Translations under genes and position numbers: made by a program
The notes under the pieces: model-generated
Database searches by the model: none
Told to the model about the DNA's origin: nothing
Seen by the model: the letters and a program-made list of their open reading frames with translations, nothing else
Assembly: GCF_017348835.2 (NCBI RefSeq)
Contig: NZ_CP071375.1
Length of the DNA stretch: 64,000 bases
From: Escherichia coli
GTDB taxonomy: Bacteria > Pseudomonadota > Gammaproteobacteria > Enterobacterales > Enterobacteriaceae
Direction: 5' to 3' (one strand)
Shown: piece by piece, positions 1 to 64,000 of the stretch
How positions within the stretch are numbered: position 1 is the stretch's first letter
Layout of the letters: every line of letters starts with the position of its first letter

Positions 1-158
1 CCGTCGCTAATGCCTGACACAATGCCAAAAGTATCGAACACAGTCATCGGCGTGAGATAGGCCAGACCCATCATTACCACCTGCCACAATTTCAGTGATT
101 TTCGCAGACGGGTTTTGCCGGGTTGCGCAGCAATATTCAGTGGTGAATTAATAGCCAT
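1..158 (-). CDS. puuP: putrescine importer PuuP, N-terminal fragment (gene continues beyond window start)
   Basis: Minus-strand ATG at 158-156; translation [53 protein letters not shown] recognised as PuuP N-terminus. Confidence 0.8.
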
Positions 159-460
159 AATTGCTGCCTCCCCTGCGTAATAAGGTTTGCGGTCGTGTCG
201 ACCTGAAATCAAACCTGTTTAGCAAGGGAAGCAAAGGGGGCGGAGTCCAGTCAGTAGCAGGAGGGGCGCATACGCAACCTCCCTCGCCATGCGGGGATTT
301 AATCATCGGCATCATCTCATTTCCTCGTCACAGTCTTAATCGTTAACGGAAGCCCGTTGCCGCCTGCGCTCCATAACGCGACATCCGGGAAATGTCTGGA
401 TTACCAGCAAATGTCAGGCCTGGCTCCGCTCAGGCCGATGAAACAACCCCGCAAGGGGTA

Positions 461-1879
461 CTATGCGTTTTTCAACATCCACTCAATTTCTGTTTCTGTG
501 ATGAGGCGCTCAAACTGCAACAGCTCATCATTTTTACAGGCGTGATAGACATGGCAAAACCGTTCGCCTAAATAGCGGCGCAGGTGATCATTCTCGATAA
601 ACTCACCCAGGGCATCGCTCTGGCGAATCGGGAAGGGTAAGCCATCCTGTTCCAGCCCGTTGCCTTCGACTTCTTCCTGCAACGGCAGCTCGTTATCAAG
701 ACCGTGCAAAATACCGGCAAAAATCGCTGCCATCACCAGATATGGGTTGGCATCGGCACCCGCCACGCGATATTCCACGCGGTGATTATGGCGATCGCCG
801 CATGGAATACGCAGGGCGACGGTGCGGTTGTTATGGCCCCACGACGCCTGCGTCGGTACATACATCCCCGGCTGGAAGCGGCGATACGAGTTCACGTTTG
901 GTGCCAGCAACGCCATTGATGACGGCATCAGATCGATCATTCCGGCGAGCATTTTTTTCAGCAGCGGCGAATCTTCGCCTTCCGCGTCAGAAAGCACGTT
1001 CTCGCCACGATTATTTTGCATACTGATATGGATATGCATCCCGCTGCCCGCGTGCTCTTCATACGGCTTCGCCATAAAAGTGGCGTGCATCTTATGCTTT
1101 TCTGCCATCAGACGCACCAGGCGTTTTAGTGCCAGCGCATCATCGCAGGCTTCCAGCACGTTATCGGTATGGTAAAGATTGATTTCAAACTGACCCGGCG
1201 AGGCCTCAGCGACCGCGCCATCTGCCGGAATCAGCTGTAACTGCGCCAGTTCATCAATATCATTGAGCACGTCGGCGAAGTGATTGAGGTTATCAACGGA
1301 GTAAACCTGGCTTTGTGTATTGCGGTCATCGGTGCCGGGCGCGCAGGGCGGTTGCAGATACCCTTCAGCGTCACGCTGGCGATCCAGTAAATAGAACTCC
1401 AGCTCTACCGCTACGACCGGAAACAATCCGCGCTGGCGCAGCTGCTGCCACAGGCGGTTAAGAACGTTCCGCGGCTCAACGTCAAAGGGAGCGCCATCTT
1501 CATCGACCATGGTCAGGAGCATCTGACCGATAAACTCTGGATCGGCGGCAGAAGGGGTTAAGGAACCGAGAACAGGAACACAGGTACGATCCGGCTCGCC
1601 CATTTCCTGACCCAGACCTGCTTCTTCTACTACGTTGCCCAGAATATCCATTGCAAACACCGAGGCCGGGAAATAACATCCTTTCTCGAGCTTCTTCAGG
1701 CTTGAAACAGGAATACGTTTTCCACGGAAGCAACCATTCAAATCGGTAAGTAAAACATCAACATATTGCGTATTCGGGTAGCGCTCCAGGTAGCGTTTCA
1801 CTTCCTGCGTAAAGGCGCTACCCCGCCTCTCTTCTGACTGCTGAACAAAGTTCTCTACTTCAACGATATTGGTTTCCAT
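461..1879 (-). CDS. puuA: gamma-glutamylputrescine synthetase (glutamine synthetase family)
   Basis: 472-aa product from METNIVEVENF inside the 498-aa ORF-track frame; ATG at 1879. Confidence 0.95.
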   Translation of the reverse strand: METNIVEVENFVQQSEERRGSAFTQEVKRYLERYPNTQYVDVLLTDLNGCFRGKRIPVSSLKKLEKGCYFPASVFAMDILGNVVEEAGLGQEMGEPDRTCVPVLGSLTPSAADPEFIGQMLLTMVDEDGAPFDVEPRNVLNRLWQQLRQRGLFPVVAVELEFYLLDRQRDAEGYLQPPCAPGTDDRNTQSQVYSVDNLNHFADVLNDIDELAQLQLIPADGAVAEASPGQFEINLYHTDNVLEACDDALALKRLVRLMAEKHKMHATFMAKPYEEHAGSGMHIHISMQNNRGENVLSDAEGEDSPLLKKMLAGMIDLMPSSMALLAPNVNSYRRFQPGMYVPTQASWGHNNRTVALRIPCGDRHNHRVEYRVAGADANPYLVMAAIFAGILHGLDNELPLQEEVEGNGLEQDGLPFPIRQSDALGEFIENDHLRRYLGERFCHVYHACKNDELLQFERLITETEIEWMLKNA

Positions 1880-2090
1880 GATTCTTCGCCTTTGGTTTGT
1901 TTTCCGCTCGTTATCAAAGCGTAAAATATAATGACCACCATTCGAATCTGTATGCAAACTAAATGTTTGTCAAATGTTAAATTGAGTTTGCAAAAATGAA
2001 AATCCACTGCTAGATTGAAAAAATATTGAACATAAAGGTCATTTAAACCGCAGTAATGGCGATAATTTAGTCCACTTAGTGAGATTGAGC
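1880..2090. promoter_or_regulatory. divergent puuA / puuD promoter-operator region with repeated AAAATAT-ATGA-CA-like motifs (putative PuuR sites)
   Basis: AT-rich divergent intergenic region; motif copies near 1921-1935 and 2020-2032. Confidence 0.45.
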
Positions 2091-2855
2091 ATGGAAAATA
2101 TAATGAACAATCCGGTTATCGGTGTCGTAATGTGCAGGAACAGGCTTAAGGGGCATGCGACCCAGACTCTGCAAGAAAAGTACCTGAATGCCATCATCCA
2201 TGCAGGCGGCTTGCCAATTGCGTTACCACATGCGCTGGCGGAACCGTCCTTACTTGAACAACTTTTGCCGAAACTCGATGGCATTTATCTTCCTGGTAGT
2301 CCCAGCAATGTGCAGCCGCACCTATATGGTGAAAACGGCGATGAGCCTGACGCCGATCCCGGGCGTGATCTTCTGAGCATGGCGTTAATTAATGCCGCAC
2401 TCGAAAGGCGCATCCCCATTTTCGCCATCTGCCGGGGGTTACAGGAACTGGTGGTGGCAACCGGTGGTTCGTTGCATCGCAAGCTGTGCGAACAGCCTGA
2501 ATTGCTGGAACATCGGGAAGATCCCGAACTGCCGGTGGAACAGCAATATGCGCCGTCGCACGAAGTTCAGGTTGAAGAGGGGGGATTACTGTCTGCATTG
2601 TTACCTGAATGTAGCAACTTTTGGGTAAACTCTCTGCATGGACAAGGGGCGAAGGTCGTTAGCCCGCAGTTGCGTGTTGAAGCTCGCTCGCCGGATGGCC
2701 TGGTTGAGGCGGTGAGCGTCATCAATCATCCTTTCGCGCTGGGCGTACAGTGGCACCCGGAATGGAACAGTAGCGAGTACGCGCTTTCGCGTATATTGTT
2801 CGAGGGCTTTATCACCGCTTGTCAGCACCATATCGCTGAAAAACAGCGACTCTGA
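2091..2855 (+). CDS. puuD: gamma-glutamyl-gamma-aminobutyrate hydrolase
   Basis: 254-aa product starting MENIMNNPVIGVVM; class-I glutamine amidotransferase-like. Confidence 0.95.
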   Translation: MENIMNNPVIGVVMCRNRLKGHATQTLQEKYLNAIIHAGGLPIALPHALAEPSLLEQLLPKLDGIYLPGSPSNVQPHLYGENGDEPDADPGRDLLSMALINAALERRIPIFAICRGLQELVVATGGSLHRKLCEQPELLEHREDPELPVEQQYAPSHEVQVEEGGLLSALLPECSNFWVNSLHGQGAKVVSPQLRVEARSPDGLVEAVSVINHPFALGVQWHPEWNSSEYALSRILFEGFITACQHHIAEKQRL

Positions 2856-2881
2856 CCACTACAGTTTAAGGAAATGCAAAT

Positions 2882-3439
2882 ATGAGTGATGAGGGACTGG
2901 CGCCAGGAAAACGCTTGTCGGAAATCCGCCAGCAGCAGGGGCTTTCACAACGTCGTGCCGCCGAACTCTCCGGGCTGACTCACAGTGCTATCAGTACGAT
3001 AGAACAGGATAAAGTCAGCCCTGCCATCAGTACGCTGCAAAAGCTGCTGAAGGTGTATGGTCTGTCACTCTCGGAATTCTTTTCCGAGCCGGAAAAACCT
3101 GATGAGCCGCAGGTCGTCATTAATCAGGACGATTTAATTGAGATGGGCAGTCAGGGTGTGTCAATGAAGCTGGTTCATAACGGTAACCCGAATCGCACGC
3201 TGGCGATGATCTTTGAAACGTACCAGCCTGGCACAACCACTGGGGAAAGAATTAAGCATCAGGGTGAGGAAATAGGCACTGTACTGGAAGGTGAAATTGT
3301 TCTGACGATTAATGGTCAGGATTACCACCTCGTCGCGGGGCAAAGTTATGCCATTAATACCGGCATCCCGCACAGTTTCAGTAATACGTCGGCAGGTATT
3401 TGCCGAATTATCAGCGCCCATACGCCCACCACGTTTTAA
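2882..3439 (+). CDS. puuR: HTH-type repressor of the puu operon
   Basis: 185 aa, N-terminal HTH plus C-terminal cupin, sequence recognised. Confidence 0.95.
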   Translation: MSDEGLAPGKRLSEIRQQQGLSQRRAAELSGLTHSAISTIEQDKVSPAISTLQKLLKVYGLSLSEFFSEPEKPDEPQVVINQDDLIEMGSQGVSMKLVHNGNPNRTLAMIFETYQPGTTTGERIKHQGEEIGTVLEGEIVLTINGQDYHLVAGQSYAINTGIPHSFSNTSAGICRIISAHTPTTF

Positions 3440-3588
3440 TCTTTTTGTTCTGTAAGCCGGGTAAGCGCAATGCGCCCGGCAATCCATAAAGAATGTCGCC
3501 AGAAATAAACGGGCATACGGCCCGGGGATCTCTGCGCCCCGACGTTCACAAACTGCATATATCTGATAGACGTGAAACAGGAGTCATA

Positions 3589-5076
3589 ATGAATTTTCAT
3601 CATCTGGCTTACTGGCAGGATAAAGCGTTAAGTCTCGCCATTGAAACCCGCTTATTTATTAACGGTGAATATACTGCTGCGGCGGAAAATGAAACCTTTG
3701 AAACCGTTGATCCGGTCACCCAGGCACCGCTGGCGAAAATTGCCCGCGGCAAGAGCGTCGATATCGACCGTGCGGTGAGCGCAGCACGCGGCGTATTTGA
3801 ACGCGGCGACTGGTCACTCTCTTCTCCGGCTAAACGTAAAGCGGTACTGAATAAACTCGCCGATTTAATGGAAGCCAACGCCGAAGAGCTGGCACTGCTG
3901 GAAACTCTCGACACCGGCAAACCGATTCGTCACAGTCTGCGTGATGATATTCCCGGCGCGGCGCGCGCCATTCGCTGGTACGCCGAAGCGATCGACAAAG
4001 TGTATGGCGAAGTGGCGACCACCAGTAGCCATGAGCTGGCGATGATCGTGCGTGAACCGGTCGGCGTAATTGCCGCCATTGTACCGTGGAACTTCCCGCT
4101 GCTGCTGACCTGCTGGAAGCTTGGCCCGGCGCTGGCAGCAGGGAACAGCGTTGTCCTGAAACCGTCTGAAAAATCACCGCTCAGTGCGATTCGTCTCGCC
4201 GGGCTGGCTAAAGAGGCAGGCTTGCCGGATGGTGTGTTGAACGTGGTGACGGGTTTTGGTCATGAAGCGGGGCAGGCGCTGTCGCGTCATAACGATATCG
4301 ATGCCATCGCCTTTACCGGTTCAACCCGTACCGGGAAACAGCTGCTGAAAGATGCGGGCGACAGCAACATGAAACGCGTCTGGCTGGAAGCGGGCGGCAA
4401 AAGCGCCAACATCGTTTTCGCTGACTGCCCGGATTTGCAACAGGCGGCAAGCGCCACCGCAGCAGGCATCTTCTACAACCAGGGTCAGGTGTGCATCGCC
4501 GGAACGCGCCTGTTGCTGGAAGAGAGCATAGCTGATGAATTCTTAGCCCTGTTAAAACAGCAGGCGCAAAACTGGCAGCCGGGCCATCCACTTGATCCCG
4601 CAACCACCATGGGCACCTTAATCGACTGCGCCCACGCCGACTCGGTCCATAGCTTTATTCGGGAAGGCGAAAGCAAAGGGCAACTGTTGTTGGATGGCCG
4701 TAACGCCGGGCTGGCTGCCGCCATCGGCCCGACCATCTTTGTGGATGTAGACCCGAATGCGTCCTTAAGCCGCGAAGAGATTTTCGGTCCGGTGCTGGTT
4801 GTCACGCGTTTCACATCAGAAGAACAGGCGCTACAGCTTGCCAACGACAGCCAGTACGGCCTTGGCGCGGCGGTATGGACGCGCGACCTCTCCCGCGCGC
4901 ACCGCCTGAGCCGACGCCTGAAAGCCGGTTCCGTCTTCGTCAATAACTACAACGACGGCGATATGACCGTGCCGTTTGGCGGCTATAAGCAGAGCGGCAA
5001 CGGTCGCGACAAATCCCTGCATGCCCTTGAAAAATTCACCGAACTGAAAACCATCTGGATAAGCCTGGAGGCCTGA
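3589..5076 (+). CDS. puuC: gamma-glutamyl-gamma-aminobutyraldehyde dehydrogenase
   Basis: 495-aa aldehyde dehydrogenase starting MNFHHLAYWQDK; ATG at 3589. Confidence 0.95.
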   Translation: MNFHHLAYWQDKALSLAIETRLFINGEYTAAAENETFETVDPVTQAPLAKIARGKSVDIDRAVSAARGVFERGDWSLSSPAKRKAVLNKLADLMEANAEELALLETLDTGKPIRHSLRDDIPGAARAIRWYAEAIDKVYGEVATTSSHELAMIVREPVGVIAAIVPWNFPLLLTCWKLGPALAAGNSVVLKPSEKSPLSAIRLAGLAKEAGLPDGVLNVVTGFGHEAGQALSRHNDIDAIAFTGSTRTGKQLLKDAGDSNMKRVWLEAGGKSANIVFADCPDLQQAASATAAGIFYNQGQVCIAGTRLLLEESIADEFLALLKQQAQNWQPGHPLDPATTMGTLIDCAHADSVHSFIREGESKGQLLLDGRNAGLAAAIGPTIFVDVDPNASLSREEIFGPVLVVTRFTSEEQALQLANDSQYGLGAAVWTRDLSRAHRLSRRLKAGSVFVNNYNDGDMTVPFGGYKQSGNGRDKSLHALEKFTELKTIWISLEA

Positions 5077-5077
5077 A

Positions 5078-6358
5078 ATGACCGAACATACCAGCAGTTA
5101 CTACGCCGCCAGTGCGAATAAATACGCGCCATTCGACACGCTGAATGAGTCAATTTCCTGCGACGTTTGCGTGGTTGGCGGCGGCTATACCGGGCTGTCT
5201 TCCGCGCTACATCTGGCGGAAGCGGGCTTTGACGTAGTGGTTCTCGAAGCCTCACGCATCGGCTTTGGCGCCAGCGGACGCAACGGCGGGCAGCTTGTAA
5301 ACTCCTACAGCCGCGACATCGACGTGATCGAAAAAAGCTACGGCATGGACACCGCCCGTATGCTCGGCAGCATGATGTTCGAGGGTGGCGAGATCATCCG
5401 CGAACGTATCAAACGCTATCAGATTGACTGCGACTACCGCCCCGGCGGCCTGTTTGTGGCGATGAATGATAAACAGCTCGCCACACTCGAAGAGCAGAAA
5501 GAGAACTGGGAACGCTACGGCAATAAACAGCTGGAGCTGCTGGACGCCAACGCCATTCGCCGCGAGGTCGCCAGCGATCGCTACACTGGTGCGCTGCTGG
5601 ATCACAGCGGCGGGCATATTCACCCGCTGAACCTCGCCATTGGTGAAGCCGATGCCATTCGTCTCAACGGCGGACGTGTGTATGAGCTTTCTGAGGTGAC
5701 GCAGATCCAGCACACCACGCCCGCCGTGGTGCGTACTACCAAAGGCCAGGTGACGGCGAAGTATGTGATTGTCGCCGGGAATGCGTACCTGGGCGATAAA
5801 GTGGAGCCGGAACTGGCGAAGCGTAGTATGCCGTGCGGCACGCAGGTGATCACCACTGAGCGGCTGTCAGAAGATTTAGCCCGTTCGCTGATCCCGAAAA
5901 ACTACTGTGTGGAAGACTGTAACTATCTGCTTGATTACTACCGTCTTACCGCCGACAACCGTTTGCTGTACGGCGGCGGCGTGGTGTACGGCGCCCGCGA
6001 CCCGGATGACGTTGAGCGTCTTGTGGTGCCGAAACTGCTGAAAACCTTCCCGCAGCTGAAGGGCGTGAAAATTGATTACCGCTGGACGGGCAACTTCCTG
6101 CTGACCCTGTCACGGATGCCGCAGTTCGGTCGCCTCGATACCAACATCTATTACATGCAGGGTTACAGCGGCCACGGCGTCACCTGTACCCACCTCGCCG
6201 GGCGTCTGATTGCCGAACTGCTGCGCGGCGACGCCGAACGTTTCGATGCCTTCGCCAATCTGCCGCATTACCCGTTCCCCGGCGGGCGCACGCTGCGCGT
6301 ACCGTTTACCGCGATGGGCGCGGCTTATTACAGCCTGCGCGATCGTCTGGGCGTTTAA
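5078..6358 (+). CDS. puuB: gamma-glutamylputrescine oxidase (FAD-dependent)
   Basis: 426 aa, N-terminal GGGYTG dinucleotide-binding motif. Confidence 0.95.
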   Translation: MTEHTSSYYAASANKYAPFDTLNESISCDVCVVGGGYTGLSSALHLAEAGFDVVVLEASRIGFGASGRNGGQLVNSYSRDIDVIEKSYGMDTARMLGSMMFEGGEIIRERIKRYQIDCDYRPGGLFVAMNDKQLATLEEQKENWERYGNKQLELLDANAIRREVASDRYTGALLDHSGGHIHPLNLAIGEADAIRLNGGRVYELSEVTQIQHTTPAVVRTTKGQVTAKYVIVAGNAYLGDKVEPELAKRSMPCGTQVITTERLSEDLARSLIPKNYCVEDCNYLLDYYRLTADNRLLYGGGVVYGARDPDDVERLVVPKLLKTFPQLKGVKIDYRWTGNFLLTLSRMPQFGRLDTNIYYMQGYSGHGVTCTHLAGRLIAELLRGDAERFDAFANLPHYPFPGGRTLRVPFTAMGAAYYSLRDRLGV

Positions 6359-6395
6359 TTTCCGATTAACAGTGAAGAGTCAAAAGGTGTGAAAC

Positions 6396-7661
6396 ATGAG
6401 CAACAATGAATTCCATCAGCGTCGTCTTTCTGCCACCCCGCGCGGGGTTGGCGTGATGTGTAACTTCTTCGCCCAGTCGGCTGAAAACGCCACGCTGAAG
6501 GATGTTGAGGGCAACGAGTACATCGATTTCGCCGCAGGCATTGCGGTGCTGAATACCGGACATCGCCACCCTGATCTGGTCGCGGCGGTAGAGCAGCAAC
6601 TGCAACAGTTTACCCACACCGCGTACCAGATTGTGCCGTATGAAAGCTACGTCACCCTGGCGGAGAAAATCAACGCCCTTGCCCCGGTGAGCGGGCAGGC
6701 TAAAACTGCGTTCTTCACCACCGGCGCGGAAGCGGTGGAAAACGCGGTGAAAATCGCCCGCGCCCATACCGGACGCCCTGGTGTGATTGCGTTTAGCGGC
6801 GGCTTCCACGGTCGTACGTATATGACTATGGCGTTAACTGGAAAGGTCGCGCCGTACAAAATCGGCTTCGGCCCGTTCCCTGGTTCGGTGTATCACGTAC
6901 CTTATCCGTCAGATTTACACGGCATTTCAACACAGGACTCCCTCGACGCCATCGAACGCTTGTTTAAATCAGACATCGAAGCGAAGCAGGTCGCGGCGAT
7001 TATTTTCGAACCGGTGCAGGGCGAGGGCGGTTTCAACGTTGCACCCAAAGAGCTGGTTGCCGCCATTCGCCGCCTGTGCGACGAGCACGGTATTGTGATG
7101 ATTGCTGATGAAGTGCAAAGCGGCTTTGCGCGTACCGGTAAGCTGTTTGCCATGGATCATTACGCCGATAAGCCGGATTTAATGACGATGGCGAAAAGCC
7201 TCGCGGGCGGGATGCCGCTTTCGGGCGTGGTCGGTAACGCGAATATTATGGACGCACCTGCGCCGGGCGGGCTTGGCGGCACCTACGCCGGTAACCCGCT
7301 GGCGGTGGCTGCCGCGCACGCGGTGCTCAACATTATCGACAAAGAATCACTCTGCGAACGCGCGAATCAACTGGGCCAGCGTCTGACAAACACGCTGATT
7401 GATGCCAAAGAAAGCGTTCCGGCCATCGCGGCGGTACGCGGTCTGGGGTCTATGATTGCGGCAGAGTTTAACGATCCGCAAACGGGCGAGCCGTCAGCGG
7501 CGATTGCACAGAAAATCCAGCAACGCGCGCTGGCGCAGGGACTGCTTCTACTGACCTGTGGCGCATACGGCAACGTGATTCGTTTCCTGTATCCGCTGAC
7601 CATCCCGGATGCGCAATTCGATGCGGCAATGAAAATTTTGCAGGATGCGCTGAGAGATTAA
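6396..7661 (+). CDS. puuE: 4-aminobutyrate aminotransferase
   Basis: 421-aa class-III PLP aminotransferase. Confidence 0.95.
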   Translation: MSNNEFHQRRLSATPRGVGVMCNFFAQSAENATLKDVEGNEYIDFAAGIAVLNTGHRHPDLVAAVEQQLQQFTHTAYQIVPYESYVTLAEKINALAPVSGQAKTAFFTTGAEAVENAVKIARAHTGRPGVIAFSGGFHGRTYMTMALTGKVAPYKIGFGPFPGSVYHVPYPSDLHGISTQDSLDAIERLFKSDIEAKQVAAIIFEPVQGEGGFNVAPKELVAAIRRLCDEHGIVMIADEVQSGFARTGKLFAMDHYADKPDLMTMAKSLAGGMPLSGVVGNANIMDAPAPGGLGGTYAGNPLAVAAAHAVLNIIDKESLCERANQLGQRLTNTLIDAKESVPAIAAVRGLGSMIAAEFNDPQTGEPSAAIAQKIQQRALAQGLLLLTCGAYGNVIRFLYPLTIPDAQFDAAMKILQDALRD

Positions 7662-7688
7662 TACGCAGAAGCAGGGGCAACGCAATAA

Positions 7689-7772
7689 TGCCTGATACGC
7701 TGCGCTTATCAGACCTGCAAACGACGTATTGATTATGTATGCCGGATAAGGCGTTCACGCCGCATCCGGCAA
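7689..7772. repeat. REP (repetitive extragenic palindrome) cluster
   Basis: GCCTGATACGCTGCGCTTATCAG and GCCGGATAAGGCG...CGCATCCGGCA units between convergent puuE and pspF. Confidence 0.6.
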
Positions 7773-7791
7773 GTTGTATTGCCCAACTTCG

Positions 7792-8769
7792 CTAAATCTG
7801 GTGCTTTTTCAACAACGCGCGGAACTGATGATAGGTTAACCCCAGTAATTCAGCCGCGCGCTTCTGGTTATATTTCCCTTGTTGCAAACTGAGTTGCAGC
7901 AACTCTTTTTCCTGCTGCATCTGAAACTCACGTAAATCCAGCGGCAGCGTCGGAAGCGAGGTGGTTTCTGAAACGGCGATGGCTTCTTCAGGTGGACGCC
8001 GTTTAAAGGGATCAATAATGATGTCATCAAGCGGATAATCGCTGGTGCCGTGGCGATACACTGAACGTTCCACCACGTTTTTCAATTCACGAATATTTCC
8101 CGGCCAGCGATAATTCAGCAATGTTTCTCTGGCGTGTTCGGTAAAACCCGGGAACAGAGGCAGCTTGATTTCCCGACACATCTGGATGGCAAAGTGTTCT
8201 GCCATTAACATAATGTCGCTTTCGCGTTCGCGTAGTGGCGGCAGTTGTACAACATCAAAAGCCAGCCGGTCGAGAAGGTCAGCGCGAAAAGTACCTTCAT
8301 TGACCATCGCCGGGAGATCGGCATTCGTCGCGCATACCAACCGCACATTCACCTGCAACGGCTGGCTGCCGCCAACGCGCTCCAGTTCACCGTACTCAAT
8401 CACGCGCAATAATTTTTCCTGCACCATCATCGGTGCTGTAGCGAGTTCATCAAGAAATAGCGTACCGCCGTCGGCACGTTCAAATCTCCCTGGATGACGT
8501 TTTTGCGCACCGGTAAACGCCCCCGCTTCGTGACCAAACAGTTCGGAATCCAGCAGATTTTCATTTAACGCCGCGCAGTTAAGGGAAATAAACGGCCCTT
8601 GCCAACGGGAGGAGAGATAATGCAGGCGGCTGGCGATCAGCTCTTTACCGGTGCCGCGTTCGCCGATGATGAGCACCGGTTTGTCCAGCGGTGCGAGATG
8701 CGAAACCTGTTCCAGCACTTCGAGAAAGCTGTTCGCCTCACCAAGTAAATTATCTTTGTATTCTGCCAT
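7792..8769 (-). CDS. pspF: sigma54-dependent activator of the psp operon
   Basis: 325 aa from MAEYKDN; AAA+ sigma54-interaction domain (GERGTGKE, GAFTGA) and C-terminal HTH. Confidence 0.95.
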   Translation of the reverse strand: MAEYKDNLLGEANSFLEVLEQVSHLAPLDKPVLIIGERGTGKELIASRLHYLSSRWQGPFISLNCAALNENLLDSELFGHEAGAFTGAQKRHPGRFERADGGTLFLDELATAPMMVQEKLLRVIEYGELERVGGSQPLQVNVRLVCATNADLPAMVNEGTFRADLLDRLAFDVVQLPPLRERESDIMLMAEHFAIQMCREIKLPLFPGFTEHARETLLNYRWPGNIRELKNVVERSVYRHGTSDYPLDDIIIDPFKRRPPEEAIAVSETTSLPTLPLDLREFQMQQEKELLQLSLQQGKYNQKRAAELLGLTYHQFRALLKKHQI

Positions 8770-8863
8770 GATGAAATTCGCCACTTGTTAGTGTAATTCG
8801 CTAATTCATCCTGGCATGTTGCTGTTGATTCTTCAATCAGATCTTTATAAATCAAAAAGATAA

Positions 8864-9604
<741 letters not shown>

Positions 9605-9613
9605 TAACATCCA

Positions 9614-9635
9614 GGCGGCGTCCGAAAGCGCCGCC
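9614..9635 (+). other. intercistronic stem-loop between pspA and pspB (GGCGGCG-loop-CGCCGCC), no T-tract
   Basis: Inverted repeat read directly in the sequence; may act as a partial terminator or mRNA stabiliser. Confidence 0.4.
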
Positions 9636-9657
9636 GCTCATCGTCTAAGGAGTACTT

Positions 9658-9882
9658 ATGAGCGCGCTATTTCTGGCTATTCCATTAACCATTTTTGTGC
9701 TGTTTGTTTTACCGATCTGGTTATGGCTGCATTACAGCAATCGTTCTGGTCGCAGTGAATTGTCGCAAAGTGAGCAGCAGCGATTAGCGCAACTGGCTGA
9801 TGAAGCAAAACGGATGCGCGAACGTATTCAGGCGCTGGAATCTATTCTTGATGCAGAACATCCGAACTGGAGGGATCGCTAA
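9658..9882 (+). CDS. pspB: phage shock protein B
   Basis: 74 aa, single transmembrane segment. Confidence 0.95.
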   Translation: MSALFLAIPLTIFVLFVLPIWLWLHYSNRSGRSELSQSEQQRLAQLADEAKRMRERIQALESILDAEHPNWRDR

Positions 9883-10241
9883 TGGCGGGCATTAATCTCA
9901 ATAAAAAATTATGGCGTATTCCACAGCAGGGCATGGTCCGTGGCGTCTGCGCCGGGATTGCCAACTATTTTGATGTACCGGTAAAACTGGTGCGTATCCT
10001 GGTGGTGCTGTCGATTTTCTTCGGTCTGGCGCTGTTTACCCTGGTTGCTTACATCATTTTGTCATTTGCGCTTGATCCAATGCCGGACAACATGGCCTTT
10101 GGTGAGCAGCTACCTTCCAGCAGTGAATTGCTGGATGAAGTCGACCGTGAACTGGCGGCAAGTGAAACGCGTTTACGCGAGATGGAACGTTATGTCACTT
10201 CCGATACATTCACGTTACGTAGCCGTTTCCGTCAACTGTGA
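9882..10241 (+). CDS. pspC: phage shock protein C
   Basis: 119 aa, start overlaps pspB stop. Confidence 0.95.
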
Positions 10242-10249
10242 GGAAAGTT

Positions 10250-10471
10250 ATGAATACTCGCTGGCAACAGGCCGGGCAAAAGGTGAAGCCTGGTTTCAAA
10301 TTAGCAGGCAAGCTGGTACTTCTTACCGCACTGCGCTATGGCCCGGCGGGTGTGGCGGGCTGGGCGATAAAATCAGTTGCTCGCCGACCGCTGAAAATGT
10401 TGCTGGCTGTGGCGCTGGAACCGCTGTTAAGTCGGGCTGCCAATAAACTGGCACAGCGTTATAAAAGGTGA
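10250..10471 (+). CDS. pspD: phage shock protein D
   Basis: 73 aa from [10 protein letters not shown]. Confidence 0.9.
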
Positions 10472-10545
10472 GGGGAGTTTCGCAAAAATTGTTAAATCTC
10501 AGGCCTATAATGGATGGCAATTTTCATCCATAGAAGGACGCTTAC

Positions 10546-10860
10546 ATGTTTAAAAAAGGCTTACTTGCTCTGGCACTGGTGTTTTCACTGCCCGTTTTCG
10601 CCGCTGAACACTGGATCGATGTTCGTGTTCCAGAGCAGTATCAGCAAGAGCACGTTCAGGGGGCCATCAATATTCCCCTGAAGGAAGTGAAAGAGCGCAT
10701 TGCCACCGCCGTTCCGGATAAAAACGACACCGTGAAAGTGTATTGCAATGCCGGACGCCAGTCCGGGCAGGCAAAAGAGATCCTTAGCGAGATGGGATAT
10801 ACCCACGTTGAGAACGCCGGTGGCCTGAAAGACATCGCAATGCCGAAGGTCAAAGGTTAA
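10546..10860 (+). CDS. pspE: thiosulfate sulfurtransferase (rhodanese), periplasmic
   Basis: 104 aa with signal peptide and rhodanese active-site region CNAGRQS. Confidence 0.95.
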   Translation: MFKKGLLALALVFSLPVFAAEHWIDVRVPEQYQQEHVQGAINIPLKEVKERIATAVPDKNDTVKVYCNAGRQSGQAKEILSEMGYTHVENAGGLKDIAMPKVKG

Positions 10861-10875
10861 AAGAATTCACCATGA

Positions 10876-10899
10876 GCGGCGCTTATGCGCCGTTTTTTT
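10876..10899 (+). terminator. Rho-independent terminator after pspE
   Basis: GCGGCGC-TTAT-GCGCCG hairpin followed by a T7 run. Confidence 0.65.
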
Positions 10900-11070
10900 C
10901 TGTCACACCTTATTTACATCCCCATAGATTATTTGCGTCAGCTCACAAATACGCTTTTTCCCTGGTGAAAAATGATTTCCTGCGTGACTAAAACCCTTGT
11001 GCTCAATTGACAGTTTATTTTCTGCGGAGTAGTCTCTCGTTTCATGGGACCGCTACCACGGAAAGGCAAC

Positions 11071-12750
11071 ATGAAACAGAAAATTACGGATTACCTGGAC
11101 GAAATCTACGGTGGAACATTTACCGCAACTCATTTACAGAAACTTGTAACGCGTCTTGAGAGTGCGAAACGATTAATTACACAGCGACGTAAAAAACACT
11201 GGGATGAAAGTGACGTCGTGTTAATTACCTATGCCGATCAATTTCACAGTAATGATTTAAAACCACTACCCATATTTAATCAGTTCTACCATCAATGGCT
11301 GCAAAGCATTTTTTCACATGTTCATTTATTACCTTTTTACCCATGGTCATCTGATGATGGATTTTCGGTAATTGATTATCATCAGGTCTCCAGTGAAGCG
11401 GGGGAGTGGCAGGATATTCAGCAGCTCGGTGAATGCAGTCATTTAATGTTTGATTTTGTCTGCAACCATATGTCGGCAAAAAGTGAATGGTTTAAAAACT
11501 ATTTGCAACAGCTTCCGGGTTTTGAAGATTTCTTTATTGCGGTTGATCCGAAAACCGATCTCAGTGCCGTCACCCGTCCGCGTGCGTTACCGCTATTAAC
11601 GCCGTTTCAAATGGATGATAATTCCACGCGCCATTTATGGACCACCTTTAGCGACGATCAAATTGACCTCAATTACCGTAGCCCTGAAGTGTTGCTGGCG
11701 ATGGTGGATGTATTGCTGTGCTACCTGGAAAAGGGCGCAGAATATGTCCGTCTGGATGCCGTTGGCTTTATGTGGAAAGAGCCGGGAACAAGCTGCATCC
11801 ATCTGGAAAAAACACATCTGATTATCAAACTGTTACGGTCGATTATTGATGACATCGCGCCAGGTACGGTGATTATTACTGAGACGAATGTTCCGCATAA
11901 AGATAACATTGCTTACTTTGGCGAAGGCGATGACGAAGCGCATATGGTGTACCAGTTCTCGCTGCCGCCGCTGGTGTTACATGCGGTGCAAAAACAGAAC
12001 GTCGAGGCGCTGTGCCAGTGGGCGCAAAGTCTGAGCTTGCCCTCCGGTAAAACGACCTGGTTTAACTTCCTCGCCTCTCACGATGGCATCGGGCTGAACC
12101 CACTGCGGGGCTTGTTACCAGAAAGCGAAATATTAGCGCTGGTCGAGGCATTACAGCAGGAAGGTGCATTAGTAAACTGGAAAAATAATCCCGACGGTAC
12201 GCGCAGTCCCTATGAAATAAATGTCACCTATATGGATGCGTTAAGCCGCCGCGAGAGTAGCGATGAAGAACGTTGCGCCAGGTTTATCCTTGCCCATGCG
12301 ATTTTGTTAAGTTTCCCCGGTGTGCCAGCGATATATATTCAAAGTATTCTGGGCTCGCGTAATGATTACGCAGGTGTCGAAAAACTCGGATATAACCGTG
12401 CGATTAACCGTAAAAAATATCACAGTGAAGAGATAACACGAGAACTGAACGATGAAGCTACATTAAGGCATGCGGTATATCATGAGTTGTCGCGTTTAAT
12501 TACACTTCGTCGCAGCCATAACGAGTTTCATCCGGATAATAATTTTACCATCGATACGGTTAATTCATCCGTAATGCGTATTCAAAGAAGTAACGCTGAT
12601 GGTAATTGTCTGACTGGATTGTTTAATGTCAGTAAAAATATTCAGCATGTAAATATTACTGATCTGCATGGTCGGGATCTGATTAGTGAAGTTGATATAT
12701 TGGGTAATGAAATAACGCTGCGCCCCTGGCAGGTTATGTGGATTAAATAA
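11071..12750 (+). CDS. ycjM: glucosylglycerate phosphorylase (GH13_18 sucrose-phosphorylase-like)
   Basis: 559 aa from MKQKITDYLDEIYGG. Confidence 0.9.
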   Translation: MKQKITDYLDEIYGGTFTATHLQKLVTRLESAKRLITQRRKKHWDESDVVLITYADQFHSNDLKPLPIFNQFYHQWLQSIFSHVHLLPFYPWSSDDGFSVIDYHQVSSEAGEWQDIQQLGECSHLMFDFVCNHMSAKSEWFKNYLQQLPGFEDFFIAVDPKTDLSAVTRPRALPLLTPFQMDDNSTRHLWTTFSDDQIDLNYRSPEVLLAMVDVLLCYLEKGAEYVRLDAVGFMWKEPGTSCIHLEKTHLIIKLLRSIIDDIAPGTVIITETNVPHKDNIAYFGEGDDEAHMVYQFSLPPLVLHAVQKQNVEALCQWAQSLSLPSGKTTWFNFLASHDGIGLNPLRGLLPESEILALVEALQQEGALVNWKNNPDGTRSPYEINVTYMDALSRRESSDEERCARFILAHAILLSFPGVPAIYIQSILGSRNDYAGVEKLGYNRAINRKKYHSEEITRELNDEATLRHAVYHELSRLITLRRSHNEFHPDNNFTIDTVNSSVMRIQRSNADGNCLTGLFNVSKNIQHVNITDLHGRDLISEVDILGNEITLRPWQVMWIK

Positions 12751-12763
12751 AAAGGAACATCTC

Positions 12764-14056
12764 ATGATTAAATCAAAAATCGTGCTGTTATCAGCACTGG
12801 TTTCCTGCGCCCTGATTTCAGGCTGTAAAGAAGAAAATAAAACCCATGTATCCATCGAATTTATGCATTCTTCGGTGGAGCAGGAGCGTCAGGCAGTTAT
12901 CAGTAAATTGATTGCCCGTTTTGAAAAAGAAAACCCGGGCATCACCGTTAAACAAGTGCCAGTGGAAGAAGATGCCTATAACACCAAAGTCATCACCCTT
13001 TCACGTAGCGGCTCGCTGCCGGAAGTGATCGAAACCAGCCATGACTACGCCAAAGTTATGGACAAAGAGCAGCTTATCGATCGTAAAGCGGTTGCCACGG
13101 TCATCAGCAACGTTGGTGAAGGCGCGTTTTACGATGGCGTACTGCGTATTGTGCGCACCGAAGATGGGAGTGCCTGGACCGGTGTTCCTGTCAGCGCCTG
13201 GATTGGCGGCATCTGGTATCGCAAAGATGTGCTGGCAAAAGCCGGGCTGGAGGAGCCGAAAAACTGGCAGCAGCTGCTGGACGTTGCACAGAAACTGAAT
13301 GACCCGGCGAATAAAAAATACGGTATTGCGCTGCCTACAGCAGAAAGCGTGTTGACGGAACAATCCTTCTCCCAGTTTGCGTTATCCAACCAGGCCAACG
13401 TCTTTAACTCTGAAGGCAAAATCACCCTTGATACACCAGAGATGATGCAGGCGCTGACTTATTACCGCGACCTTGCCGCCAACACCATGCCGGGTTCTAA
13501 CGATATCATGGAAGTGAAAGACGCCTTTATGAACGGCACCGCGCCGATGGCGATTTACTCCACCTATATCCTTCCGGCTGTAATTAAAGAAGGCGACCCG
13601 AAAAACGTCGGTTTCGTGGTGCCAACCGAGAAAAACTCTGCGGTCTACGGCATGTTGACCTCGCTGACTATTACCGCCGGGCAAAAGACCGAAGAGACGG
13701 AAGCGGCGGAAAAATTTGTCACCTTTATGGAACAGGCGGACAACATTGCCGACTGGGTGATGATGTCGCCAGGCGCGGCGCTGCCAGTGAACAAAGCGGT
13801 GGTGACTACCGCCACCTGGAAAGACAACGACGTTATTAAGGCGCTGGGTGAACTACCGAATCAGCTAATCGGTGAACTGCCTAATATTCAGGTCTTTGGC
13901 GCAGTAGGGGATAAAAACTTTACCCGCATGGGCGATGTGACGGGTTCTGGTGTGGTGAGCTCCATGGTGCATAACGTCACCGTGGGTAAAGCCGATCTCC
14001 CTGGCACGCTACAAGCGAGCCAGAAAAAGTTGGATGAACTGATCGAACAGCACTAA
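12764..14056 (+). CDS. ycjN: ABC transporter periplasmic sugar-binding protein
   Basis: 430 aa with lipoprotein-type signal peptide. Confidence 0.9.
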   Translation: MIKSKIVLLSALVSCALISGCKEENKTHVSIEFMHSSVEQERQAVISKLIARFEKENPGITVKQVPVEEDAYNTKVITLSRSGSLPEVIETSHDYAKVMDKEQLIDRKAVATVISNVGEGAFYDGVLRIVRTEDGSAWTGVPVSAWIGGIWYRKDVLAKAGLEEPKNWQQLLDVAQKLNDPANKKYGIALPTAESVLTEQSFSQFALSNQANVFNSEGKITLDTPEMMQALTYYRDLAANTMPGSNDIMEVKDAFMNGTAPMAIYSTYILPAVIKEGDPKNVGFVVPTEKNSAVYGMLTSLTITAGQKTEETEAAEKFVTFMEQADNIADWVMMSPGAALPVNKAVVTTATWKDNDVIKALGELPNQLIGELPNIQVFGAVGDKNFTRMGDVTGSGVVSSMVHNVTVGKADLPGTLQASQKKLDELIEQH

Positions 14057-14076
14057 ACCCAGGACAGGAATCCGCA

Positions 14077-14958
14077 ATGAACAGGCTTTTTTCAGGTCGT
14101 TCCGATATGCCGTTTGCGCTGCTGCTTCTCGCGCCCAGCTTATTACTGCTGGGCGGTCTGGTGGCGTGGCCGATGGTGTCGAATATCGAAATCAGTTTTT
14201 TACGTCTGCCGCTCAATCCCAACATCGAGTCAACGTTTGTTGGGGTGAGTAACTATGTGCGCATTCTCTCCGATCCCGGCTTCTGGCACTCGCTGTGGAT
14301 GACGGTCTGGTATACGGCGCTGGTGGTGGCGGGCAGCACCGTGCTCGGGCTGGCCGTGGCGATGTTTTTCAACCGCGAGTTCCGCCTGCGCAAAACCGCG
14401 CGTTCGCTGGTGATCCTCTCCTACGTAACGCCGTCCATTTCGCTGGTGTTTGCCTGGAAATACATGTTCAACAACGGCTACGGCATTGTGAACTACCTCG
14501 GCGTCGATCTTCTGCATCTCTATGAGCAGGCACCGCTGTGGTTCGATAATCCGGGCAGTAGCTTTGTGCTGGTGGTGCTGTTCGCCATCTGGCGCTACTT
14601 CCCGTATGCCTTTATCTCGTTTCTGGCGATTTTGCAGACCATCGACAAATCGCTGTACGAAGCGGCAGAGATGGATGGCGCTAATGCCTGGCAGCGGTTT
14701 CGCATCGTCACGCTGCCCGCAATTATGCCGGTCCTGGCGACGGTGGTGACTCTGCGCACCATCTGGATGTTTTACATGTTCGCTGATGTTTATCTGCTGA
14801 CAACCAAGGTCGATATTCTCGGTGTCTATCTCTACAAAACCGCCTTTGCCTTTAATGACTTAGGGAAAGCGGCGGCGATCTCGGTGGTGCTCTTCATCAT
14901 TATTTTCGCTGTCATTCTGCTGACCAGGAAACGGGTGAACCTCAATGGCAACAAATAA
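14077..14958 (+). CDS. ycjO: ABC transporter permease
   Basis: 293 aa, MalF-type permease. Confidence 0.9.
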   Translation: MNRLFSGRSDMPFALLLLAPSLLLLGGLVAWPMVSNIEISFLRLPLNPNIESTFVGVSNYVRILSDPGFWHSLWMTVWYTALVVAGSTVLGLAVAMFFNREFRLRKTARSLVILSYVTPSISLVFAWKYMFNNGYGIVNYLGVDLLHLYEQAPLWFDNPGSSFVLVVLFAIWRYFPYAFISFLAILQTIDKSLYEAAEMDGANAWQRFRIVTLPAIMPVLATVVTLRTIWMFYMFADVYLLTTKVDILGVYLYKTAFAFNDLGKAAAISVVLFIIIFAVILLTRKRVNLNGNK

Positions 14959-15787
14959 ACGCACACTCAGTCGTATCGGATTTTACTGCGGGCTGGCGCT
15001 GTTTCTCATCATCACGCTGTTTCCGTTTTTTGTGATGCTGATGACCTCGTTCAAGAGCGCAAAAGAGGCGATCTCGCTGCATCCTACGCTGCTGCCGCAA
15101 CAGTGGACGCTGGAGCATTACGTCGACATTTTTAACCCGGTGATATTCCCGTTTGTCGACTATTTCCGTAACAGCATGGTGGTGTCGGTAGTTTCATCCG
15201 TGGTGGCGGTATTTCTCGGCATTCTCGGGGCTTACGCGCTTTCCCGCCTGCGCTTTAAAGGGCGGATGACCATCAACGCCAGCTTTTACACGGTATACAT
15301 GTTCTCCGGCATTTTGCTGGTGGTGCCGCTGTTCAAAATCATCACCGCGCTTGGCATTTACGACACCGAGATGGCGCTGATCATTACCATGGTGACGCAA
15401 ACCCTGCCCACCGCCGTGTTTATGCTGAAAAGCTACTTCGACACCATCCCTGATGAGATCGAAGAAGCGGCGATGATGGATGGCCTCAACCGTCTGCAAA
15501 TTATCTTCCGTATCACCGTGCCCCTGGCGATGTCCGGGCTGATATCGGTGTTCGTCTACTGCTTTATGGTGGCGTGGAACGACTATCTGTTTGCGTCGAT
15601 TTTCCTCTCCAGCGCCAGCAATTTCACCTTACCAGTGGGCCTGAACGCGCTGTTCAGTACGCCTGATTACATCTGGGGACGCATGATGGCGGCCTCGCTG
15701 GTGACCGCATTGCCGGTGGTGATTATGTATGCGCTTTCGGAACGTTTTATTAAGAGTGGTTTGACCGCCGGTGGCGTGAAGGGCTAA
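14945..15787 (+). CDS. ycjP: ABC transporter permease
   Basis: 280 aa, MalG-type permease; start overlaps ycjO. Confidence 0.9.
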   Translation: MATNKRTLSRIGFYCGLALFLIITLFPFFVMLMTSFKSAKEAISLHPTLLPQQWTLEHYVDIFNPVIFPFVDYFRNSMVVSVVSSVVAVFLGILGAYALSRLRFKGRMTINASFYTVYMFSGILLVVPLFKIITALGIYDTEMALIITMVTQTLPTAVFMLKSYFDTIPDEIEEAAMMDGLNRLQIIFRITVPLAMSGLISVFVYCFMVAWNDYLFASIFLSSASNFTLPVGLNALFSTPDYIWGRMMAASLVTALPVVIMYALSERFIKSGLTAGGVKG

Positions 15788-15817
15788 AGCGGCCAGTTTA
15801 TTGACAAGGAGTTTTAA

Positions 15818-16813
15818 ATGAAAAAGTTAGTAGCCACGGCACCGCGCGTAGCGGCGCTGGTTGAGTATGAAGACAGGGCGATTTTAGCCAATGAAGTGAA
15901 GATCCGCGTGCGTTTCGGCGCGCCGAAGCACGGGACGGAAGTGGTCGATTTCCGCGCCGCCAGCCCGTTTATCGATGAAGACTTTAACGGTGAATGGCAG
16001 ATGTTCACCCCGCGCCCGGCAGATGCGCCGCGCGGCATTGAGTTTGGCAAATTCCAGCTTGGCAACATGGTGGTTGGCGACATTATCGAATGCGGCAGCG
16101 CCGTTACCGATTACGCGGTGGGCGACAGCGTATGCGGCTACGGCCCGCTTTCCGAAACGGTCATCATTAACGCGGTGAATAACTACAAGCTGCGCAAAAT
16201 GCCGAAAGGCAGTTCGTGGAAAAACGCCGTCTGCTACGACCCGGCGCAGTTTGCCATGAGCGGCGTGCGCGATGCCAACGTGCGCGTAGGGGATTTTGTG
16301 GTGGTGGTAGGGCTTGGCGCGATTGGTCAAATTGCCATCCAACTGGCGAAACGCGCTGGCGCGTCTGTGGTGATTGGCGTCGATCCTATCGCCCATCGCT
16401 GTGATATTGCCCGTCGCCACGGCGCGGATTTCTGCCTTAACCCCATCGGCACTGACGTAGGGAAAGAGATCAAAACGCTGACCGGCAAGCAGGGTGCCGA
16501 TGTGATTATCGAAACCAGCGGCTACGCCGACGCGCTGCAATCGGCACTGCGCGGCCTGGCTTACGGCGGCACCATCTCCTATGTCGCGTTTGCCAAACCG
16601 TTTGCCGAAGGTTTCAACCTCGGACGCGAAGCGCATTTCAATAACGCCAAAATTGTCTTCTCCCGCGCGTGCAGCGAACCGAACCCGGATTATCCGCGCT
16701 GGAGCCGTAAGCGTATTGAAGAAACCTGCTGGGAACTGCTGATGAACGGTTATCTCAATTGTGAAGATTTAATCGACCCGGTGGTGACCTTTGCTAACAG
16801 CCCGGAAAGCTAA
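15818..16813 (+). CDS. ycjQ: zinc-type dehydrogenase YcjQ (D-guloside 3-dehydrogenase), ending 19 codons early at an in-frame TAA
   Basis: 331-aa ORF; the same frame continues in-frame after the TAA at 16811-16813 for 18 codons (MQYVDQHPEQSIKMGVTF) to a second stop at 16868-16870, giving the 350 aa I recall for the K-12 protein. Confidence 0.85.
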   Translation: MKKLVATAPRVAALVEYEDRAILANEVKIRVRFGAPKHGTEVVDFRAASPFIDEDFNGEWQMFTPRPADAPRGIEFGKFQLGNMVVGDIIECGSAVTDYAVGDSVCGYGPLSETVIINAVNNYKLRKMPKGSSWKNAVCYDPAQFAMSGVRDANVRVGDFVVVVGLGAIGQIAIQLAKRAGASVVIGVDPIAHRCDIARRHGADFCLNPIGTDVGKEIKTLTGKQGADVIIETSGYADALQSALRGLAYGGTISYVAFAKPFAEGFNLGREAHFNNAKIVFSRACSEPNPDYPRWSRKRIEETCWELLMNGYLNCEDLIDPVVTFANSPES

Positions 16814-16888
16814 ATGCAGTACGTTGACCAGCATCCGGAACAGAGCATCAAAATGGGCGTTACGTTTTAATTCAAAGGAATGAAAAAA

Positions 16889-17677
16889 ATGAAAATCGGC
16901 ACACAGAATCAGGCGTTCTTTCCGGAAAACATTCTAGAGAAATTTCGTTATATCAAAGAGATGGGCTTCGATGGTTTTGAAATCGACGGCAAACTGCTGG
17001 TCAACAACATCGAAGAAGTGAAAGCGGCGATCAAAGAAACTGGTTTACCGGTGACCACCGCCTGCGGTGGCTATAACGGCTGGATTGGCGACTTTATCGA
17101 AGAGCGTCGTCTTAATGGCTTAAAGCAGATAGAGCGCATTCTCGAAGCGCTGGCAGAAGTGGGCGGTAAAGGTATCGTCGTTCCGGCAGCGTGGGGCATG
17201 TTTACCTTCCGCTTACCGCCGATGACTTCACCGCGCAGCCTGGACGGCGACCGTAAAATGGTGAGCGATTCCCTGCGCGTACTGGAACAGGTAGCCGCGC
17301 GTACCGGAACCGTGGTGTATCTCGAACCGTTAAACCGTTATCAGGATCACATGATCAACACCCTCGCCGATGCCCGCCGTTACATCGTCGAAAACGATCT
17401 TAAACATGTGCAGATTATCGGCGATTTCTATCACATGAATATCGAAGAAGATAACCTGGCGCAGGCGCTGCATGACAACCGCGACCTGCTCGGTCATGTG
17501 CATATTGCCGATAACCATCGTTATCAGCCGGGCAGCGGCACCCTGGATTTCCACGCGCTGTTTGAACAACTGCGCGCCGATAATTATCAGGGCTATGTGG
17601 TGTATGAAGGGCGCATTCGGGCAGAAGATCCTGCCCAGGCGTACCGTGATTCTTTGGCCTGGTTGCGTACCTGCTAA
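16889..17677 (+). CDS. ycjR: sugar epimerase, xylose isomerase-like TIM barrel (3-dehydro-D-guloside 4-epimerase)
   Basis: 262 aa from MKIGTQNQAFF. Confidence 0.9.
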   Translation: MKIGTQNQAFFPENILEKFRYIKEMGFDGFEIDGKLLVNNIEEVKAAIKETGLPVTTACGGYNGWIGDFIEERRLNGLKQIERILEALAEVGGKGIVVPAAWGMFTFRLPPMTSPRSLDGDRKMVSDSLRVLEQVAARTGTVVYLEPLNRYQDHMINTLADARRYIVENDLKHVQIIGDFYHMNIEEDNLAQALHDNRDLLGHVHIADNHRYQPGSGTLDFHALFEQLRADNYQGYVVYEGRIRAEDPAQAYRDSLAWLRTC

Positions 17678-17686
17678 GAGGTCTTT

Positions 17687-18742
17687 GTGAAAAGTGCAAT
17701 GACAAGCTCTCCGCTGCGGGTCGCGATCATAGGCGCGGGCCAGGTGGCGGATAAAGTTCATGCTTCGTACTACTGCACCCGCAACGATCTGGAACTGGTG
17801 GCTGTCTGTGACAGCCGCCTTTCCCAGGCGCAGGCGCTGGCAGATAAATACGGTAATGCATCCGTGTGGGACGATCCGCAGGCCATGCTGCTGGCGGTGA
17901 AACCTGACGTGGTTAGCGTCTGCTCACCTAACCGTTTTCATTACGAACATACCCTGATGGCACTGGAAGCGGGCTGCCATGTGATGTGCGAAAAACCGCC
18001 CGCCATGACGCCAGAACAGGCGCGGGAAATGTGCGATATCGCGCGCAAACAGGGCAAGGTGCTGGCCTACGACTTTCACCATCGTTTTGCGCTCGATACG
18101 CAACAGCTGCGTGAACAGGTGACCAACGGCGTTTTGGGAGAGATTTACGTTACCACCGCCCGCGCCCTGCGTCGCTGCGGCGTTCCCGGCTGGGGTGTCT
18201 TTACCAATAAAGAACTGCAGGGTGGTGGCCCGCTGATCGACATCGGCATTCATATGCTGGATGCTGCAATGTATGTGCTGGGCTTTCCGGCGGTGAAAAG
18301 CGTGAATGCGCATAGTTTTCAAAAGATCGGCACGCAAAAGAGCTGTGGTCAATTTGGCGAGTGGGATCCGGCAACTTACAGCGTCGAAGATTCGCTGTTT
18401 GGCACCATTGAATTTCATAACGGCGGCATTCTGTGGCTGGAAACGTCATTTGCACTCAACATCCGCGAACAGTCGATTATGAACGTCAGCTTTTGCGGTG
18501 ATAAAGCCGGTGCGACGCTGTTTCCAGCACATATCTACACCGATAACAACGGTGAATTAATGACGCTGATGCAACGGGAAATGGCAGACGACAACCGCCA
18601 TTTGCGCAGCATGGAAGCCTTTATCAATCACGTACAGGGCAAGCCCGTGATGATAGCCGATGCCGAGCAGGGGTACATCATCCAGCAACTGGTGGCGGCG
18701 TTGTATCAATCCGCAGAAACAGGGACGCGTGTGGAATTATGA
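17687..18742 (+). CDS. ycjS: Gfo/Idh/MocA-family NAD-dependent oxidoreductase (D-glucoside 3-dehydrogenase)
   Basis: 351 aa, GTG start, Rossmann motif IIGAGQVA. Confidence 0.9.
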   Translation: MKSAMTSSPLRVAIIGAGQVADKVHASYYCTRNDLELVAVCDSRLSQAQALADKYGNASVWDDPQAMLLAVKPDVVSVCSPNRFHYEHTLMALEAGCHVMCEKPPAMTPEQAREMCDIARKQGKVLAYDFHHRFALDTQQLREQVTNGVLGEIYVTTARALRRCGVPGWGVFTNKELQGGGPLIDIGIHMLDAAMYVLGFPAVKSVNAHSFQKIGTQKSCGQFGEWDPATYSVEDSLFGTIEFHNGGILWLETSFALNIREQSIMNVSFCGDKAGATLFPAHIYTDNNGELMTLMQREMADDNRHLRSMEAFINHVQGKPVMIADAEQGYIIQQLVAALYQSAETGTRVEL

Positions 18743-21006
18743 CCAGGCCAGTAACGTTATCAGAACCCCATTTCAGCCAGCATACCCTGAACAAGTATGC
18801 ATCACTGATGGCGCAGGGGAACGGCTATCTTGGGCTTCGCGCCAGCCATGAAGAAGATTACACGCGCCAGACGCGCGGCATGTATCTGGCGGGGCTGTAT
18901 CATCGGGCGGGTAAAGGTGAAATCAACGAACTGGTGAACCTGCCCGATGTGGTGGGGATGGAGATTGCCATAAATGGTGAGGTTTTCTCATTATCCCGCG
19001 AAGCCTGGCAGCGTGAGCTTGACTTTGCCAGTGGCGAATTACGCCGCAGCGTTGTCTGGCGTACCAGCAACGGCACAGGTTACACCATCGCCAGCCGTCG
19101 CTTTGTTTCGGCAGACCAACTGCCGCTCATTGCGCTGGAAATCACTATTACTCCACTGGACGCCGACGCGTCAGTGCTGATTTCAACAGGCATTGACGCC
19201 ACGCAAACCAATCACGGTCGCCAACATTTCGACGAAACCCAGGTGCGGGTGTTTGGTCAGCATCTGATGCAGGGGATCTACACCACCCAGGATGGACGCA
19301 GTGATGTGGCCATCAGCTGTTGCTGTAAGGTGAGCGGTGATGTGCAGCAATGCTATACCGCCAAAGAGCGCCGTTTGCTGCAACATACCAGCGCGCAACT
19401 TCACGCAGGCGAAACGCTGACGCTGCAAAAACTGGTGTGGATCGACTGGCGGGATGACAGGCAAGCTGCTTTAGACGAGTGGGGCAGTGCGTCGCTTCGC
19501 CAGCTTGAAATGTGTGCGCAGCAGAGTTACGACCAACTTCTTGCAGCATCAACAGAAAACTGGCGTCAGTGGTGGCAGAAACGTCGTATCACGGTAAACG
19601 GCGGCGATGCGCACGATCAGCAAGCGTTAGATTATGCGCTTTATCATCTGCGCATCATGACGCCTGCTCACGACGAGCGCAGCAGTATTGCGGCAAAAGG
19701 CTTAACCGGAGAAGGCTACAAAGGCCACGTTTTCTGGGATACAGAAGTATTTTTGCTACCGTTTCATCTGTTTAGCGATCCGACGGTTGCCCGAAGTTTA
19801 CTGCGTTATCGCTGGCACAACTTGCCAGGCGCGCAGGAGAAAGCGCGACGCAACGGCTGGCAGGGCGCGCTATTTCCGTGGGAGAGCGCACGCAGTGGTG
19901 AAGAAGAGACGCCGGAATTTGCCGCCATTAACATTCGCACCGGGCTGCGGCAAAAAGTGGCCTCGGCGCAGGCTGAACATCATCTGGTCGCCGATATCGC
20001 CTGGGCGGTTATTCAATACTGGCAGACAACGGGGGATGAAAGTTTCATTGCTCATGAAGGCATAGCGCTACTTCTGGAGAGCGCAAAGTTCTGGATTAGC
20101 CGCGCGGTAAGGGTTAACGACCGTCTGGAAATTCATGATGTTATTGGGCCAGACGAATATACCGAACATGTCAATAATAACGCCTTCACCAGCTATATGG
20201 CGTATTACAACGTCCAGCAGGCGCTGAACATCGCTCGTCAATTTGGCTGTAGCGACGTTGCGTTTATCCATCGCGCCGAAATGTTCCTCAAAGAGTTGTG
20301 GCTGCCAGAAACTCAGCCCGACGGCGTTTTGCCGCAGGATGATTCGTTTATGGCTAAGCCGGCGATTAATCTGGCGAAATACAAAGCGGCGGCGGGGAAG
20401 CAAACCATTCTGCTGGATTATTCACGCGCAGAAGTGAACGAGATGCAGATCCTCAAACAAGCTGATGTGGTGATGCTCAATTACATGCTGCCGGAGCAGT
20501 TCTCAGCGGCATCGTGTCTTGCCAATCTGCAATTTTATGAACCGCGCACTATTCACGACTCGTCATTAAGTAAAGCAATCCACGGCATTGTTGCCGCACG
20601 CTGTGGCCTGCTGACCCAAAGTTATCAGTTCTGGCGCGAGGGGACTGAAATCGATCTTGGTGCTGATCCGCATAGTTGTGATGATGGTATCCATGCTGCC
20701 GCAACTGGCGCTATCTGGCTGGGGGCGATTCAGGGTTTTGCCGGGGTGAGCGTGCGTGACGGTGAATTGCATCTAAATCCGGCGTTACCTGAGCAGTGGC
20801 AACAGTTGTCTTTCCCTCTGTTCTGGCAGGGCTGCGAATTACAGGTCACGCTCGACGCGCAGCGTATTGCGATTCGAACTTCTGCGCCCGTTTCACTGCG
20901 TTTGAACGGCCAGCTTATATCCGTGGCTGAAAAATCTGTTTTCTGTTTGGGTGATTATATTTTGCCCTTCAATGGGACCGCTACCACGCATCAGGAGGAT
21001 GAATGA
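18739..21006 (+). CDS. ycjT: kojibiose phosphorylase (GH65)
   Basis: 755 aa. Confidence 0.9.
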
Positions 21007-21662
21007 AACTGCAAGGGGTAATTTTCGATCTGGATGGTGTAATCACCGATACCGCGCATCTGCATTTCCAGGCGTGGCAGCAGATTGCCGCTGAAATTGG
21101 CATCAGCATTGATGCGCAGTTTAACGAATCCCTAAAAGGGATTAGCCGCGATGAGTCTCTGCGGCGCATTCTGCAATACGGGGGCAAAGAGGGCGACTTT
21201 AACTCGCAGGAGCGGGCGCAACTGGCGTATCGCAAAAATCTGCTCTACGTCCACTCACTGCGCGAACTGACGGTTAATGCCGTTCTGCCGGGGATCCGGC
21301 CTTTGCTGGCAGATCTCCGCGCACAGCAGATCCCGGTAGGGCTGGCTTCCGTCTCCCTGAATGCGCCGACGATTTTAGCGGCGCTGGAGCTGCGCGAGTT
21401 TTTCACCTTCTGCGCGGATGCTTCCCAACTTAAAAACTCGAAACCGGATCCGGAAATCTTTCTCGCTGCTTGTGCCGGGCTGGGCGTGCCGCCGCAGGCA
21501 TGTATCGGCATTGAAGATGCGCAGGCGGGCATTGACGCCATTAACGCCAGCGGTATGCGCTCGGTGGGGATCGGCGCGGGCTTAACCGGGGCGCAATTAC
21601 TATTGCCTTCAACGGACTCCCTGACCTGGTCGCGGTTATCGGCCTTCTGGCAAAACGTATAG
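21003..21662 (+). CDS. ycjU: beta-phosphoglucomutase (HAD superfamily)
   Basis: 219 aa with HAD motif I ([10 protein letters not shown]). Confidence 0.9.
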
Positions 21663-21675
21663 CAAAGGAATCAAC

Positions 21676-22758
21676 ATGGCTCAGCTTTCGTTACAACATA
21701 TTCAAAAAATCTACGATAACCAGGTGCATGTGGTGAAGGACTTCAACCTGGAAATTGCCGATAAAGAGTTCATCGTATTTGTCGGCCCGTCGGGCTGCGG
21801 TAAATCGACCACCCTGCGCATGATTGCCGGGCTTGAGGAGATCAGCGGCGGCGATCTGTTGATCGACGGCAAACGAATGAATGACGTTCCAGCCAAAGCA
21901 CGCAATATCGCGATGGTGTTCCAGAACTACGCGTTGTATCCGCATATGACGGTCTACGACAACATGGCGTTTGGCCTGAAGATGCAAAAAATCGCCAAAG
22001 AGGTGATTGATGAGCGGGTGAACTGGGCGGCGCAAATTCTCGGCCTGCGTGAGTACCTGAAACGCAAGCCGGGCGCGCTTTCCGGCGGGCAACGCCAGCG
22101 TGTGGCGCTCGGGCGGGCGATTGTGCGCGAAGCGGGCGTGTTTTTAATGGATGAACCGCTCTCTAACCTTGATGCCAAGCTGCGCGTACAAATGCGCGCA
22201 GAGATCAGCAAGCTGCATCAGAAACTGAACACCACCATGATCTACGTGACCCACGATCAGACCGAAGCGATGACCATGGCGACGCGGATTGTGATTATGA
22301 AAGACGGGATTGTTCAGCAAGTGGGTGCGCCGAAAACCGTTTATAACCAACCCGCGAATATGTTTGTTGCCGGATTTATTGGATCACCAGCGATGAATTT
22401 TATTCGCGGCACGATCGATGGCGATAAATTCGTTACGGAAACGCTTAAATTAACCATTCCCGAAGAGAAATTAGCGGTTCTGAAAACACAGGAAAGTTTG
22501 CATAAGCCCATCGTGATGGGAATACGCCCGGAAGATATTCATCCGGACGCGCAAGAGGAAAATAACATTTCCGCCAAAATTAGCGTGGCAGAATTAACCG
22601 GTGCGGAATTTATGCTCTACACCACGGTTGGGGGGCACGAGTTAGTGGTCCGTGCTGGTGCGTTAAATGATTATCATGCAGGAGAAAATATCACCATTCA
22701 TTTTGATATGACGAAATGTCATTTCTTTGATGCAGAAACGGAAATAGCAATTCGCTAA
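21676..22758 (+). CDS. ycjV: ABC transporter ATP-binding protein (MalK-like), intact
   Basis: 360 aa with Walker A (GPSGCGKST), signature LSGGQRQR and Walker B (FLMDEP). Confidence 0.85.
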   Translation: MAQLSLQHIQKIYDNQVHVVKDFNLEIADKEFIVFVGPSGCGKSTTLRMIAGLEEISGGDLLIDGKRMNDVPAKARNIAMVFQNYALYPHMTVYDNMAFGLKMQKIAKEVIDERVNWAAQILGLREYLKRKPGALSGGQRQRVALGRAIVREAGVFLMDEPLSNLDAKLRVQMRAEISKLHQKLNTTMIYVTHDQTEAMTMATRIVIMKDGIVQQVGAPKTVYNQPANMFVAGFIGSPAMNFIRGTIDGDKFVTETLKLTIPEEKLAVLKTQESLHKPIVMGIRPEDIHPDAQEENNISAKISVAELTGAEFMLYTTVGGHELVVRAGALNDYHAGENITIHFDMTKCHFFDAETEIAIR

Positions 22759-22802
22759 ATACAGGGGGAAGGCATTCCCCCAGGATAATACAAGGAACAA
22801 TA

Positions 22803-23708
22803 ATGAAAAAGTTATTACCCTGTACCGCACTGGTGATGTGTGCGGGAATGGCCTGCGCACAGGCCGAGGAAAAGAACGACTGGCACTTTAATATCGGCGC
22901 GATGTACGAAATAGAAAACGTCGAGGGTTATGGCGAAGATATGGATGGGCTGGCGGAGCCTTCTGTCTATTTTAATGCCGCCAACGGGCCGTGGAGAATT
23001 TCTCTGGCCTATTATCAGGAAGGGCCGGTAGATTATAGCGCGGGTAAACGTGGAACGTGGTTTGATCGCCCGGAGCTGGAGGTGCATTATCAGTTCCTCG
23101 AAAGCGATGATTTCAGTTTCGGCCTGACCGGCGGTTTCCGTAATTATGGTTATCACTACGTTGATGAACCGGGTAAAGACACGGCGAATATGCAGCGCTG
23201 GAAAATCGCGCCAGACTGGGATGTGAAACTGACTGACGATTTACGTTTCAACGGTTGGTTGTCGATGTATAAATTTGCCAACGATTTGAACACGACCGGT
23301 TACGCTGATACCCGTGTCGAAACGGAAACAGGTCTGCAATATACCTTCAACGAAACGGTTGCTTTGCGAGTGAACTATTATCTCGAGCGCGGCTTCAATA
23401 TGGACGACAGCCGCAATAACGGTGAGTTTTCCACGCAAGAAATTCGCGCCTATTTGCCGCTGACGCTCGGCAACCACTCAGTGACGCCATATACGCGCAT
23501 TGGGTTGGATCGCTGGAGTAACTGGGACTGGCAGGATGATATAGAACGTGAAGGCCATGATTTTAACCGTGTGGGTTTATTTTACGGTTATGATTTCCAG
23601 AATGGTCTTTCCGTTTCGCTGGAATACGCGTTTGAGTGGCAGGATCACGACGAAGGCGACAGCGATAAATTCCATTATGCAGGTGTCGGCGTAAATTACT
23701 CGTTCTGA
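22803..23708 (+). CDS. ompG: outer membrane porin G
   Basis: 301 aa with signal peptide; beta-barrel sequence recognised. Confidence 0.95.
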   Translation: MKKLLPCTALVMCAGMACAQAEEKNDWHFNIGAMYEIENVEGYGEDMDGLAEPSVYFNAANGPWRISLAYYQEGPVDYSAGKRGTWFDRPELEVHYQFLESDDFSFGLTGGFRNYGYHYVDEPGKDTANMQRWKIAPDWDVKLTDDLRFNGWLSMYKFANDLNTTGYADTRVETETGLQYTFNETVALRVNYYLERGFNMDDSRNNGEFSTQEIRAYLPLTLGNHSVTPYTRIGLDRWSNWDWQDDIEREGHDFNRVGLFYGYDFQNGLSVSLEYAFEWQDHDEGDSDKFHYAGVGVNYSF

Positions 23709-23721
23709 TAATGGGCTAAAT

Positions 23722-23800
23722 TGCCGGATGCGGCGCGAGTACTTTATCCGATCTATAAATGTAGGCCGGATAAGATGCGCTAGCATCGCATCCGGCATTC
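23722..23800. repeat. REP elements
   Basis: GCCGGATGCGGCG and TGTAGGCCGGATAAGATGCGCTAGCATCGCATCCGGCA units between ompG and ycjW. Confidence 0.6.
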
Positions 23801-23818
23801 AGGCAAGGTAGCTGGTAT

Positions 23819-24817
23819 TTATTTCAGCGTCATATGCGTGGCAACGGTAATATTCTGTGGTGACGGTTTTCCAGAAATTAAGCGGAATAATAACTCGCAG
23901 CTTTGTTGACCTAACTCCTGCGTCGGAACATCGATGCCGCCCGGTGCAGGCGTTAAAATAAATGACAGCGTTTCATTGCTATAACCCACCACCGCTAACT
24001 GCTGCGGAATAGCAATATTTTTCTCTGCTGCCGCACGATAAATGCTCATTAATTTCAGGCTGTCAGTGGCAAACACCGCCTCAGGCAACGGTGACTGGCT
24101 TAATAATTCTCTCGCGGCTTGCAGTGCTGTTTCATGGGTATAACCGCCGTCAACAATCCATTCATCACGCACTGCAATATTATGCGCGGACAGACTTTGC
24201 TTATAACCATTTACCCGATCCACTGAAACATGGACATCAAGCGGTGCATGAAGGCAGGCAATGTTTTTATGTCCATTCTCAATTAATGCATCGGTTAGCG
24301 CAATGCTGTCACCAAAATTATCGGTATCGACAGAATAAACATGGGCATATTGACCTTCAACTTTGCCAATCACCACGACAGGAATATCGTATTTATCAAG
24401 TTGGGCAAAAAATGACTCATCCGCTGGCGAACTTAGCATAATAATGCCTTTAATCATTTTCTGCTTAATTGTGCTTTCACATTTTTGTAAGTCTTCTGCC
24501 AGGTTGTGCGACGTTTGTAATATCACGTCGAAACCTTCTTCTTCCGCTTTGGCGGTGATGGCATGTAGAACTTCTGAGAAAAACGGATTACCCGCCGTAG
24601 TTTTGGTCGAACGGGTAGAAATCACCATAATGGCATCAAAACCCGAAGAGGTCAGCGCGCGGGCCAGCTTGTTTGGCTGATACTGTAATTCTTCAATGGC
24701 CCGTAACACTTTTTCGCGCGCTTCCGGGGAGATATTGGTTTGCTTATTCAGCACGCGTGATACGGTGGATTTTGATACGCCTGCAACCCTGGCAATATCA
24801 TAAATAGTAGGGGACAT
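23819..24817 (-). CDS. ycjW: LacI-family transcriptional regulator
   Basis: 332 aa with N-terminal HTH ([19 protein letters not shown]). Confidence 0.9.
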
Positions 24818-24971
24818 AGGTCAGGAACTCCGTCCGAACGTGAATGCTGCACATCTTATGGAGTTCGCCCGTCGATGACAACACGGGCAGTTGATAATCA
24901 ATGGTCTGGCCCCCACATTCATATCCTTACGAACGATTTTTTTCTGGTCTTCAGAGCAGCACAGGACAGCA

Positions 24972-26369
24972 ATGAAGCGACTTAAAAATGAACTCAATGC
25001 GCTGGTGAATCGGGGTGTCGACAGACATCTGCGCCTCGCTGTAACCGGACTTAGCCGCAGCGGCAAAACAGCGTTTATCACCGCGATGGTTAATCAGTTG
25101 CTTAATATTCATGCCGGAGCACGCTTGCCGCTGTTAAGTGCGGTGCGTGAAGAGCGCCTGCTGGGCGTAAAACGCATTCCCCAGCGTGACTTTGGCATTC
25201 CGCGCTTCACCTATGATGAAGGGCTGGCGCAGTTATATGGCGATCCACCCGCCTGGCCAACGCCAACGCGCGGCGTCAGTGAAATCCGCCTGGCGCTACG
25301 TTTTAAATCGAATGATTCGCTGCTACGCCACTTTAAGGATACCTCCACGCTGTATCTGGAGATTGTGGATTACCCCGGCGAATGGTTGCTCGACCTGCCG
25401 ATGCTGGCGCAGGATTACTTAAGCTGGTCGCGCCAGATGACGGGCTTACTCAATGGTCAGCGCGGCGAATGGTCGGCGAAATGGCAAATGATGTGCGAAG
25501 GGCTGGACCCGCTAGCGCCTGCCGACGAAAACCGGCTGGCAGACATTGCCGCCGCGTGGACCGATTATCTCCACCACTGTAAACAGCAGGGGCTGCACTT
25601 TATTCAGCCAGGGCGCTTTGTCTTGCCGGGAGATATGGCAGGTGCGCCCGCGCTGCAATTCTTCCCGTGGCCGGATGTCGATGCCTGGGGCGAGTCCAAA
25701 CTCGCGCAGGCCGATAAGCATACCAATGCCGGAATGCTGCGCGAGCGGTTTAATTATTACTGCGAGAAGGTGGTGAAGGGGTTCTATAAGAACCATTTTC
25801 TGCGCTTTGACCGCCAGATTGTGCTGGTGGATTGCCTGCAACCTCTCAACAGTGGGCCACAGGCATTTAATGATATGCGTCTGGCGCTGACGCAGCTGAT
25901 GCAAAGTTTTCACTACGGGCAGCGAACCCTGTTCCGGCGTTTGTTTTCGCCGGTTATCGATAAGCTATTGTTTGCTGCCACTAAAGCAGACCATGTGACC
26001 ATCGATCAGCACGCTAATATGGTTTCATTACTGCAACAACTGATTCAGGATGCCTGGCAAAATGCGGCGTTCGAAGGGATCAGCATGGACTGCCTGGGGC
26101 TGGCGTCAGTTCAGGCGACCACCAGCGGCATTATTGATGTTAACGGTGAGAAAATCCCGGCGCTGCGTGGTAATCGACTTAGCGATGGCGCACCGCTCAC
26201 TGTTTATCCTGGCGAAGTTCCCGCACGTTTGCCTGGTCAGGCGTTCTGGGATAAGCAAGGCTTCCAGTTTGAGGCATTTCGTCCGCAGGTGATGGATGTC
26301 GACAAACCGCTGCCGCATATTCGTCTTGATGCCGCGCTGGAATTTTTAATAGGAGATAAATTGCGATGA
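24972..26369 (+). CDS. ycjX: conserved P-loop NTPase YcjX
   Basis: 465 aa from [15 protein letters not shown] with Walker A GLSRSGKT. Confidence 0.9.
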
Positions 26370-27427
26370 CCGAACCGTTAAAACCACGTATTGATTTCGA
26401 CGGTCCGCTGGAGGTCGATCAGAATCCAAAATTCAGGGCGCAGCAGACCTTTGACGAAAATCAGGCGCAAAATTTTGCCCCGGCCACGCTCGATGAAGCG
26501 CCTGAAGAAGAGGGGCAAGTTGAAGCGGTAATGGATGCAGCGTTACGTCCGAAACGCAGCCTGTGGCGCAAAATGGTGATGGGCGGGCTGGCTCTGTTTG
26601 GCGCAAGCGTTGTCGGGCAGGGTGTACAGTGGACAATGAATGCCTGGCAAACTCAGGACTGGGTGGCGCTGGGTGGATGTGCCGCTGGGGCATTGATTAT
26701 CGGCGCTGGCGTAGGTTCTGTGGTAACAGAGTGGCGGCGCTTATGGCGCTTGCGACAGCGCGCCCATGAACGCGACGAAGCGCGCGATTTGTTGCACAGC
26801 CACGGCACGGGCAAAGGCCGCGCATTTTGCGAAAAACTGGCGCAGCAGGCGGGTATTGATCAGTCGCATCCGGCGCTACAACGCTGGTATGCCTCAATCC
26901 ATGAAACGCAAAACGACCGTGAAGTGGTCAGCCTGTATGCGCATTTGGTCCAGCCAGTTTTAGATGCCCAGGCGCGGCGCGAAATCAGCCGTTCGGCGGC
27001 GGAATCAACGTTGATGATTGCGGTCAGCCCGCTGGCGTTGGTCGATATGGCGTTTATCGCCTGGCGCAATCTGCGTTTAATTAATCGCATCGCCACGCTG
27101 TATGGCATTGAACTGGGATATTACAGCCGTTTGCACCTGTTCAAGCTGGTATTGCTGAATATCGCTTTCGCCGGAGCCAGCGAACTGGTGCGCGAAGTGG
27201 GGATGGACTGGATGTCGCAAGATCTCGCTGCTCGTTTGTCTACCCGCGCAGCTCAGGGGATTGGTGCAGGACTTCTGACGGCACGACTCGGGATTAAAGC
27301 TATGGAGCTTTGCCGCCCGCTGCCGTGGATTGACGATGACAAACCTCGCCTTGGGGATTTCCGTCGTCAGCTTATCGGTCAGGTGAAAGAAACGCTGCAA
27401 AAAGGCAAAACGCCCAGCGAAAAATAA
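26366..27427 (+). CDS. ycjF: UPF0283 inner membrane protein
   Basis: 353 aa; start overlaps ycjX stop. Confidence 0.9.
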
Positions 27428-27486
27428 TGCAATATCGGGTGCTGACCGGATATCTTTACGCCGAAGTGCCCGTTTTTCCGTCTTTG

Positions 27487-27504
27487 TGTCAATGATTGTT
27501 GACA
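27487..27504. promoter_or_regulatory. TyrR box (autoregulatory) in the tyrR promoter
   Basis: Perfect palindrome TGTCAA-TGATTG-TTGACA, about 70 bp upstream of the tyrR start. Confidence 0.6.
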
Positions 27505-27574
27505 GAAACCTTCCTGCTATCCAAATAGTGTCATATCATCATATTAATTGTTCTTTTTTCAGGTGAAGGTTCCC

Positions 27575-29116
27575 ATGCGTCTGGAAGTCTTTTGTGAAGA
27601 CCGACTCGGTCTGACCCGCGAATTACTCGATCTACTCGTGCTAAGAGGCATTGATTTACGCGGTATTGAGATTGATCCCATTGGGCGAATCTACCTCAAT
27701 TTTGCTGAACTGGAGTTTGAGAGCTTCAGCAGTCTGATGGCCGAAATACGCCGTATTGCTGGTGTTACCGATGTGCGTACTGTCCCGTGGATGCCTTCTG
27801 AACGTGAGCATCTGGCGTTGAGCGCGTTACTGGAGGCGTTGCCTGAACCTGTGCTCTCTGTCGATATGAAAAGCAAAGTGGATATGGCAAACCCGGCGAG
27901 CTGTCAGCTTTTTGGGCAAAAATTGGATCGCCTGCGCAACCATACCGCCGCACAATTGATTAACGGCTTTAATTTTTTACGCTGGCTGGAAAGCGAACCG
28001 CAAGATTCCCATAACGAGCATGTCGTTATTAATGGGCAGAATTTCCTGATGGAGATTACGCCTGTTTATCTTCAGGATGAAAATGATCAACACGTCCTGA
28101 CCGGTGCGGTGGTGATGTTGCGATCAACGATTCGTATGGGCCGTCAGTTGCAAAATGTCGCCGCCCAGGACGTCAGCGCCTTTAGTCAAATTGTCGCCGT
28201 CAGCCCGAAAATGAAGCATGTTGTCGAACAGGCGCAGAAACTGGCGATGCTAAGCGCGCCGCTGCTGATTACGGGTGACACAGGTACAGGTAAAGATCTC
28301 TTTGCCTACGCCTGTCACCAGGCAAGCCCCAGAGCGGGCAAACCTTACCTGGCGCTGAATTGCGCGTCTATACCAGAAGATGCGGTCGAGAGTGAACTGT
28401 TTGGTCATGCTCCGGAAGGGAAGAAAGGGTTCTTTGAGCAGGCGAACGGTGGTTCGGTGCTGTTGGATGAAATAGGGGAAATGTCACCACGGATGCAGGC
28501 GAAATTACTGCGTTTCCTTAATGATGGCACTTTCCGTCGGGTTGGCGAAGACCATGAGGTGCATGTCGATGTGCGGGTGATTTGCGCTACGCAGAAGAAT
28601 CTGGTCGAACTGGTGCAAAAAGGCATGTTCCGTGAAGATCTCTATTATCGTCTGAACGTGTTGACGCTCAATCTGCCGCCGCTACGTGACTGTCCGCAGG
28701 ACATCATGCCGTTAACTGAGCTGTTCGTCGCCCGCTTTGCCGACGAGCAGGGCGTGCCGCGTCCGAAACTGGCCGCTGACCTGAATACTGTACTTACACG
28801 TTATGCGTGGCCGGGAAATGTGCGGCAGTTAAAGAACGCTATCTATCGCGCACTGACACAACTGGACGGTTATGAGCTGCGTCCACAGGATATTTTGTTG
28901 CCGGATTATGACGCCGCAACGGTAGCCGTGGGCGAAGATGCGATGGAAGGTTCGCTGGACGAAATCACCAGCCGTTTTGAACGCTCGGTATTAACCCAGC
29001 TTTATCGCAATTATCCCAGCACGCGCAAACTGGCAAAACGTCTCGGCGTTTCACATACCGCGATTGCCAATAAGTTGCGGGAATATGGTCTGAGTCAGAA
29101 GAAGAACGAAGAGTAA
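27575..29116 (+). CDS. tyrR: sigma54-interaction-domain regulator of aromatic amino acid genes
   Basis: 513 aa from MRLEVFCEDRLG with ACT/PAS, AAA+ (GDTGTGKD) and C-terminal HTH. Confidence 0.95.
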   Translation: MRLEVFCEDRLGLTRELLDLLVLRGIDLRGIEIDPIGRIYLNFAELEFESFSSLMAEIRRIAGVTDVRTVPWMPSEREHLALSALLEALPEPVLSVDMKSKVDMANPASCQLFGQKLDRLRNHTAAQLINGFNFLRWLESEPQDSHNEHVVINGQNFLMEITPVYLQDENDQHVLTGAVVMLRSTIRMGRQLQNVAAQDVSAFSQIVAVSPKMKHVVEQAQKLAMLSAPLLITGDTGTGKDLFAYACHQASPRAGKPYLALNCASIPEDAVESELFGHAPEGKKGFFEQANGGSVLLDEIGEMSPRMQAKLLRFLNDGTFRRVGEDHEVHVDVRVICATQKNLVELVQKGMFREDLYYRLNVLTLNLPPLRDCPQDIMPLTELFVARFADEQGVPRPKLAADLNTVLTRYAWPGNVRQLKNAIYRALTQLDGYELRPQDILLPDYDAATVAVGEDAMEGSLDEITSRFERSVLTQLYRNYPSTRKLAKRLGVSHTAIANKLREYGLSQKKNEE

Positions 29117-29121
29117 GCGCG

Positions 29122-29156
29122 AATATGCCTGATGGTGCAACACCATCAGGCATATT
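29122..29156. terminator. bidirectional terminator hairpin between convergent tyrR and tpx
   Basis: 16-bp perfect inverted repeat AATATGCCTGATGGTG-CAA-CACCATCAGGCATATT. Confidence 0.6.
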
Positions 29157-29159
29157 AAC

Positions 29160-29666
29160 TTATGCTTTCAGTACAGCCAGAGCTGCTTCGTAATCCGGCT
29201 CGGTGGTGATTTCATCCACCAGCTGGCTGAAAATCACATTGTCATTTTCATCAATAACCACAACGGCACGCGCTGCCAGACCTTTCAGTGGGCCATCAGC
29301 AATTGCCACACCGTAGGCTTGCAGGAATTCAGCGTTACGGAAAGTGGAGAGGGTGATAACGTTGTTCAGACCTTCTGCGCCGCAGAAACGAGACTGGGCG
29401 AACGGCAGATCGGCAGAGATACACAGCACAACGGTGTTGTCGATCTCGGTTGCCAGTTGGTTAAACTTACGTACTGATGCGGCGCAAACACCGGTATCAA
29501 TACTCGGGAAAATGTTCAGCACTTTGCGTTTACCCGCAAACTGACCGAGGGTGACGTCAGACAGATCTTTTGCCACGAGAGTAAAAGTCTGCGCTTTGCT
29601 ACCCGCCTGCGGGATGGAATTGGCGACTGTAACCGGGTTGCCCTGGAAATGAACGGTTTGTGACAT
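29160..29666 (-). CDS. tpx: thiol peroxidase
   Basis: 168 aa, sequence recognised. Confidence 0.95.
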
Positions 29667-29774
29667 GATTATCTTTCCTGTTTACATATAGTTAACGTCA
29701 CACCTAGTTTATGCTAACTGTCAATAACACAGCAAACGCTATTTGCGCTTAATCCGCAGACCACCGCGACAACA

Positions 29775-30724
<950 letters not shown>

Positions 30725-30750
<26 letters not shown>

Positions 30751-31453
30751 GATGCCAGCGCAGCAAGTTTGCCATCGCAAAGATATATTTTTCGCTGGCT
30801 TCGTCGGAGGAGATGGGCGGAAACTCTGCGGTGATGCAATGCAAGTTGAGATCTGCACACCAACTGCCGAAAGAGCCAGGCGTTTCATAACCGACGCTGG
30901 TTACCAGAGGCAATTCAAACGCCTGGGCCAGCCATTCGCCTAATTCGCTGTGTCTGGGATCTTCAATACAAGCCAGTGGATCGTGGAATGAGACCACCCA
31001 GGCAGGTTGAATGCGGTGTATAAGCTGGCACAGCGCCTGGGTTTCAGGTTCGGAGCCAGGTTTGTCACCTGTCAGTAATACGACATCACGTTCTTCAGCG
31101 GCGCTGTTCCAGCGATAAACCGTTTCACCTTCCTTCCAGTTCGCCGCCGGAAAGTTTCTGTTTAAATCCACACCATTAGCATTGGCCCGTAACCCCAGCT
31201 GGCAGCCGTCAGGATTCACACACAGCACCACATGATGGCGGCGCAAAGAAGGTGTCAAAGTCCGCAGAGCACAGGAGAGCGTGACGACCGAAGAGTTTTC
31301 ATCACCGTGAGTGCCAGCCAGAATCAAACCACTTTCGCGACTGGCTGCAGGGGCAGGAAACCAGATTAACGGCGCGCCCAATAATGAACGTCCGTAATGT
31401 TCTGTTCCGGGCGGAAATGCGCCGCGTTCGGCGCGTGGGCGGGTTACGGTCAT
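30725..31453 (-). CDS. mpaA: murein peptide amidase A (zinc carboxypeptidase family)
   Basis: 242 aa from MTVTRPRAERG; 3' end overlaps ycjG. Confidence 0.9.
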
Positions 31454-31743
31454 GATCGTCTCTGGTTCAGGAAGTATTACAGGCAGTGTTGTGCAAATTT
31501 TGCGGATTATCAAATCCTTTTCTTCAACGCTATGTCATCGATCTTGTATCACCTTTTTGCCGGAAGTTGTTTGTATTTTCATTGATGTGCAGATATTAGA
31601 ATTGTCGTAATGTTATATACATGGCGTATTTTATTCTTATTGGTTCTACACATGTTAATCGCATCTGATTGATCAGTTCACCTTAATAAGTTTAATAAAT
31701 CGTACTGCACATAGTACAGTACGATGGTAGCTATATAATTGAT

Positions 31744-32382
31744 TTACATGAAGAATGGCTTATCGCCATCAGTCCCGGGTTGATTGATGCCTATATTCTC
31801 ACCAATGTGTTTCTCAGGTTTATCGATGATATCTGTAATTAATGCTGCGACACTCTTACGTGATACGATCGTACCTTTGAATGGTTCATTGCGTGAGGTA
31901 AGCTCATAATCAATAATATCTTCATCCGTCAGCCAGGCAGGGCGAAGAATTGTATATTCCAGTCCAGAAGCCTCAATTGCATCCGCAGCCCTGCGGAATG
32001 GTTTTAGGGGTTCACCAATAACTGCATTATTCCATTCGCCAAATTTTCCTGGAACTTCATCATAAATGCCGAGGGAAAGAACAAAGATCAGACGTTTAAC
32101 ATCACAGGCTTTCATCGCAGCGATCACTGAATTTGCCTGAATATCTAAATCTTCCCCCGTAAGGTTGGCATACACAATATCCTGTCCCTGCATGGCCTGC
32201 TTCAGTGCTGCATGATTCAGTACATCCCCCATAATAATCTGGCTATTAGTTGGATAGGGTTTGTGTATTTTTGCTGGCTGACGAGCAAATAAAGTTTGTT
32301 TAATGGTTTGTTTATCTGCCAGTTGATTAATCACATGGCGGGCTATCTGACCGCCAGCACCAAGAATGAGTACTTTTTTCAT
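31744..32382 (-). CDS. NAD(P)H-binding protein (NmrA/atypical SDR-like), apparently intact
   Basis: 212 aa from MKKVLILGAGGQIARHV (Rossmann motif); possibly the intact counterpart of the K-12 ymjC remnant. Confidence 0.7.
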   Translation of the reverse strand: MKKVLILGAGGQIARHVINQLADKQTIKQTLFARQPAKIHKPYPTNSQIIMGDVLNHAALKQAMQGQDIVYANLTGEDLDIQANSVIAAMKACDVKRLIFVLSLGIYDEVPGKFGEWNNAVIGEPLKPFRRAADAIEASGLEYTILRPAWLTDEDIIDYELTSRNEPFKGTIVSRKSVAALITDIIDKPEKHIGENIGINQPGTDGDKPFFM

Positions 32383-32399
32383 AATATTTCTCATGAAAC

Positions 32400-33330
32400 T
32401 TATCCCAGATGGGTGTTGAAAAAAGGAATAACTTTTTCCAGCGCCTCCTGAACTGCTTCCGGTTTGTCATACAGTTCATAATGTGAGAAATCGGGTAACG
32501 AAACTAACTGACGATCCTGCGAAACCATCGCCCGGCCATAGACTTCCAGTCCATCACGATAAGCACCGAAGGCACCGACTTTTTCACCAACTACTACCAT
32601 CACCGGCTGAGTCAGTAACACTTCAGTAAATGCGAAGGCATCCCAGGCCAGCGTTTTCTGTGCATGTGAGAACAACATTTTTGTCGCACCTCCCGGTTGT
32701 TGCCCGCGTGGTGTTTTATAGTAGTCAGTTGCTTCATAAACATCGCGTTCGGTCAGTCCATGGGCTTTTGCTGCATCCAGGCTGGCGGGAAGTAATTCGT
32801 TGATCTGTAATTCTCCACCACGAGCCTCTTTGGTTCGTTGCGACGCCATTGCATTCAATGCGCCAATCGGATCGTAATTGCTGAAACCTTCCCGAAAAAG
32901 ACGCCCGATATTAACACCCGTAATACTCACTACAGCTTTAATTCGTTTTTCTGTCAGCGCGGCATTAATGGCATAGCCCCCCCCCACACACACCCAGCAC
33001 GCCAATGCGTTCAGCATCAACATATGGCAGAGTTACTGCATAATCGATAACACGGCTAATATCCTCTACGCGCTGTGTCGGATCTTCTATCCAACGAGGC
33101 TCCCCACCAGATTCTCCCTGGAAACTGGCGTCATAAGCGAGAACGACATAGCCTTTTTCAGCCAATGCCTTGCCATAGATATTGCCAGACGTCTGCTCCT
33201 TACAACTGCCAAAAGGATGGACGCTGATAATCGCCGGATACTGTTTTGACTCATCAAAATTTGGTGGAAACTGAATATTGGCAGCAATATGCCAGGCCAT
33301 ATCACTATTGCGGATTTGAATATGTTTCAT
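32400..33330 (-). pseudogene. dienelactone-hydrolase-like alpha/beta hydrolase, paralog of ycjY, disrupted by a frameshift in a C9 homopolymer
   Basis: Two overlapping ORFs (32965-33330 and 32400-33023) each cover half of the fold; frames switch in the C9 run at 32977-32985 (G9 on the coding strand) at the GVCGGGG-Y nucleophile motif; paralog ycjY reads GICAGAGY there. Confidence 0.75.
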
Positions 33331-34250
33331 TACAGAGTTTCCTCAAAGAACGGAGCTAATACTGAAATTGCTTCAGCCACATAGGCTTTGCCGTCATAAA
33401 GATCCATATGGTTTGCGCCTTCAACAATGTGATAGCGTTTATCCTGGCTTGATGCCCGATCGTACAGATCGTCACTCATCCATTTGCTCCCTGCCTGGCT
33501 GCCCGCCACAATCTGCATCGGCTGAGTCAGGTACACTTCCGCCATATGGTAAGCATCATAGGTAATAATCTGGTTAAGGCTGCGCAAAGTAGCGTAACCC
33601 GGTGCTGTTGGATACTGCGCGCGAGGGGTGTGGTAATACTCCCAGGCCTGACGCAGTTCTTCGTTCGGCGCATCGGACTCCTTCATTGGTGCCAGTGGCA
33701 TAATGGCGTATTCTCCGCTGCTAATATCGCTGGTTCTGGCGTTTGAACCCGCTTCAACGTATGGCAGGGCATCAATAGATTTCACATTGTTTTCCCAACC
33801 ATTACGGAACATCGAACCAATATTGACCGCACTAACGGTACCGATGGCCTTGATGCGGCGATCCTGAATTGCAGCATTGGCTGTATATCCTGCACCGGCA
33901 CAAATTCCCATCGCACCAATTCGGGTATTGTCGACATAAGAAAGCGTTGTCAGGTAATCAATCACGGCACTGACGTCTTCAGTACGAATGTATGGGTTTT
34001 CTAACTGACGCGGCTCGCCGCCGCTTTCACCTTGATAAGATGCGTCATAAGCAATAGTGACAAATCCCTTTTCCGCCAGTTTTTCGGCATAGGTTCCGGC
34101 CGTTTGCTCTTTAACGCCCCCACCAGGGTGAGATACCACAATTGCCGGATACTGACGGGTTTCATCAAATTTTGGAGGGAAATAGATCACTGCAGACAAA
34201 GAGATGGTTGGATTATTGCTGTTAGTGAAGCTGACTTTATTATTCATCAT
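33330..34250 (-). CDS. ycjY: alpha/beta hydrolase (dienelactone hydrolase / S9-like non-peptidase homolog)
   Basis: 306 aa from MMNNKVSFTNSNN; stop overlaps the start of the downstream paralog (TAATG). Confidence 0.8.
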   Translation of the reverse strand: MMNNKVSFTNSNNPTISLSAVIYFPPKFDETRQYPAIVVSHPGGGVKEQTAGTYAEKLAEKGFVTIAYDASYQGESGGEPRQLENPYIRTEDVSAVIDYLTTLSYVDNTRIGAMGICAGAGYTANAAIQDRRIKAIGTVSAVNIGSMFRNGWENNVKSIDALPYVEAGSNARTSDISSGEYAIMPLAPMKESDAPNEELRQAWEYYHTPRAQYPTAPGYATLRSLNQIITYDAYHMAEVYLTQPMQIVAGSQAGSKWMSDDLYDRASSQDKRYHIVEGANHMDLYDGKAYVAEAISVLAPFFEETL

Positions 34251-34387
34251 TCCGTTCCTCATGGAGTTGTCGGTTCGTTTTAACGGTTGGTGATATCACT
34301 ATAGATATTGATCATTAAGTTGATTAGACCCAAAATCATGATTAGACCTATCATTTAAATGATTAATAGATTGTATGGAGATACTGA

Positions 34388-35287
34388 ATGAAGCGTGAAG
34401 AAATCGCTGATCTGATGGCGTTTGTCGTCGTTGCAGAGGAGCGTAGCTTCACTCGCGCTGCAGCCCGCCTGAGCATGGCGCAGTCAGCTTTAAGCCAGAT
34501 AGTGCGCCGTATAGAAGAACGATTGGGATTGCGGCTTCTGACGCGAACTACGCGCAGCGTTGTACCAACTGAAGCGGGCGAGCATCTTTTGTCTGTTCTT
34601 GGCCCTATGTTGCATGACATAGATTCTGCCCTGACATCCCTGAGCGATCTGCAGAACCGCCCATCCGGGACAATACGTATTACTACTGTAGAACATGCAG
34701 CAAAAACGATATTGTTACCAGCAATGCGCACATTCCTGAAATCGCATCCTGAAATTGATATCCAGCTTACCATTGATTATGGTTTGACCGATGTCGTTTC
34801 TGAACGTTTTGATGCAGGCGTCCGTCTGGGTGGGGAGATGGATAAAGATATGATCGCCATTCGAATCGGGCCAGATATACCAATGGCTATTGTTGGCTCA
34901 CCGGATTATTTTTCTCGCCGAAGTGTTCCAACGTCAGTGTCACAATTAATAGATCATCAGGCAATTAATTTGTACCTTCCCACATCGGGTACAGCAAATC
35001 GCTGGAGATTAATACGCGGTGGACGTGAAGTTCGTGTTCGCATGGAAGGTCAGCTTTTACTGAATACGATAGACCTGATCATTGATGCTGCAATTGATGG
35101 GCATGGATTGGCGTATCTACCTTATGATCAGGTTGAGCGGGCTATTAAAGAAAAAAAACTGATACGTGTTCTGGATAAATTCACACCAGATTTACCCGGT
35201 TATCACCTGTACTATCCACACCGTCGACATGCTGGCTCGGCATTCTCATTATTTATAGATAGGCTGAAGTATAAAGGTGCTGTTTAG
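34388..35287 (+). CDS. pgrR: LysR-family regulator of peptidoglycan degradation
   Basis: 299 aa with LysR HTH. Confidence 0.9.
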   Translation: MKREEIADLMAFVVVAEERSFTRAAARLSMAQSALSQIVRRIEERLGLRLLTRTTRSVVPTEAGEHLLSVLGPMLHDIDSALTSLSDLQNRPSGTIRITTVEHAAKTILLPAMRTFLKSHPEIDIQLTIDYGLTDVVSERFDAGVRLGGEMDKDMIAIRIGPDIPMAIVGSPDYFSRRSVPTSVSQLIDHQAINLYLPTSGTANRWRLIRGGREVRVRMEGQLLLNTIDLIIDAAIDGHGLAYLPYDQVERAIKEKKLIRVLDKFTPDLPGYHLYYPHRRHAGSAFSLFIDRLKYKGAV

Positions 35288-35623
35288 CACTACTTGCTGA
35301 TACATTAATTTAATTCTTCTCTTAACGTATTCTCAGTTCCTTTCAACGTTTTGGTTATTTTTTATTCTTCGTACAATGGCGACAGATGCTGATTATGATA
35401 CCGAAAACTGGTTTGAACGTGCGAAGCCCGAACGTAGTGTTCGGTGTTCTATGTGCTTTGCCGCATTTTGGCGTCTATTATTTACACTAAATCTAATTTA
35501 ATATATTGATACATAAAACATTTTATGCTTCCTGTGTCACTTTTTTGATGGAAGTTGTTTGCATTTCTTTAAGGCGAAACAAATAATTACGCATCAATTT
35601 TAATGTCGGTTAGAGGGAAACTT

Positions 35624-37237
35624 ATGAAGCACTCTGTTTCAGTCACGTGTTGTGCGCTGTTGGTCAGCAGCATTTCTCTTTCGTATGCTGCAGAAGTTCC
35701 GAGCGGCACAGTACTGGCAGAGAAGCAGGAGCTGGTGCGCCACATTAAAGATGAGCCTGCGTCGCTGGATCCCGCTAAAGCCGTGGGCCTGCCAGAGATT
35801 CAGGTCATTCGCGATCTGTTTGAAGGACTGGTGAATCAGAACGAGAAAGGGGAGATTGTCCCCGGCGTTGCGACTCAGTGGAAAAGTAATGACAACCGTA
35901 TCTGGACTTTTACCCTGCGCGATAACGCAAAATGGGCGGATGGCACACCGGTAACGGCGCAAGATTTTGTCTACAGCTGGCAGCGTCTGGTGGACCCGAA
36001 AACGCTATCGCCATTTGCATGGTTTGCCGCGCTGGCGGGAATCAACAACGCACAGGCGATTATTGATGGTAAAGCTACGCCTGACCAGCTTGGCGTCACC
36101 GCAGTTGATGCCCATACTTTGAAAATTCAGCTTGATAAACCGTTGCCGTGGTTTGTGAATTTAACCGCTAACTTTGCCTTCTTCCCGGTGCAAAAAGCCA
36201 ACGTAGAAAGCGGTAAAGAGTGGACGAAACCCGGAAATCTGATCGGCAATGGCGCTTATGTTCTTAAAGAGCGCGTAGTCAATGAAAAACTGGTCGTGGT
36301 ACCGAATACCCATTATTGGGATAACGCCAAAACGGTACTGCAAAAAGTGACCTTCCTGCCAATTAATCAGGAATCCGCAGCCACTAAGCGTTACCTCGCG
36401 GGGGATATTGATATCACCGAATCCTTCCCGAAAAATATGTATCAGAAGCTGTTGAAGGATATTCCGGGGCAGGTTTATACGCCGCCGCAGCTCGGGACCT
36501 ATTATTATGCGTTTAACACGCAAAAAGGGCCGACGGCAGATCAGCGCGTTCGTCTGGCATTAAGTATGACGATAGATCGCCGCCTGATGACCGAAAAAGT
36601 ATTAGGGACGGGCGAAAAGCCAGCGTGGCATTTTACACCAGATGTTACCGCCGGATTTACGCCGGAACCTTCGCCGTTTGAACAAATGAGTCAGGAAGAA
36701 CTGAATGCGCAGGCAAAAACTTTGTTGAGCGCAGCTGGTTATGGTCCGCAAAAACCGCTGAAGCTGACGCTTTTGTATAACACTTCAGAAAACCATCAAA
36801 AAATTGCGATTGCTGTAGCATCGATGTGGAAAAAGAACCTTGGCGTAGATGTTAAATTGCAAAATCAGGAATGGAAAACCTATATCGATAGCCGTAACAC
36901 CGGCAATTTTGATGTTATCCGCGCCTCATGGGTGGGGGATTATAATGAACCCTCCACGTTCCTGACATTATTAACGTCAACGCATTCAGGAAATATTTCA
37001 CGCTTTAACAATCCGGCATACGACAAAGTTCTGGCCCAGGCATCGACGGAAAATACCGTTAAAGCGCGTAATGCCGATTACAACGCGGCAGAAAAAATCC
37101 TCATGGAGCAAGCACCGATTGCACCAATTTATCAATATACCAATGGACGATTAATCAAACCGTGGCTGAAAGGTTATCCCATTAATAACCCTGAAGATGT
37201 GGCGTACAGTCGGACTATGTATATTGTGAAGCATTGA
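35624..37237 (+). CDS. mppA: murein tripeptide periplasmic binding protein
   Basis: 537 aa from MKHSVSVTCCALL with signal peptide. Confidence 0.95.
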   Translation: MKHSVSVTCCALLVSSISLSYAAEVPSGTVLAEKQELVRHIKDEPASLDPAKAVGLPEIQVIRDLFEGLVNQNEKGEIVPGVATQWKSNDNRIWTFTLRDNAKWADGTPVTAQDFVYSWQRLVDPKTLSPFAWFAALAGINNAQAIIDGKATPDQLGVTAVDAHTLKIQLDKPLPWFVNLTANFAFFPVQKANVESGKEWTKPGNLIGNGAYVLKERVVNEKLVVVPNTHYWDNAKTVLQKVTFLPINQESAATKRYLAGDIDITESFPKNMYQKLLKDIPGQVYTPPQLGTYYYAFNTQKGPTADQRVRLALSMTIDRRLMTEKVLGTGEKPAWHFTPDVTAGFTPEPSPFEQMSQEELNAQAKTLLSAAGYGPQKPLKLTLLYNTSENHQKIAIAVASMWKKNLGVDVKLQNQEWKTYIDSRNTGNFDVIRASWVGDYNEPSTFLTLLTSTHSGNISRFNNPAYDKVLAQASTENTVKARNADYNAAEKILMEQAPIAPIYQYTNGRLIKPWLKGYPINNPEDVAYSRTMYIVKH

Positions 37238-37287
37238 TGTGATGGGAACTGGCGTTACCCTTGTGGATAACGCCAGTGATGTCTGAT

Positions 37288-38319
37288 TTAGCGACCCTGT
37301 TCCGGCGGTGTAATGTTATCCATATACAGCGTCTGGCTGGGGAAGGCAAAGTCCGCGCCGTGTGACTGTACAATATCGATAATCTTCAAATAAACGTCTT
37401 GCTGTGCAGCAAGCCACTCAGCCCATACCGTGGTTTTGGTAAAGCAATAAACCATAATATTCAATGACGAGTCAGCAAACTGGTTGAAATAAACCAGTAA
37501 GGTTTGTCGCTGGTCGATGGCCGGGTGATTTTTCAGCATCTCACGTACGGCTTCGACGATAACGCCCACTTTTGCCGCATCCTCATAACGTAAACCAATG
37601 GTCGTGGTAATGCGGCGGTTGGTCATTCGTCCTGGGTTTTCTACGCTGATCGACGAAAACAGCGAGTTCGGTACGTACAATGGACGATTATCAAAGGTCG
37701 TAATTTTGGTAATTCGCCAGCCAATTTCCGCTACTGTACCTTCGATATTTCTGTCCGGTGAACGGATCCAGTCGCCAATACTGAAAGGACGGTCGAAATA
37801 GAGCATGATCCCGGAAAAGAAATTACTCAGAATATCTTTACCGGCCATACCGACAGCCAGACCACCAATACCACCAAAGGTCAGCAAGCCAGAAAGGCTC
37901 ATGCCGAAATGTTCGCCATAAAGCAGAACAAGCACCACAATAATGGTGATTTTGATAATGCGCGACATAATCCGCGCACTGGTGATATCGCGACCTTTTT
38001 TAATCTGCTGTTTTTCAAACTGATTAATCAGCAAAAATAGCTTAATCGTCAGAATAACCGCAATCAGGGACGTACAGATAAAATCGATAACGCCTGGGGT
38101 GATAAATTTGAGTTTATAGTTTTCTATAACATAATTAATAATGCTACCAACAGCACTGATAATTATGGTGTAGATTAAAAATTGCACCGCATGGAATAAA
38201 AAACCTTTTCTTTTACGATTTCCGCGGCGAAACCAAAAGCTCATCAGAATCAATGCTGCGCAGCTACCGAAAATAATGACCAGATTAAGCGCATTATTTG
38301 TAAACAGTTCAGCGATCAT
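37288..38319 (-). CDS. ynaI: low-conductance mechanosensitive channel (MscS family)
   Basis: 343 aa. Confidence 0.9.
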
Positions 38320-38562
38320 TGTTTTATCAGGCTCCTCCAGATAATTGTCGTCATGCCGGAAACCCCTGGCGGGGCTATTTTACCGCGACAATTCATTCAG
38401 ATCATCAATAGTCAGGGAAGGAAGTAGCAACATTAGCTAACTAATCAATGCGTTGATTGTAAATCCAGCTAAGAGGTGAGGTTTTCAGAGCAGACAACGG
38501 TGAAATGTCATGGTATTGTTACGTTTAGGTAACAAGAAATTTGTCTGCACAAGGATTACATT

Positions 38563-38820
38563 ATGATTATGGCGAAACTGAAGTCAGCGAAAGGGAAGAA
38601 ATTTCTCTTTGGTTTGTTGGCGGTTTTCATTATTGCGGCGTCGGTTGTGACTCGCGCGACTATCGGCGGCGTTATAGAACAGTACAATATTCCGCTGTCT
38701 GAGTGGACGACATCAATGTATGTGATTCAGTCATCGATGATTTTTGTTTATAGCCTGGTCTTTACTGTGTTGCTGGCAATCCCGTTGGGAATTTATTTCC
38801 TTGGCGGCGAAGAGCAGTAA
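38563..38820 (+). CDS. ynaJ: small inner membrane protein (DUF2534)
   Basis: 85 aa with two predicted transmembrane segments. Confidence 0.85.
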   Translation: MIMAKLKSAKGKKFLFGLLAVFIIAASVVTRATIGGVIEQYNIPLSEWTTSMYVIQSSMIFVYSLVFTVLLAIPLGIYFLGGEEQ

Positions 38821-38830
38821 GTAAAAAATA

Positions 38831-38848
38831 GGCCCGATAACTCGGGCC
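38831..38848. terminator. bidirectional terminator hairpin between convergent ynaJ and uspE
   Basis: GGCCCG-ATAACT-CGGGCC flanked by A/T runs. Confidence 0.55.
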
Positions 38849-38869
38849 TTGTCAGTTATTGAAGAGTCG

Positions 38870-39820
38870 TTAATCGTCTTCTTCGTCATCCAGTTCAACG
38901 GGTGTCTGATACTGGTCAGGTTTAATGACCAACAGATCGCAGCGAAGATGATCAATCACCTGTTCCGCCGTGTTGCCGAGGAATGCTGCTGAAATACCGG
39001 TGCGTCCTACCGTGCCCAGAACCACAATCCCCGCCTGTAAGTGCTCCGCCAAATCAGGAATCACCTCTTCTGGCAGACCTTTTTCTACGTGCGTCATGTT
39101 TTCATTAATGCCGAATTTCTGCCGCAGAGCTTTCATTGCCAGCAAATGTTGCCCACGAATGGCATCGTTATAAACGCTCGGATCAAATTCCGGCAGTTCA
39201 ATCGCGATATTAATTGGCGTTACTGGGTAAGCGCCAACCAGATGAACTTCGGTATGGTTGACTTGTTCTGCCAGTTCGATCGTCTCTTTGACCAGTTTTT
39301 CATTGAGTGCATTATGATACGGCTCTTCACTGGCGAGATTCACCGCCACCAGCGCCTTACCTCCTTCCGGCCACGGCTGGTCTTTCACCATCCACACCGG
39401 GCTTGGGCATTTGCGTAACAGATGCCAGTCCGTTGGCGTAAAAATCACCGCTTCCAGACGGTCATGTTGGTGCGCCATTTTTAGCACCAAATCGTGCCCG
39501 CCGCTGATCACTTCCTGAATGATGGCTTCGAAAGGACGGTTATGCCAGACCACTTTAATTTCAATGGGAACGCCAGCATTGAGATAATATTTTGCTTGCT
39601 CGTGGATCCAGGCTGTACGCTGGCTGATGACGCCCTGACGCATAGCGGTACGTTCGTCCGGGGAGAGCAGGGTGGTCATTTCGTATGAGAAGTCATAGAT
39701 CGGCAAAAAGGCTTTAATTTTGCCACCAATCCGTTGATGTAAATAAACAGCTCGCCGCAATGCTGGTTGGTCGTCCTGGTTAGGATCGATAACAACGAGC
39801 ATGTTCTGATACATAGCCAT
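38870..39820 (-). CDS. uspE: universal stress protein E (tandem Usp domains)
   Basis: 316 aa from [15 protein letters not shown]. Confidence 0.95.
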
Positions 39821-39971
39821 ACAGGGTCTCCTTACAACAACTGTCAACGCAGTTTGTAATTAAAAGATTAACCCATATCTGGTGAATGAAACAGTGATGA
39901 ACCTTCTGCCAGATCAATAAATCAGAAAAATTTAATGATATGACAGAAGGATAGTGAGTTATGCGGAAAAA

Positions 39972-40724
39972 TCAGGCAACGTTACGCGTATGACCAGCAA
40001 GCTGGGCCAGCGCATCGTTATTTTCGATGGTGATGTATTTACCTTTGACTGCCAGCATGCCGCTTTTCTGGAAGCGACCCAGCAGACGGCTGATGGTTTC
40101 TACCGTCAGGCCCAGATAGTTACCGATATCGCCACGAGTCATCGTCAGGCGGAATTCACGAGGGGAGAAGCCGCGTTGGGCAAAACGACGGGACAGGTTG
40201 TAGATGAATGCAGCCAGACGTTCCTCGGCATTTTTCTTCGACAACAGCAGGATCATGTCCTGATCGCCTTTGATTTCACCGCTCATCAGACGCATCATCT
40301 GCTGACGCAGATTCGGCATTTTACCGGACAAATCGTCCAGCGTTTCGAACGGGATTTCACATACCATCGAGGTTTCCAGCGCCTGCGCGAAGCTCGGGTG
40401 ATGGCCGCTGCCGATGGCGTCAAATCCCACCAGGTCGCCTGCTAAATGGAAACCAGTGATTTGCTCGTCGCCTTGCTCAGTGATGGTATAACTTTTAATC
40501 GTACCGGAGCGGATGGCATAAAGCGATTTAAGTTCATCACCAGCCTTAAACAGCGTCTGGCCTTTCTGAATAGGCTTCTTCCGCTCAATGATATTATCAA
40601 GCTGATCAAGCTCATGTTCGTTGAGTGTGAACGGGATGCAAAGCTGGCTGATGCTGCAATCCTGGCAATGGATAGCACAACCGCCAGACTGAATGCGCCG
40701 TATAATTCGCTTTTCCGGGATCAT
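39972..40724 (-). CDS. fnr: fumarate/nitrate reduction global regulator (CRP/FNR family)
   Basis: 250 aa from [29 protein letters not shown] with the N-terminal Cys cluster. Confidence 0.97.
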
Positions 40725-40743
40725 AGGTCTGCTCAAGCCGTAA

Positions 40744-40757
40744 TTGATATTTGTCAA
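40744..40757. promoter_or_regulatory. FNR-box-like site in the fnr promoter region (autoregulation)
   Basis: TTGAT-ATTT-GTCAA, close to the TTGAT-N4-ATCAA consensus, immediately upstream of the fnr start. Confidence 0.5.
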
Positions 40758-40918
40758 TTTTAACATCTTTTTAGGGAGCAAGTAAGTCTAAGCAAACCTT
40801 AACAGCAGAGAATTCCGATATTAGATGTAAATATATGTCTATCTATTTGAAAAACCTTAAGTTGTTAAGGGTGACTTTACATAAAAGTGTGAACAAGCTG
40901 GCACAAATTGTTTAATGT

Positions 40919-41434
40919 TTACAGCAAAAGATAACCTTCGTGGCGCAATAACCACTCTTTTCGCTGAACTCCGCCTGCATATCCGGTCATGGTGCCGTTT
41001 CGGCCAATAACCCGATGGCAAGGTACGACGATGCTGATGGGATTCGATCCGTTTGCCGCACCAACGGCACGCGCCGCGCCAGGGCGGCCCAATTGTTCAG
41101 CCAGTTGGCCGTAATGCATTACCTGCCCGCAGGGGATAGTGCGTAGTGTTTTCCAGACTTCGCGCTGAAATGGCGTCCCCCCTGTGGCAGTGGGAAGCGT
41201 ATCAATAATGCTAAGATTACCGGCAAAATAATCACGAAGCTTGTCGCTTAAACCGCCTGGGTTGGTGGCAGAAATGCGCTCATAGCCTTCTTTGCGATAA
41301 TGGATGTCCAGCAACTGCACCATGCGTTCGCTGTACTCTTCCCATTCAACCGCCCGCAGGCGAAATTGCTCATCGCAAATCACCCATAGTGGACCCAGTG
41401 GTGTGGCAATTTTTTCTTCAAGTAATCTCAGCAT
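40919..41434 (-). CDS. ogt: O6-methylguanine-DNA methyltransferase
   Basis: 171 aa with PCHRV active-site motif. Confidence 0.95.
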
Positions 41435-41444
41435 CCGTTCTCTC

Positions 41445-42971
41445 TTAAGACAAACGTGGGTAAATACCCGGACCTATCGGCAGGCCCACAAGATACCACG
41501 CCAGCAACATTAGCAGCCATACCACCAAAAAGATAAGCGGATAGGGAAAGACTAACGAATAGTAAGTACCCAGTTTCGCGTCTGGTTTGTAGCGTTGCAG
41601 GAATCCAAGAAACAGTGGAACAAAAGGAGATACTAGCGCTAAAGGCAATACGGATGAGTCGGCAATACGAAAGAGGATTTGCGCAAATGCCGGGTGAAAG
41701 CCAAGTAGCATAAACATTGGTACGAAAATGGGGGCCAGAATCGACCAGATTGCGGAACCGCTGGCGATAAACATGCATAAGAAAGAGGAAAGCAACGCCA
41801 GACCGACAAACGCCGGGATGCCGCTAAGCCCTGAACTTTCCAGTATATCGGTCAGCCCCACGGCGATGAATTTCCCCATGTTGCTCCAGTTAAACATGGC
41901 GACAAACTGGGCGAGGGGAAAAACCATCACGATAAATCCCGCCATCTCTTTCATCGGTTCAATCATTAAATGCGGTAAATCCGCCTGACGTCGAATTGTG
42001 CGGGTAGCGATGCCATAAGCCAGCGAGACCACAAAGAAAAAAAGAATGATCAGTGGCACGATACCTTTAATAAAGGGTGATGGCATCACGGTGTGATTAA
42101 TCGGATCGCGCAATATCCCGTTTTCCGGGATCACCATCAGCGCAATCGCAGCAATAAAAAGTAGCGATACGACACCTGCTATGCGTAAACCAAAACGCTG
42201 ACTTTCGGTCAATGTCTGCAGTTTCTCATCGCTGTTTCCCTGCCATTGACCTAACCGTGGCTCGATGATTTTGTCGGTTATCAGGCCGCCAACAATCGTC
42301 AGTACGACTACGGAGCTGGCCATAAAATACCAGTTATCAATTACACTGACGTGCATTTGCGGATTGAACGCAGCCGCCGCTTCCGTGCTGATCCCCGACA
42401 GCAACACGTCGGTTGTGACAATCAGTAAATTAGCCGTAAAGCCGCAACCTACGCCTGCAATGGCAGCCAGTAAACCTGCAACTGGATGCCTGCCCACCGC
42501 CAGAAAAATCAGCGCACCCATCGGTGGCATGATCACTAACGCCGCATCGGAAGAAATGTGGCTGAAAAAAGCAATAAACAGCACCATATAACTGGCGTAG
42601 CGGGCATTAACATGCGATGCCATTTTAACCATTAGTGCTGGCAGTAAGCCGACGCGCTCCGCCAGACCGGCACCTAAAACCAGCGCCAGGATCGCACCAA
42701 GTGGAGCAAAACCGCTAAAGTTTTTAATAACATTGGGTAAAAACCAGTGTAATCCTTCCACACTGAGCAGGTTTTTCACCACCACCGGCGTACCATCGGT
42801 CGGGTTTTTCGCACTGACGCCAAAGGCCGACAAAATTGCCGTCGTCACCATGAGTACGATAATCAAATAGATAAAGAGCAAAAAAGGATGGAGAACCTTG
42901 TTACCAATTCTTTCGACCCAGCCATAGAGCTTCCCGGATTGGGAGGACGACGGTATGGATGACATACTCAT
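41445..42971 (-). CDS. abgT: p-aminobenzoyl-glutamate transporter
   Basis: 508 aa polytopic membrane protein from [11 protein letters not shown]. Confidence 0.9.
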
Positions 42972-43007
42972 GGGCATTCCTCGGTTGTTGTGTTTGCGTT
43001 GTTGTTG

Positions 43008-44453
43008 TTATTTTAAAGGTGACGGTGTCACGTTTTTCGGGATAGGGCAGTGATACGGTTGCGTGTCCGTAACTTGCTGATGCTCTTGTTGGCATTCTTG
43101 CAATAGCCCTGAATCAAGGAAGAGATTGACTGTGGTTGCTGCCATAGTTTTCGCCGCCAGCAGCATTCCTTTATGAGCAATAGATGTTCGCCCCTGGCTA
43201 ACCAGTTGCCACGTATGTAGGGGTGTACCGACGGCAAAACAGGGGCTGAAACACTGGGCAACAGGCAGTTTCCAACTGACGTCGCCGACATCAGTCGATG
43301 CCGCAAGCACGTTATCGGTGGCGGCATATGGAGCGACTTCATTCGCCAGTACCGTTTCACGATGACGTAGTGCAAAAACCTTGCCGTTTTCGCCACCGGT
43401 TGCGGCGATATTATTCAGACTGTTTTGCCGATCGTTGGAGGTGAGCGTAGCCTGAATTTGTTTCGCAAAAGCCAGTTCTTCGGAGTTCCATTCCGGGGTA
43501 CCAAAATGGGATAGGGCCTGGTACATGGCATTTTCTAAGGTGCGATTCGGGAGATAACTGGAACAGGCTTTGTCGAAGCGGCATTCAACCGTGGTTTCGG
43601 TCATCAATGCCGCACCTTCGGCGATTTTGGCGACCCGATCATAAATATGCTGCACGTCGGTCATTTCGGGGGCGCGGATAAGATAAAGCACTTCTGCCTG
43701 CGCCTGGACCACGTTGGGCGAGATCCCGCCGCTATTTGTGATGGCATAGTGTACGCGCGCTTTTTCAATAATATGTTCGTTGAGGAAGTTGGTGCCAGTG
43801 GTCATCAACGTTACGGCATCAAGGGCGCTGCGTCCCAAATGAGGGGAATTCGCGGCATGTGCTGCGATCCCTTTAAAGCGCCATGATGCCTGAATGTTTG
43901 CCAGCGTGCGGGTATTGAACATACCGGCAAAGGCTTCCGGGTGCCAGGTGAGTGCCGCATCCACATCATCAAATACCCCCTCGCGGACCATGAACGTTTT
44001 ACCCGAGCCGCCTTCTTCGCCAGGACAACCATAAAAGCGCACTGTGCCGCCTTGCCCATATTGTTCCAGCCATTTCTTGACGGCTATTGCAGCGGCAAAG
44101 GCGGCGGTTCCCAGCAAATTGTGTCCGCAACCATGACCATTTTCACCGGGCGTCGCGGATGTAGGTTGCGCGCATCCAGCTTGCTGACTTAAACCTGCCA
44201 GGGCGTCATATTCTCCAAGCAGGGCGATAACCGGTTTGCCTTGACCAAACGAAGCAATAAAGGCATTTGGGATATTGCCTACGTTGCGGGTAACGGTGAA
44301 GCCTGCAGATTCCAGCGCCGAAGCCAGATGCTCCGCTGACCAGAACTCTTCAAAACGTGTTTCTGGATGATCCCAGATTTGATCGGCAATATCGGTATAA
44401 CGTTGGCGATCGGCTTCAATCGCATCGTCGATAAAACGATAGATTTCCTGCAT
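43008..44453 (-). CDS. abgB: p-aminobenzoyl-glutamate hydrolase subunit B (M20 peptidase family)
   Basis: 481 aa. Confidence 0.9.
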   Translation of the reverse strand: MQEIYRFIDDAIEADRQRYTDIADQIWDHPETRFEEFWSAEHLASALESAGFTVTRNVGNIPNAFIASFGQGKPVIALLGEYDALAGLSQQAGCAQPTSATPGENGHGCGHNLLGTAAFAAAIAVKKWLEQYGQGGTVRFYGCPGEEGGSGKTFMVREGVFDDVDAALTWHPEAFAGMFNTRTLANIQASWRFKGIAAHAANSPHLGRSALDAVTLMTTGTNFLNEHIIEKARVHYAITNSGGISPNVVQAQAEVLYLIRAPEMTDVQHIYDRVAKIAEGAALMTETTVECRFDKACSSYLPNRTLENAMYQALSHFGTPEWNSEELAFAKQIQATLTSNDRQNSLNNIAATGGENGKVFALRHRETVLANEVAPYAATDNVLAASTDVGDVSWKLPVAQCFSPCFAVGTPLHTWQLVSQGRTSIAHKGMLLAAKTMAATTVNLFLDSGLLQECQQEHQQVTDTQPYHCPIPKNVTPSPLK

Positions 44454-45763
44454 CAGATACCTCGCGTCCAGGGAAAATTGAGCGCGGTGCGCGCCAGCGT
44501 TTCGACGGCAATAGCGAGAACCTGCTCGTCAAAATCGAATTTTTCGTTGTGATGACCTGCCGCCAGCTGTGTGCCAAACACCATGTAGGAGGCTTGCCCT
44601 TGATGTTGCTGCACGCGGGCCATCATTAATGTGGCATCTTCGGAACCCGCAGGCGCTTCGACACGTTCAATGGCCTGATTGACCCCCGCGACCTGAGCCG
44701 CCTGACTTTGCAACCATGCGACCCATTGCGGCGAAGGAGAACTGGCGGTAGCTGCACCCATCAGACGAGTTTCAACGCCGACACCATACATGGTTGCTGC
44801 GCCCTGAATCGCTTGTTGTGCACGATCAAAAACATATTGATTAATGACGTCGCTGGCCCCGCGTGTTTCCACTTTCAGCAACGCCGAGGCAGGAACAACG
44901 TTACGACCGCTTCCTGCCTGCATAACGCCCACGTTTACTCTGGAAGCTCCTTCGCTGTGCGGGGCGATTGCATGCAGTGCAAGAGTGGCTTGTGCTGCCG
45001 CCAACAAGGCATTGTGACCGTCTTCTGGTTTTGCGCCTGCGTGAGCGGCGGTACCGGTGAAGTGCGCGTCAAATTTGGTGGTTGCCATAAAATTATCACT
45101 GCCGCACACCACGGTGCCCGCAGGTACGCCAGTGCCAATGTGCGCGGCAGTAAAATAATCAACATCATCTACGACACCTGCATCGACCATCGCCCGCGCG
45201 CCACGCGTACCTTCCTCTGCAGGCTGAAAAATCAGTTTGATGACGCCATGTAGTCCGGACTCGAATTGTTTAAGGGTATGCGCCAGCCCAAGCCCAATGG
45301 CGGTATGCCCATCATGACCACAGGCATGCATCATTCCGGCGTTACATGACGCAAAACCGTCGCGGTAGGGGCGATGGCTGACATCCTGCTCTTCACTGAG
45401 ATCCAGCGCGTCCATATCGACACGGAAAGCCATCACCGGACCGGGGCGACCGGTATCCAGGGTGGCGACGATACCCGTGAAACCACCTTCAAAAGCCGCA
45501 ATCCATTGTGCTAGCGCACCCTGTTGCCGAGCGCGCTCGAATTCGCGTTGTAGAGTGAGTTCATCAGGAAGTCCCATCCGGCTACTTTCATTAACTACTT
45601 CGCGGCCCAGCGCCAGTGAATAGCCGAGCTGCTGCAATTCTTCCGCAACAAGGGTGGCAGTGCGGAATTCCACCCAGCCAGACTCTGCATAGTGATGAAA
45701 ATCACGTCGCCAGTGCGATAATTTTGGGGCAAGCGAATTAACAAATTGATTCAAAGACTCCAT
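44453..45763 (-). CDS. abgA: p-aminobenzoyl-glutamate hydrolase subunit A (M20 family)
   Basis: 436 aa from MESLNQFVNSL. Confidence 0.9.
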   Translation of the reverse strand: MESLNQFVNSLAPKLSHWRRDFHHYAESGWVEFRTATLVAEELQQLGYSLALGREVVNESSRMGLPDELTLQREFERARQQGALAQWIAAFEGGFTGIVATLDTGRPGPVMAFRVDMDALDLSEEQDVSHRPYRDGFASCNAGMMHACGHDGHTAIGLGLAHTLKQFESGLHGVIKLIFQPAEEGTRGARAMVDAGVVDDVDYFTAAHIGTGVPAGTVVCGSDNFMATTKFDAHFTGTAAHAGAKPEDGHNALLAAAQATLALHAIAPHSEGASRVNVGVMQAGSGRNVVPASALLKVETRGASDVINQYVFDRAQQAIQGAATMYGVGVETRLMGAATASSPSPQWVAWLQSQAAQVAGVNQAIERVEAPAGSEDATLMMARVQQHQGQASYMVFGTQLAAGHHNEKFDFDEQVLAIAVETLARTALNFPWTRGI

Positions 45764-45938
45764 AACCTTTCCCGTCATCAGTAAAAAGTGTGACCCGGTT
45801 CACGTAGCGATAGTTTTTACTTATCACTAACTGATTTTTCACAGTTTTAACCGTTCATAAATTACCCTGACACAATCATCTGCATTAAAGTAGATGCCAG
45901 TTTCTTTGGTCTGATAAATAACGGTTATCGGTGGCGTC

Positions 45939-46847
45939 ATGGCTTTTCAGGTAAAAATTCATCAAATTCGGGCTTTTGTTGAAGTGGCTCGTCAGGGCAG
46001 CATTCGCGGAGCGAGCCGAATGTTGAATATGTCGCAACCGGCACTGAGTAAATCTATTCAGGAGCTGGAAGAAGGGTTAGCGGCGCAACTCTTTTTTCGC
46101 CGTAGTAAAGGCGTGACGTTAACTGATGCCGGTGAAAGTTTTTATCAGCACGCCAGTCTTATTCTTGAAGAGCTGCGCGCAGCCCAAGAGGATATTCGCC
46201 AACGACAAGGGCAACTGGCAGGGCAGATTAATATCGGCATGGGGGCCAGTATTTCCCGCAGTCTGATGCCAGCTGTCATATCTCGTTTTCATCAGCAGCA
46301 TCCGCAGGTAAAAGTACGCATTATGGAAGGGCAACTGGTGTCGATGATTAATGAATTGCGTCAGGGAGAATTGGATTTCACCATCAATACCTATTATCAG
46401 GGACCGTACGACCACGAATTTACTTTTGAGAAATTACTGGAAAAGCAATTCGCGATCTTTTGCCGCCCGGGACACCCCGCCATTGGTGCCCGTTCGATCA
46501 AACAGTTACTGGATTACAGCTGGACAATGCCGACGCCACACGGCAGCTACTACAAACAGTTGAGTGAATTGCTTGACGATCAGGCGCAAACGCCACAGGT
46601 CGGTGTAGTCTGCGAGACGTTCTCAGCCTGTATCAGTCTGGTGGCAAAAAGCGATTTTCTCAGCATACTGCCTGAAGAAATGGGCTGCGATCCCTTGCAC
46701 GGACAGGGGCTGGTGATGTTGCCGGTTAGCGAAATTTTACCGAAAGCGGCCTATTATTTGATTCAGCGGCGTGATAGTCGCCAGACACCACTGACCGCGT
46801 CATTAATCACGCAATTCCGGCGAGAATGCGGCTATCTGCAAAGTTAA
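45939..46847 (+). CDS. abgR: LysR-family regulator of the abg operon
   Basis: 302 aa, divergent from abgA. Confidence 0.9.
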   Translation: MAFQVKIHQIRAFVEVARQGSIRGASRMLNMSQPALSKSIQELEEGLAAQLFFRRSKGVTLTDAGESFYQHASLILEELRAAQEDIRQRQGQLAGQINIGMGASISRSLMPAVISRFHQQHPQVKVRIMEGQLVSMINELRQGELDFTINTYYQGPYDHEFTFEKLLEKQFAIFCRPGHPAIGARSIKQLLDYSWTMPTPHGSYYKQLSELLDDQAQTPQVGVVCETFSACISLVAKSDFLSILPEEMGCDPLHGQGLVMLPVSEILPKAAYYLIQRRDSRQTPLTASLITQFRRECGYLQS

Positions 46848-46854
46848 AACTGCA

Positions 46855-46949
46855 TAAAAAAATAGAGTCTGTCGACATCCGCCAGACTCTACAGTACACA
46901 CAGCAGTGCATCCGCGTCTTAAATCCGGCATTGTCTCCTCTGCGCCGGT
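46855..46949 (-). ncRNA. mcaS: small regulatory RNA McaS (IsrA)
   Basis: Minus-strand sequence ACCGGCGCAGAGGAGACAATGCCGGATTTAAGACGCGGATGCACTGCTGTGTGTACTGTAGAGTCTGGCGGATGTCGACAGACTCTATTTTTTT recognised; ends in a terminator hairpin plus U-run. Confidence 0.85.
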
Positions 46950-47176
46950 GACTGTGTTATAACGGTTTTAACCTTTAGTTGCCAATTTTCTTCAGTGACA
47001 GATTTCACGAAAATATAAGTTACATTATTAATATCGTGAATGAATAATCATGCATAAGCATTTTGCTTAAAATATCGGCAATATTTGGAACTTATTACTG
47101 GAATTTTGGGTAATACGTTGTTGGACCGACCCGGTCTGGTTATCATATCGCGCTCTTAATTGCGGGAGGATGTAAC

Positions 47177-47740
47177 ATGAACCTTGACGACAAATCGCTG
47201 TTTCTTGACGCCATGGAAGATGTCCAGCCGCTGAAACGTGCTACCGATGTCCACTGGCATCCAACGCGTAACCAACGTGCGCCGCAGCGTATCGACACGC
47301 TGCAGCTTGATAATTTCCTCACCACCGGATTTCTCGACATCATCCCACTAAGTCAGCCGCTGGAGTTTCGGCGGGAAGGGTTGCAACATGGGGTGCTGGA
47401 TAAGCTGCGCAGTGGTAAATATCCGCAACAGGCGAGCCTGAATCTTTTGCGCCAGCCGGTGGAAGAGTGCCGCAAAATGGTGTTCAGTTTTATTCAACAA
47501 GCCCTGGCGGATGGTTTGCGTAACGTGCTGATTATTCATGGTAAAGGGCGGGATGATAAATCGCATGCCAATATTGTCCGCAGCTATGTGGCGCGCTGGC
47601 TGACCGAATTTGATGATGTTCAGGCATATTGCACCGCGCTACCGCATCATGGCGGCAGCGGGGCGTGTTACGTCGCACTACGTAAAACGGCGCAGGCGAA
47701 GCAAGAAAACTGGGAGCGCCACGCTAAGCGCAGTCGTTGA
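47177..47740 (+). CDS. smrA: Smr-domain DNA endonuclease
   Basis: 187 aa, sequence recognised. Confidence 0.9.
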   Translation: MNLDDKSLFLDAMEDVQPLKRATDVHWHPTRNQRAPQRIDTLQLDNFLTTGFLDIIPLSQPLEFRREGLQHGVLDKLRSGKYPQQASLNLLRQPVEECRKMVFSFIQQALADGLRNVLIIHGKGRDDKSHANIVRSYVARWLTEFDDVQAYCTALPHHGGSGACYVALRKTAQAKQENWERHAKRSR

Positions 47741-47760
47741 TCTCGAGACGCATCCGCGGC

Positions 47761-48993
47761 TTATGCCGCCAGCACGCGGTTGCGTCCATCATTTTTCGCC
47801 CGATACAAAGCATCATCAACGCGTTTAAACAGTTCATCGATGCTTTCATTTCCTTCGTGATGCGCCACACCAATGCTGACGGTAAAGCGTGGTAAGCCCG
47901 AAATACTCACTTTTGCCACGCTTACGCGGATAGTTTCAGCCAGCGAAAGCGCGGTATCCAGTGGGGTTCTTGGTAGCAATAAGACAAACTCTTCGCCTCC
48001 CCAACGAAACACCAAATCGCCTTTGCGAGCGCAACTTTCGAGGGTGCGGGCGAGGGCGCATAACACCTCATCACCTTTAGAATGCCCATAGAGATCGTTA
48101 ATGTGTTTAAAACGATCGGTGTCGATGAGCAACAAGCTGTAATCCTGAGCGATGGCGAGATGCTGCATTTGGCCTGGTTCCGTAATGTGATAAAACTGTC
48201 GCCGATTCAGTAATCCGGTCATCGCGTCATGGTGAGCAGCATGTTCCAGCTGCTCCTCCAGCCGTTTTTGCTCAGTAATATCATGCACAATACATAACAT
48301 GAGCTTGTCGCCATAAATTTCAATCGGTCCGGCATAGGTCTGCACATGACGAGTAGATCCATCCGCCAGTTTATGAATAAAATTCAAAGGTTTATGACCG
48401 CCGGGTAAATGCGAAATTTCATGCATGATAGGCATGACGCGACGCCCGAGCATATTTATTTCCCAGGTATGTTTCTGGCACATCGTTTCATGGTTATAAC
48501 CATAGAAATTGAGCGCGGCGAGGTTAGCATCGACGATTTGTCCATCTCGTGACGGGTCAATCAACAACATTGGTGCAGAGTTAGTCAGAAAAAAGCGCGC
48601 ATAAAAACCTTGTTTTTTGCGCTGATAATTTGCCGAGCGACTGGCTTTTAAACCCAGCGTTGCCGGCGCTTCGATACCTTCGAAAATAATCACCGGTTCT
48701 GTTTCTGTCAGCTCTCGCAAAACAAGCCGACAGCTTAATGCTGTTTCCTCTTCTTTACTTTGAACAGTGAGGATTTCGATAATATCGTGTTGGTTTTGCA
48801 GATCGGAGAGGTATTTCGGCAGTTCTTTTTGTGAGGAGACGGAATAGGGACCGGTTCGTAGCTGACTAAACGTGAGGTCTTGCATCAACAGTCGCGCCGC
48901 GCTATTGGCATAAATTAACTGTTCCTCAAAGGGCGAAACGATCCAGACAGGACTGGTGAGTAAGTCCAGGGTATTGAAGTTGTGCGTAATCAT
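47761..48993 (-). CDS. dgcM: diguanylate cyclase (PAS-PAS-GGDEF)
   Basis: 410 aa from MITHNFNTLDLL with GGEEF motif. Confidence 0.9.
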   Translation of the reverse strand: MITHNFNTLDLLTSPVWIVSPFEEQLIYANSAARLLMQDLTFSQLRTGPYSVSSQKELPKYLSDLQNQHDIIEILTVQSKEEETALSCRLVLRELTETEPVIIFEGIEAPATLGLKASRSANYQRKKQGFYARFFLTNSAPMLLIDPSRDGQIVDANLAALNFYGYNHETMCQKHTWEINMLGRRVMPIMHEISHLPGGHKPLNFIHKLADGSTRHVQTYAGPIEIYGDKLMLCIVHDITEQKRLEEQLEHAAHHDAMTGLLNRRQFYHITEPGQMQHLAIAQDYSLLLIDTDRFKHINDLYGHSKGDEVLCALARTLESCARKGDLVFRWGGEEFVLLLPRTPLDTALSLAETIRVSVAKVSISGLPRFTVSIGVAHHEGNESIDELFKRVDDALYRAKNDGRNRVLAA

Positions 48994-49226
48994 TGAGATC
49001 CCATTATTTTTATCAATTTTTGTTGCTATCCGATCGCAAAAAAGCCACGTCATATGATCAGATAATTCTGATAATGATAGACGCTATTTAACACTTCACA
49101 CGGTTTGTATACGGAAAAGCATTTTGCTTTTTGTATTCAATTTAGACAGAATTTTATTAATCATTTCAGGGTAATGGGGTGATGAGATGTTGCGTAACAG
49201 GGCCAGAAGGCTAGACTACAAAATAA

Positions 49227-50231
<1,005 letters not shown>

Positions 50232-50277
50232 CAAAAGCAATTTTTCCGGCTGTCTGTATACAAAAACGCCGCAAAGT

Positions 50278-50291
50278 TTGAGCGAAGTCAA
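50278..50291 (+). promoter_or_regulatory. FNR activator site for fnrS (class II position)
   Basis: TTGAG-CGAA-GTCAA centred about 42 bp upstream of the fnrS 5' end. Confidence 0.55.
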
Positions 50292-50326
50292 TAAACTCTC
50301 TACCCATTCAGGGCAATATCTCTCTT

Positions 50327-50448
50327 GCAGGTGAATGCAACGTCAAGCGATGGGCGTTGCGCTCCATATTGTCTTACTTCCTTTTTTGAATTACTGCATA
50401 GCACAATTGATTCGTACGACGCCGACTTTGATGAGTCGGCTTTTTTTT
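50327..50448 (+). ncRNA. fnrS: FNR-regulated small RNA FnrS
   Basis: Sequence GCAGGTGAATGCAACGTCAAGCGATGGGCGTTGCGCTCCATATTGTC...GACGCCGACTTTGATGAGTCGGCTTTTTTTT recognised, with intrinsic terminator. Confidence 0.85.
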
Positions 50449-50505
50449 GCCTGTTATTTATCAGCGTCTACCCTTTAAGAGTCCACCCAATGACCGGAGG
50501 GAAAT

Positions 50506-50679
50506 ATGACGACACTTATTTATTTGCAAATTCCTGTCCCTGAACCGATTCCTGGCGATCCTGTTCCAGTGCCCGATCCGATCCCTCGCCCGCAACCCAT
50601 GCCTGACCCACCACCCGATGAAGAACCGATTAAATTGTCGCATCGTGAGCGTAGATCTGCGAGGATACGCGCCTGCTAA
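50506..50679 (+). CDS. small proline-rich protein (57 aa), hypothetical
   Basis: ATG with GGAGG 5 nt upstream; MTTLIYLQIPVPEPIPGDPVPVPDPIPRPQPMPDPPPDEEPIKLSHRERRSARIRAC; below the ORF-track length cutoff. Confidence 0.4.
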   Translation: MTTLIYLQIPVPEPIPGDPVPVPDPIPRPQPMPDPPPDEEPIKLSHRERRSARIRAC

Positions 50680-50708
50680 CTTTGCGTCGATGACCACGAG
50701 AATAGATT

Positions 50709-52082
50709 GTGACCGCTTTTTCTACCCTGAATGTTTTGCCTCCCGCCCAACTCACGAACCTTAATGAGTTGGGTTATTTAACCATGACGCCGGTGCAGGC
50801 CGCCGCGCTTCCGGCGATCCTTGCCGGAAAAGATGTTCGCGTGCAGGCGAAAACCGGCAGCGGCAAAACGGCGGCTTTTGGCCTCGGCTTGTTACAGCAA
50901 ATTGATGCGTCGCTATTTCAAACCCAGGCTTTAGTGCTGTGTCCTACGCGTGAACTGGCGGATCAGGTGGCAGGTGAATTGCGTCGGCTGGCGCGTTTTC
51001 TGCCAAATACCAAAATTTTGACGTTGTGCGGTGGTCAACCGTTCGGTATGCAGCGTGATTCGTTGCAACATGCGCCGCATATTATCGTGGCAACGCCGGG
51101 GCGTTTGCTGGATCACCTGCAAAAAGGCACGGTATCACTGGATGCGTTGAATACGCTGGTGATGGATGAGGCCGACCGCATGCTGGATATGGGATTTAGC
51201 GATGCCATTGATGATGTCATCCGTTTTGCGCCAGCATCTCGACAGACGCTTCTGTTTTCGGCAACCTGGCCGGAAGCCATCGCCGCAATCAGCGGACGAG
51301 TGCAACGCGATCCTTTGGCGATTGAAATTGACTCAACAGATGCTTTGCCACCCATTGAACAACAATTTTATGAGACATCCAGTAAAGGCAAAATTCCTCT
51401 GTTGCAACGGTTATTAAGCTTGCATCAGCCATCCTCTTGTGTGGTGTTTTGCAATACCAAAAAAGATTGCCAGGCTGTCTGCGACGCGCTGAATGAAGTA
51501 GGGCAAAGTGCATTGTCGTTACACGGCGATCTGGAGCAACGCGATCGCGATCAGACCCTGGTACGTTTTGCTAACGGTAGCGCCCGTGTACTGGTTGCGA
51601 CTGATGTTGCTGCGCGTGGTATGGATATTAAATCGCTTGAGCTGGTGGTGAACTTTGAGCTGGCGTGGGACCCTGAAGTTCATGTACATCGCATCGGTCG
51701 TACAGCTCGTGCAGGAAATAGCGGTCTGGCGATCAGTTTCTGTGCTCCGGAAGAAGCACAGCGGGCCAATATCATTTCTGACATGTTGCAGATAAAACTT
51801 AACTGGCAAACGCCGCCAGCTAATAGTTCCATTGTGACGCTGGAAGCAGAAATGGCAACGTTGTGTATCGATGGCGGAAAAAAAGCCAAAATGCGCCCGG
51901 GTGATGTATTAGGTGCACTGACAGGAGATATCGGGCTTGATGGCGCAGATATTGGCAAAATCGCCGTGCATCCGGCGCATGTCTATGTCGCGGTCCGTCA
52001 GGCTGTTGCTCATAAAGCATGGAAACAGTTACAGGGCGGGAAGATTAAAGGAAAAACGTGCCGGGTGCGGTTATTAAAATAA
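50709..52082 (+). CDS. dbpA: ATP-dependent DEAD-box RNA helicase (23S rRNA-specific)
   Basis: 457 aa, GTG start, DEAD motif (MDEAD), sequence recognised. Confidence 0.95.
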   Translation: MTAFSTLNVLPPAQLTNLNELGYLTMTPVQAAALPAILAGKDVRVQAKTGSGKTAAFGLGLLQQIDASLFQTQALVLCPTRELADQVAGELRRLARFLPNTKILTLCGGQPFGMQRDSLQHAPHIIVATPGRLLDHLQKGTVSLDALNTLVMDEADRMLDMGFSDAIDDVIRFAPASRQTLLFSATWPEAIAAISGRVQRDPLAIEIDSTDALPPIEQQFYETSSKGKIPLLQRLLSLHQPSSCVVFCNTKKDCQAVCDALNEVGQSALSLHGDLEQRDRDQTLVRFANGSARVLVATDVAARGMDIKSLELVVNFELAWDPEVHVHRIGRTARAGNSGLAISFCAPEEAQRANIISDMLQIKLNWQTPPANSSIVTLEAEMATLCIDGGKKAKMRPGDVLGALTGDIGLDGADIGKIAVHPAHVYVAVRQAVAHKAWKQLQGGKIKGKTCRVRLLK

Positions 52083-52095
52083 TGAAATGTTGAAT

Positions 52096-52170
52096 TGCCG
52101 GGTGCAAGAGTAAACATCTGATTCGGGATTGCCGGATGCGACGCTGGCCGCGTCTTATCCGGCCTCCATA
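52096..52170. repeat. REP elements
   Basis: GCCGGATGCGACGCTGGCCGCGTCTTATCCGGCC-type palindromic units between dbpA and ttcA. Confidence 0.6.
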
Positions 52171-52210
52171 AGAGTAGCCCGATACGCTTGCGCATCGGGC
52201 GCCATCCTGG

Positions 52211-53146
52211 TTATTTCACTTCAACCACATTCAGCCGTAACTCATCCAACTGATTTTCATCTTCTTCTGGCTGCCAGCCCGCCGGTTGTAGTGGGATCTC
52301 TTCGCGATCAAACGCCAGATCACCCCCGTTAACCACTTCAGAACCGTGGGTGATGCCTTTGAAATCGAACAGGTTGGTATCGCACAGATGCGACGGCACC
52401 ACATTCTGCATCGCGCTGAACATCGTCTCGATACGCCCCGGATAACGTTTATCCCAGTCACGCAACATGTCAGCAATCACCTGACGTTGCAGGTTAGGCT
52501 GTGAACCGCACAGGTTGCACGGAATAATCGGGAACGCTTTTGCATCGGCAAATCGCTGAATATCTTTCTCGCGGCAGTAGGCCAGCGGACGAATAACGAT
52601 ATGTTTGCCATCATCGCTCATCAGTTTCGGAGGCATACCTTTCATCTTGCCGCCGTAGAACATATTTAAGAACAACGTTTGCAGGATATCGTCACGATGG
52701 TGGCCCAACGCGATCTTCGTCGCCCCCAGTTCCGTTGCGGTACGATAAAGAATACCGCGACGTAGCCGAGAACACAGTGAGCAAGTGGTTTTGCCCTCTG
52801 GAATCTTCTCTTTCACGATACCGTAAGTGTTCTCTTCAACAATCTTGTACTCAACGCCCAGCTTTTCAAGATACTCGGGCAGAACGTGTTCCGGGAAGCC
52901 CGGTTGCTTTTGATCGAGGTTAACAGCCACCAGCGAAAAATTGATTGGCGCGCTTTGCTGCAAATTGCGCAGAATCTCCAGCATGGTATAGCTGTCTTTA
53001 CCCCCGGAGAGGCAAACCATGATGCGATCGCCTTCTTCAATCATATTGAAGTCAGCAATGGCTTCGCCCACGTTACGACGCAGACGTTTTTGTAATTTGT
53101 TCAGGTTGTATTGTTCTTTCTTTGTAATTTGTTGATTTTCTTGCAT
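52211..53146 (-). CDS. ttcA: tRNA-cytidine(32) 2-sulfurtransferase
   Basis: 311 aa with PP-loop SGGKDS and CxxC motifs; 5' end abuts the prophage integrase. Confidence 0.95.
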
Positions 53147-53197
53147 TATTTCAGTTCTCTGGTACTAAATGGGGCAAATTGGGGGCAAACTTTGCAA

Positions 53198-54433
53198 CTA
53201 CGATAACCGCGCATTCAACATGGCTATCTGTTCGTCGTTCATGTCATCAATCCACATACCGTAAATTTCATACACCATCTGCGCAGTTTCATGCCCCATT
53301 TGGCTGGCTATAAATGCCGGGTTCGCTCCTGCCGTCAACAGCCAGCAGGCAAAAGTATGTCGCGTATGGTACGGATTACGGCGGCGAATACCAGCACGTT
53401 TTACTGCTGCATTCCACCTTGCCCCCAAACTGCTTACCGAGTAATAAGGTTTTTGTTTTCCGTTACACACCCTGGGCATGAAAACAAAATGCAGTTTTTG
53501 CTTTTCGGTTCTGCCGTACTCCCGATGATAAAAGGTGATTTCGCTTTTGCGATGATGCCCGGTCAGTTTGTATTGCTCCTTCAGTGCTTCAAGAGCAGGC
53601 TGCAGTAGTGTTACTGTTCGGATCCCGGCATTTGTTTTTGGGGGACCGAACATATCAAGTATCGTCAGGTTTCTTCTGACATTCACTATTCCCTTTTCGA
53701 GATCCACATCCTCCCACGCCAGAGCTGCCAGTTCCCCGTGACGAAGTCCTGAGTAAACGGCAAATTTCCACAAGTTCTGGCTCTGTCCTTTTTCACTTTC
53801 CATTAATGCATTGAATTCTGTTTTAGATAACGGATCAGGCTTTATTCTGTTTCGCTGTAATTTTTTTACTCCTTCAAATGGTTTGGTTGATATAAATCCC
53901 GACTGATACGCAAAACGCAACAGCGAACAGAGCAGGGCGATATAGTTATCAACTGTGCGCACGGTTCTTCCTTTTTTGTTGGATCTTGGATTATCCAGGT
54001 AAAGCGTTTCTCCATGCAGCAGTTCATTCCGGTAGTTTAAGATATCGCTATAACGAATATGTGATATCGGGGTACTTTCACAAATTATTATTCTGAGTGT
54101 TTTTAATTGTGATTTCGTTTTCTTCATTGTGTTTGTTGTTAACTCTGTCTCTTTAATTTTTGTCCAGATATCACAAAGCTCTCCGAACGTTTTTATGACT
54201 CTCGTTGTCACCATTTTTGCCCCAGTGCTGGACTGGGGAAAACGTCTTAAATACTCAAATTCACCGGAGTTTATTTCATGAACTATCAGCGCTCTTAAAT
54301 TTCCGGCCTTTTTAATATTACTGTTTGTAATCTCCCAGCCTTTTAATGTTTCCCGACATCGTTTTCCTCGAAACATGAACCAGATGCGAATGTATCTACC
54401 TCTAATCTCGACACCTGTTGGTAATTTAGACAT
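53198..54433 (-). CDS. intR: Rac-type prophage integrase (tyrosine recombinase)
   Basis: 411 aa, sequence recognised; ends 51 bp from the ttcA start. Confidence 0.9.
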   Translation of the reverse strand: MSKLPTGVEIRGRYIRIWFMFRGKRCRETLKGWEITNSNIKKAGNLRALIVHEINSGEFEYLRRFPQSSTGAKMVTTRVIKTFGELCDIWTKIKETELTTNTMKKTKSQLKTLRIIICESTPISHIRYSDILNYRNELLHGETLYLDNPRSNKKGRTVRTVDNYIALLCSLLRFAYQSGFISTKPFEGVKKLQRNRIKPDPLSKTEFNALMESEKGQSQNLWKFAVYSGLRHGELAALAWEDVDLEKGIVNVRRNLTILDMFGPPKTNAGIRTVTLLQPALEALKEQYKLTGHHRKSEITFYHREYGRTEKQKLHFVFMPRVCNGKQKPYYSVSSLGARWNAAVKRAGIRRRNPYHTRHTFACWLLTAGANPAFIASQMGHETAQMVYEIYGMWIDDMNDEQIAMLNARLS

Positions 54434-54434
54434 A

Positions 54435-54650
54435 TCATGAGTCTTTGATAAACTGATTTATCTTTGGATAGTTGTACCAGATAATCCCTCGTTTGCTGTC
54501 TGGCTTACCTAAAGGAGATACTCGTTTGAAGTGGAAGCCCTCCACCCAACAGTTCTGGCGGTATGCTTCAATTTGTCTGGCCCCCAGACCAGTGCGAAGC
54601 ATCAGGCCGTATTCAACCATCCACTCTTCATTAAAGATTACTTGTGCCAT
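54435..54650 (-). CDS. xisR: prophage excisionase-like protein
   Basis: 71 aa from [15 protein letters not shown], immediately upstream of intR. Confidence 0.75.
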
Positions 54651-54728
54651 CGCATCACCTCTGGCCGGCGCCAATGTTAGACTGAAATTGACGCCCGATG
54701 TTGATTATTAATAATCAGCTATGAAGTT

Positions 54729-54938
54729 TTAATTTGAATACAATGCAATTCTCGAGGACTGAAGTTTCTCGCAATTAAAATTTATCAGTTTTACTTTCTG
54801 CTCTCTGGAAACGCCTGCTTCTTTTTTACCTGAGAGCATTTTTTCGCATTCTGATTTCGTTAGTTTAGATTTTGAATATCTTGTCCAGTTAGTAGGAGTG
54901 CCACCTTCCTTTTCAATAGTGGCGGTAATTTTATACAT
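54729..54938 (-). CDS. ydaC: Rac prophage small protein YdaC (DUF1187)
   Basis: 69 aa from MYKITATIEKEGG. Confidence 0.75.
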   Translation of the reverse strand: MYKITATIEKEGGTPTNWTRYSKSKLTKSECEKMLSGKKEAGVSREQKVKLINFNCEKLQSSRIALYSN

Positions 54939-55009
54939 GAACACCTCCATTATTATTTCCAGTGGTTTGAACCGCCCCGGGTTTCCTGGAGAGTGTTTTA
55001 TCTGTGAAC

Positions 55010-55897
55010 TCAGGCTGCCAGATCATTATTTCCGATGGAAGCATAATAAGCTTTTTCTGCTTCTGCCGGAGGAATATGGCCCAGCCTTTCCAGCAATCGT
55101 CGATTGTTATACCAGTCCACCCACGTGAGTGTGGCCAGTTCCACTTCTGTCCGGTTTTTCCAGCTCTTACGGTGTATTACCTCCGCTTTGTAAAGACCAT
55201 TGATGCTCTCAGCCATCGCGTTGTCATACGAGTCGCCAGTACTCCCTGTTGATGCCAGTAATCCGGCTTCCTTAAGCCGCTGCGTGTAGGCCAGCGATAC
55301 ATACTGAGAACCTTTATCACTGTGATGGATTGTGCCGGACGGCCGACGGGCCCACAACGCCTGCTCCAGTGCATCCAGCACGAATGTTGTTTCCATGGAT
55401 GATGAGACCTGCCATCCCACGATGTATCCGGCGAACACATCAATGATGAACGCCACATAAACGAAGCCCTGCCATGTGCTTACCCAGGTAAAATCAGCCA
55501 CCCACAACTGGTCTGGACGTTCTGCCACGAACTGACGGTTTACGCGGTCGCATGCGGCAACGGCTTTCCGGCTGACGGTAGTGCGGACCTTTTTACCCCG
55601 GAGAACACCGGCAAGTCCCATAACTGCCATGAGACGTGCCACAGTGCATCTGGCCACTCTGATACCTTCCCGTAACAACTGACGCCAGACTTTACGCACA
55701 CCGTATACCTGGTGATTTTCATCGTATACGCGCTGTATCTCTTTCTTCAGCCAGTCATCGTGCTGCGCACGGGCACTGCGTTTATCCGGATGATGTCGCT
55801 GTTGCTGACAATGGTAATACGTTGACGGGGCAATATGCAGTTCGCTGCATACCGGTCCGACCCCGTACTGCTCACGCAGCTTATCCAGCAGTGGCAT
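55010..55897 (-). CDS. IS3-family transposase OrfB (DDE integrase domain)
   Basis: 295-aa frame with rve-type catalytic region; start overlaps the orfA stop (TAATG) next to an A-rich slippery stretch. Confidence 0.9.
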   Translation of the reverse strand: MPLLDKLREQYGVGPVCSELHIAPSTYYHCQQQRHHPDKRSARAQHDDWLKKEIQRVYDENHQVYGVRKVWRQLLREGIRVARCTVARLMAVMGLAGVLRGKKVRTTVSRKAVAACDRVNRQFVAERPDQLWVADFTWVSTWQGFVYVAFIIDVFAGYIVGWQVSSSMETTFVLDALEQALWARRPSGTIHHSDKGSQYVSLAYTQRLKEAGLLASTGSTGDSYDNAMAESINGLYKAEVIHRKSWKNRTEVELATLTWVDWYNNRRLLERLGHIPPAEAEKAYYASIGNNDLAA

Positions 55898-56223
55898 TAT
55901 TTTTTCCAGAGGCGGTCGAACTCCGCCTTCGCAAAATAAGCGGAAGCCTGGCGAAGGATATCGTTACTGCGGCGCAGTTCACGATTTTCACGTTCCAGCT
56001 CTTTCAGACGCTGACGTTCAGCGGTGGTGAGTCCACCATCACCACTCCCGGTATCCCGCTCATGCTGGCGAACCCAGACACGCAGAGTCTCCGGCGTACA
56101 GCCAATCTTTGGGGCAATGGAACAAATTGCCGCCCACTGTGAGTCATATTCATCCTGACTTTCCAGAACCATACGAATCGCCCGCTGACGGACTTCGGGG
56201 GAAAAACGAGTATTTTTAGTCAT
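55897..56223 (-). CDS. IS3-family transposase OrfA (HTH)
   Basis: 108 aa [42 protein letters not shown]... recognised as IS629/IS1203-type OrfA. Confidence 0.9.
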
Positions 56224-56277
56224 CCTGTTTACCTCTTTCTCAGGGAGTTTAGTCTCCAGGATTTCCGGGGCGGTTCA

Positions 56278-56438
56278 GTTCGTTTATTCCATCTTTCGAG
56301 TGCTTCTTTTTCACTTCCACCATAACCGGTTCGGGATTCGCATCCGTTACACTTCGCTCGGTAATATCCTGAAATGGCTTTCACCGTTACTGATGGACAA
56401 CCACAAAATGGACATGGTTTAACATTGTCATATCTCAT
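56278..56438 (-). pseudogene. ralR: restriction-alleviation protein RalR (Lar), 3' end interrupted by the IS element
   Basis: Frame MRYDNVKPCPFCGCPSVTVKAISGYYRAKCNGCESRTGYGGSEKEALERWNKR runs into the IS terminal repeat, after which 15 IS-encoded codons follow. Confidence 0.75.
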
Positions 56439-56494
56439 AATTTTTCTCATAAAAAATATTTCAAGTTGGCGGTGCATTACACCGCCAGGCTGAA

Positions 56495-57304
56495 TTATTC
56501 CTCTGAATTATCGATTACACTGTATTCCCCGGTTAATACAGAGGAATCTGCAGGATCGATTGTCAGTGGTTCCTTTTCATCCATTGATACTGCACGCTGG
56601 ATCTCAATTGATACGGGCAGATATTTGAACAGGCGACGAATAGCCGTTTTCTTTGCCATTTCTTCCCAGTGAGTTACCCACGGCCCGTTATTACCAGCTT
56701 TACTCAGGCTGCGCACCAGCTCAATCTGTTTGCGCGTCATAACTTCAAACTGAGTACCTCCGTCTTTCAGTCTTGCGACAGCATAGACGTGGGTAACCGG
56801 GGCATCTTCGTTTTCTCCCGGGCGGTGTATTAACTTTTCATCAAGGCCAAATTCGAAGCTAAACTCGTCACCTTCACGGACAACACGGGCTGACAGGCTG
56901 GCGATTTGACCAGAACGGCGAGCCAGATCAATCATGCCGCGATAGCCAATGATTAGCTGAACGTTCTTTTTACCGCTCTTTTCGTTTTTATTACCAAAAG
57001 GCAGTAAATATGCATGACCGAGGGCGCTACCTGGCTCAAGTCCGAGCTGTGAACACTGTACGATCGCACTGACAAAACTCATAGTGTCACAGTTTCCTAA
57101 CGCCGGAACTTTACGAATTTCTGTGGTGGCGATACGGATCATACGTTCAGCCGTCATATGGCGTGGAAGAGCTGCTGCCAGTTGCTCTTTCATTGATGGC
57201 TGGTTAATAAAACTAATCACGTCGCTATTTTTAACTGCTGCTGGTGCACGGTTTCCCTGAGTTTTTTGCAGATCGGCTTTTGCGATTGGTGGTTGCTTAG
57301 TCAT
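56495..57304 (-). CDS. recT: recombinase RecT (single-strand annealing protein)
   Basis: 269 aa from [18 protein letters not shown], sequence recognised. Confidence 0.95.
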
Positions 57305-58436
57305 TTGCATATTCCTTAGCCCAGCGGGGCAGTGATAATGTCTTAATAGCTGGCCATTCATCGGTATTCAGGCAGTCAGACAGGGTTCGCAGATTGCGGT
57401 GATATTCCTGTTGACCTGCCAGTTTTGCTTCTTCGCCCATCATGAAAATTTCAACCGGATAACGTCCGCATTCAATAGTTGTGCTGGCAACCAGAAAAAC
57501 GAAAGTTGGCTGCACTCCAAACTGTGCTTCATAACCGTCACTGTAGAATGCATCCTGAACGTGATAGCGGTAGTCGTAATAAGCGGTTTTGAATCGTTGA
57601 ATATCCGCCGTAGTTTTCACGTCCATGATCCAGTGAAATTCAGGGATAATTTTGTCCGGACGGCACCGACACAAAATTCCTGTTTCAGGATCTTCCCAGT
57701 AAATTGATGATTCAGCGTGTCCGGCGCTTTCAACAAGCCATTGCCCCAGCGGCAAAGCCATAACGCTTTGATACATGAGTTCAATTTTCCGGCCTTCTTC
57801 CGCAGTGATAACCGTTTTTCCTGTGCTTGCGCATTCCATCAGAAACGCTTTCTCTTCTTCTTTTCCGGCGTTTGTACGGCGGTTAAATTCAGGTGCTACG
57901 ATAAAGCGGTTACTGAATTCTTCCGGTTCAAGTACCCGGCAGTGGAAAGCAGTTCCTAAATCGAGCGTTTTTGTCTTTGTGGTGTCCACGGGGGCATTTT
58001 TACGCCACAAATATAGTGCCGGAGTATCAGCAATGTCATCGAGCTGAGACTTACTGATACCGGGACCCGCGTGGTAATTCTCATTCGAAATTCCGTAATA
58101 AATACCTGGCTCTATGTCTTCTACGATTACGGGATCTGCGACTTCGCCAGTTTCATCACTGCAATCGCGATGCGGATCGCTGCCAGCATTCTCATTGTGC
58201 GGATGTTCAGCGCCTTCCATTTCCTCCGGATCATTTTCCTTAGCTTCAACCTGACTCTCTTCATCGAATGTTTCCTGGTATGTTGCGTCGCCCATCACCG
58301 CACCACAGTCAGGGCAGTTATCCCCGCCAGTCTGGCCGCAGGCATTGCAGGCTATTTCCGGTTCCTGTTGCACTACTGGCTCAGGTTGATTCATATCTGG
58401 GCTGGTTTTTTCCGTTTCTGGCTGGTTCTGGTACAC
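57297..58436 (-). CDS. recE: exonuclease VIII RecE, C-terminal nuclease portion only (5'-truncated)
   Basis: 379-aa frame ending ...[11 protein letters not shown] and overlapping the recT start; K-12 RecE is 866 aa; frame open upstream only to a stop at 58521-58523; first start-like codon is GTG. Confidence 0.8.
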
Positions 58437-58474
58437 ACAATCGCGAGTCTGGATCCCCTTACCTGGCTGACACC

Positions 58475-59227
58475 ATGCATTTGTCAGCAGAGGAGCATGG
58501 TGCGTATTTGTTGCTGATGTTCAATTACTGGCAAACAGGAAAGCCAATACCTAAAAACAGGCTGGCAAAAATTGCCCGTCTGACTAACGAGCGATGGGCT
58601 GATGTTGAACCATCCTTGCAGGAGTTTTTTTGCGATAACGGCGAGGAATGGGTGCATCTTCGGATTGAGGAAGATCTGGCATCAGTCAGGGAAAAATTAA
58701 CCAAAAAATCAGCCGCAGGAAAAGCATCTGTTCAGGCCAGAAGAAGCAGAAAGGAAGCAGATGTTCAAACAAAACAAGAGAGAAATTTAACAGGTGTTCA
58801 AACAGATGTTGAAGTGGTGTTTGAACATGATGTCAACACAAAGGCAACTAATAAAGATACAGATAAAGATCTAAAAACAGATCCCCCCCTAAATCCCCCC
58901 CGGGGGAATCGAGGTGTCAAAAAGTTTGACCCTCTGGATATTGCTTTGCCGAACTGGATTTCTGTCTCGCTTTGGCGTGAGTGGGTTGAATTTCGCCAGG
59001 CATTGCGAAAACCGATTCGAACGGAGCAGGGCGCTAACGGGGCGATACGGGAGCTGGAAAAATTCCGCCAGCAGGGTTTTTCACCTGAGCAGGTGATTCG
59101 ACACAGCATCGCCAATGAATACCAGGGCTTGTTCGCGCCAAAAGGTGTTCGACCTGAGACGTTACTCCGACAGGTTAACACCGTCTCGTTACCGGATAGT
59201 GCGATCCCGCCAGGCTTCAGGGGGTAA
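58475..59227 (+). CDS. ydaU: prophage replication protein, DUF1376 plus DnaT-like C-terminal domain (YdaU-like)
   Basis: 250 aa from [19 protein letters not shown]; upstream in-frame residues (SPYLADT) still look like DUF1376, suggesting the true N-terminus is missing. Confidence 0.6.
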
Positions 59228-59233
59228 CTGACC

Positions 59234-59980
59234 ATGAAAAATATTGCGGCAGGCGGCATTCTTGAACGTATCCGCAGACTGGCCCCGCCACATGTAACCG
59301 CCCCATTCAAAACGGTAGCGGAGTGGCGCGAGTGGCAACTTTCCGAAGGCCAGAAACGTTGTGAGGAGATCAACCGTCAGAATCGTCAGTTGCGGGTGGA
59401 AAAAATTCTGAATCGCTCCGGCATCCAGCCGTTGCACCGCAAATGCTCGTTTTCGAATTACCAGGTGCAGAACGAAGGGCAGCGATACGCGTTGAGTCAG
59501 GCGAAATCCATCGCTGATGAACTGATGACCGGGTGTACAAATTTTGCGTTCAGCGGAAAACCTGGTACCGGAAAAAACCATCTGGCGGCGGCTATCGGGA
59601 ATCGCCTGCTGAAAGATGGCCAGACAGTGATTGTGGTTACCGTGGCTGATGTCATGAGTGCCCTACACGCCAGCTATGACGACGGGCAATCAGGCGAAAA
59701 ATTTTTGCGGGAACTGTGCCAAGTGGATCTGCTGGTTCTTGATGAAATTGGCATTCAGCGCGAGACAAAAAACGAGCAGGTGGTGCTGCACCAGATTGTT
59801 GATCGCCGGACAGCGTCGATGCGCAGCGTGGGGATGCTGACAAACCTGAATTATGAGGCCATGAAAACATTGCTCGGCGAGAGGATTATGGATCGCATGA
59901 CCATGAACGGCGGGCGATGGGTGAATTTTAACTGGGAGAGCTGGCGTCCGAATGTCGTCCAGCCAGGAATTGCGAAGTAA
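59234..59980 (+). CDS. ydaV: DnaC-like replication protein (helicase loader homolog)
   Basis: 248 aa, colinear with DnaC as I recall it ([17 protein letters not shown], Walker [26 protein letters not shown]). Confidence 0.85.
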
Positions 59981-60002
59981 TTTTTACCGGGAGAAAAATT
60001 TA

Positions 60003-60764
60003 ATGGAGACTGTTTTTGACGCACTGAAAGCAATGGGAAAAGCTACATCCATAGAACTTGCTGCGCGACTTGATATCAGCCGTGAAGAAGTGCTGAACGA
60101 ACTATGGGAACTGAAAAAGGCTGGTTTCGTTGATAAAAGCGCGTACACCTGGCGTGTGGCTGATAACAACGTTCAGCAGGAACAGCCAGCGCCGGCAGAA
60201 CTGCCGGAAGAAACTACCACGGCAACAGTCGCGAAAATTTCAGAGAGCGATTTAACTGCGACGATTGAACAACGTGGTCCACTAACTGCGGATGAACTGG
60301 CTACGTTGTTCGGTACCACATCCCGCAAAGTGGCTTCAACGCTGGCAATGGCAATCAGCAAAGCTCGTCTGATTCGCGTTAATCAGAACGGTAAATTTCG
60401 TTACTGCATGCCGGGCGGTAATTTACCAGCAGAGCCGAAAGCTGCATCGGTAGCGGAAACAGATGGTAAAGCCTTTCCTCAGCTAGCCGGTGTTGCGTTA
60501 CCAGTACAGGAAGCTGCAACACAGGAAGATATTAAAACAGAAACTGTGGCGGACATTGTGCAGTCGTTGCCATCGTTTACTGAAACGCAAGCGGATAACC
60601 TGATTTTACCATCGCTGCATATGGCAAACCGTGAACTGCGTCGGGCGAAAAATCATGTCCAGAAGTGGGAGCGAGTCTGCGCCGCGCTGCGGGAGCTGAA
60701 CAAGCACCGGGATATTGTTCGACAGATTACTGATTCTTCCCGCCGTGTTGTATCGGAAAAGTGA
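60003..60764 (+). CDS. hypothetical prophage protein with two winged-helix-like segments
   Basis: 253 aa from [45 protein letters not shown]; ATG at 60003 with GGGAGA RBS; the longer ORF-track start at 59952 overlaps ydaV. Confidence 0.6.
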
Positions 60765-60779
60765 TTGCCGGAGGCGCTT

Positions 60780-61211
60780 ATGGCAAAAGTATTTACACAA
60801 GAAGAGCGGGAAAAAATTAAAGGGCAGGTTGTTGAACTAGTACGCCGGAGTGGGCGCGAGACGTTACGGCAACTGGAAGCCAAGACAGGTGCGACAAGAT
60901 ATCTGATGAGCGTTCTCGCCAGAGAGCTGGTTGCCAGTGGCGATGTATACAACTCTGGTTACGGGTTATTCCCGTCTGAACAGGCTCGTAAGGACTGGCA
61001 AAATGCCCGCAAAAAACTATCTAGGGCAAAGGTGAAGAAACCATCTGTGGTTGATCCGGACCTTATCTGGTCATTACCAGACGGAGAAATACGCCGCTAC
61101 GACAGGCGTCTGAACATAATCTGTCGCGAGTGCCGGAAGAGCGAAGTTATGCAGCGTGTGCTGGCGTTTTATCAGAATGGTTTTCGAGAGAGGCTTGGAG
61201 ATCAGGGATGA
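60780..61211 (+). CDS. hypothetical prophage protein
   Basis: 143 aa from MAKVFTQEEREKIKGQVVELVRR; GGAGG RBS 5-6 nt upstream of the ATG at 60780. Confidence 0.55.
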   Translation: MAKVFTQEEREKIKGQVVELVRRSGRETLRQLEAKTGATRYLMSVLARELVASGDVYNSGYGLFPSEQARKDWQNARKKLSRAKVKKPSVVDPDLIWSLPDGEIRRYDRRLNIICRECRKSEVMQRVLAFYQNGFRERLGDQG

Positions 61212-61404
61212 ATAGAACGATGAAGGATGGAAGCTACATATTCTCGGTACTAAGATTTATTTTTCTGACACAAAATGACCATTTGGCGTTACATAATCCC
61301 AAAAAAACGTATCAAAAATCTCAAAATGCGTTACGATTAGAGAGTATTTTGATTCTGCGTGCTCATTTTTTGATTGCTGTGGCTTTTTGTTGTGGGAGTG
61401 TTGA

Positions 61405-62559
61405 ATGGATTATTTATCAGAAGTGTTAAAAATCATTGAAGGTGCAACAAAGGCAAATGCTTCGATGGCTAGTAATTATGCTGGGTTGCTGGCAGATAAG
61501 CTCGAACAAAAAGGGGAGGTCAAGCAAGCCAGAATGATAAGAGAAAGGTTGCTTAGAGCTCCCCAGGCGTTGGCAGGAGCTCAAAGGGCTGGAGGTGGGA
61601 TATCTCTGGGCTCATTACCGGTAGATATTGATAGTCGACTCAACACTGTTGATGTCAGTTATCCTAAATTAGACAGTTCAGAGATTTTTCTGCCTGCAGC
61701 AATCAGTACCCGTGTTGAAGAGTTTATCACTAATGTTCAACGTTATGATGAGTTTGTTAAAGCTGATGCAGCATTGCCGAGTCGTATGCTCGTGTATGGA
61801 AAGCCAGGAACAGGTAAGACTATGTTATCTAAGTACATCGCTACCCGCTTAGATTTTCCACTTCTTACAGTGCGTTGCGATACTTTGATTAGTAGTTTAT
61901 TGGGACAAACCAGCAAAAATCTTAGACAGGTTTTCGATTATGTAATGCAGAGGCCATCAGTGCTTTTTTTAGACGAATTTGATGCTTTAGCTGGAGCAAG
62001 AGGTAATGAGAGAGATATAGGTGAGCTTCAGCGAGTTGTCATTTCACTATTGCAGAATATGGATGCGGCATCAGAGGATACGGTAATTATTGCCTCAACT
62101 AACCATGAGCAACTTCTGGATCCTGCAATCTGGAGGCGATTTAGCTTCAGAATTCCAATGCCTCTGCCTGACATACATCAGAGAGAGTTAATTTGGAAAA
62201 ATCGTTTAAAGAATATGATATGTAGCGATCTAGATTTAAGTGATTTATCAAGAAAATCGGAAGGATTATCCGGAGCAATAATTGAACAGGTGAGCTTGGA
62301 TGCACGTAGGGATGCAGTTATTGAAGGTGCAAGTGTGATAAATCACCACAAATTGTATAGGCGTTTGTATCTTGCTCAATCGCTTATGGAAGGTGTAAAT
62401 TTAAGCACTTACGAAGATGAAATTCGTTGGTTACGTTCTAAAGATAAAAAATTATTTTCTATCAGAGTTCTTGCTAATTTGTACAAACTTACATCAAGAG
62501 TAATTTCAAACATTCTGAAGGAGTCAGGAGCATATGAGCAGAAGGGGTACACAGTTTAG
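61405..62559 (+). CDS. classic-clade AAA ATPase with ~125-aa N-terminal extension; first gene of the ATPase-protease cassette
   Basis: 384 aa; Walker A GKPGTGKT (61798-61821), Walker B VLFLDEFD (D190/E191 at 61972-61977), sensor-1 IIASTN, arginine-finger region DPAIWRRF; GGGAG RBS; AT-rich. Confidence 0.85.
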   Translation: MDYLSEVLKIIEGATKANASMASNYAGLLADKLEQKGEVKQARMIRERLLRAPQALAGAQRAGGGISLGSLPVDIDSRLNTVDVSYPKLDSSEIFLPAAISTRVEEFITNVQRYDEFVKADAALPSRMLVYGKPGTGKTMLSKYIATRLDFPLLTVRCDTLISSLLGQTSKNLRQVFDYVMQRPSVLFLDEFDALAGARGNERDIGELQRVVISLLQNMDAASEDTVIIASTNHEQLLDPAIWRRFSFRIPMPLPDIHQRELIWKNRLKNMICSDLDLSDLSRKSEGLSGAIIEQVSLDARRDAVIEGASVINHHKLYRRLYLAQSLMEGVNLSTYEDEIRWLRSKDKKLFSIRVLANLYKLTSRVISNILKESGAYEQKGYTV

Positions 62560-64000
62560 TAACGCAAAAGTTACAAACCCAACGTTAAGAATCCCTTTTT
62601 CCAGTAGTGACTTGGGTGCAATAGTAAACGCTGGCGGTGGGGCAAAGGTATTGGTTGATGTAACAGCCGAATATAGACAAGGGCTAGTAAGAAATTTAAC
62701 AACCAGTAAACATTATTTAGAATCCAAACTTTCAGAGTACCCTGGAAGCTTGGGTACTTTGGTTTTCAAATTAAGAGACCAGGGAATAGCCAAAACGCAT
62801 AGGCCGAACAAAATTGCTCAAGAGGCTGGATTGCAAAATGCCGGTCATGCCAAAATAGATGAAATGTTGGTTGCTGCTCATGCCGGCTGTTTTGACGTAT
62901 TAGAGTCAGTCATTTTAAATCGGAATATTAAAGCGATTTTGGCTAATCTAAGCGCGATTGAGCGCATTGAACCTTGGGATGAGAATAGGAAGGTTCCGGG
63001 AGGCACTGATGGTTTGTTTGAATCATCAAACATCCTTGTACGACTATTTGAGTACACAGGTGAAGATGCAACTTACAACAACTATGAAAACGTTATTTCT
63101 ATATTAGAACAATACGGAGTTAAATATGATGAAATTAGACAAAAATGTGGTCTTCCCTTATTAAGGATAATGGATTTATCCCCAAGTGATAGATATATAT
63201 TAGACATTCTCATTGATTACCCGGGTATAAGAACGTTAATTCCAGAACCAAAATATTCAGCATTCCCGGTTAGTGTAAGTGATTCTGTTGGCATTGAAAC
63301 AAATAGCTTTCCCGTACCATCAGAAGAATTACCCATTGTTGCTGTATTTGACACTGGGGTAAGCCCCATCGCGGCAACAATTACTCCTTGGGTAGTGAGT
63401 AGGGAAACATACGTAATTCCTCCTGATACGAGTTATGAACATGGGACTATGGTGTCTTCATTGATATCAGGCGCTCATTTTTTAAATGACAATCATCCAT
63501 GGATTCCTGATACAAAATCTAAAATCCATGATGTTTGTGCTTTAGATGAAAATGGATCTTATATATCAGATTTAATTCTGAGGCTAGCAGATGCTGTAAA
63601 TAAAAGACCAGATATAAAAGTCTGGAATTTGTCTTTGGGAGGCGGACCATGTAATGAGCAGATGTTTAGTGATTTTGCGATGGAGTTAGATCGGCTCAGC
63701 GATAAATTTGGTATTTTGTTTGTAGTTGCTGCAGGTAATTATGTAGATGAACCTATACGTACATGGCCAAATCCTGATCCGCTTGGAGGTGCTGATTTAA
63801 TTTCCTCTCCTGGAGAGTCAGTCCGAGCACTAACAGTTGGTTCAGTTTCTCATATGGAAGCTAATGATGCTTTAAGTGAAATTGGAACACCGACACCATA
63901 TACTCGTCGTGGCCCTGGTCCTGTATTTACTCCAAAGCCAGATATAATCCATGCTGGCGGTGGGGTTCATAGACCTTGGAATGTAGGAGCAAGCAGTTTA
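62534..64000 (+). CDS. subtilisin-like (S8) serine peptidase, partial (runs off window end); second gene of the cassette
   Basis: ATG at 62534 overlaps the ATPase 3' end by 26 nt; catalytic Asp in VAVFDTG (63350-63352), His in YEHGTMVSS (63440-63442), S8 motifs VWNLSLGG and VVAAGN (Asn at 63737-63739); catalytic Ser expected beyond 64000; ~270 aa precede the catalytic core. Confidence 0.8.
   Translation, partial: MSRRGTQFSNAKVTNPTLRIPFSSSDLGAIVNAGGGAKVLVDVTAEYRQGLVRNLTTSKHYLESKLSEYPGSLGTLVFKLRDQGIAKTHRPNKIAQEAGLQNAGHAKIDEMLVAAHAGCFDVLESVILNRNIKAILANLSAIERIEPWDENRKVPGGTDGLFESSNILVRLFEYTGEDATYNNYENVISILEQYGVKYDEIRQKCGLPLLRIMDLSPSDRYILDILIDYPGIRTLIPEPKYSAFPVSVSDSVGIETNSFPVPSEELPIVAVFDTGVSPIAATITPWVVSRETYVIPPDTSYEHGTMVSSLISGAHFLNDNHPWIPDTKSKIHDVCALDENGSYISDLILRLADAVNKRPDIKVWNLSLGGGPCNEQMFSDFAMELDRLSDKFGILFVVAAGNYVDEPIRTWPNPDPLGGADLISSPGESVRALTVGSVSHMEANDALSEIGTPTPYTRRGPGPVFTPKPDIIHAGGGVHRPWNVGASSL

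Follow-up and report, generated by a model that had tools for sequence, protein, structure and literature searches.

The closest known counterpart of the regulatory region analyzed here is the set of PuuR operators in Escherichia coli K-12. The spacer between the divergent genes puuA and puuD is stated to contain four PuuR DNA-binding motifs (PMC9951944, citing Nemoto et al. 2012, J Bacteriol 194:3437), and repression of both puuA and puuD by PuuR is described in two reports (PMC9951944, PMC9283627). When putrescine is sensed, PuuR is reported to leave the DNA (PMC7901475, citing Nemoto et al. 2012). Protection or a gel shift of this DNA by purified PuuR, with relief by putrescine, is credited to Nemoto et al. 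2012 in the summaries of PMC7901475 and PMC9951944. According to PMC7901475, XRE-cupin regulators act as dimers on palindromes that adjoin their own genes. Other regulators have also been connected with this spacer: ArcA is reported to repress puuA and puuDR directly (PMC3798270), and sites for ArcA and FNR have been described between puuA and puuD (PMC9397018). The element that we delineate below is this known, ordinary PuuR regulatory element, whose control through multiple spacer sites was published in 2012.

The window, by which we mean the whole 64-kb stretch of DNA that was analyzed, carries the E. coli puu (putrescine utilisation) cluster at its left end, with puuC, puuB, and puuE on the plus strand like puuD and puuR (Table 1). 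The PuuR protein encoded in the window is 100% identical to that of K-12 and displays two Pfam domains, HTH_3 (residues 13-66, E 6e-15) and Cupin_2 (residues 111-178, E 6e-19). The puuA-puuD spacer is 211 bp long. Aligned over 261 positions, flanks included, it shows three differences from K-12 MG1655 (99% identity). These differences, at window positions 2003, 2048, and 2078, leave the motif copies unaffected, and the experimental literature on K-12 is therefore directly applicable to this locus. A 601-nt spacer probe found matches in 4371 of 5426 complete E. coli genomes, with 100% identity to strain PE164, and only nine complete genomes carry a puuA-puuD region at least 99% identical to the version in the window. 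The other 1055 genomes gave no megablast match to the region, which suggests that roughly one-fifth of E. coli lack the puu cluster or carry a highly divergent one. A further difference between strains lies downstream of the regulatory region, where K-12 MG1655 has a 125-bp insertion between puuR and puuC (L001:5515-5639) that the window does not have (position 3485); the inserted sequence (…AGTGAGCGAATCCCGATGAGCTTACTCAGGTAAGTGATTCGGGGGAGCGAAC…) presumably belongs with the ERIC/IRU intergenic repeats, which it resembles.

A preliminary description of the spacer had pointed to two similar A-rich motifs. Both strings are present: the second, AAAATATTGAACA, is found at 2020-2032, exactly where it had been placed, and the first, AAAATATAATGACCA, starts two nucleotides away from the position given for it, at 1923-1937 and not 1921-1935. 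A third and better copy, AAAATATAATGAACA, which had been missed, is located at 2095-2109 over puuD codons 2-7 and is assigned to the same family by the repeat finder. Compared as 15-mers, the two noted copies match at 12 of 15 positions, and a non-overlapping direct pair of 15-mers with at least 12/15 matches arose in 888 of 2000 dinucleotide-preserving shuffles of 1880-2120 (44%). By itself, this pair is not beyond chance in a region of 67% A+T, and to that extent the motifs could be a by-product of an AT-rich divergent promoter. The third copy argues against that view: it matches the first at 14 of 15 positions, a value equalled in 6 of 2000 shuffles (0.3%), and a three-copy family at 12/15 or better appeared in 21 of 2000 (~1%). 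The 15-mer with at most two mismatches occurs three times in the 64-kb window, every time in the puuA-puuD spacer, against 0.16 occurrences expected, and none of 100 shuffles reached three. The three-copy motif family as a whole is non-random. The published 15-bp PuuR consensus is reported to be AAAATATAATGAACA, to which the copies within O1, O2, and O4 (Table 1) match at 14, 13, and 15 of 15 positions, respectively, the last being the exact copy at 2095-2109. Neither this consensus nor the actual site strings were matched in a search of the accessible full texts, and the PuuO, biosensor, and puuA start-site literature searched yielded no base-level PuuR site information.

We scanned representative bacterial genomes for PuuR and retrieved 80 loci, ranging from Escherichia through Klebsiella, Citrobacter, Enterobacter, and Serratia to Rahnella. 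Fifty-nine of these loci, together with the window, provided 60 divergent puuA-puuD spacers of 205-239 bp, mostly 211-213 bp. A PWM was trained on the orthologues of the three strong copies (O1, O2, and O4), and the orthologues of the weak fourth site, O3, were left out of the training. The resulting site is an 18-bp imperfect dyad built of the half-sites TGKwAAAwA and TAwTGwmCA, and the noted A-rich repeat unit corresponds to its right-hand 13-15 nt. When the PWM was correlated with its reverse complement, the value peaked at 0.53 in the central register and was 0.30 or less elsewhere, a symmetry that would fit a dimeric HTH protein, as expected. The dyad symmetry is weak in single E. coli sites, where 4-5 of 9 half-site positions match, and reaches 7 of 9 in the version of the site present in Serratia and Rahnella, TGGGCAATA followed by TATTTTCCA. 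Nearly all 60 loci have PWM hits at the same four offsets from the puuD ATG, about -170, -75, -34, and +1, with the O1-O2 spacing constant at 95 bp even in the longer spacers. Outside the regulatory region, hits of at least 8 bits number 21 in 535 kb, or 3.9e-5 per position.

The same motif is also found in spacers that are not orthologous to that of the window. In paralogous Serratia loci, puuA faces puuR directly, without puuD; in these loci and in those of Rahnella and Pantoea (8.5 kb each), nearly all hits of at least 10 bits, and all hits above 13 bits, fall in the spacer adjoining the puuR homologue. The motif is co-conserved with puuR across genomes, non-orthologous spacers included. 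This second divergent puuA-puuR pair, with a spacer of ~395 bp, is present in many Serratia genomes (L058, L059, L062, L064-L066, L068, and L070-L075), and its spacers contain two or three dyad copies, including the near-perfect palindrome TGGGCAATATATTTTCCA. One locus of the collection, L025, is on a contig labelled Chryseobacterium sp. 18061 and has an enterobacterial-type puu locus with a PuuR 95% identical to that of E. coli and a Citrobacter-like spacer; this assembly is probably mislabelled or contaminated.

Table 1. Features of the puuA-puuD region in window coordinates. There is some circularity in the PWM scores of O1, O2, and O4, whose own orthologues formed the training set. Reporter fragments of PMC9951944 were placed on the window from the primers in its supplement, and their repression values were obtained in Corynebacterium, not E. 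coli.
Feature	Position	Strand	Description	Value
puuA	461-1879	minus	glutamate-putrescine ligase; regulated gene	
puuD	2091-2855	plus	gamma-glutamyl-GABA hydrolase; regulated gene, first gene of puuDR	
puuR	2882-3439	plus	repressor, XRE-type HTH and cupin domain	
O1, predicted PuuR operator	1920-1937		CGTAAAATATAATGACCA; puuA side; contains first noted motif (1923-1937)	PWM 24.8 bits
O2, predicted PuuR operator	2015-2032		TTGAAAAAATATTGAACA; contains second noted motif (2020-2032)	PWM 24.1 bits
O3, candidate PuuR operator	2057-2074		TGGCGATAATTTAGTCCA; degenerate in Escherichia	PWM 3.6 bits in window
O4, predicted PuuR operator	2092-2109		TGGAAAATATAATGAACA; over puuD codons 1-7; best copy	PWM 26.4 bits
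Putative puuD promoter	1988-2016	plus	-35 TTGCAA (1988-1993), 17-nt spacer, extended -10 TGcTAGATT (2008-2016); predicted start near 2023	
Putative puuA promoter region	1928-1973	minus	two candidates, read from sequence	
puuA promoter candidate A	1973-1945	minus	TTGACA (1973-1968), 17 nt, CAGATT (1950-1945)	
puuA promoter candidate B	1957-1928	minus	TTGCAT (1957-1952), 18 nt, CATTAT (1933-1928)	
Conserved central block	1953-1994		TGCAAACTAAATGTTTGTCAAATGTTAAATTGAGTTTGCAAAA; no PuuR motif	mean identity to window 0.86 (60-spacer alignment)
Four motif positions	as O1-O4		60-spacer alignment	mean identity to window 0.81-0.88
Conserved stretch	2006-2014		60-spacer alignment	mean identity to window 0.92
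Remaining spacer			60-spacer alignment	mean identity to window 0.54
Full-length puuD promoter fragment	1880-2128		all four sites (PMC9951944)	PuuR repression 36-fold
Short puuD promoter fragment	~1948-2090		O2 and O3 only (PMC9951944)	PuuR repression 6.9-fold
Full-length puuA promoter fragment	1880-2115		all four sites (PMC9951944)	PuuR repression ~2.2-fold
Short puuA promoter fragment	~1880-2003		O1 only (PMC9951944)	PuuR repression ~1.95-fold

All strong copies are found in the spacer or at the beginnings of puuA and puuD, and puuR begins 0.8-1 kb downstream of them. Adding 1,359,029 to a window coordinate gives the K-12 coordinate, which puts O1 to O4 at 1360949-1360966, 1361044-1361061, 1361086-1361103, and 1361121-1361138, respectively. 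Equivalents of O1 and of O4 score at least 15 bits in 60 of 60 orthologous spacers, and those of O2 do so in 54 of 60 (at least 8 bits in 58 of 60), with the proviso that common descent and overlapping promoter elements contribute to such conservation among orthologues and that the loci are not independent. The core of O1, AAATATAATG.CCAC, and the string AAATATTGAAC in O2 are nearly invariant across the loci. These details bear on the possibility that the copies are generic -10-like TATAAT hexamers with UP-like A-tracts, serving no dedicated regulator. Copies 1 and 3 do each contain a perfect TATAAT, and O1 overlaps a candidate puuA -10, as that possibility would have it; against it, conservation extends beyond the A/T core into the flanking TG and CCA/ACA bases. 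Moreover, O4, which lies inside the puuD coding sequence, reads CAATATATTTGAC in other genera, its TATAAT being changed to ATATAT or TATATT in most of them with the flanks kept, and so the hexamer itself is not the conserved part. Within O4, puuD codons 3-4, AAT ATA (Asn-Ile), are invariant in all loci, and the codons beside them vary (MENIMN in Escherichia versus MGNIFD elsewhere) in step with the operator half-sites (L002-L060; window 2091-2111).

O3 is evident only by comparison with other genera, with 3.6 bits in Escherichia versus 8-18 bits elsewhere. At this position, -34 from the puuD ATG, 48 of 60 loci score at least 8 bits (median 9.4), and the mean identity of the site is 0.85 versus 0.54 for unassigned spacer. 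The Klebsiella site reads TGGTCATAATTTAGTCCA, and equivalents of the O3 position, 42 nt after the O2 equivalent, are strong (21-24.5 bits) in Pantoea (L078) and Serratia (L064 and L072). We suggest that O3 may be the fourth published PuuR site. Two other stretches, 1991-2005 and 1971-1985, each with 8 of 15 matches to the 15-mer, were considered for this role, and neither gave a PWM hit of at least 2 bits in the window or a hit recurring elsewhere; 2057-2074 was preferred because a recurrent hit across loci is present only there. O3 in Escherichia includes a -10-like GATAAT and might alternatively be a promoter element. With O3 provisionally assigned in this way, the PWM hits at four fixed offsets agree with the four reported motifs, and the two motifs of the preliminary description account for two of the four sites and for part of the motif, the third copy and the weak fourth having escaped it.

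Elsewhere in the window, the next-best PWM matches score 16.1 bits (54870-54887, in the Rac prophage gene rcbA) and 14.3 bits (38265-38282, within ynaI near its 5' end). Both are intragenic, score far below the 24-26 bits of the strong copies, and have no polyamine genes near them; we rejected them as PuuR targets and regard them as probably chance matches. The right end of the window (53198-64000) is a Rac-type prophage remnant with intR, xisR, rcbA, ralR, and recT. It also contains the anti-phage genes iteA and iteS, a nuclease gene that is truncated, and an IS3-family insertion (55010-56223).

A promoter and terminator scan of 1800-2200 returned nothing, and the promoters in Table 1 are therefore our own reading of the sequence, backed by the conservation pattern. 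The hexamers of the putative puuD promoter have 8 of 12 matches, just below the scanner threshold of 9, and its -35 and -10 boxes are conserved in the 60 loci around an intervening spacer of variable sequence and constant length. O2 overlaps the end of this -10 and the predicted start site. On the puuA side, the TTGACA of candidate A is invariant across loci; O1 would cover approximately +2 to +19 if candidate A is used and -17 to +2 if candidate B is used. The puuA start is predicted near 1938 or 1921. The promoter positions and the assignment of sites to promoters are, accordingly, to be taken as provisional. The same scan bears on the sigma-70 -10/UP reading of the motif, which we rejected: the scanner found no promoter in 1800-2200, and the O4 hexamer is replaced in most genera.

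No other strongly conserved part of the spacer is as long as the central block at 1953-1994, which spans the back-to-back -35 boxes of both putative promoters. The block contains TGTT-type repeats ~11 bp apart and a 12-nt inverted repeat, I1 (TGCAAACTAAAT / ATTGAGTTTGCA at 1953-1964/1981-1992, 16 nt apart). The block is probably an ArcA target and possibly one of FNR too. A structured RNA in the puuA/puuD leader was also considered and rejected, as there was no curated Rfam covariance-model match in 1700-2300, where the scan gave one sub-threshold chance match only (CRISPR-DR57, 17.5 bits versus a gathering score of 39, E 0.54).

Published reporter data can be laid over this map. The 'full-length' reporters described in PMC9951944 reach by design into puuD, to 2115 and 2128, and take in O4; this extension into the coding start fits O4 as one recognised PuuR site.

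In the explanation that we hold with high confidence, both noted motifs are parts of two of four PuuR operators, through which PuuR represses the divergent genes and putrescine induces them. Each operator would be an 18-bp imperfect dyad, the noted A-rich 13-15-mer being its centre and better-conserved right half, and would be bound by the XRE-HTH/cupin protein PuuR encoded 0.8 kb downstream of the sites. O1 would lie either on the puuA core promoter or immediately downstream of it, O2 on the -10 end and predicted start point of the puuD promoter, and O3 and O4 in the transcribed leader and first puuD codons, at about +35 and +70. When putrescine is scarce, PuuR would occupy these sites, presumably in dimeric form, and prevent RNA polymerase from binding or escaping at the two divergent promoters. 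PuuR would also repress its own synthesis, since puuR is part of the puuDR operon. Putrescine bound in the cupin domain would then release PuuR from the DNA, leading to induction of the pathway. The present analysis established the sites as non-random, conserved, and regularly spaced dyads beside puuR, and PuuR binding to the spacer, repression, and release by putrescine are taken from the literature. The proposal in the preliminary description that PuuR represses both divergent promoters through related operator copies is supported by the identity of the locus, by conservation, and by the citing literature. One operator per promoter is too simple a scheme for four sites, three of which are on the puuD side.

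A more elaborate reading of the same array is possible, although we consider it rather doubtful as a whole. The 18-bp dyads would form a four-copy array constrained in its spacing, in which PuuR shuts both promoters by cooperative looping or a higher-order complex. Measured between centres, O1 is 95 bp from O2 and O2 is 42 bp from O3, both distances being near whole helical turns, and the three sites would tentatively share one face of the helix, with O4 embedded in the first seven codons of puuD. On this reading, O3 would have decayed in Escherichia, leading to looser repression of puuD, and O4 would explain the invariant codons 3-4. Cooperation between the sites is conjectural: neither the present analysis nor the literature accessible to us contained evidence of PuuR cooperativity or DNA looping.

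Turning to explanations that do without PuuR on these copies, the motifs could be sites for another regulator (ArcA, FNR, sigma-S, an NtrC-related factor, or an A/T-preferring nucleoid protein), with PuuR bound to other bases of the spacer. The direct repression of puuA and puuDR by ArcA and the ArcA and FNR sites described in the spacer (PMC3798270, PMC9397018) lend this idea some weight, as does the finding that the most conserved stretch of the spacer, the central block, is not a motif copy; in addition, the PuuR site positions given here are predictions. Several observations speak for PuuR instead. First, the ArcA-like TGTT repeats are in the separate central block, outside the motif copies. 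Second, the motif is a dyad, as a site for an XRE dimer should be, and tracks puuR homologues through different gene arrangements. Third, the four copies equal in number the four PuuR motifs reported in PMC9951944, where the reporters were lengthened on purpose to take in the puuD-start copy and repression was lost on removing O1 and O4 (from 36-fold to 6.9-fold for puuD; Table 1). This dyad form, together with the link to puuR and the truncation results from the biosensor work, makes a different regulator on the motif copies unlikely. The reading of the copies as chance or generic -10 elements is weaker still and already largely refuted by the shuffling statistics, by the conservation of the flanks, and by the presence of the same motif in non-orthologous spacers adjoining puuR paralogues.

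Four PuuR operators thus remain the preferred reading, and its place among known systems can be stated briefly. The element matters little as a discovery: putrescine biosensors already make use of the control that PuuR exerts on puuA and puuD. What changes is the annotation, which now has four sites instead of two, with exact coordinates and with one site inside the puuD coding start. The 18-bp dyad model and the fixed spacing may serve as a guide for biosensor promoter design and suggest a simple test of site cooperation.

Multi-operator divergent control, as exerted by lambda CI at OR or by GalR and DeoR, which have sites within the first gene, resembles the present array only in its layout. 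The shared features are related operators distributed over ~190 bp, some of them on core promoters and one in the first codons of the downstream gene. A closer relationship is found in PauR and other local repressors of the XRE-cupin type in Pseudomonas aeruginosa, as presented in PMC7901475. These proteins share HTH_3 and Cupin_2 with PuuR; both PauR and PuuR repress genes for polyamine catabolism by gamma-glutamylation; and both kinds of regulator are dimers on palindromes in the intergenic region beside their own gene, released by a substrate of the pathway. PauR, compared with PuuR here by description, has 29 genes at 12 loci under its control, and that source calls its consensus quite different from those of its relatives. 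Unlike PauR, PuuR has strong sites in only one spacer of the 64-kb window. The K-12 PuuR operators (Nemoto et al. 2012), known as 'PuuO' in putrescine biosensors, are the nearest system of all: the genes, the spacer sequence, and the repressor are all shared with the window, and the four motifs reported there correspond in number to the four found here. Nothing substantive differs between the two, apart from the description of the site, which is given here as an 18-bp imperfect dyad in place of a 15-mer, and the position of the weak fourth site, which the comparative evidence puts at 2057-2074.

Follow-up and report, generated by a model that had tools for sequence, protein, structure and literature searches.

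The 17-bp direct repeat around ycjM-ycjT in Escherichia coli as a pair of operators for the LacI-family repressor YcjW

Both copies of a direct repeat that brackets the ycjM-ycjT genes in a 64,000-nt stretch of Escherichia coli DNA (hereafter, the window) are, with a probability of roughly 0.95, operators of the repressor YcjW, which we term O1 and O2, the recognised element in each being the 14-bp sequence TGGGACCGCTACCA. These operators are already known, as they correspond in locus and in 14-bp sequence to the published YcjW operators of E. coli K-12. Since the repeat is a published YcjW-binding site, it belongs among ordinary regulatory elements that have been described before, and is no substrate for recombination. 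The suggestion in an earlier, sequence-only reading of this DNA that it might be a shared regulatory element is thus borne out both by the literature on YcjW binding and by the phylogenetic footprint, and we met no evidence contradicting the operator assignment.

The 17-mer ATGGGACCGCTACCACG has two exact copies in the window, 11044-11060 and 20972-20988; both are on the + strand, their starts are 9,928 bp apart, and a scan of the 64 kb recovered no third copy at up to two mismatches. The exact repeat claimed by the sequence-only reading is therefore real, and the positions of the reading frames confirm its placement just 5' of the ycjM start and in the last codons of ycjT before ycjU. The first copy ends 10 nt 5' of the ATG (11071) of ycjM (11071-12750, + strand), which codes for a glucosylglycerate phosphorylase, is the first gene of the repressed operon (from the ORF list and from the annotation of E. 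coli records in RefSeq that are identical or nearly so) and has the Shine-Dalgarno sequence GGAAAGG at 11060-11066. The second copy lies within codons 745-750 of the kojibiose phosphorylase gene ycjT (18739-21006, + strand; ORF list and annotation), the 3' end of which contains O2. The last base of this copy is 14 nt 5' of the ATG (21003) of ycjU/pgmB (21003-21662, + strand; ORF list and annotation), a beta-phosphoglucomutase gene and the first gene 3' of O2. The ycjU ATG overlaps the ycjT stop codon (ATGA), and its Shine-Dalgarno sequence, AGGAGG, is at 20993-20998.

The length of the repeat is by itself weak evidence, because an iid model with the composition of the window predicts 0.12 exact direct 17-mer pairs in 64 kb and because the same window holds an unrelated exact 17-bp inverted pair (36279/39290, in mppA and uspE). 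The non-randomness of the repeat comes instead from position and shape: both copies lie just 5' of start codons in one operon, and the core reads as a palindrome around a central CG. Hence, the earlier statement that such a 17-mer should not recur by chance was overstated as regards length, but stands as regards non-randomness. The functional core is the 14-bp TGGGACCGCTACCA, an imperfect palindrome with 10 of 14 positions symmetric about the central CG (TGGGAC-CG-CTACCA), and it is found as an exact match at 11045-11058 (O1, + strand), in the 5' leader of ycjM and at the centre of a published EMSA probe, and at 20973-20986 (O2, + strand), in the last ycjT codons and under ChIP-seq and ChIP-exo peaks. 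The O1 core ends 12 nt 5' of the ycjM ATG and the O2 core 16 nt 5' of the ycjU ATG. O2 is read in ycjT as xxT GGG ACC GCT ACC Axx, which specifies G746-T-A-T749. A degenerate pattern, TGGNANCGNTNCCA, matches only these two sites in 64 kb, against 0.06 matches expected. The 17-bp identity consists of this core and three flanking bases that match by happenstance in the window strain: 17 bp are common to both sites in that strain, as opposed to 15 bp in K-12, where site 2 reads ...CCAAA. A significance for 17 bp as such was rejected, as the three extra bases vary at both sites. Strain PE164 matches the window at 100% over both 401-bp stretches searched.

The YcjW motif was reportedly predicted in RegPrecise and first tested by Zuo and Stormo in 2014. 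The repressor is encoded by ycjW (23819-24817, - strand; 332 aa; annotated under this name in K-12), 2.8 kb downstream and syntenic in all genera examined, and combines a Pfam LacI HTH domain (E = 1.8e-20) with Peripla_BP_1/3/4 domains. Luhachack et al. (2019, PMC6599011) found their two strongest YcjW ChIP-seq regions 5' of ycjM and ‘between ycjT and ycjU’; the latter site actually lies inside the ycjT reading frame. In the same study YcjW shifted the ycjM EMSA probe LL58 (GAGTAGTCTCTCGTTTCATGGGACCGCTACCACGGAAAGGCAACatgAAAC), which corresponds to window positions 11027-11076 with the 17-mer at its centre, and kojibiose released YcjW. Two further probes, for narP and cyaA, contain TGGTAGCGTTACCA and TGGTAACGTTCCCA (Luhachack et al., 2019, PMC6599011), and together the three probes define the motif TGG[GT]A[ACG]CG[CT]T[AC]CCA. 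Deletion of ycjW derepressed ycjM, ycjT, ycjU and ompG 20- to 60-fold (Luhachack et al., 2019, PMC6599011). In an independent ChIP-exo study, the top YcjW signals were assigned to ycjU (1665) and ycjM (840) (Gao et al., 2021, PMC8464067). After coordinate conversion, site #20, with the signal/noise of 1665, covers O2. The entry for ycjM converts to a discrepant position some 108 nt 3' of O1, which has no YcjW-like site beneath it at up to three mismatches. The literature has thus established binding of the O1 probe in vitro, occupancy of both sites in vivo and derepression of the operon in a ycjW deletion, with direct binding and effector release coming from EMSA on the O1 sequence and occupancy from ChIP at both sites.

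The sites also agree with what is typical of this family, in which operators are even-length palindromes of 14-22 bp with a central CG pair (Ravcheev et al., 2014). Both are even palindromes with a central CG, the cognate repressor gene is nearby, each is at a promoter or shortly 5' of a start codon, and both leave a phylogenetic footprint. At up to three mismatches, the window contains four other YcjW-like matches, a chance-level number, none of which is near ycjW itself.

The footprint is sharply confined to the core. A scan of genome contigs with YcjT recovered five close loci, and remoter genera were reached through protein searches and contig look-ups. The 14-bp core is unchanged at both positions in all E. 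coli lineages compared. Nine further enterobacterial genera also have it exactly at each site, and a tenth has it with one mismatch per site; the taxa with exact cores include Escherichia, Pseudocitrobacter, Citrobacter freundii, C. koseri, Salmonella, Klebsiella, Yokenella, Enterobacter cloacae and Leclercia, with YcjT identity at 62-75% in most cases. At O1, all 21 loci carrying the region (11 genera) have the core exactly or with one mismatch amid diverged flanks, and column conservation over 10 genera averages 0.99 within the core and 0.54-0.69 in the flanks. The four core positions that break the palindrome vary no more than the other ten. Sampled E. coli variants fall in the flanks only and never in the core. 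At site 2 the bases after the core read CG, CA, AA or TA; at site 1 the C after the core is deleted in O157:H7 and changed to T in MS20657, and five genera have G...T. The flanking A and CG of the 17-mer are thus not conserved, K-12 and O157:H7 included. Variability at one site in close relatives, which the sequence-only reading had set against a function, therefore does hold for the repeat as a 17-mer (site 2 in K-12, site 1 in O157:H7), but the 14-bp core is kept. Within ycjT, 150 alignment columns have a fourfold-degenerate codon family common to 10 genera, and the third base is invariant in just seven of them; four of these seven are in adjacent codons inside O2, as opposed to a 2% background in the rest of the gene. 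Both cores are under purifying selection at the level of DNA, and the conservation pattern points to selection on the sequence itself and not on its repetition.

At O1 the site is coupled to a predicted sigma-70 promoter, PycjM (11007-11035, + strand), which was read from the sequence and is backed by a position-weight-matrix (PWM) scan and by conservation. It combines a -35 element, TTGACA (11007-11012), with a 17-nt spacer and a -10 element, TAGTCT (11030-11035). The latter matches the consensus at only 3/6 positions, which is why a strict consensus scan missed it. In the PWM scan, PycjM ranked at the 100th percentile against the operon background in 11 of 11 loci scored; both of its hexamers are conserved across 10 genera, and the -10 ends 8-9 nt 5' of the core across the 11 loci (about 9 nt in the window). 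Transcription would start near 11042, centring O1 at about +10. As this position is like that of lacO1, YcjW bound at O1, some 9 nt 3' of the -10, should block initiation or promoter escape.

The lac operators O1 and O2 of LacI offer a close comparison: in both cases a repressor of the same family has a primary operator near +10/+11 and a second copy in a downstream coding region, the operators are palindromes with a symmetry centre, and a sugar inducer releases the repressor. However, the lac operators vary in sequence from one to the next, unlike the two identical YcjW cores, and lacO2 lies 401 bp from O1 and is engaged by tetramer-mediated looping. Looping is unlikely for the YcjW sites because of their 9,928-bp spacing and because YcjW, the ligand-binding domain of which extends to about residue 322 of 332, is without the C-terminal tetramerisation extension and has been modelled by homology as a dimer (Gao et al., 2021, PMC8464067). 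Accordingly, the sites do not fit a looping pair of the lac O1-O2 type, and we infer that YcjW is dimeric and non-looping. Intragenic operators that act as roadblocks are known in the family, for example that of PurR in purB and the cre sites of CcpA inside reading frames. Like these, O2 would place a dimeric LacI-family repressor within transcribed coding sequence at a long distance from the promoter; in that type the repressor can act only on elongating RNA polymerase, and for O2 a roadblock is our proposal. Unlike them, O2 lies 17-30 nt 5' of the ycjU start codon, and in this it resembles an ordinary upstream site for ycjU.

How O2 acts is a question apart from what it is, and the role of the second site is not addressed in the published YcjW papers. 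The likeliest reading is that it serves as a transcriptional roadblock, for which we put the chance at about even. An internal YcjW-controlled promoter that has O2 as its operator and drives ycjU-ycjV-ompG independently of PycjM, mirroring the arrangement at O1, appears unlikely, though we keep it as a minority view. A weak -10-like hexamer, TATTTT or similar, precedes O2 by 9-10 nt in Escherichia, C. koseri, Klebsiella and Enterobacter sp. SA187. In Escherichia it is TATTTT, for which the window strain has TATATT shifted upstream by one base. In the first three of these taxa the hexamer ends 9 nt before the core, as it does at O1; hence, a weak lineage-specific promoter is possible. However, the -35 at O2 in E. 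coli is no better than 1-2/6, a strict consensus scan found nothing, and the PWM scan of 11 loci detected no conserved sigma-70 promoter before O2. The best score there is unremarkable, ranging with genus from the 10th to the 94th percentile of the coding background, and it is poor in Salmonella, E. cloacae and Leclercia despite their exact cores; a limited literature search, too, found no mention of such a promoter. This lack of a conserved promoter favours the roadblock. The published expression data show the derepression fold climbing again from ycjT to ycjU, with 39-58 fold for ycjU versus 20-26 fold for ycjT (qRT-PCR, three replicates; Luhachack et al., 2019, PMC6599011), but this roughly 2-fold step fits a roadblock and an internal promoter alike.

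Taken together, YcjW, the LacI/GalR-family protein that represses the sugar-utilisation operon ycjMNOPQRSTUV-ompG, would do so through two gates. Beyond the block at O1, the second gate, O2, 9.9 kb downstream and ahead of the ycjU ribosome-binding site, would act as a roadblock to elongation, stopping transcripts that have escaped O1 or have entered by read-through from the psp operon, thereby tightening repression of ycjU-ycjV-ompG. An inducer related to kojibiose frees the DNA of YcjW. A dual use of O2 follows the same lines, and we hold it tentatively, at slightly less than even odds: as a repressor site in the last ycjT codons it would fix the peptide G-T-A-T together with its synonymous bases, and as a roadblock it would gate ycjU-ycjV-ompG. 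With similar reserve, we suggest that O2 in this dual-use reading may have been fixed since before these enterobacterial genera diverged, with its gating separate from the upstream sugar-transport and oxidoreductase genes. A stranger variant would have the invariant non-palindromic positions reflect an oriented or RNA-level function besides YcjW binding.

A purely RNA-level role, in which the 14-mer is a processing site or a small-RNA or protein target controlling translation of ycjM and ycjU, is very improbable. Both copies are indeed transcribed, 12-16 nt 5' of a start codon; in all genera the asymmetric core points the same way at the two sites and lies at comparable distances from the start codon that follows; and the invariance of its non-palindromic positions would also fit. 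However, the common orientation could be simple inheritance, and the experimentally established binding of DNA by YcjW is a sufficient explanation. Furthermore, the core alone folds to just -2.5 kcal/mol, neither site has an Rfam match at E <= 1 (a permissive threshold gave one spurious snoRNA match only, elsewhere in the sequence searched), and an alignment fold of 10 genera contains no compensatory pairs or conserved structure. The folding z-score is -2.2 at site 1, which has a stem specific to E. coli, and +0.5 at site 2. The RNA-processing element entertained in the sequence-only reading thus finds no counterpart in a stable or conserved RNA structure.

Its other proposal, recombination between the repeats, here taken as homologous or illegitimate, that would delete or duplicate the 9.9-kb ycjM-ycjT block, fares still worse. 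Rare deletions between short direct repeats can occur without RecA, and these repeats are direct in orientation and identical over 17 bp in the window strain. However, when synthetic deletion and duplication junctions of 617 nt each were compared with 5,426 complete E. coli genomes (a match being at least 80% covered), the deletion junction was found in 0/5,426 and the tandem-duplication junction likewise in 0/5,426. Strain ET846, which is without the operon, lost it through an IS1-mediated deletion from pspE into ycjW with endpoints other than the repeats, and chimeric Ycj proteins in the databases also point to breakpoints elsewhere. As a feature shaping natural populations, recombination between the repeats is effectively refuted. 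That the repeat is a functionless coincidence, for which one could invoke the chance expectation and the inverted pair noted above, can be dismissed in view of the published YcjW-binding data, the conservation of both cores in 11 genera whose flanking sequences have diverged, and the frozen synonymous sites.

Finally, the proper label for the repeat is YcjW operators O1 and O2, with no flag for a suspected recombination hotspot. The core, which has the same sequence at its two sites in almost every one of 11 genera, is a very clean phylogenetic footprint, and in overriding synonymous codon choice in ycjT it makes a teaching example of a regulatory code that overlaps a protein code. A limited literature search gave no match for the ompG ‘cog’ deletion. 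The role of O2 bears on how ompG and the beta-phosphoglucomutase gene stay silent in laboratory E. coli.

The 17-mer ATGGGACCGCTACCACG occurs exactly at both 11044-11060 and 20972-20988 on the + strand, with no third copy in the 64-kb window at up to two mismatches. Site 1, in the gap between pspE and ycjM, stops 10 nt short of the ycjM start codon (11071). Site 2 occupies the final codons of ycjT and stops 14 nt short of the ycjU ATG (21003); this ATG and the ycjT stop codon share an ATGA overlap. The claim that such a sequence would not recur by chance was too strong: about 0.12 exact direct pairs are expected per 64-kb window under an iid model, and the window holds one other exact 17-mer pair, unrelated and inverted (TCAATGAAAAACTGGTC / GACCAGTTTTTCATTGA; 36279-36295 and 39290-39306, on the sense strand of mppA (+) and uspE (-)), which is probably fortuitous. 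Hence, it is the context of the ycjM-ycjT repeat, rather than its length, that makes it credible.

Within the 17-mer is a 14-bp core, TGGGACCGCTACCA, present at 11045-11058 (O1) and 20973-20986 (O2). It is an imperfect palindrome (TGGnAnCGnTnCCA) with CG at its center; even-length palindromes centered on CG typify the operators of the LacI family (Ravcheev et al., 2014). A degenerate version of the core pattern matches only these two sites in the window, against 0.06 matches expected, and a LacI-family gene, ycjW, lies downstream (23819-24817, - strand). Every test of membership among the LacI-family operators that could be run here came out in favor. The pair is indeed not merely similar to a known system but is that system itself, the already known YcjW operators of E. 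coli, which had been predicted from comparative genomics, assayed in vitro and located by two in vivo mapping studies. ChIP-seq with FLAG-tagged YcjW, in which enrichment was highest upstream of ycjM and between ycjT and ycjU, defined the 14-bp motif; the ycjM EMSA probe (LL58 in Table S1) corresponds to 11027-11076 with the 17-mer at its middle, and it was shifted by YcjW and released by kojibiose, while probes for narP and cyaA contain TGGTAGCGTTACCA and TGGTAACGTTCCCA, respectively (Luhachack et al., 2019; PMC6599011). In ChIP-exo, the top two YcjW sites were assigned to ycjU (signal/noise 1665) and ycjM (840) (Gao et al., 2021; PMC8464067). Published ChIP data imply no strong YcjW sites in the genome besides these two. 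With the NC_000913.2 positions of the ChIP-exo study converted to NC_000913.3, the ycjU peak falls precisely on site 2. By the same conversion, the ycjM site (site #18; NC_000913.2 1368320-1368355) maps inside ycjM at approximately 11152-11187, about 108 nt downstream of O1, and no YcjW-like motif was seen under this coordinate. Of the roles that the sequence-only reading had entertained, that of a shared regulatory element is borne out for both copies by the published ChIP-seq and ChIP-exo and by the EMSA probe at O1, together with the conserved cores.

The window strain is an E. coli other than K-12 (100% identity to PE164 over the two 401-bp stretches searched; 97.5-99% to K-12 derivatives). 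Both sites retain the unaltered core in six E. coli lineages (PE164/window, K-12, P19_598, M25631H, BH100 and EC67), in an O157:H7 strain that was also checked, and in Escherichia sp. E1V33, E. whittamii and Pseudocitrobacter. The same holds for Citrobacter freundii, C. koseri, Salmonella enterica, Klebsiella sp., Yokenella, Enterobacter cloacae and Leclercia, taxa whose YcjT shares only 62-73% identity with that of the window. Escherichia sp. MOD1-EC7003 and Enterobacter sp. SA187 show one mismatch per site, and a Citrobacter MAG contig covering only the site 2 region has the exact core there. This retention across strains and genera is reflected in a mean column conservation over ten genera of 0.99 for the core as against 0.54-0.69 for flanks of 40-60 nt on each side; the four non-palindromic core positions (4, 6, 9 and 11) are invariant as well. 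Site 2 is read in one and the same frame throughout (xxT GGG ACC GCT ACC Axx); the YcjT tail is unalignable apart from the resulting G-T-A-T peptide, which is invariant along with its third-codon bases. Among 150 ycjT alignment columns with the same fourfold-degenerate codon family in all ten genera, the third base is invariant in just seven, four of which are the four adjacent O2 codons. Judged from these alignments, the codon pattern is one of selection on DNA, not protein.

Conversely, the three bases of the 17-mer beyond the core are not conserved. Site 2 reads ...CCAAA in K-12, leaving 15 bp common to both sites, and the core is followed there by CA or TA in other Escherichia. At site 1, the C after the core is T in strain MS20657 and deleted in O157:H7, and in five genera the core is flanked by G...T in place of A...C. 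Of 5,029 E. coli genomes, 3,680 match a 34-mer spanning site 1 exactly, and 1,743 of 4,977 do so for one spanning site 2; all changes in the fetched site 1 variants lie outside the core, and the site 2 core is intact in every E. coli locus read. Thus, the repeat does vary in close relatives, a finding that was to count against it, when taken as the 17-mer, but not when taken as the 14-bp core. About 350 genomes have in common a form of the O1 34-mer with two differences. In O157:H7 strain 3-5-1 (10511-13520 of its locus), which has both cores intact and lacks the C directly after O1, the annotation gives ycjM as frameshifted and ycjN as carrying an internal stop. The flanks of site 1 (11044/11059 in the window; comparison loci L004 and L011-L018) co-vary across genera, which may be phylogenetic inertia: A...C is seen in Escherichia, C. 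freundii, C. koseri, Yokenella and SA187, and G...T in Pseudocitrobacter, Salmonella, Klebsiella, E. cloacae and Leclercia. The G...T form loses an upstream in-frame ATG and creates CCATGG. That ATG forms the first bases of the 17-mer and shares the ycjM frame, with no stop codon ahead of the annotated ATG at 11071 (11044-11073), and gene callers take it as the start in Citrobacter, Klebsiella and Yokenella (568-569 aa versus 559 aa in RefSeq E. coli); sequence alone thus leaves the true ycjM start ambiguous.

O1 is a classical promoter-proximal operator, its binding and repression being known from the literature and the exact transcription start inferred. The predicted sigma-70 promoter PycjM (-35 TTGACA at 11007-11012, 17-nt spacer, -10 TAGTCT at 11030-11035) lies upstream of site 1, and the core begins 9 nt past the -10 hexamer; this puts its center at about +10 relative to the inferred start (near 11042), comparable to lacO1. 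A strict consensus scanner missed PycjM because its -10 matches at only 3 of 6 positions; in a PWM scan it reached the 100th percentile relative to operon background in 11 of 11 loci scored.

At O2, the most economical reading is that YcjW would act as an elongation roadblock, a second layer of repression on ycjU-ycjV-ompG. Deletion of ycjW raises the mRNA of ycjM, ycjT, ycjU and ompG 20- to 60-fold (Luhachack et al., 2019; PMC6599011); the roadblock is consistent with the derepression of ycjU (39-58 fold) being roughly 2-fold above that of ycjT (20-26 fold) over three replicates. This difference would also fit O2 being the operator of an internal sigma-70 promoter, and a weak -10-like TATTTT does occur 9 nt upstream of O2 in Escherichia, C. 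koseri and Klebsiella. However, the best promoter score at O2 ranges from the 10th to the 94th percentile by genus in the PWM scan, with low values in Salmonella, E. cloacae and Leclercia despite the exact core; a conserved internal promoter is accordingly not supported. Looping between O1 and O2 is unlikely given their spacing of 9,928 bp and a YcjW of 332 aa modeled as a dimer, without a C-terminal extension past the ligand-binding domain; the sites do not group with looping operator pairs.

The proposal that the repeats are recombination substrates is rejected: synthetic deletion and tandem-duplication junctions found no match in 5,426 complete E. coli genomes, none of which has ycjM-ycjT deleted at the repeats. 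The pspE-ycjM junction region is absent from about 390 of the 5,426; ET846, the sole such genome examined, has an IS1-mediated deletion from pspE into ycjW, with an IS1 element (7011-8347 of its locus) taking the place of the entire ycjM-ompG operon and of the 3' portion of ycjW. Several E. coli database proteins (P0002, P0005, P0007, P0006, P0010, P0017, P0086, P0099) have YcjT fused to YcjU (951 aa) or to YcjN, YcjO/P, YcjR or YcjS fragments, a sign of frameshifts at the ATGA overlap and of deletions within the operon whose breakpoints are not the repeats. The E. cloacae locus is without ycjQ and ycjR. In C. freundii (L011, 17480-17797) and Klebsiella sp. (L014, 16218-16535), the gene for a 105-aa PspE-like rhodanese is flanked by ycjW and ycjX, whereas its place in E. 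coli is between pspD and ycjM; hence, the sulfurtransferase associated with YcjW-dependent H2S production still adjoins the ycj cluster, at its opposite end. Inverted-repeat pairs of the GCCGGATGCGGCG type at 7743-7775, 23718-23800 and 52127-52169, in intergenic gaps that include ompG-ycjW, look like REP/BIME elements.

An RNA-processing or otherwise structured RNA element fares no better, with no Rfam match at either site, a fold of -2.5 kcal/mol for the 17-mer and a z-score of +0.5 for the site 2 region. An 8-bp inverted repeat (GTTTCATG / CATGAAAC; 11039-11046 and 11070-11077) encloses O1, the Shine-Dalgarno and the ycjM AUG; as an RNA stem (GUUUCAUG/CAUGAAAC; -11 kcal/mol, z = -2.2) it would, by this folding model, sequester the ycjM start codon. 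The stem is specific to E. coli and not conserved outside Escherichia, and the ten-genus alignment has neither compensatory pairs nor covariation.

What remains of interest is the role of the intragenic O2 and the reason for its frozen, asymmetric positions, a small and tractable problem rather than a discovery.

Follow-up and report, generated by a model that had tools for sequence, protein, structure and literature searches.

In the 64-kb stretch of Escherichia coli DNA analysed here (64,000 nucleotides of contig NZ_CP071375.1, hereafter the window), the gene ycjQ is cut short by an in-frame stop at codon 332, and we consider it probable that this stop, a recent TAC to TAA mutation in one lineage, impairs the encoded D-guloside 3-dehydrogenase and marks the early decay of a dispensable operon. 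The case for impairment is built on sequence comparison and a predicted structure. The truncation itself is a real nonsense polymorphism; it is an ordinary example of a known process and raises no new biological question. The features of the gene are as follows.

15818..16813, plus strand: truncated ycjQ coding sequence, 331 codons and the premature TAA (ORF list, translation, PE164 and F2_81 annotation; product WP_089637433.1)
16811..16813, plus strand: premature ochre TAA at codon 332; ancestral Tyr codon TAC, mutated base 16813 C>A (sequence, alignments, nearest intact alleles)
16814..16870, plus strand: orphaned 3' remnant of ycjQ, comprising 18 sense codons MQYVDQHPEQSIKMGVTF and the ancestral TAA at 16868-16870 (translation, K-12 identity)

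According to the ORF listing and its translation, the gene runs on the plus strand from the ATG at 15818 to the TAA at 16811-16813 and comprises 331 codons. Past this stop, the frame stays open for 18 sense codons (ATG CAG TAC GTT GAC CAG CAT CCG GAA CAG AGC ATC AAA ATG GGC GTT ACG TTT) up to a second TAA at 16868-16870; the whole frame amounts to 331 + 1 + 18 = 350 codons, and a straight translation across the stop reads ...VTFANSPES*MQYVDQHPEQSIKMGVTF*. Such a run is unremarkable by itself, as 18 sense codons follow any stop with a chance of (61/64)^18, or about 0.42, and homology is therefore needed to make the remnant meaningful. All 18 residues of MQYVDQHPEQSIKMGVTF are identical to residues 333-350 of K-12 YcjQ, and only two base differences, both synonymous, separate the two stretches. 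In an alignment of 3'-end DNA, codon 332 reads TAT in K-12 and AH04, TAC in O157:H7 TR01 and 2018-05-2CC, and TAA in the window, PE164 and F2_81. An in-frame premature stop relative to the orthologues, followed by a recognisable downstream remnant with 18 of 18 codons conserved, is a pattern expected of a pseudogene, as is the identifiable intact ancestral allele described below. The sequence-only reading had taken the gene for ycjQ, given a length of 350 aa for the K-12 protein and proposed a nonsense change at codon 332 (Tyr) with loss of the last 19 residues. Annotation and synteny within the ycjMNOPQRSTUV-ompG cluster agree with the first of these points, K-12 b1313 is indeed 1053 bp long and encodes 350 aa, and alignment with the reference alleles confirms both the change and the loss.

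The gene order matches that of K-12: ycjQ is flanked by ycjP and ycjR, in a cluster that adjoins the repressor gene ycjW; the operon and its repression by YcjW have been described previously (PMC6599011).

11071..23708, plus strand: ycjMNOPQRSTUV-ompG cluster, in which the genes other than ycjQ, including ycjV, are annotated as intact (PE164 and K-12 annotation)
16875..16879, plus strand: Shine-Dalgarno-like AAGGA of ycjR, just past the ancestral ycjQ stop, with an estimated anti-Shine-Dalgarno duplex of -5.6 kcal/mol for the ATG at 16889 (sequence)
16889..17677, plus strand: ycjR, 3-dehydro-D-guloside 4-epimerase, the next gene of the operon (PE164 and K-12 annotation)
21676..22758, plus strand: ycjV, ABC transporter ATPase of 1083 bp, intact here and a pseudogene (ycjV/ymjB) in K-12 (PE164 and K-12 annotation)
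23819..24817, minus strand: ycjW, LacI-type repressor of the operon (annotation, PMC6599011)

The K-12 annotation names ycjQ (b1313) D-guloside 3-dehydrogenase. YcjQ of K-12 is the only form for which the NAD-dependent interconversion of D-gulosides and 3-keto-D-gulosides is known (PMC13053599, citing Mukherjee et al., 2019), and PMC13053599 and PMC11543891 cite the same work for the activities of YcjQ, YcjR and YcjS. Across the gene, the window differs from K-12 at 45 bases (95.7% nucleotide identity), and only D95A and Q130K, in addition to the stop, alter the protein; this excess of silent changes indicates purifying selection on ycjQ until the stop arose. The truncated product shares a 90% protein cluster with K-12 YcjQ (MDR052 'YCJQ'), of which it is evidently the orthologue, with high identity, the ADH_zinc_N domain, the position between ycjP and ycjR and only two differences in residues 1-331. 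In contrast to the K-12 protein, it lacks residues 332-350 owing to the TAC to TAA change, and it departs from the length of 349-353 aa and the C-terminal YM.YVD..P..SIKMG of the YcjQ orthologues by stopping at residue 331.

The surrounding cluster is itself unusual in its distance from K-12. The stretch from ycjM to ycjU (11071-21662) shows 94.5-97.8% DNA identity to K-12, with ycjS at 98.6%, and the adjacent psp genes (pspA-E, 8936-10860) are 98.2-99.6% identical. At an identity of at least 99%, the ycjQ haplotype is found in only two complete genomes, and the next best match stands at 97.3%. These values suggest that the ycj cluster is a markedly divergent haplotype, which may reflect an old allelic polymorphism or recombination.

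The ancestral state of the codon was approached with a repaired query, that is, the YcjQ of the window with Tyr332 and the tail restored to give 350 aa. Exact matches to this protein occur in 281 index blocks. Seven loci were read, and the four with the closest intact alleles (L009, L011, L014 and L015) are separated from the window by two of the 1053 bases of ycjQ: position 891 of the gene (window 16708), where the T/C difference is synonymous, and position 996 (window 16813), where the difference is A/C. All four carry TAC. Across ycjN-ycjS, the intact haplotypes and the window differ at about 4-8 sites. As the nearest intact alleles read TAC and stand two bases away, the mutation is best described as C>A at 16813, turning TAC into TAA, recently and on a circulating intact haplotype. 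The sequence-only reading had favoured a change from TAT to TAA, which a comparison with K-12 alone would also suggest; this origin is ruled out by the TAC of the nearest intact alleles. The intact sister allele (L011, GCA_036177435.1; L015, GCA_040837345.1) is identical to the window in residues 1-331 and in the sequence of the tail, and differs in having TAC at codon 332, which gives the full 350 aa, and in a 17-SNP patch in ycjT. These 17 SNPs fall within about 600 bp (19212-19806) of a region that is otherwise near-identical to L009, L011, L014 and L015, and the cluster looks like a small recombination patch.

The TAA allele recurs in other assemblies. The pig isolate PE164 from China (NZ_CP114128.1) is 100% identical to the first 25 kb of the window and differs from the full 64 kb at only three positions (34459, 55127 and 55211), all synonymous, of which one lies in pgrR and two in the orfB of an IS3 transposase. 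The window is therefore either a further assembly version of PE164 or closely related to it. F2_81, a pig isolate from Australia, has a ycjQ identical to that of the window with the same TAA. The protein cluster table lists the exact 331-aa protein (WP_089637433.1) on 34 contigs, and 59 index blocks contain it; TAA was found in all seven further loci that were read (L016-L022; draft or Logan assemblies). For six of these, 0-2 SNPs per 4 kb separate the locus from the window; the remaining one, L017, was left out of the SNP scoring because a deletion in ycjO shifts the comparison. The 18-codon remnant is unchanged in every TAA assembly read. The allele is fixed in one clonal lineage that includes PE164, F2_81 and their relatives.

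Lesions of the ycj operon are also seen in other lineages. In strain 2018-05-2CC, ycjM contains an IS1, ycjT is partial and ycjV has an internal stop. L009 (GCA_012250845.1), which belongs to the sister haplotype with intact ycjQ, has an 8-bp insertion in ycjS (window ~18001) and lacks a called ycjS at that point; here the same pathway of three enzymes has been hit independently. Within the clone with truncated ycjQ, L017 (GCA_050373355.1) has an additional 36-bp in-frame deletion in ycjO, which gives 281 aa vs 293 aa. This deletion falls at window ~14413-14438, with about 10 bp that align on both flanks. Together with ycjV/ymjB of K-12, the lesions of 2018-05-2CC and L009 resemble the ycjQ stop as lineage-specific inactivations of a dispensable carbohydrate cluster. 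They differ in affecting other genes by other mutations, and those annotated by PGAP are flagged as pseudogenes, whereas the ycjQ truncation (5.4% of length) is not. Among complete E. coli genomes, 4985 of 5426 have a match to the 1053-bp ycjQ stretch and 441 have none, which, together with the independent ycj lesions across lineages, shows that the operon is clearly dispensable and prone to erosion.

The lost tail is highly conserved. A database search returned full-length YcjQ orthologues of 349-353 aa from Salmonella, Enterobacter, Cronobacter, Vibrio, Listeria, Bacillus, Paenibacillus and others, and those from Listeria, Bacillus, Paenibacillus and Vibrio show 72-79% identity, with values of 73-76% for Listeria and Bacillus. 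In the alignment, Y332, M333, V336, D337, P340, S343, I344, K345, M346 and G347 are each conserved in at least 90% of the sequences; 10 of the 19 lost residues therefore reach this level from Proteobacteria to Firmicutes, with the tail reading YMxYVDxxPxxSIKMG. Reference proteins ending at ...ANSPES would have spoken against a truncation, and all full-length orthologues, out to Firmicutes, continue with YM.YVD..P..SIKMG. None of the 25 other aligned orthologues ends early at the C-terminus. Some database entries are short (a 331-aa protein of Citrobacter cronae P0044 and 318-326-aa proteins of E. coli, Citrobacter and Cronobacter), and these were ruled out as independent C-terminal truncations, as they keep the tail and their gaps are internal.

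In the AlphaFold2 model of full-length K-12 YcjQ, residues 322-324 form a strand, residues 325-338 a helix and residues 347-349 the last strand, with a mean pLDDT of 76 and values of about 73-88 over the last 40 residues (medium confidence). On this model, the stop halves the last helix and removes the terminal beta-strand. The Pfam domain ADH_zinc_N (PF00107), at residues 168-289 (E=1.8e-26), is untouched by the truncation. YcjQ has the Rossmann NAD(P)-binding domain with GxGxxG expected of a member of the MDR superfamily, and its GLGAIG is invariant in the alignment. The model also superposes on full-length MDR alcohol dehydrogenases of 346-352 aa with a TM of about 0.7, an overall fold shared with the canonical horse-liver ADH, FrmA and Tdh. 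In MDR enzymes, the chain that follows the Rossmann domain doubles back and completes the catalytic domain; in the horse-liver enzyme, the NAD pyrophosphate is contacted by Arg369, which lies in the C-terminal ...SIRTILTF. Alignments of YcjQ to such proteins stop short of the tail: full-length phmmer and profile alignments to solved MDR structures end near residue 260, hhalign comparisons of the YcjQ family with FrmA and Tdh of E. coli end near residues 251-263, and a search with the C-terminal tail of YcjQ alone returned chance matches only (E above 0.4). The C-termini were matched by eye from their ends (FrmA ...GKSIRTVIRY, Tdh ...GQSGKVILSWD, YcjQ ...EQSIKMGVTF), and this end-anchored visual match gives a common pattern of strand, helix, S-I/G-[R/K] and final strand in FrmA, Tdh and YcjQ. 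As a lead drawn from this visual match, K345 of YcjQ may be the counterpart of Arg369.

The proposed sequence of events would begin with C>A at 16813, turning Tyr332 into an ochre codon on an intact haplotype that circulates in many E. coli strains, and with fixation of this change in one clone. Translation would then end 19 codons early and yield a 331-aa YcjQ that keeps the whole Rossmann/NAD domain and lacks, according to the model, the final beta-strand and the latter half of the helix before it, which together hold the most conserved C-terminal motif of the family. Judging from the conservation of the tail and the predicted structure, this protein may be misfolded, unstable or catalytically impaired, in which case the first step of the YcjQ-YcjR-YcjS route from guloside to glucoside would be lost while the rest of the operon stays intact. 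As the tail is near-invariant and supplies one half of the final helix, together with the closing strand, in the AlphaFold2 model, loss or destabilisation of the dehydrogenase is likely. The premature stop also widens the untranslated gap between ycjQ and ycjR from 18 nt to 75 nt, and it is possible that weaker coupling across this gap modestly lowers ycjR translation as a secondary effect. No terminator-like or promoter-like sites were found in 16600-17100. Similarly, no known RNA families were found near the ycjQ stop; the four Rfam matches in the window lie elsewhere.

Several observations temper the view that YcjQ is impaired. The Pfam NAD-binding domain at 168-289 is intact, and in PGAP the 331-aa product passes as an ordinary CDS. 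The part that the tail plays in the structure is taken from a medium-confidence AlphaFold2 model and general knowledge of the MDR fold, and the alignments to solved MDR structures, FrmA and Tdh end before the C-terminus. Moreover, the allele occurs in many assemblies and so is not strongly deleterious, which fits a dispensable pathway and equally a retained activity. The latter would apply if the truncation were neutral, with a 331-aa YcjQ that folds and works, a dispensable tail and merely a shorter allele. We regard this as unlikely, though worth serious consideration, given that 94.6% of the length and the Rossmann domain are kept, that the allele has lasted in many assemblies, with some microdiversity among them, and that the gene is annotated as an intact CDS. 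What weighs against it is the tail itself: 10 of its 19 residues are at least 90% conserved from Proteobacteria to Firmicutes, 0 of 25 other aligned orthologues end early at the C-terminus, and the cut is predicted to fall in mid-helix and to remove the last beta-strand. The loss of YcjQ could instead have been adaptive, through selection against the guloside branch in the pig gut and not through neutral decay. The clone is widespread, and the two complete genomes that carry the allele are those of pig isolates from different continents. However, a single mutational origin is seen, with no convergence on ycjQ, the host data are limited to these two genomes, and the other operon lesions in ycjM, ycjO, ycjS, ycjT and ycjV are a better fit to relaxed selection; adaptive loss is accordingly judged improbable.

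The junction TAAATG, in which the ATG at 16814 directly abuts the new stop, invites a further reading, in which re-initiation at this ATG yields an 18-aa tail peptide that complements the body of the enzyme, or in which the ochre codon is read through. This reading is extremely improbable. The in-frame ATG is simply the next residue (Met333), and the absence of further changes in the remnant, in the assemblies read, would be expected if the tail were still translated; yet Met333 is ancestral and conserved, which means that the ATG predates the mutation and its position is a coincidence, and the unchanged remnant is accounted for by how young the mutation is, with only 0-2 SNPs in the whole 4-kb region. 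Furthermore, the Shine-Dalgarno-like match upstream of the ATG is weak (about -3.5 kcal/mol), non-covalent rescue by an 18-aa peptide is speculative, and TAA, the stop codon at which termination in E. coli is most efficient, disfavours read-through. It is likewise highly improbable that the TAA-ATG junction (16811-16816) marks a natural split gene whose chains reassemble, or that the truncated body is active alone. Were either true, the lineage would be a natural experiment on the MDR C-terminal strand, and an active truncated body would mean that the family can do without its most conserved C-terminal motif. Finally, the chance that the TAA is a sequencing or assembly artefact, with C or T as the true base and ycjQ intact, is close to nil. 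A single-base difference is the type of change that an error could give, and nothing more specific points that way. The same base is present in two complete genomes from different continents and in seven further assemblies, and it is a substitution within GCTAAATG and not a homopolymer-length error. With more than nine independent assemblies in agreement, sequencing error is ruled out as the source of the TAA; TAT at this codon, which the sequence-only reading had named as grounds for dropping its claim, was not encountered among the independent assemblies of this lineage, all of which have TAA. The preferred reading is a recent and probably impairing loss of the YcjQ tail.

The main value of this result lies in annotation and in the prediction of strain phenotypes. 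PGAP lists WP_089637433.1 as an intact 'zinc-dependent alcohol dehydrogenase / D-guloside 3-dehydrogenase' with no pseudogene flag; a C-terminal truncation of 5% evades this flag, and the protein is therefore propagated under its full functional name. A metabolic model of PE164, F2_81 or one of their relatives would be wrong to include an intact YcjQRS route. In the literature searched, no mention of the ycjQ truncation was found. The Y332* allele adds one more case of lineage-specific erosion in the poorly understood ycj operon and, paired with the sister haplotype 2 nt away, provides natural material on the role of the conserved tail.

The names given to YcjQ also deserve attention. The YCJQ family (MDR052) has been placed among the NAD-preferring MDRs that lack both zinc sites (PMC2976758). 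In the hhalign alignment, LGNMVVG of YcjQ stands opposite LGHEGAG of FrmA, so that the catalytic zinc ligands His-Glu are replaced by Asn-Met. This change from GHE, the zinc-ligand motif of the canonical MDR alcohol dehydrogenases, to GNM lies at YcjQ residues 81-87 (window ~16058-16078). For YcjQ, the labels 'zinc-dependent' and 'zinc-binding alcohol dehydrogenase' used in RefSeq are thus probably incorrect.

Elsewhere in the window, an alpha/beta hydrolase gene at 32400-33330 on the minus strand is a frameshifted pseudogene in the PE164 annotation and adjoins an intact paralogue at 33330-34250. A Rac-like prophage region at ~53040-64000 contains intR, xisR, rcbA, ralR, recT and a truncated nuclease gene. 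Here, rcbA is separated from ralR by an IS3-family element (55010-56223), and the anti-phage genes iteA/iteS at 61247-64000 run past the end of the window. The four Rfam matches, all of gathering level, are the following.

46854-46949, minus strand: McaS
50327-50444, plus strand: FnrS
54754-54932, plus strand: RalA antitoxin sRNA
55826-55942, minus strand: ALIL frameshift pseudoknot of the IS3 element

All four are expected in a K-12-like region.

Follow-up and report, generated by a model that had tools for sequence, protein, structure and literature searches.

A hairpin downstream of an SDR gene beside mpaA in Escherichia coli and its probable descent from a mobile five-gene cassette

The spacer between an SDR oxidoreductase gene and mpaA, the gene for murein tripeptide amidase, carries a short inverted repeat in the E. 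coli DNA analysed here (a stretch of 64,000 nucleotides, hereafter the window). Does this repeat serve mpaA as a site for a regulator, or does it belong to the SDR gene and act in RNA? The original prediction favoured the former. It placed two 9-bp arms, ATCGTACTG-N9-CAGTACGAT, at 31699-31725, in an AT-rich spacer located 3' of an NAD(P)-binding gene and 5' of mpaA. The sequence at these coordinates is identical to the one described, and the setting agrees with both the gene map and the base composition of the spacer (GC about 35-40% against about 52-55% in the flanking genes).

The dyad and its RNA fold

The genes of this part of the window are arranged in the order tyrR, tpx, ycjG, mpaA, the SDR gene, two alpha/beta hydrolase genes and pgrR, and the window is 100% identical to strain PE164 across the 401 nt compared. 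The SDR gene is the intact version of the K-12 remnant ymjC. The features discussed below are:

30725-31453, minus strand: mpaA, which follows the SDR gene and shares its strand
31580-32243, no strand assigned: the 664-bp segment missing from K-12-type E. coli (K-12 aligned to the window with blastn)
31671-31673, minus strand: relic adh_short start codon, ATG>ATC (ATG in other genera; cassette alignment)
31678-31684, minus strand: relic ribosome binding site (RBS) AAGGTGA of the lost fourth cistron (adh_short), aligned with loci L005, L007 and L009
31684-31698, minus strand: A/U-rich tail 3' of the stem, UUAUUAAACUUAUUA; leader of the cistron that follows in the ancestral operon
31699-31725, minus strand: stem-loop of 27 nt, RNA AUCGUACUGUAC-UAU-GUGCAGUACGAU
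31726-31743, minus strand: linker of 18 nt from the SDR stop codon to the hairpin (alignment of cassette copies)
31744-32394, minus strand: SDR oxidoreductase of the NmrA/NAD_binding_10 type (Pfam), RefSeq start 32382

Several other details of the neighbourhood were recorded. ycjG and mpaA are convergent and their 3' ends overlap by 26 bp (30725-30750). A long perfect palindrome, AATATGCCTGATGGTGCAACACCATCAGGCATATT, is located at 29122-29156 between the convergent tyrR and tpx and resembles a bidirectional terminator. The second alpha/beta hydrolase gene (32400-33330, minus strand) is split into overlapping reading frames 32400-33023 and 32965-33330; it is annotated as frameshifted in the identical strain PE164 and is intact (310 aa) in strain PapRG-06-3. 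The small reading frames of the spacer, coding for 20-24 aa, are without any support.

Read directly from the window, the dyad is ATCGTACTG-CACATAGTA-CAGTACGAT. A repeat finder (element I3) gives it 12-nt arms which are 92% complementary and surround a centre of 3 nt. Transcription of the minus strand, which is the coding strand of both adjacent genes, yields an RNA stem of 12 pairs (5 G-C, 6 A-U and 1 G·U, i.e., 42% G-C) closed by a 3-nt loop. The lone mismatch of the DNA dyad becomes a G·U pair in this RNA, so the stem is uninterrupted and more stable on the minus strand. Indeed, the 35-nt minus-strand RNA folds with -16.2 kcal/mol (z = -5.5, none of the 200 shuffles being as stable), while the plus-strand RNA contains a C·A mismatch and reaches -12.0 kcal/mol only. 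The SDR transcript would bear this hairpin at its 3' end, 245 nt away from the mpaA start codon. An Rfam search of 31000-32500 returned noise only, the best hit having E = 5 and 15.6 bits (gathering score 91).

A palindrome of this size could be a chance product which never had any biological meaning. Perfect dyads with arms of 9 bp or more and a loop of up to 20 nt occur at 8 distinct loci of the 64-kb window (17 nested matches), and 7.0 +/- 3.2 are expected from first-order Markov simulations; by itself, the 9-bp dyad as first described is not significant. The extended form (12-nt arms, at most one mismatch, loop of 0-10 nt) is found at five loci where 1.35 would be expected in 64 kb, and the probability of such a form arising within the 290-bp spacer alone is about 0.008. 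Together with the folding statistics, this argues against a chance origin, and the comparison with other genera is more decisive.

Conservation across genera and distribution in E. coli

Close orthologues of the SDR oxidoreductase were found in other Enterobacterales at 78-93% identity, and those with a hairpin downstream of their gene share 78-85% protein identity with it. These close loci were taken from the protein index and not from the scan of representative genomes, in which the SDR query recovered one close but truncated locus and otherwise almost solely distant homologues (45-70% identity). A recurring cassette emerges from their comparison: a gene for a LysR regulator (PgrR) is divergent from genes for two DLH-type hydrolases, an NmrA-type SDR, an adh_short dehydrogenase and an OYE-type flavin oxidoreductase. 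In the window, the pgrR, hydrolase and SDR genes of this cassette span 31744-35287; other copies are at loci L005-L009, L094-L099 and L104-L107.

A matching 27-nt hairpin is located at an equal offset after the SDR stop codon in Citrobacter koseri, Klebsiella aerogenes/Salmonella, Kluyvera, Raoultella, Pseudocitrobacter and three metagenome contigs. In other genera it reads CCCGTACAGC-N7-GCAGTACGGG and is followed by TT[A/C]TTAAACTTATCAAGGTGA-N4-5-ATGAATCGT, where TT[A/C]TTAAACTTATCAAGGTGA is conserved in the five-gene cassettes and ATGAATCGT comprises the RBS and start of adh_short. The arms are conserved, and the loop and the linker are variable: the linker keeps its length of 18 nt and its first 6 nt (ATCAAT), the remainder being free to change. 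Because the dyad is conserved at the matching position in other genera (at least five), a chance origin is excluded; the notion of a meaningless palindrome is effectively refuted already by this conservation and retains only a very slight probability.

In L005, L007, L009, L095 and L104-L107 the 72 nt that separate the SDR gene from adh_short contain the hairpin. By these alignments it is an intercistronic element of a five-gene operon, located between the third cistron and the RBS of the fourth. The E. coli copy has lost cistrons four and five (adh_short and OYE) and has retained the hairpin, the AAGGTGA motif, which precedes the adh_short ATG in L005, L007 and L009, and a mutated start codon. 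Homology to the five-gene cassettes stops at about 31667-31673 (query position 88, the last of the blastn match, corresponds to window position 31673). Thus, the pgrR-ycjY-SDR block of E. coli is very probably a truncated copy of the five-gene cassette inserted beside mpaA, with the dyad at its stump. The hairpin, together with the dead RBS and start codon, is a clean marker of the assembly history of the locus. When the rest of the spacer (31454-31666) is compared with the sequence that follows the OYE gene in five-gene cassettes, no match appears, and the loss of the two cistrons therefore cannot be reconstructed as a simple internal deletion.

The cassette is horizontally mobile. It occupies varied chromosomal sites as well as conjugative IncF plasmids of Klebsiella, and its neighbours include an integrase gene (L094), an IS110 transposase gene (L099) and phage genes (L092). 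The hairpin is retained, at -12.5 to -19.6 kcal/mol, in every copy in which cistrons four and five persist, and has decayed (-6.5 to -7.3 kcal/mol) in four three-gene copies with other DNA behind them (L092, L094, L098 and L099).

These three-gene cassettes also contain a second hairpin, GGTCCGC-N13-GCGGACC, directly after the decayed first one and about 50-85 nt past the SDR stop codon (2197-2232 in L092, about 2190-2225 in L094, about 3200-3235 in L098 and L099). Beyond it the flanks of the three-gene cassettes all differ, so the second hairpin may mark a cassette end or a recombination site.

Within E. coli, the element is carried by 2,930-2,939 of the 5,426 complete genomes, at exactly one place per genome (lowest, median and highest count of 1). 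It is intact in 1,971 carriers and has one stem mismatch in 957 of 2,930. The mismatch alleles sampled were C7>A and A1>T, disrupting pair 7-21 and the terminal pair, respectively; stability drops to about -10 kcal/mol in such carriers. A lineage of about 560 E. coli genomes (90-95% identity), represented by PapRG-06-3 and O103:H2 strains among others, has a 19-bp insertion in the spacer at about 31605/31606 (positions 3706-3724 of L003); its sampled members, PapRG-06-3 and L003, also bear the C7>A mismatch.

In about 46% of the complete E. coli genomes, K-12 and B strains included, the element is deleted and mpaA is present. Along with the hairpin, the 664-bp deletion takes the relic RBS as well as two-thirds of the SDR gene from its 3' end. 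K-12-type genomes have a second deletion relative to the window, 32383-33272. The two deletions turned the SDR gene into the remnant ymjC and the second hydrolase gene into the remnant ymjD, and brought mpaA near the ycjY promoter; mpaA itself and the 126 bp directly upstream of its start codon are untouched. We also considered a role of the dyad in the formation of the K-12 deletion and rejected it, as the dyad is located 120 bp inside the deleted segment, away from the end points.

How strongly the stem is selected was judged from the alignment of cassette copies, where the arms are conserved and the 5' linker and the loop are not. Standard pairs are formed by 77% of the pair cells, compared to 22-44% after a shift of the partner by 1-3 columns, and the stem was predicted independently by RNAalifold. 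Both basal pairs have changed on two sides (C-G elsewhere, A-U and U-A in E. coli). One inner pair is either C-G or U-G, the latter pairing on the coding-strand RNA only. Strand asymmetry is mixed overall: two A·C cells of the degenerate copy L098 would correspond to wobble pairs on the opposite strand. The covariation score is marginally above that of shuffles (25/500), and the count of pairs changed on both sides is not above it (291/500). The both-sides changes amount to about a single evolutionary event separating E. coli from the rest, so that the support for structural conservation is modest. Uncompensated arm mutations (C7>A and A1>T in E. coli, others in L097 and L104), taken together with the share of carriers bearing a mismatch, indicate that selection on the stem is weak.

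The E. coli stem is the longest and cleanest of the family, with 12 pairs and a repaired 8-20 mismatch, and the base changes from GGG to GAU extend the U-run 3' of the stem. From the stem sequences we infer that these changes are compatible with a shift from an internal to a terminal hairpin.

Operator readings of the dyad

The function proposed in the original prediction, binding of a regulator of mpaA, found no confirmation: the dyad tracks the SDR cassette and not mpaA. It was argued there that a lack of conservation in related genomes would speak against the idea. The dyad turned out to be conserved, but its context points away from mpaA. The SDR and adh_short genes of Citrobacter, Klebsiella/Salmonella, Kluyvera and Raoultella flank the dyad without mpaA nearby, so that mpaA and the dyad do not co-occur across genomes.

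More generally, the dyad could be a double-stranded DNA site for a dimeric transcription factor controlling mpaA or an internal promoter of the cassette. Such a reading would make sense of the symmetry (9 perfect bp per arm), of the core GTAC.G / C.GTAC, which is well conserved across genera, and of the location in an AT-rich non-coding spacer upstream of mpaA; moreover, the cassette encodes the LysR regulator PgrR, and mpaA is listed in the PgrR regulon of K-12 (PMC5934670). However, the dyad is absent from K-12-type genomes, the very background where the mpaA-containing PgrR regulon is listed. It neither adjoins nor overlaps a promoter regulated in this way: K-12 retains only the proximal 126 bp, 245 nt separate the dyad from the mpaA start, and the promoter scan detected nothing sigma-70-like in the spacer. 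The ancestral site, in a 72-nt gap between cistrons and about 20 nt before the RBS, leaves no room for a promoter either.

The pattern of substitutions bears on the same question. Since covariation which preserves pairing also preserves dyad symmetry, some room is left for a role at the DNA level. Still, changes on both sides of the basal positions combined with a variable centre fit pairing better than base-specific contacts with a protein.

Searches for further sites gave little that would suit a regulon, bearing in mind that degenerate sites would escape them. The motif search suggested in the original prediction revealed one place per E. coli genome and no second close copy. In the window, no second match to the dyad was found with up to 3 mismatches, and the relaxed core has 21 matches (13.9 expected), none of them in the pgrR/ycjY divergent promoter region, where a search for a related dyad was negative as well. 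Altogether, we regard control of mpaA or of an internal promoter through this dyad as improbable.

An AT-rich part of the pgrR/ycjY divergent promoter region, at about 34310-34350 (minus strand), contains a direct repeat, GGTCTAATCA, in two copies whose starts are 22 nt apart. This repeat is a candidate site for the LysR-type PgrR.

Known operators and repeats were compared with the dyad as well. It shares dyad symmetry with the LexA and TrpR operators, and its half-sites resemble TACTG/CAGTA and GTACT/AGTAC, respectively. The consensus of the LexA SOS box is TACTG-N10-CAGTA, with CTG-N10-CAG spacing, and in the trp operator GTACT and AGTAC are separated by N8. A LexA box was rejected because CTG (31705-31707) and CAG (31717-31719) are separated by N9 instead of N10, and a TrpR operator was rejected on spacing too, the dyad being GTACT-N11-AGTAC. 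Unlike these operators, the dyad is located away from a promoter, has basal positions changed on both sides and is present in one copy per genome. The single copy also led us to reject a REP/BIME element or another dispersed palindromic repeat, of which many copies would be required.

A proposed role in RNA and the derived arrangement of K-12

We consider it most likely, with fair though not strong confidence, that the element acts on RNA as a protective 3' hairpin and/or a leaky terminator. It would fold in the polycistronic transcript of the minus (coding) strand and there most likely form a barrier to 3'-to-5' exonucleases, a weak intrinsic terminator, or both. As a consequence, the upstream hydrolase-SDR segment of the transcript would be more abundant than the downstream segment. 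In E. coli carriers the hairpin would mark or stabilise the 3' end of the SDR transcript and lower read-through toward mpaA, probably without abolishing it.

Intercistronic protective stem-loops which set mRNA ratios within operons were reportedly described by Newbury in 1987, by Chen in 1988 and by Dar and Sorek in 2018. Protective hairpins of this kind, such as those of malE-malF, puf and menBCE, are established, common and often conserved means of mRNA-ratio control within operons and block PNPase and RNase II (PMC5927463). Like the hairpins of malE-malF, Rhodobacter puf and menBCE, the element is a stable hairpin in a short gap between cistrons just past the upstream stop codon; it is a sense-strand stem-loop among co-oriented cistrons or, in E. 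coli, after the last stop codon. The structure is conserved in orthologous operons of at least five genera of enterobacteria with the loop and the linker free to vary, which is also characteristic of protective stem-loops. Unlike malE-malF, where a REP pair is present, a single small hairpin is found here. A further difference from intercistronic protective stem-loops is that the E. coli hairpin has become terminal, the downstream cistrons being gone.

The likeness to intrinsic terminators is incomplete. A stem of 12 pairs including 5 G-C, a 3-nt loop and a location on the coding strand 18 nt past the stop codon all resemble a terminator, and the stem falls within the range expected of one (G+C-rich, 5-14 pairs, loop of 3-8 nt). 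The original prediction had noted that no T-tract follows the dyad. This is true of the plus strand only; the minus strand has UUAUUAAACUUAUU, also given as TTATTAAACTTATTA, after the stem, which means UUAUU in the RNA, or UUUAUU if the last base of the stem is included. Unlike that of intrinsic terminators, the U-tract is short and interrupted, and G-C pairs make up only 42% of the stem. The tail UUAUUAAA has 4 U in 8 positions, where at least 5 are required, and the count reaches 5/8 only if both terminal A-U pairs are counted as part of the tail. The consensus promoter/terminator scan did not call the hairpin as a terminator, its T-tract rule being narrowly missed (4/8 T after the full stem), and the view that this is not a classic terminator thus stands. 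In other genera the tail after the stem reads GGGUUAUUAAA or GGGUUCUUAAA. Efficient termination is unlikely in the ancestral operon, as its two downstream cistrons have no visible promoter of their own.

Alternatively, the role of the hairpin might have been confined to the ancestral five-gene operon, leaving a neutral relic today, a passenger at the stump of the E. coli cassette. This explanation overlaps with the one given above, and we find it quite possible, if on the whole unlikely. The deletion of the hairpin together with most of the SDR gene in nearly half of the complete E. coli genomes would be expected of a dispensable element, as would the uncompensated mismatches of many carriers and their reduced stability. 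The neighbouring hydrolase gene is frameshifted in the window, which means that the cassette itself is decaying. On the other hand, two thirds of the carriers have kept a perfect stem, and pure decay would not predict the cleanest stem of the family combined with a lengthened U-run. Besides, even in the absence of selection a stable hairpin at the 3' end of a transcript has physical consequences.

A ycjY-ymjD-ymjC-mpaA operon is listed for K-12 and represents an arrangement derived by deletion. Where E. coli has the cassette intact, the hairpin could conceivably serve as an insulator, ending or destabilising PgrR-controlled transcripts before mpaA, and the K-12 operon would then be a by-product of deletion; we offer this as a speculation and hold it to be doubtful. 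If it were true, PgrR control over murein-tripeptide degradation would be a by-product of two deletions in the K-12 lineage, which fused a mobile hydrolase/reductase cassette of xenobiotic type to a gene of peptidoglycan recycling, and the native job of PgrR would be the regulation of its own cassette. PgrR may be primarily the cassette's own regulator.

Overall, the element can be considered an undescribed yet ordinary small 3' or intercistronic hairpin which matters little in itself. The locus, however, flags K-12 as atypical here: as its two deletions removed the hairpin and joined the gene remnants to mpaA, conclusions on PgrR and the co-transcription of mpaA that rest on K-12 may fail in the approximately 54% of E. 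coli in which the arrangement is intact.

Follow-up and report, generated by a model that had tools for sequence, protein, structure and literature searches.

A more complete, but not intact, copy of the pgrR-ycjY gene cassette in an Escherichia coli strain and the probable decay of this cassette to the ymjD and ymjC remnants of K-12

In the window (the whole 64,000-nucleotide stretch of E. coli DNA analyzed here), a four-gene cassette lies between mpaA and mppA and comprises the regulator gene pgrR and, divergent from it, ycjY, a gene for a second hydrolase (hydrolase 2), and a gene for an NAD(P)-binding reductase (Table 1). The open reading frame of ycjY spans 33330-34262, with the PGAP start at 34250, and that of the reductase spans 31744-32394, with the PGAP start at 32382. 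Hydrolase 2 is represented by two open reading frame halves, 32965-33330 and 32400-33023, which together make up one 310-aa gene. In the record for E. coli PE164, which is 100% identical, PGAP lists an alpha/beta hydrolase, an alpha/beta hydrolase marked "frameshifted," and an SDR family oxidoreductase. The stop codon of ycjY (33332-33330) overlaps the start codon of hydrolase 2 (33330-33328), so that base 33330 is common to both, and this junction, CTGTAATGAAA, is also found in K. variicola and S. marcescens. Hydrolase 2 and the reductase gene are spaced by 17-18 nt, a distance common to phylogroup-B1-like loci and Klebsiella.

Table 1. Positions of the cassette, its neighbors, and the associated sequence features in the window.
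Feature	Position	Strand	Description
ycjV	21676-22758	+	intact 360-aa ABC ATPase; open frame
mpaA	30725-31453	-	next gene downstream, same strand; 290 nt from reductase
Deletion 2	31584-32243		missing in K-12-like genomes only; from alignments
Hairpin	31699-31725	-	12-bp hairpin followed by UUUAUU, 18 nt past reductase stop; missing from K-12
Reductase	31744-32382	-	212 aa; NAD_binding_10/atypical SDR; full-length parent of K-12 ymjC
Hydrolase 2-reductase 12-nt stretch	32383-32394		missing from deletion-1 haplotype
Hydrolase 2	32400-33330	-	ycjY paralog; pseudogene, -2 frameshift; full-length parent of K-12 ymjD
Deletion 1	32411-33275		missing in K-12 and all genomes lacking hydrolase 2; from alignments and junctions
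G9 homopolymer (C9 on +)	32977-32985	-	right after nucleophile Cys codon; frameshift site
TAATG stop/start overlap, ycjY/hydrolase 2	33328-33332	-	read from sequence
ycjY	33330-34250	-	306-aa alpha/beta hydrolase; ORF, Pfam, PDB 5XB6, PGAP
ycjY-pgrR promoter/operator region	34251-34387		divergent; repeat TGATAGGTCTAAT ... GGTCTAATC
pgrR (ycjZ)	34388-35287	+	LysR-type regulator, divergent from operon; PGAP on PE164

Over 299 aa, YcjY and hydrolase 2 share 42% identity (E = 2e-72). Both match PF02129 (Peptidase_S15) at 42-43 bits (cut-off 23) and PF01738 (DLH) at 36-37 bits (cut-off 21), and both contain a nucleophile elbow of the form G-x-C-x-G (GICAG in YcjY and GVCGG in hydrolase 2). Based on the profile matches and the elbow, both are predicted to have an alpha/beta hydrolase fold and to be dienelactone-hydrolase-like. 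The same Pfam matches and elbow are seen in dienelactone hydrolase-type enzymes with a Cys nucleophile, including PA2218 (2HDW) and YcjY itself, the structure of which is PDB 5XB6; hydrolase 2 matches 5XB6 at E = 1e-68. Against the UilS acyl-homoserine lactonase family (NF047920), the two hydrolases scored 87.2 and 77.6 bits, far under the 400-bit curated cut-off, and, judged by these scores, they are distant relatives of UilS only, which would provide a lead toward lactone chemistry rather than membership in the family. The reductase matches PF13460 (NAD_binding_10) over profile positions 1-184 of 184 (183.8 bits) and has a glycine-rich dinucleotide-binding motif, LILGAGGQIA, at N-terminal residues 5-14; the full-length domain together with the motif places it among the NAD(P)-binding atypical SDR proteins (NAD_binding_10/NmrA-like). 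The first-pass annotation had reported a full NAD(P)-binding gene near ycjY, a second hydrolase paralog that is frameshifted, and a TAATG coupling to ycjY, all of which are borne out by these data. A literature search found no function reported for YcjY, 5XB6, or PA2218. Over-expression of ycjY leads to filamentation (PMC3614548), and other ycjY-related reports are pangenome or machine-learning associations (PMC9602453, PMC12711010). We infer that the enzymes of the cassette, inducible through the LysR regulator, hydrolyze and reduce some small molecule of an ester or lactone type.

The region between ycjY and pgrR contains the promoter-like hexamers TAGACC-18-TATCAT, which are the same as those of pgrR in PMC3946193, and its repeat is kept in Klebsiella and Serratia and recognizable in alphaproteobacteria. 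A homologous LysR gene is present in the pgrR position in every cassette examined, with HTH_1 and LysR_substrate as the Pfam domains recorded for these homologs. The PGAP assignment as PgrR, the divergent promoter-like sites, and the conserved operator-like repeat are consistent with a LysR regulator facing its putative target operon. Binding by PgrR is known from the K-12 literature only (PMC5934670), where the corresponding regulon entry is ycjY-ymjDC-mpaA (PMC5934670, PMC3946193). In a search of 30500-36000 against Rfam (E <= 1), the sole match was to RAGATH-10 inside pgrR; it scored 24 bits, below the gathering score of 41, and was discarded. The hairpin downstream of the reductase gene has a fold energy of -19 to -20 kcal/mol and a moderate z score of -2.1. 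It is kept in all E. coli loci that retain the reductase and in Escherichia sp. E4742, and homologous hairpins in Serratia and Klebsiella show compensatory changes. The hairpin is possibly a partial terminator; a scan for consensus terminators made no call for it, and a plain terminator role is uncertain because the homologous hairpin in Serratia and Klebsiella sits between two co-oriented genes.

In MG1655 (NC_000913.3), the corresponding annotations are ymjC (b4525) and ymjD (b4673), and both align, in matching position and orientation, to the termini of the window genes, of which they are remnants. The 21-aa YmjD (MKHIQIRNSDMDWHIAAN followed by NLG*) consists of hydrolase-2 residues 1-18 fused in frame to its last codons, and the 60-aa YmjC consists of reductase residues 1-46 plus 14 residues of intergenic read-through, compared with window parents of 310 aa (frameshifted) and 212 aa. 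K-12 also retains pgrR and ycjY, the K-12 blocks are 95-99% identical to the window genes at the nucleotide level, and the two loci share their position, divergent promoter hexamers, regulator, and first gene. Over 22.7 kb, the window and MG1655 are 97.4% identical, with two deletions on the K-12 side. Deletion 1 (865-867 bp) is in frame relative to the intact hydrolase-2 allele, and its junction is identical in K-12 and in strain RM14723, which lacks hydrolase 2. Deletion 2 (~660 bp) covers the 3' three-quarters of the reductase gene and 160 nt downstream, including the hairpin; mpaA lies 81 nt from ymjC in K-12, whereas the window keeps a 290-nt, hairpin-bearing spacer. Because the K-12 remnants keep the ends of hydrolase 2 and the start of the reductase, it is K-12 that lost DNA rather than the strain studied here that gained it. 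The MG1655 annotation and alignment, in which hydrolase 2 and the reductase are not intact and ymjD, ymjC, and ycjV/ymjB are annotated, agree with the initial suggestions that the strain is not K-12 and that K-12 has only ymjC and ymjD as remnants here.

Among 5426 complete E. coli genomes, approximately 24% have all three genes of the divergent operon, ~31% are without hydrolase 2, and ~42% are K-12-like, although these percentages are not population frequencies, as the collection is skewed to O157:H7 and K-12 laboratory derivatives. Hydrolase 2 was detected in 1282 of the 5426, the 3' part of the reductase in 2942, and any match to the locus in 5242; a few genomes have lost all of these, one of them being strain MDR_56, with an IS421 replacement. 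E. coli strains with an intact three-gene form (for example, STEC005, O111:H8 1056-1, and O8:H8 16F5M1D1; protein WP_000680602.1) have the same genes, order, overlap, and spacing as the window, at 98.3-98.6% nucleotide identity. Other strains encode an unbroken 310-aa hydrolase 2; among the loci sampled, the gene is open in STEC005, RM10042, OkiPb01697, O111:H8, O8:H8, A16, and 32F4, and frameshifted in PE164, O157:H7 ATCC 43890, strain 108, and ECNB21-M121, while internal stops are found in hydrolase 2 of O145:H28 RM12581 and in ycjY of O157:H7 TR01.

At the site of the frameshift, intact strains carry G5TGGTGG, an interrupted run of Gly codons that leaves hydrolase 2 open, whereas the window carries an uninterrupted G9 with a -2 frameshift, and only a 121-aa fragment is therefore encoded. 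Comparison of alleles identified two that are in frame, G5TGGTGG (~790 genomes) and G8TGG (~80), along with G9TGG (~222), G10TGG (~83), G10, and the G9 of the window (1); some of the variation in long-read tract lengths could be homopolymer error, but the alleles are carried by EDL933 and numerous independent assemblies. The truncated product of each allele recurs in many independent assemblies, that of G9TGG being Z2444 of EDL933. Tract length varies among close relatives, with G8, G9, and G10 in O157:H7 and G8 and G9 in O145, and the occurrence of these versions in related lineages points to homopolymer slippage. It might be argued that the tract is a contingency locus, at which slippage would toggle hydrolase 2 and the variation would be selected rather than reflect neutral decay, and the position of the G8-G10 run inside an open reading frame, the differences in length within a serotype, and the persistence of in-frame alleles would fit such a role. 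We nevertheless consider this improbable, as the ratio of in-frame to out-of-frame alleles is ~80 to 305, close to or under the one-third to be expected in the absence of selection, and hydrolase 2 has been deleted outright in ~73% of genomes. Irreversible loss of hydrolase 2 is also frequent elsewhere, the O145:H28 gene has an in-frame tract yet is inactivated by a nonsense mutation, and the tract was born of a synonymous change, with the interrupted Gly-codon run stable in ~790 genomes.

It is less likely still that the frameshift is an assembly or sequencing error in the homopolymer and that hydrolase 2 is truly intact in this strain. While runs of G9-G10 are error-prone on long-read platforms, and PE164 is the only complete genome with the exact 98-nt window sequence, an identical 121-aa truncated product is encoded on 25 independent contigs with separate accessions (NCBI, JGI, ENA, and Logan), and the sister allele G10 is present in 5 complete genomes and 108 contigs. 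Moreover, the window allele does not have the TGG that follows the run in other lineages and is thus no simple miscount. The G9 frameshift in the window is a real allele.

The cassette of pgrR and the three divergent genes is conserved well beyond E. coli, in Klebsiella, Serratia, Oligotropha, Labilithrix (a myxobacterium), Mesorhizobium, and Sphingobium. The copies in Klebsiella, Serratia, Oligotropha carboxidovorans OM5, Labilithrix, and Mesorhizobium match the E. coli cassette in all four genes and in gene order and orientation, encode proteins 68-94% identical to those of E. coli (68-81% for all four proteins in Oligotropha), and conserve the operator-like repeat, with the TAATG coupling found in the enterobacterial copies. 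The cassette also lies beside IS110 on conjugative Klebsiella plasmids and is found on a conjugative IncF plasmid, and integrases or a resolvase adjoin it in Sphingobium, Mesorhizobium, and K. variicola. The cassette itself looks to have been horizontally acquired, although base composition says little on this point, as the right flank (G+C of 0.465) is as AT-rich as the cassette (0.46), with the left flank higher. In Serratia and K. variicola, the operon runs on into classical SDR genes and an old-yellow-enzyme reductase, and in Serratia also a flavodoxin-like gene, whereas the E. coli copy ends just past the hairpin and the ribosome-binding site, both of which precede the next gene in those species. 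Even in its complete form, the E. coli operon looks like a shortened version of the longer one in Klebsiella and Serratia; tblastn with the downstream genes of Serratia and Klebsiella (adh_short, flavodoxin-like, and OYE) found no remnants in the reductase-mpaA spacer or elsewhere in the window.

In Escherichia sp. E4742, the corresponding chromosomal site carries the order mppA-pgrR-ycjY-hydrolase 2-reductase-mpaA; we take E4742 to be a cryptic-clade Escherichia, and it provides an outgroup represented by one Logan assembly, in which ycjY is split. The view that the lineage of this strain recently gained the extra genes by insertion, with K-12 as the original state, is refuted despite the mobility of the cassette elsewhere (next to IS110 on conjugative Klebsiella plasmids and with integrases or a resolvase nearby) and its lower G+C relative to the left flank, as K-12 holds pgrR, ycjY, and fragments of both missing genes at 95-96% nucleotide identity, including both termini of hydrolase 2, which an insertion cannot create, and as the three-gene form occupies the same site in E4742. 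From the comparison of sequences, we regard it as settled that K-12 represents the decayed state, given the anatomy of the remnants, the E4742 outgroup, and seven cassette loci, which show that distant bacteria have kept the four genes as a unit.

Collectively, we judge it approximately 90% probable that the window contains a more complete, but not intact, copy of a cassette that predates the diversification of E. coli and that different lineages have degraded in different ways. The starting point would be a LysR regulator, pgrR, and a divergent operon encoding YcjY, another alpha/beta hydrolase of the Cys type, and an NAD(P)-binding reductase. An in-frame deletion of 865-867 bp would have stripped nearly all of hydrolase 2 to leave ymjD, and a second deletion of ~660 bp, on the deletion-1 background, would then have taken most of the reductase to leave ymjC, giving the K-12 state. 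In other lineages, a synonymous change of GGT to GGG within the Gly-rich nucleophile elbow (C-G-G-G-G) probably converted G5TGGTGG to a run of G8, which now varies by slippage as G8, G9, or G10, with a further change leading to the G10 and G9 runs, of which the window has the G9 (-2) form. Nonsense mutations and an IS421-associated deletion would account for yet other strains. We infer that selection on the two downstream genes, those for hydrolase 2 and the reductase, has been relaxed in E. coli. The first-pass annotation described the locus as ancestral and intact and as showing lineage-specific gene decay; the decay is upheld by the remnants, the outgroup, and the distant cassettes, and the locus is ancestral on the time scale of E. 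coli, but it is not intact, as hydrolase 2 is a pseudogene here.

A broader, and rather doubtful, suggestion is that PgrR is dedicated to regulating a mobile four-gene hydrolase/reductase cassette spread by plasmids, with peptidoglycan recycling not its primary target, and that its reported control of mpaA in K-12 is a by-product of the K-12-type deletion. The loss of the reductase 3' end and the hairpin in this deletion, which left mpaA 81 nt away, could be the cause of the PgrR-mpaA link. On that view, the half or so of E. coli that have kept the reductase and the hairpin would show a weaker PgrR-mpaA link or none. For this operon, K-12 serves poorly as a reference, and studies of PgrR and "ycjY-ymjDC-mpaA" used a cut-down form of a cassette whose conservation extends from Klebsiella plasmids to alphaproteobacteria.

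The differences described here are ordinary strain-to-strain gene decay, and public annotation already has the remnants, with the full genes and the frameshift labeled in RefSeq. The series from G5TGGTGG through G8TGG to G9/G10 offers a clean, small case of a synonymous change seeding a slippage-prone run and thereby starting pseudogenization. Elsewhere in the window, ycjV had been singled out as a full 360-aa gene that is a pseudogene in K-12, and this also holds. K-12 ycjV has a G5 instead of the G6 run at window positions 22630-22635, one G being missing, and MG1655 lists ycjV (b1318) and ymjB (b4524) as pseudogenes. The exact K-12 ycjV allele is present in 367 of 4995 genomes, and the difference probably reflects a separate one-base loss in the G6 run, confined to the K-12 lineage.

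The three genes between mpaA and pgrR are carried with 100% identity over 31600-34400 by the pig isolate E. coli PE164, in which PGAP labels them alpha/beta hydrolase, alpha/beta hydrolase "frameshifted" and SDR family oxidoreductase. The first-pass annotation had placed a full NAD(P)-binding gene beside ycjY, and its product, a reductase, indeed consists of a full-length NAD_binding_10 domain (183.8 bits). The second full-length but frameshifted hydrolase paralog reported there, hydrolase 2, was also recovered, at 42% identity to YcjY, and it is coupled to ycjY by a TAATG overlap as described, with base 33330 common to the ycjY stop codon and the hydrolase 2 start codon. YcjY and hydrolase 2 both score above threshold against the Peptidase_S15 and dienelactone-hydrolase profiles, and each contains a G-x-C-x-G elbow.

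Features of the mpaA-pgrR interval and ycjV in window coordinates
Feature	Position	Strand	Remark
ycjV	21676-22758		open frame, 360 aa
mpaA	30725-31453	-	downstream flank of the three-gene stretch
NAD(P)-binding reductase, 212 aa	31744-32382	-	mechanical ORF to 32394
hydrolase 2 (alpha/beta hydrolase)	32965-33330 + 32400-33023	-	two overlapping ORF halves
ycjY	33330-34250	-	ORF reaches 34262
pgrR	34388-35287	+	upstream flank, divergent to the three-gene stretch

In MG1655, the annotated order is mpaA, ymjC (b4525, 60 aa), ymjD (b4673, 21 aa), ycjY, and pgrR, with the pseudogenes ycjV (b1318) and ymjB (b4524) farther upstream. Aligned to MG1655, the window shows 97.4% identity over 22.7 kb, and K-12 lacks two blocks of it, 32411-33275 (deletion 1, in hydrolase 2) and 31584-32243 (deletion 2, the 3' part of the reductase gene and downstream DNA), as well as 12 nt at 32383-32394. 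YmjD (MKHIQIRNSDMDWHIAAN-NLG*) comprises hydrolase 2 codons 1-18 joined in frame to the last codons of that gene, while YmjC comprises reductase residues 1-46 followed by 14 residues from former intergenic DNA. ymjD and ymjC are deletion scars, so the K-12 state is derived. K-12 ycjV has lost one G from a G6 run (window 22630-22635). This exact allele occurs in 367 of the 4995 genomes with the region (three 100% matches sampled were ER1709, an O16:H48 mouse-gut isolate and a chicken isolate), and all other genomes sampled have the longer form. Two qualifications aside, the observation and interpretation of the first-pass annotation are therefore correct: K-12 retains only remnants of two genes that are fuller here, its ycjV is a pseudogene where that of the window is open, the strain is not K-12, and decay is lineage-specific. 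The locus is "intact" only relative to K-12, however, as the window copy is itself partly decayed and truly intact copies occur in other strains instead.

Across 5426 complete E. coli genomes, a collection skewed to sequenced pathogens and laboratory strains so that shares are not natural frequencies, some portion of the locus is present in 5242, the reductase 3' region in 2942 and hydrolase 2 in 1282. All three genes are present in ~1282 genomes (24%), the reductase is kept with hydrolase 2 deleted in ~1660 (31%), the K-12-like state is found in ~2300 (42%), and ~184 (3%) have no match. The deletion 1 junction is the same in K-12 and in one strain lacking hydrolase 2, which indicates that deletion 2 arose on a deletion 1 background. 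In MDR_56 (locus L027, 5172-6455), from the lowest-ranked matches sampled, the reductase, both hydrolases, pgrR, and the mppA 5' end are all gone, with an IS421 copy in their place; this is a fourth loss state, IS-associated. Separately, O157:H7 ATCC 43890 carries between pgrR and mppA a 75-nt epoxyqueuosine reductase (queH) fragment, per PGAP (L002 6790-6864, ~window 35385-35460), possibly one more gene remnant at the edge of the cassette.

The break in hydrolase 2 falls in the nucleophile-elbow codons, C-G-G-G-G-Y, where the window has a G9 tract (32977-32985) belonging to a series of alleles.

Alleles of the hydrolase 2 G tract
Tract after TGT	Frame	Occurrence	Genomes
GGGGGTGGTGG	in frame	open copies, phylogroup-B1-like strains	~790
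G8TGG	in frame	second lineage, following a T-to-G change	~80
G9TGG	+1	second lineage	~222
G10TGG	+2	second lineage	~83
G10	-1	third group, TGG lost	~5
G9	-2	window and PE164	~1

O157:H7 includes G8, G9, and G10 forms alike. The predicted truncated product of each tract allele was found in the protein collection, with that of G9TGG (EDL933 Z2444) and that of G10TGG each on at least 1000 contigs, that of G10 on 108, and the 121-aa fragment of the window on 25 from four sources, so the alleles are real rather than a single-assembly quirk. As separate lesions, hydrolase 2 is interrupted by a stop at Q70 in O145:H28 RM12581, and ycjY by a stop codon in O157:H7 TR01. That deletions, nonsense mutations, and out-of-frame tracts are frequent fits relaxed selection, and it fits a G tract maintained as an on/off switch less well.

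Close relatives of hydrolase 2 share 85-87% identity with it in Klebsiella and Serratia; in many alphaproteobacteria the figure is 79-83%. At all loci examined (K. variicola, S. marcescens, Oligotropha (Afipia) carboxidovorans OM5, Labilithrix, Mesorhizobium, and Sphingobium), a LysR gene is divergent to a YcjY-like hydrolase gene followed by hydrolase 2, and at all except Sphingobium an NAD_binding_10 gene comes next. The four proteins are 81-94% identical to those of E. coli in enterobacterial cassettes and 68-81% in Oligotropha. Resolvase, integrases, or IS elements adjoin the cassette in several hosts, and K. pneumoniae carries it, with LysR, two hydrolases, and SDR as in E. coli, beside an IS110 transposase on the conjugative IncFIB/IncFII plasmid pKp_SB61170_1 (L028 4043-7590). 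Similar copies were seen on K. variicola, K. aerogenes, and Agrobacterium fabrum plasmids. In Escherichia sp. E4742, the cassette lies between mppA and mpaA, as in E. coli, which speaks for a cassette already present when E. coli began to diversify. In E4742, represented by a single Logan assembly, the decay pattern of E. coli appears reversed: ycjY is split into two ORFs (155 and 160 aa; L023 5082-6001), with hydrolase 2 and the reductase both open. As the main facts can already be read from the RefSeq annotations for K-12, PE164, and O157:H7, little of this is new; what is added, modestly, is the wide spread of the cassette with the help of plasmids, together with the G-tract allele series.

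The pgrR-ycjY intergenic region contains a repeat recognisable across classes, TGATAGGTCTAAT ... GGTCTAATC, with an operator-like direct repeat at window 34300-34360, (T)GATTAGACC ... GATTAGACC, that overlaps the published divergent promoter hexamers, is kept in Klebsiella and Serratia and is recognisable in alphaproteobacterial cassettes. The K. variicola and Serratia operons run on into classical SDR genes and an old-yellow-enzyme reductase, with a flavodoxin-like gene additionally in Serratia. Downstream of the E. coli reductase gene, a hairpin (31699-31725, -) and the AAGGTGA ribosome-binding site just after it (window 31650-31725) are homologous to an intercistronic element of Serratia (L013 7372-7422) and K. 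variicola that lies ahead of a 277-aa adh_short gene, with compensatory changes in the outer stem pairs. Homology stops at the adh_short ATG, so that the E. coli cassette looks like a shortened copy of the longer operon. The K-12 PgrR regulon includes ycjY-ymjDC-mpaA (PMC5934670; PMC3946193). Given that deletion 2 removed the hairpin and left mpaA behind a spacer of 81 instead of 290 nt, PgrR might be coupled to mpaA more strongly in strains of the K-12 type than in ones like that of the window.

The YcjY structure (5XB6) was deposited as uncharacterized, and ycjY over-expression leads to filamentation (PMC3614548). The match to the nearest curated family, the UilS acyl-homoserine lactonase, was far below the cut-off. 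Based on the two Cys-type hydrolases, the NmrA-like reductase, and the ene-reductase and SDR genes of longer versions, we tentatively suggest, with low confidence, that the cassette could break down or detoxify an ester- or lactone-type compound, inducibly and under the control of its LysR regulator.

In the ycj sugar operon, ycjQ, whose K-12 product is D-guloside 3-dehydrogenase, has a nonsense change (TAT to TAA, Y332*; window 16811-16813) that cuts it from 350 to 331 aa, the short form being that annotated by PGAP in PE164; within one operon, this strain thus combines an intact ycjV and a shortened ycjQ. The ycjM-ycjV block (window ~11000-22000) is 94-97% identical to K-12 compared with 98.5-99% for its flanks, ycjM has small compensating indels relative to K-12, and the block as a whole resembles a divergent and perhaps recombined allele of the operon.

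Follow-up and report, generated by a model that had tools for sequence, protein, structure and literature searches.

How an alpha/beta hydrolase gene of Escherichia coli came to be divided between two reading frames, and whether the enzyme has been lost, switched off or only misread in the assembly, are the questions raised by a run of nine C in the 64-kb stretch of DNA analyzed here, to which we refer as the window. The run lies at positions 32977-32985 on the plus strand and reads as G9 on the minus strand, which is the coding one. No other homopolymer in the window is as long. The runner-up G/C runs are two C7 runs located 5 nt apart (58883-58889 and 58895-58901; gatCCCCCCCtaaatCCCCCCCgggggaat) in a gene of the YdaU family, within a Rac-like prophage region. 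The occurrence of an 8-mer of C in 64 kb is within chance expectation, shuffling of the sequence giving a mean of 1.0 match; the significance of the run comes from its position and not from its existence.

A hydrolase gene divided at a G9 tract

Two minus-strand ORFs overlap at the G9 tract, one at 32965..33330 (121 aa) and the other at 32400..33023 (207 aa). The 121-aa ORF terminates in RIGVLGVCGGGLCH* and represents the N-terminal fragment of the hydrolase, which keeps Cys115 and ends with the TAA codon at 32965-32967. The 207-aa ORF includes CVGGGYAINAAL and reads, in the +1 frame, CVGGGYAINAALTEKRIKAV. The C-terminal remainder of the hydrolase proper occupies 32400..32976 on the minus strand, extends in the +1 frame from Tyr120 onwards and includes Asp260 and His284. 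When called mechanically, the ORF of this part begins further upstream, with an ATG at 33023. On the coding strand the sequence around the tract is TGT-GGGGGGGGGC-TAT, where the Cys codon TGT (32986-32988) stands directly 5' of the tract and the Tyr codon TAT is found at 32973-32975. Together with the C at 32976 the homopolymer makes up a Cys-to-Tyr gap of 10 nt (G9C), where 12 nt are needed. In the adjacent paralog ycjY the corresponding motif is C-A-G-A-G-Y, with four residues, or 12 nt, between Cys and Tyr. An in-silico swap of the 10-nt tract for a 12-nt version produces one uninterrupted 310-aa ORF with no other stop or lesion. The original prediction had described the two ORFs as one ycjY-paralog hydrolase whose frame changes in the nine-C run, had counted 10 nt where the four residues of ycjY call for 12, and had proposed the addition of 2 nt as a check; all of this is borne out.

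Translation from the normal start gives Cys115-Gly-Gly-Gly, three wrong-frame codons (LCH) and TAA. Because the frame of the hydrolase is lost past Gly118, the complete hydrolase domain is absent and the window carries a pseudogene of the YcjY/PA2218-like family (32400..33330, minus strand). The truncated product retains Cys115 without Asp260 and His284, and we infer that it would not be an active enzyme, which amounts to loss of function. The rest of the ORF is without a second lesion, so the inactivation is likely to be recent.

Protein family and nucleophile motif

Once repaired, the protein shares 42% identity with YcjY, the product of the neighboring gene. It matches two solved structures over its full length, YcjY (5xb6, E=1.2e-68) and PA2218 (2hdw, E=4.9e-41), with the same Cys-x4-Tyr/Met spacing and with conservation of the Cys and of an Asp and a His that are candidates for the acid and the His of the triad. 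The Pfam domains Peptidase_S15, DLH, Hydrolase_4 and Abhydrolase_1 were all detected in the repaired protein over their cut-offs. YcjY is a paralog, not an ortholog, of the frameshifted hydrolase, and whereas the copy under study is broken, ycjY is intact.

In gap-free HMMER alignments with three further structures, Cys115 of G-V-C-G-G-G-G-Y falls on the Ser of the GxSxG motif. The elbow counterparts of G-V-C115-G-G in these structures are G-L-S-M-G (8b4u), G-M-S-F-G (7d78) and G-I-S-Y-G (8yzn). A comparison of 17 homologs showed no variation at residues C115, G117, G119, Y120, D260 and H284. Since Cys115 aligns to the GxSxG serine and the elbow residues are invariant, the tract can be assigned to the nucleophile elbow, in agreement with what had been read from the letters alone: it is predicted to encode positions Nu+1 to Nu+4, that is, the four Gly that follow the predicted nucleophile Cys115 in a G-x-C-x-G elbow. 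The GXCXG motif of YcjY had already drawn attention (PMC3709699).

The best NCBIfam match of the repaired protein is the UilS AHL lactonase family (NF047920). This assignment was rejected, the protein scoring 77.6 bits against an equivalog cut-off of 400 bits; ycjY scores 87.1 bits with the same model. The repaired hydrolase appears to be a distant relative of the UilS family only.

Genomic neighborhood and the K-12 remnant

The hydrolase gene is located between two minus-strand genes, the intact upstream paralog ycjY (33330..34250; ORF list and PGAP) and a full-length ymjC ortholog immediately downstream (31744..32382), which encodes an NAD(P)H-binding SDR family oxidoreductase (Pfam NAD_binding_10, E=4e-54; PGAP). 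The next gene after the oxidoreductase is mpaA. Divergently from ycjY, on the plus strand, the window encodes PgrR (YcjZ; 34388..35287, PGAP annotation), the LysR regulator of the ycjY-ymjD-ymjC-mpaA operon, whose regulon is listed as ycjY-ymjDC-mpaA (PMC5934670). The frameshifted gene is the full-length ortholog of ymjD. The stop codon of ycjY overlaps the start codon of the pseudogene by one base (TAATG), as expected for coupled operon genes, and any polarity of the frameshift on ymjC and mpaA is a predicted one.

The window differs from the genome of E. coli PE164 (NZ_CP114128.1; pig, Nanjing) by three bases in 64 kb, one in the first 50 kb and two in the last 14 kb. The difference at window position 34459 is in codon 24 of pgrR and is synonymous (GCT vs GCA). 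In view of these differences the window would represent a sibling of PE164 or another version of the assembly. PGAP labels the interval 32400..33330 in PE164 as 'alpha/beta hydrolase; frameshifted', and this is the one pseudogene in a 50-kb stretch with 50 features, from which it follows that the PE164 assembly is not riddled with indels. In several genomes, PE164 not being one of them, PGAP also annotates a 75-93-nt pseudogene fragment, 'epoxyqueuosine reductase QueH, incomplete', in the pgrR-mppA intergenic region (window positions ~35290-35620).

In K-12 MG1655 the same interval contains ymjD (b4673, 21 codons) and ymjC (b4525, 60 codons). Alignment with the window reveals two deletions in K-12, 31584-32243 and ~32411-33272 (K-12 fetched-locus positions 5681-5934). 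Because of these deletions YmjD (MKHIQIRNSDMDWHIAANNLG) consists of the first 18 and the last 2 codons of the hydrolase, and ymjC is an N-terminal stub of the SDR gene. YmjD stands for the same gene at the same locus, and both remnants are decay products of the ycjY-ymjD-ymjC-mpaA operon (PMC5934670). While K-12 lost the hydrolase by deletions, the copy in the window is full length and is broken at the tract alone.

Orthologs outside E. coli

Orthologs with 77-87% identity were found in Klebsiella variicola, Serratia, Mesorhizobium, Agrobacterium, Afipia, Brevundimonas and Sphingobium. A total of 3,482 homologs were obtained at E<=1e-40, and they are headed by single ORFs of ~310 aa. Klebsiella variicola and Serratia marcescens have the layout of the E. 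coli locus, with a divergent LysR gene followed by genes for a YcjY-like hydrolase, the hydrolase and an NAD(P)-binding protein, and in both the start of the hydrolase gene overlaps the stop of the preceding gene. In these two genera the cassette continues with a short-chain dehydrogenase, a flavodoxin-like protein and an Old-Yellow-Enzyme-type reductase. Identity of 77-87% even in alphaproteobacteria suggests that a small catabolic or detoxification module may have spread horizontally. One Logan assembly encodes a 489-aa fusion of the hydrolase with the downstream NAD(P)-binding protein, which is probably due to loss of a stop codon or to an assembly artefact.

The C-G-G-G-G-Y motif is encoded as TGC GGC GGC GGT GGT TAT in Klebsiella variicola and as TGC GGC GGC GGC GGT TAT in Serratia. 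Neither ortholog has a homopolymer at the motif, and the longest run in the gene is <=5 nt. The absence of a long run from the Klebsiella and Serratia codons implies that the homopolymer was derived within E. coli.

Alleles of the tract in complete E. coli genomes

We surveyed 5,426 complete E. coli genomes, identifying alleles from fetched loci in combination with the identity bands and lengths of the matches. Of the 5,225 matching genomes, ~3,950 retain no more of the hydrolase gene than its first 57-63 nt, corresponding to the K-type deletion, and the full gene is present in 1,272; the deletion thus affects about 75% of complete E. coli genomes. Counts of short queries at >=99% identity were corrected for ~10 partial matches, such as that to the IS-split gene of strain DEC5A, and matches split at the tract occur in ~10 of 1,282 genomes.

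The most common tract is GGGGGTGGTGGC (12 nt, in frame, gene intact), which is found in ~870 genomes and for which strains W and 602354 serve as examples. The allele G8TGGC, also 12 nt and in frame, occurs in ~70-80 genomes, in which the gene is intact unless mutated elsewhere. The indel alleles that combine G7 to G12 with TGGC belong mainly to O157:H7/O55:H7 strains. G7TGGC (11 nt, out of frame) was found in 2 genomes, TB06052 and OZ197100; G9TGGC (13 nt, out of frame) in ~230, mostly O157:H7 and including EC4115; and G10TGGC (14 nt, out of frame) in ~73, including O55:H7 DEC5D and TB182A. G11TGGC (15 nt) is in frame with one additional Gly and is present in 6 genomes, among them O55:H7 CB9615 and O157:H7 F8492, and G12TGGC (16 nt, out of frame) is present in 3. 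The tracts without the T are G10C (11 nt, out of frame), carried by the 3 genomes F2_81, ECNB21-M121 and OkiPb01695, and G9C (10 nt, out of frame), carried by PE164 and identical to that of the window. Five alleles gave a 202-nt match, and fetching of the loci assigned 3 of them to G10C and 2 to G7TGGC. An in-frame allele without the T, i.e. G11C or G8C, was found in 0 of the 5,426 genomes; in this survey G8C was detectable as a 200-nt match, and none appeared. Consequently, the lineage of the window is frameshifted whether its tract is G9 or G10. EC4115-type alleles of O157:H7/O55:H7, such as G9TGGC, affect the same gene at the same tract position and receive the same 'frameshifted' flag from PGAP. 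They retain the interrupting T (Gn-TGGC, n=9-12), whereas the G9C of the window is without it and belongs to a different small clade.

The hydrolase gene carries lesions of other kinds as well. In O55:H7 DEC5A (NZ_CP038394.1) an IS110-family element, ISEc20, is inserted within the G run, which is divided into TGTGTGTGGGGGG and GGGTGGCTAT on its two sides; the element spans fetched-locus positions 1545-3010, corresponding to window positions 32977-32985. The gene has a stop at codon 12 in strain W, for which PGAP takes a downstream start, and a stop at codon 70 in O145:H28 (RM12581), and these two nonsense lesions are independent. Judging from the losses by deletion, nonsense mutation and IS insertion, the hydrolase is dispensable in E. 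coli. O157:H7 TR01 was treated as a low-quality assembly and excluded from inference, as it has 35 substitutions in 3.2 kb relative to other O157 genomes and an 'internal stop' in ycjY.

A probable stepwise path to G9C

The clade to which the window belongs is closely knit. PE164 (G9C) and F2_81 (G10C) show no substitution between them within the gene and a single one over 3.2 kb; ECNB21-M121 and OkiPb01695 (G10C) are 1-2 substitutions in the gene away from PE164/F2_81, and the closest alleles that contain the T are 2-4 substitutions away from the clade. The clade holds OFF lengths only, G9C in one genome and G10C in three.

The four Gly of the ancestral E. coli tract would have been encoded as GGG GGT GGT GGC, a sequence in which no G run exceeds 5. 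A T>G change, synonymous because it turns GGT into GGG, may then have converted GGGGGTGGTGGC into G8TGGC, keeping the frame and creating the longest G/C homopolymer of the region. Since indel rates in E. coli are an exponential function of homopolymer length (PMC8510543), the G8TGGC tract would have turned into an indel hot spot; in Escherichia, HPT length correlates with pseudogene content, and G/C tracts are ~12-fold rarer than A/T tracts (PMC8928963). In the small clade of the window the interrupting T would have been deleted, which would give G10C (11 nt, -1 frame). The subsequent loss of one G, from G10C to G9C (10 nt), could reflect another slip during replication or a homopolymer miscalled by 1 nt, and only PE164 and the window show it. 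A path from GGGGGTGGTGGC through G8TGGC and G10C to G9C, with the order of its steps deduced from the alleles, is the most economical one. Reversion of the allele in the window would need the gain of 2 nt or the loss of 1 nt, in the latter case with a product one Gly short.

The original prediction attributed the frameshift to slipped-strand mutation. Slippage as the origin stands, but a simple slip of an in-frame homopolymer does not, given that the relatives carry G10C, that G11C and G8C were not found among the surveyed genomes and that the T has been lost. We consider it quite likely that the gene is a true, non-functional pseudogene that arose by stepwise mutation at a homopolymer of its own making.

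Alternative explanations

Long G/C homopolymers are a classic weak spot of long-read consensus, and a miscalled run, with the hydrolase intact in the living strain, would account for a tract length that occurs in a single RefSeq genome, PE164. Errors of this type do seem to affect the locus: the near-clonal O145 genomes RM9872 and RM9873-C1 differ in 20 kb at two G runs alone, namely the hydrolase tract and a G5/G4 indel at locus position ~10854 that 'frameshifts' an SDR (ymjC-like) gene in RM9873-C1. This pattern suggests homopolymer consensus errors typical of some deposited assemblies, and because the O145 pair bears such signs, part of the allele series may be artefact. However, an intact gene in the window would require G11C or G8C, that is, a 2-nt under-call or a 1-nt over-call in addition to a real loss of the T, and neither allele occurs among the surveyed genomes. 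G10C, which is likewise out of frame, is shared by three related assemblies that come from China, Australia and Japan; no other gene is frameshifted in the surrounding 50 kb of PE164, and the window, which differs from the PE164 record by 3 SNPs, carries the identical G9C. A +/-1 miscall of G9 or G10 would still leave a frameshift, and since the lineage is out of frame at either length we regard a sequencing error that hides an intact gene, as the original prediction had allowed, as very unlikely. Still more unlikely, to the point of being hardly credible, is partial synthesis of the full-length enzyme by transcriptional slippage on G9 or by a -2/+1 ribosomal frameshift. On A/T runs of E. coli, nine identical bases suffice for RNA polymerase to slip, and the remainder of the ORF is still intact. 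On the other hand, +2 nt (or a -2 ribosomal shift) would be required for an elbow of normal length, and a correction by -1 nt would yield a product one Gly short beside the nucleophile. Moreover, most E. coli and all other genera have the ortholog as one in-frame ORF that lacks the homopolymer, so that the out-of-frame layout of two ORFs is not conserved, whereas conservation would be expected of a programmed frameshift: the 3,482 homologs and the outgroup loci point to one ORF.

Reversible switching of the hydrolase ON and OFF by slippage of the poly-G, perhaps extending to ymjC-mpaA through polarity, is highly improbable. As in the contingency loci of Neisseria, Haemophilus, Campylobacter and Helicobacter, an intragenic homopolymer sets the frame and its length varies between close isolates. 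Tract length ranges from G7 to G12 among strains, and where the tract is in frame, as with G8 and G11, the annotation gives an intact protein. Over 3.2 kb, nothing but the tract distinguishes O157:H7 strains that carry G9, G10 and G11, and the near-clonal UK bovine isolates Z1766 (G9, OFF, 'frameshifted') and Z1767 (G8, ON, intact protein WP_000680617.1) have no other difference in 40.2 kb. ON and OFF lengths among close relatives are thus present in the O157:H7 clade (G8/G9), subject to assembly error. In contrast to those contingency loci, the clade of the window has no ON allele, and the tract is new, unconserved and located in a dispensable enzyme, with OFF predominant. Klebsiella, Serratia and ~870 E. 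coli carriers of the gene are without a long run, and a homopolymer that is recent, derived and absent from other lineages is not one maintained by selection. OFF lengths also dominate in O157:H7, where G9 and G10 together account for ~300 genomes against a few tens ON. The tract varies even in O145, in which the nonsense mutation at codon 70 had already killed the gene, and this fits neutral drift or miscalls; the deletion of the gene in ~75% of genomes further argues against a switch. The product is presumably a cytoplasmic-type enzyme, whereas contingency genes typically act at the cell surface or in restriction. For the lineage of the window, the suggestion of phase variability is not supported, given a clade that is OFF only, a recent homopolymer and a gene lost by many routes. 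A genuine ON/OFF switch of the PgrR-controlled operon in O55:H7/O157:H7 and a few other clades is a proposal that we likewise judge to be highly improbable. If it were true, a metabolic gene of E. coli would harbor a contingency locus of the homopolymer type, of which the G9C of the window would be a locked-OFF derivative.

Meaning of the frameshifted hydrolase

The best reading of the evidence is that the site is a hot spot of indels and of miscalls in a gene under relaxed selection, and that the pseudogene is a case of ordinary gene decay. The observation from which this analysis started is confirmed, and the interpretation attached to it is partly supported; the comparison of tract lengths across strains that it had called for returned the series from G7 to G12 followed by TGGC, as well as G10C and G9C. 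Public (RefSeq/PGAP) annotation already flags the frameshift pseudogene, and the K-12 remnant ymjD has been catalogued before. In the literature on YcjY, on ymjD/ymjC and on O157 homopolymeric tracts we found no description of the hydrolase tract.

Little hinges on the pseudogene for the strain of the window. For E. coli more widely, the orphan remnants ymjD and ymjC of K-12 gain full-length parents, which belong to a conserved LysR / hydrolase / hydrolase / SDR cassette common to Klebsiella and Serratia. The tract is also a useful sentinel of miscalled homopolymers in assemblies of E. coli, above all those of O157:H7, where caution is needed because calls of an 'intact' or a 'frameshifted' hydrolase flip between near-clonal genomes. 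Finally, the locus illustrates, in nature, that a GGT>GGG change silent at the protein level can, in the Gly-rich motif of a catalytic site, give rise to a homopolymer and, through it, to repeated destruction of the gene, by tract lengths from G7 to G12, by loss of the T and by insertion of an IS element.
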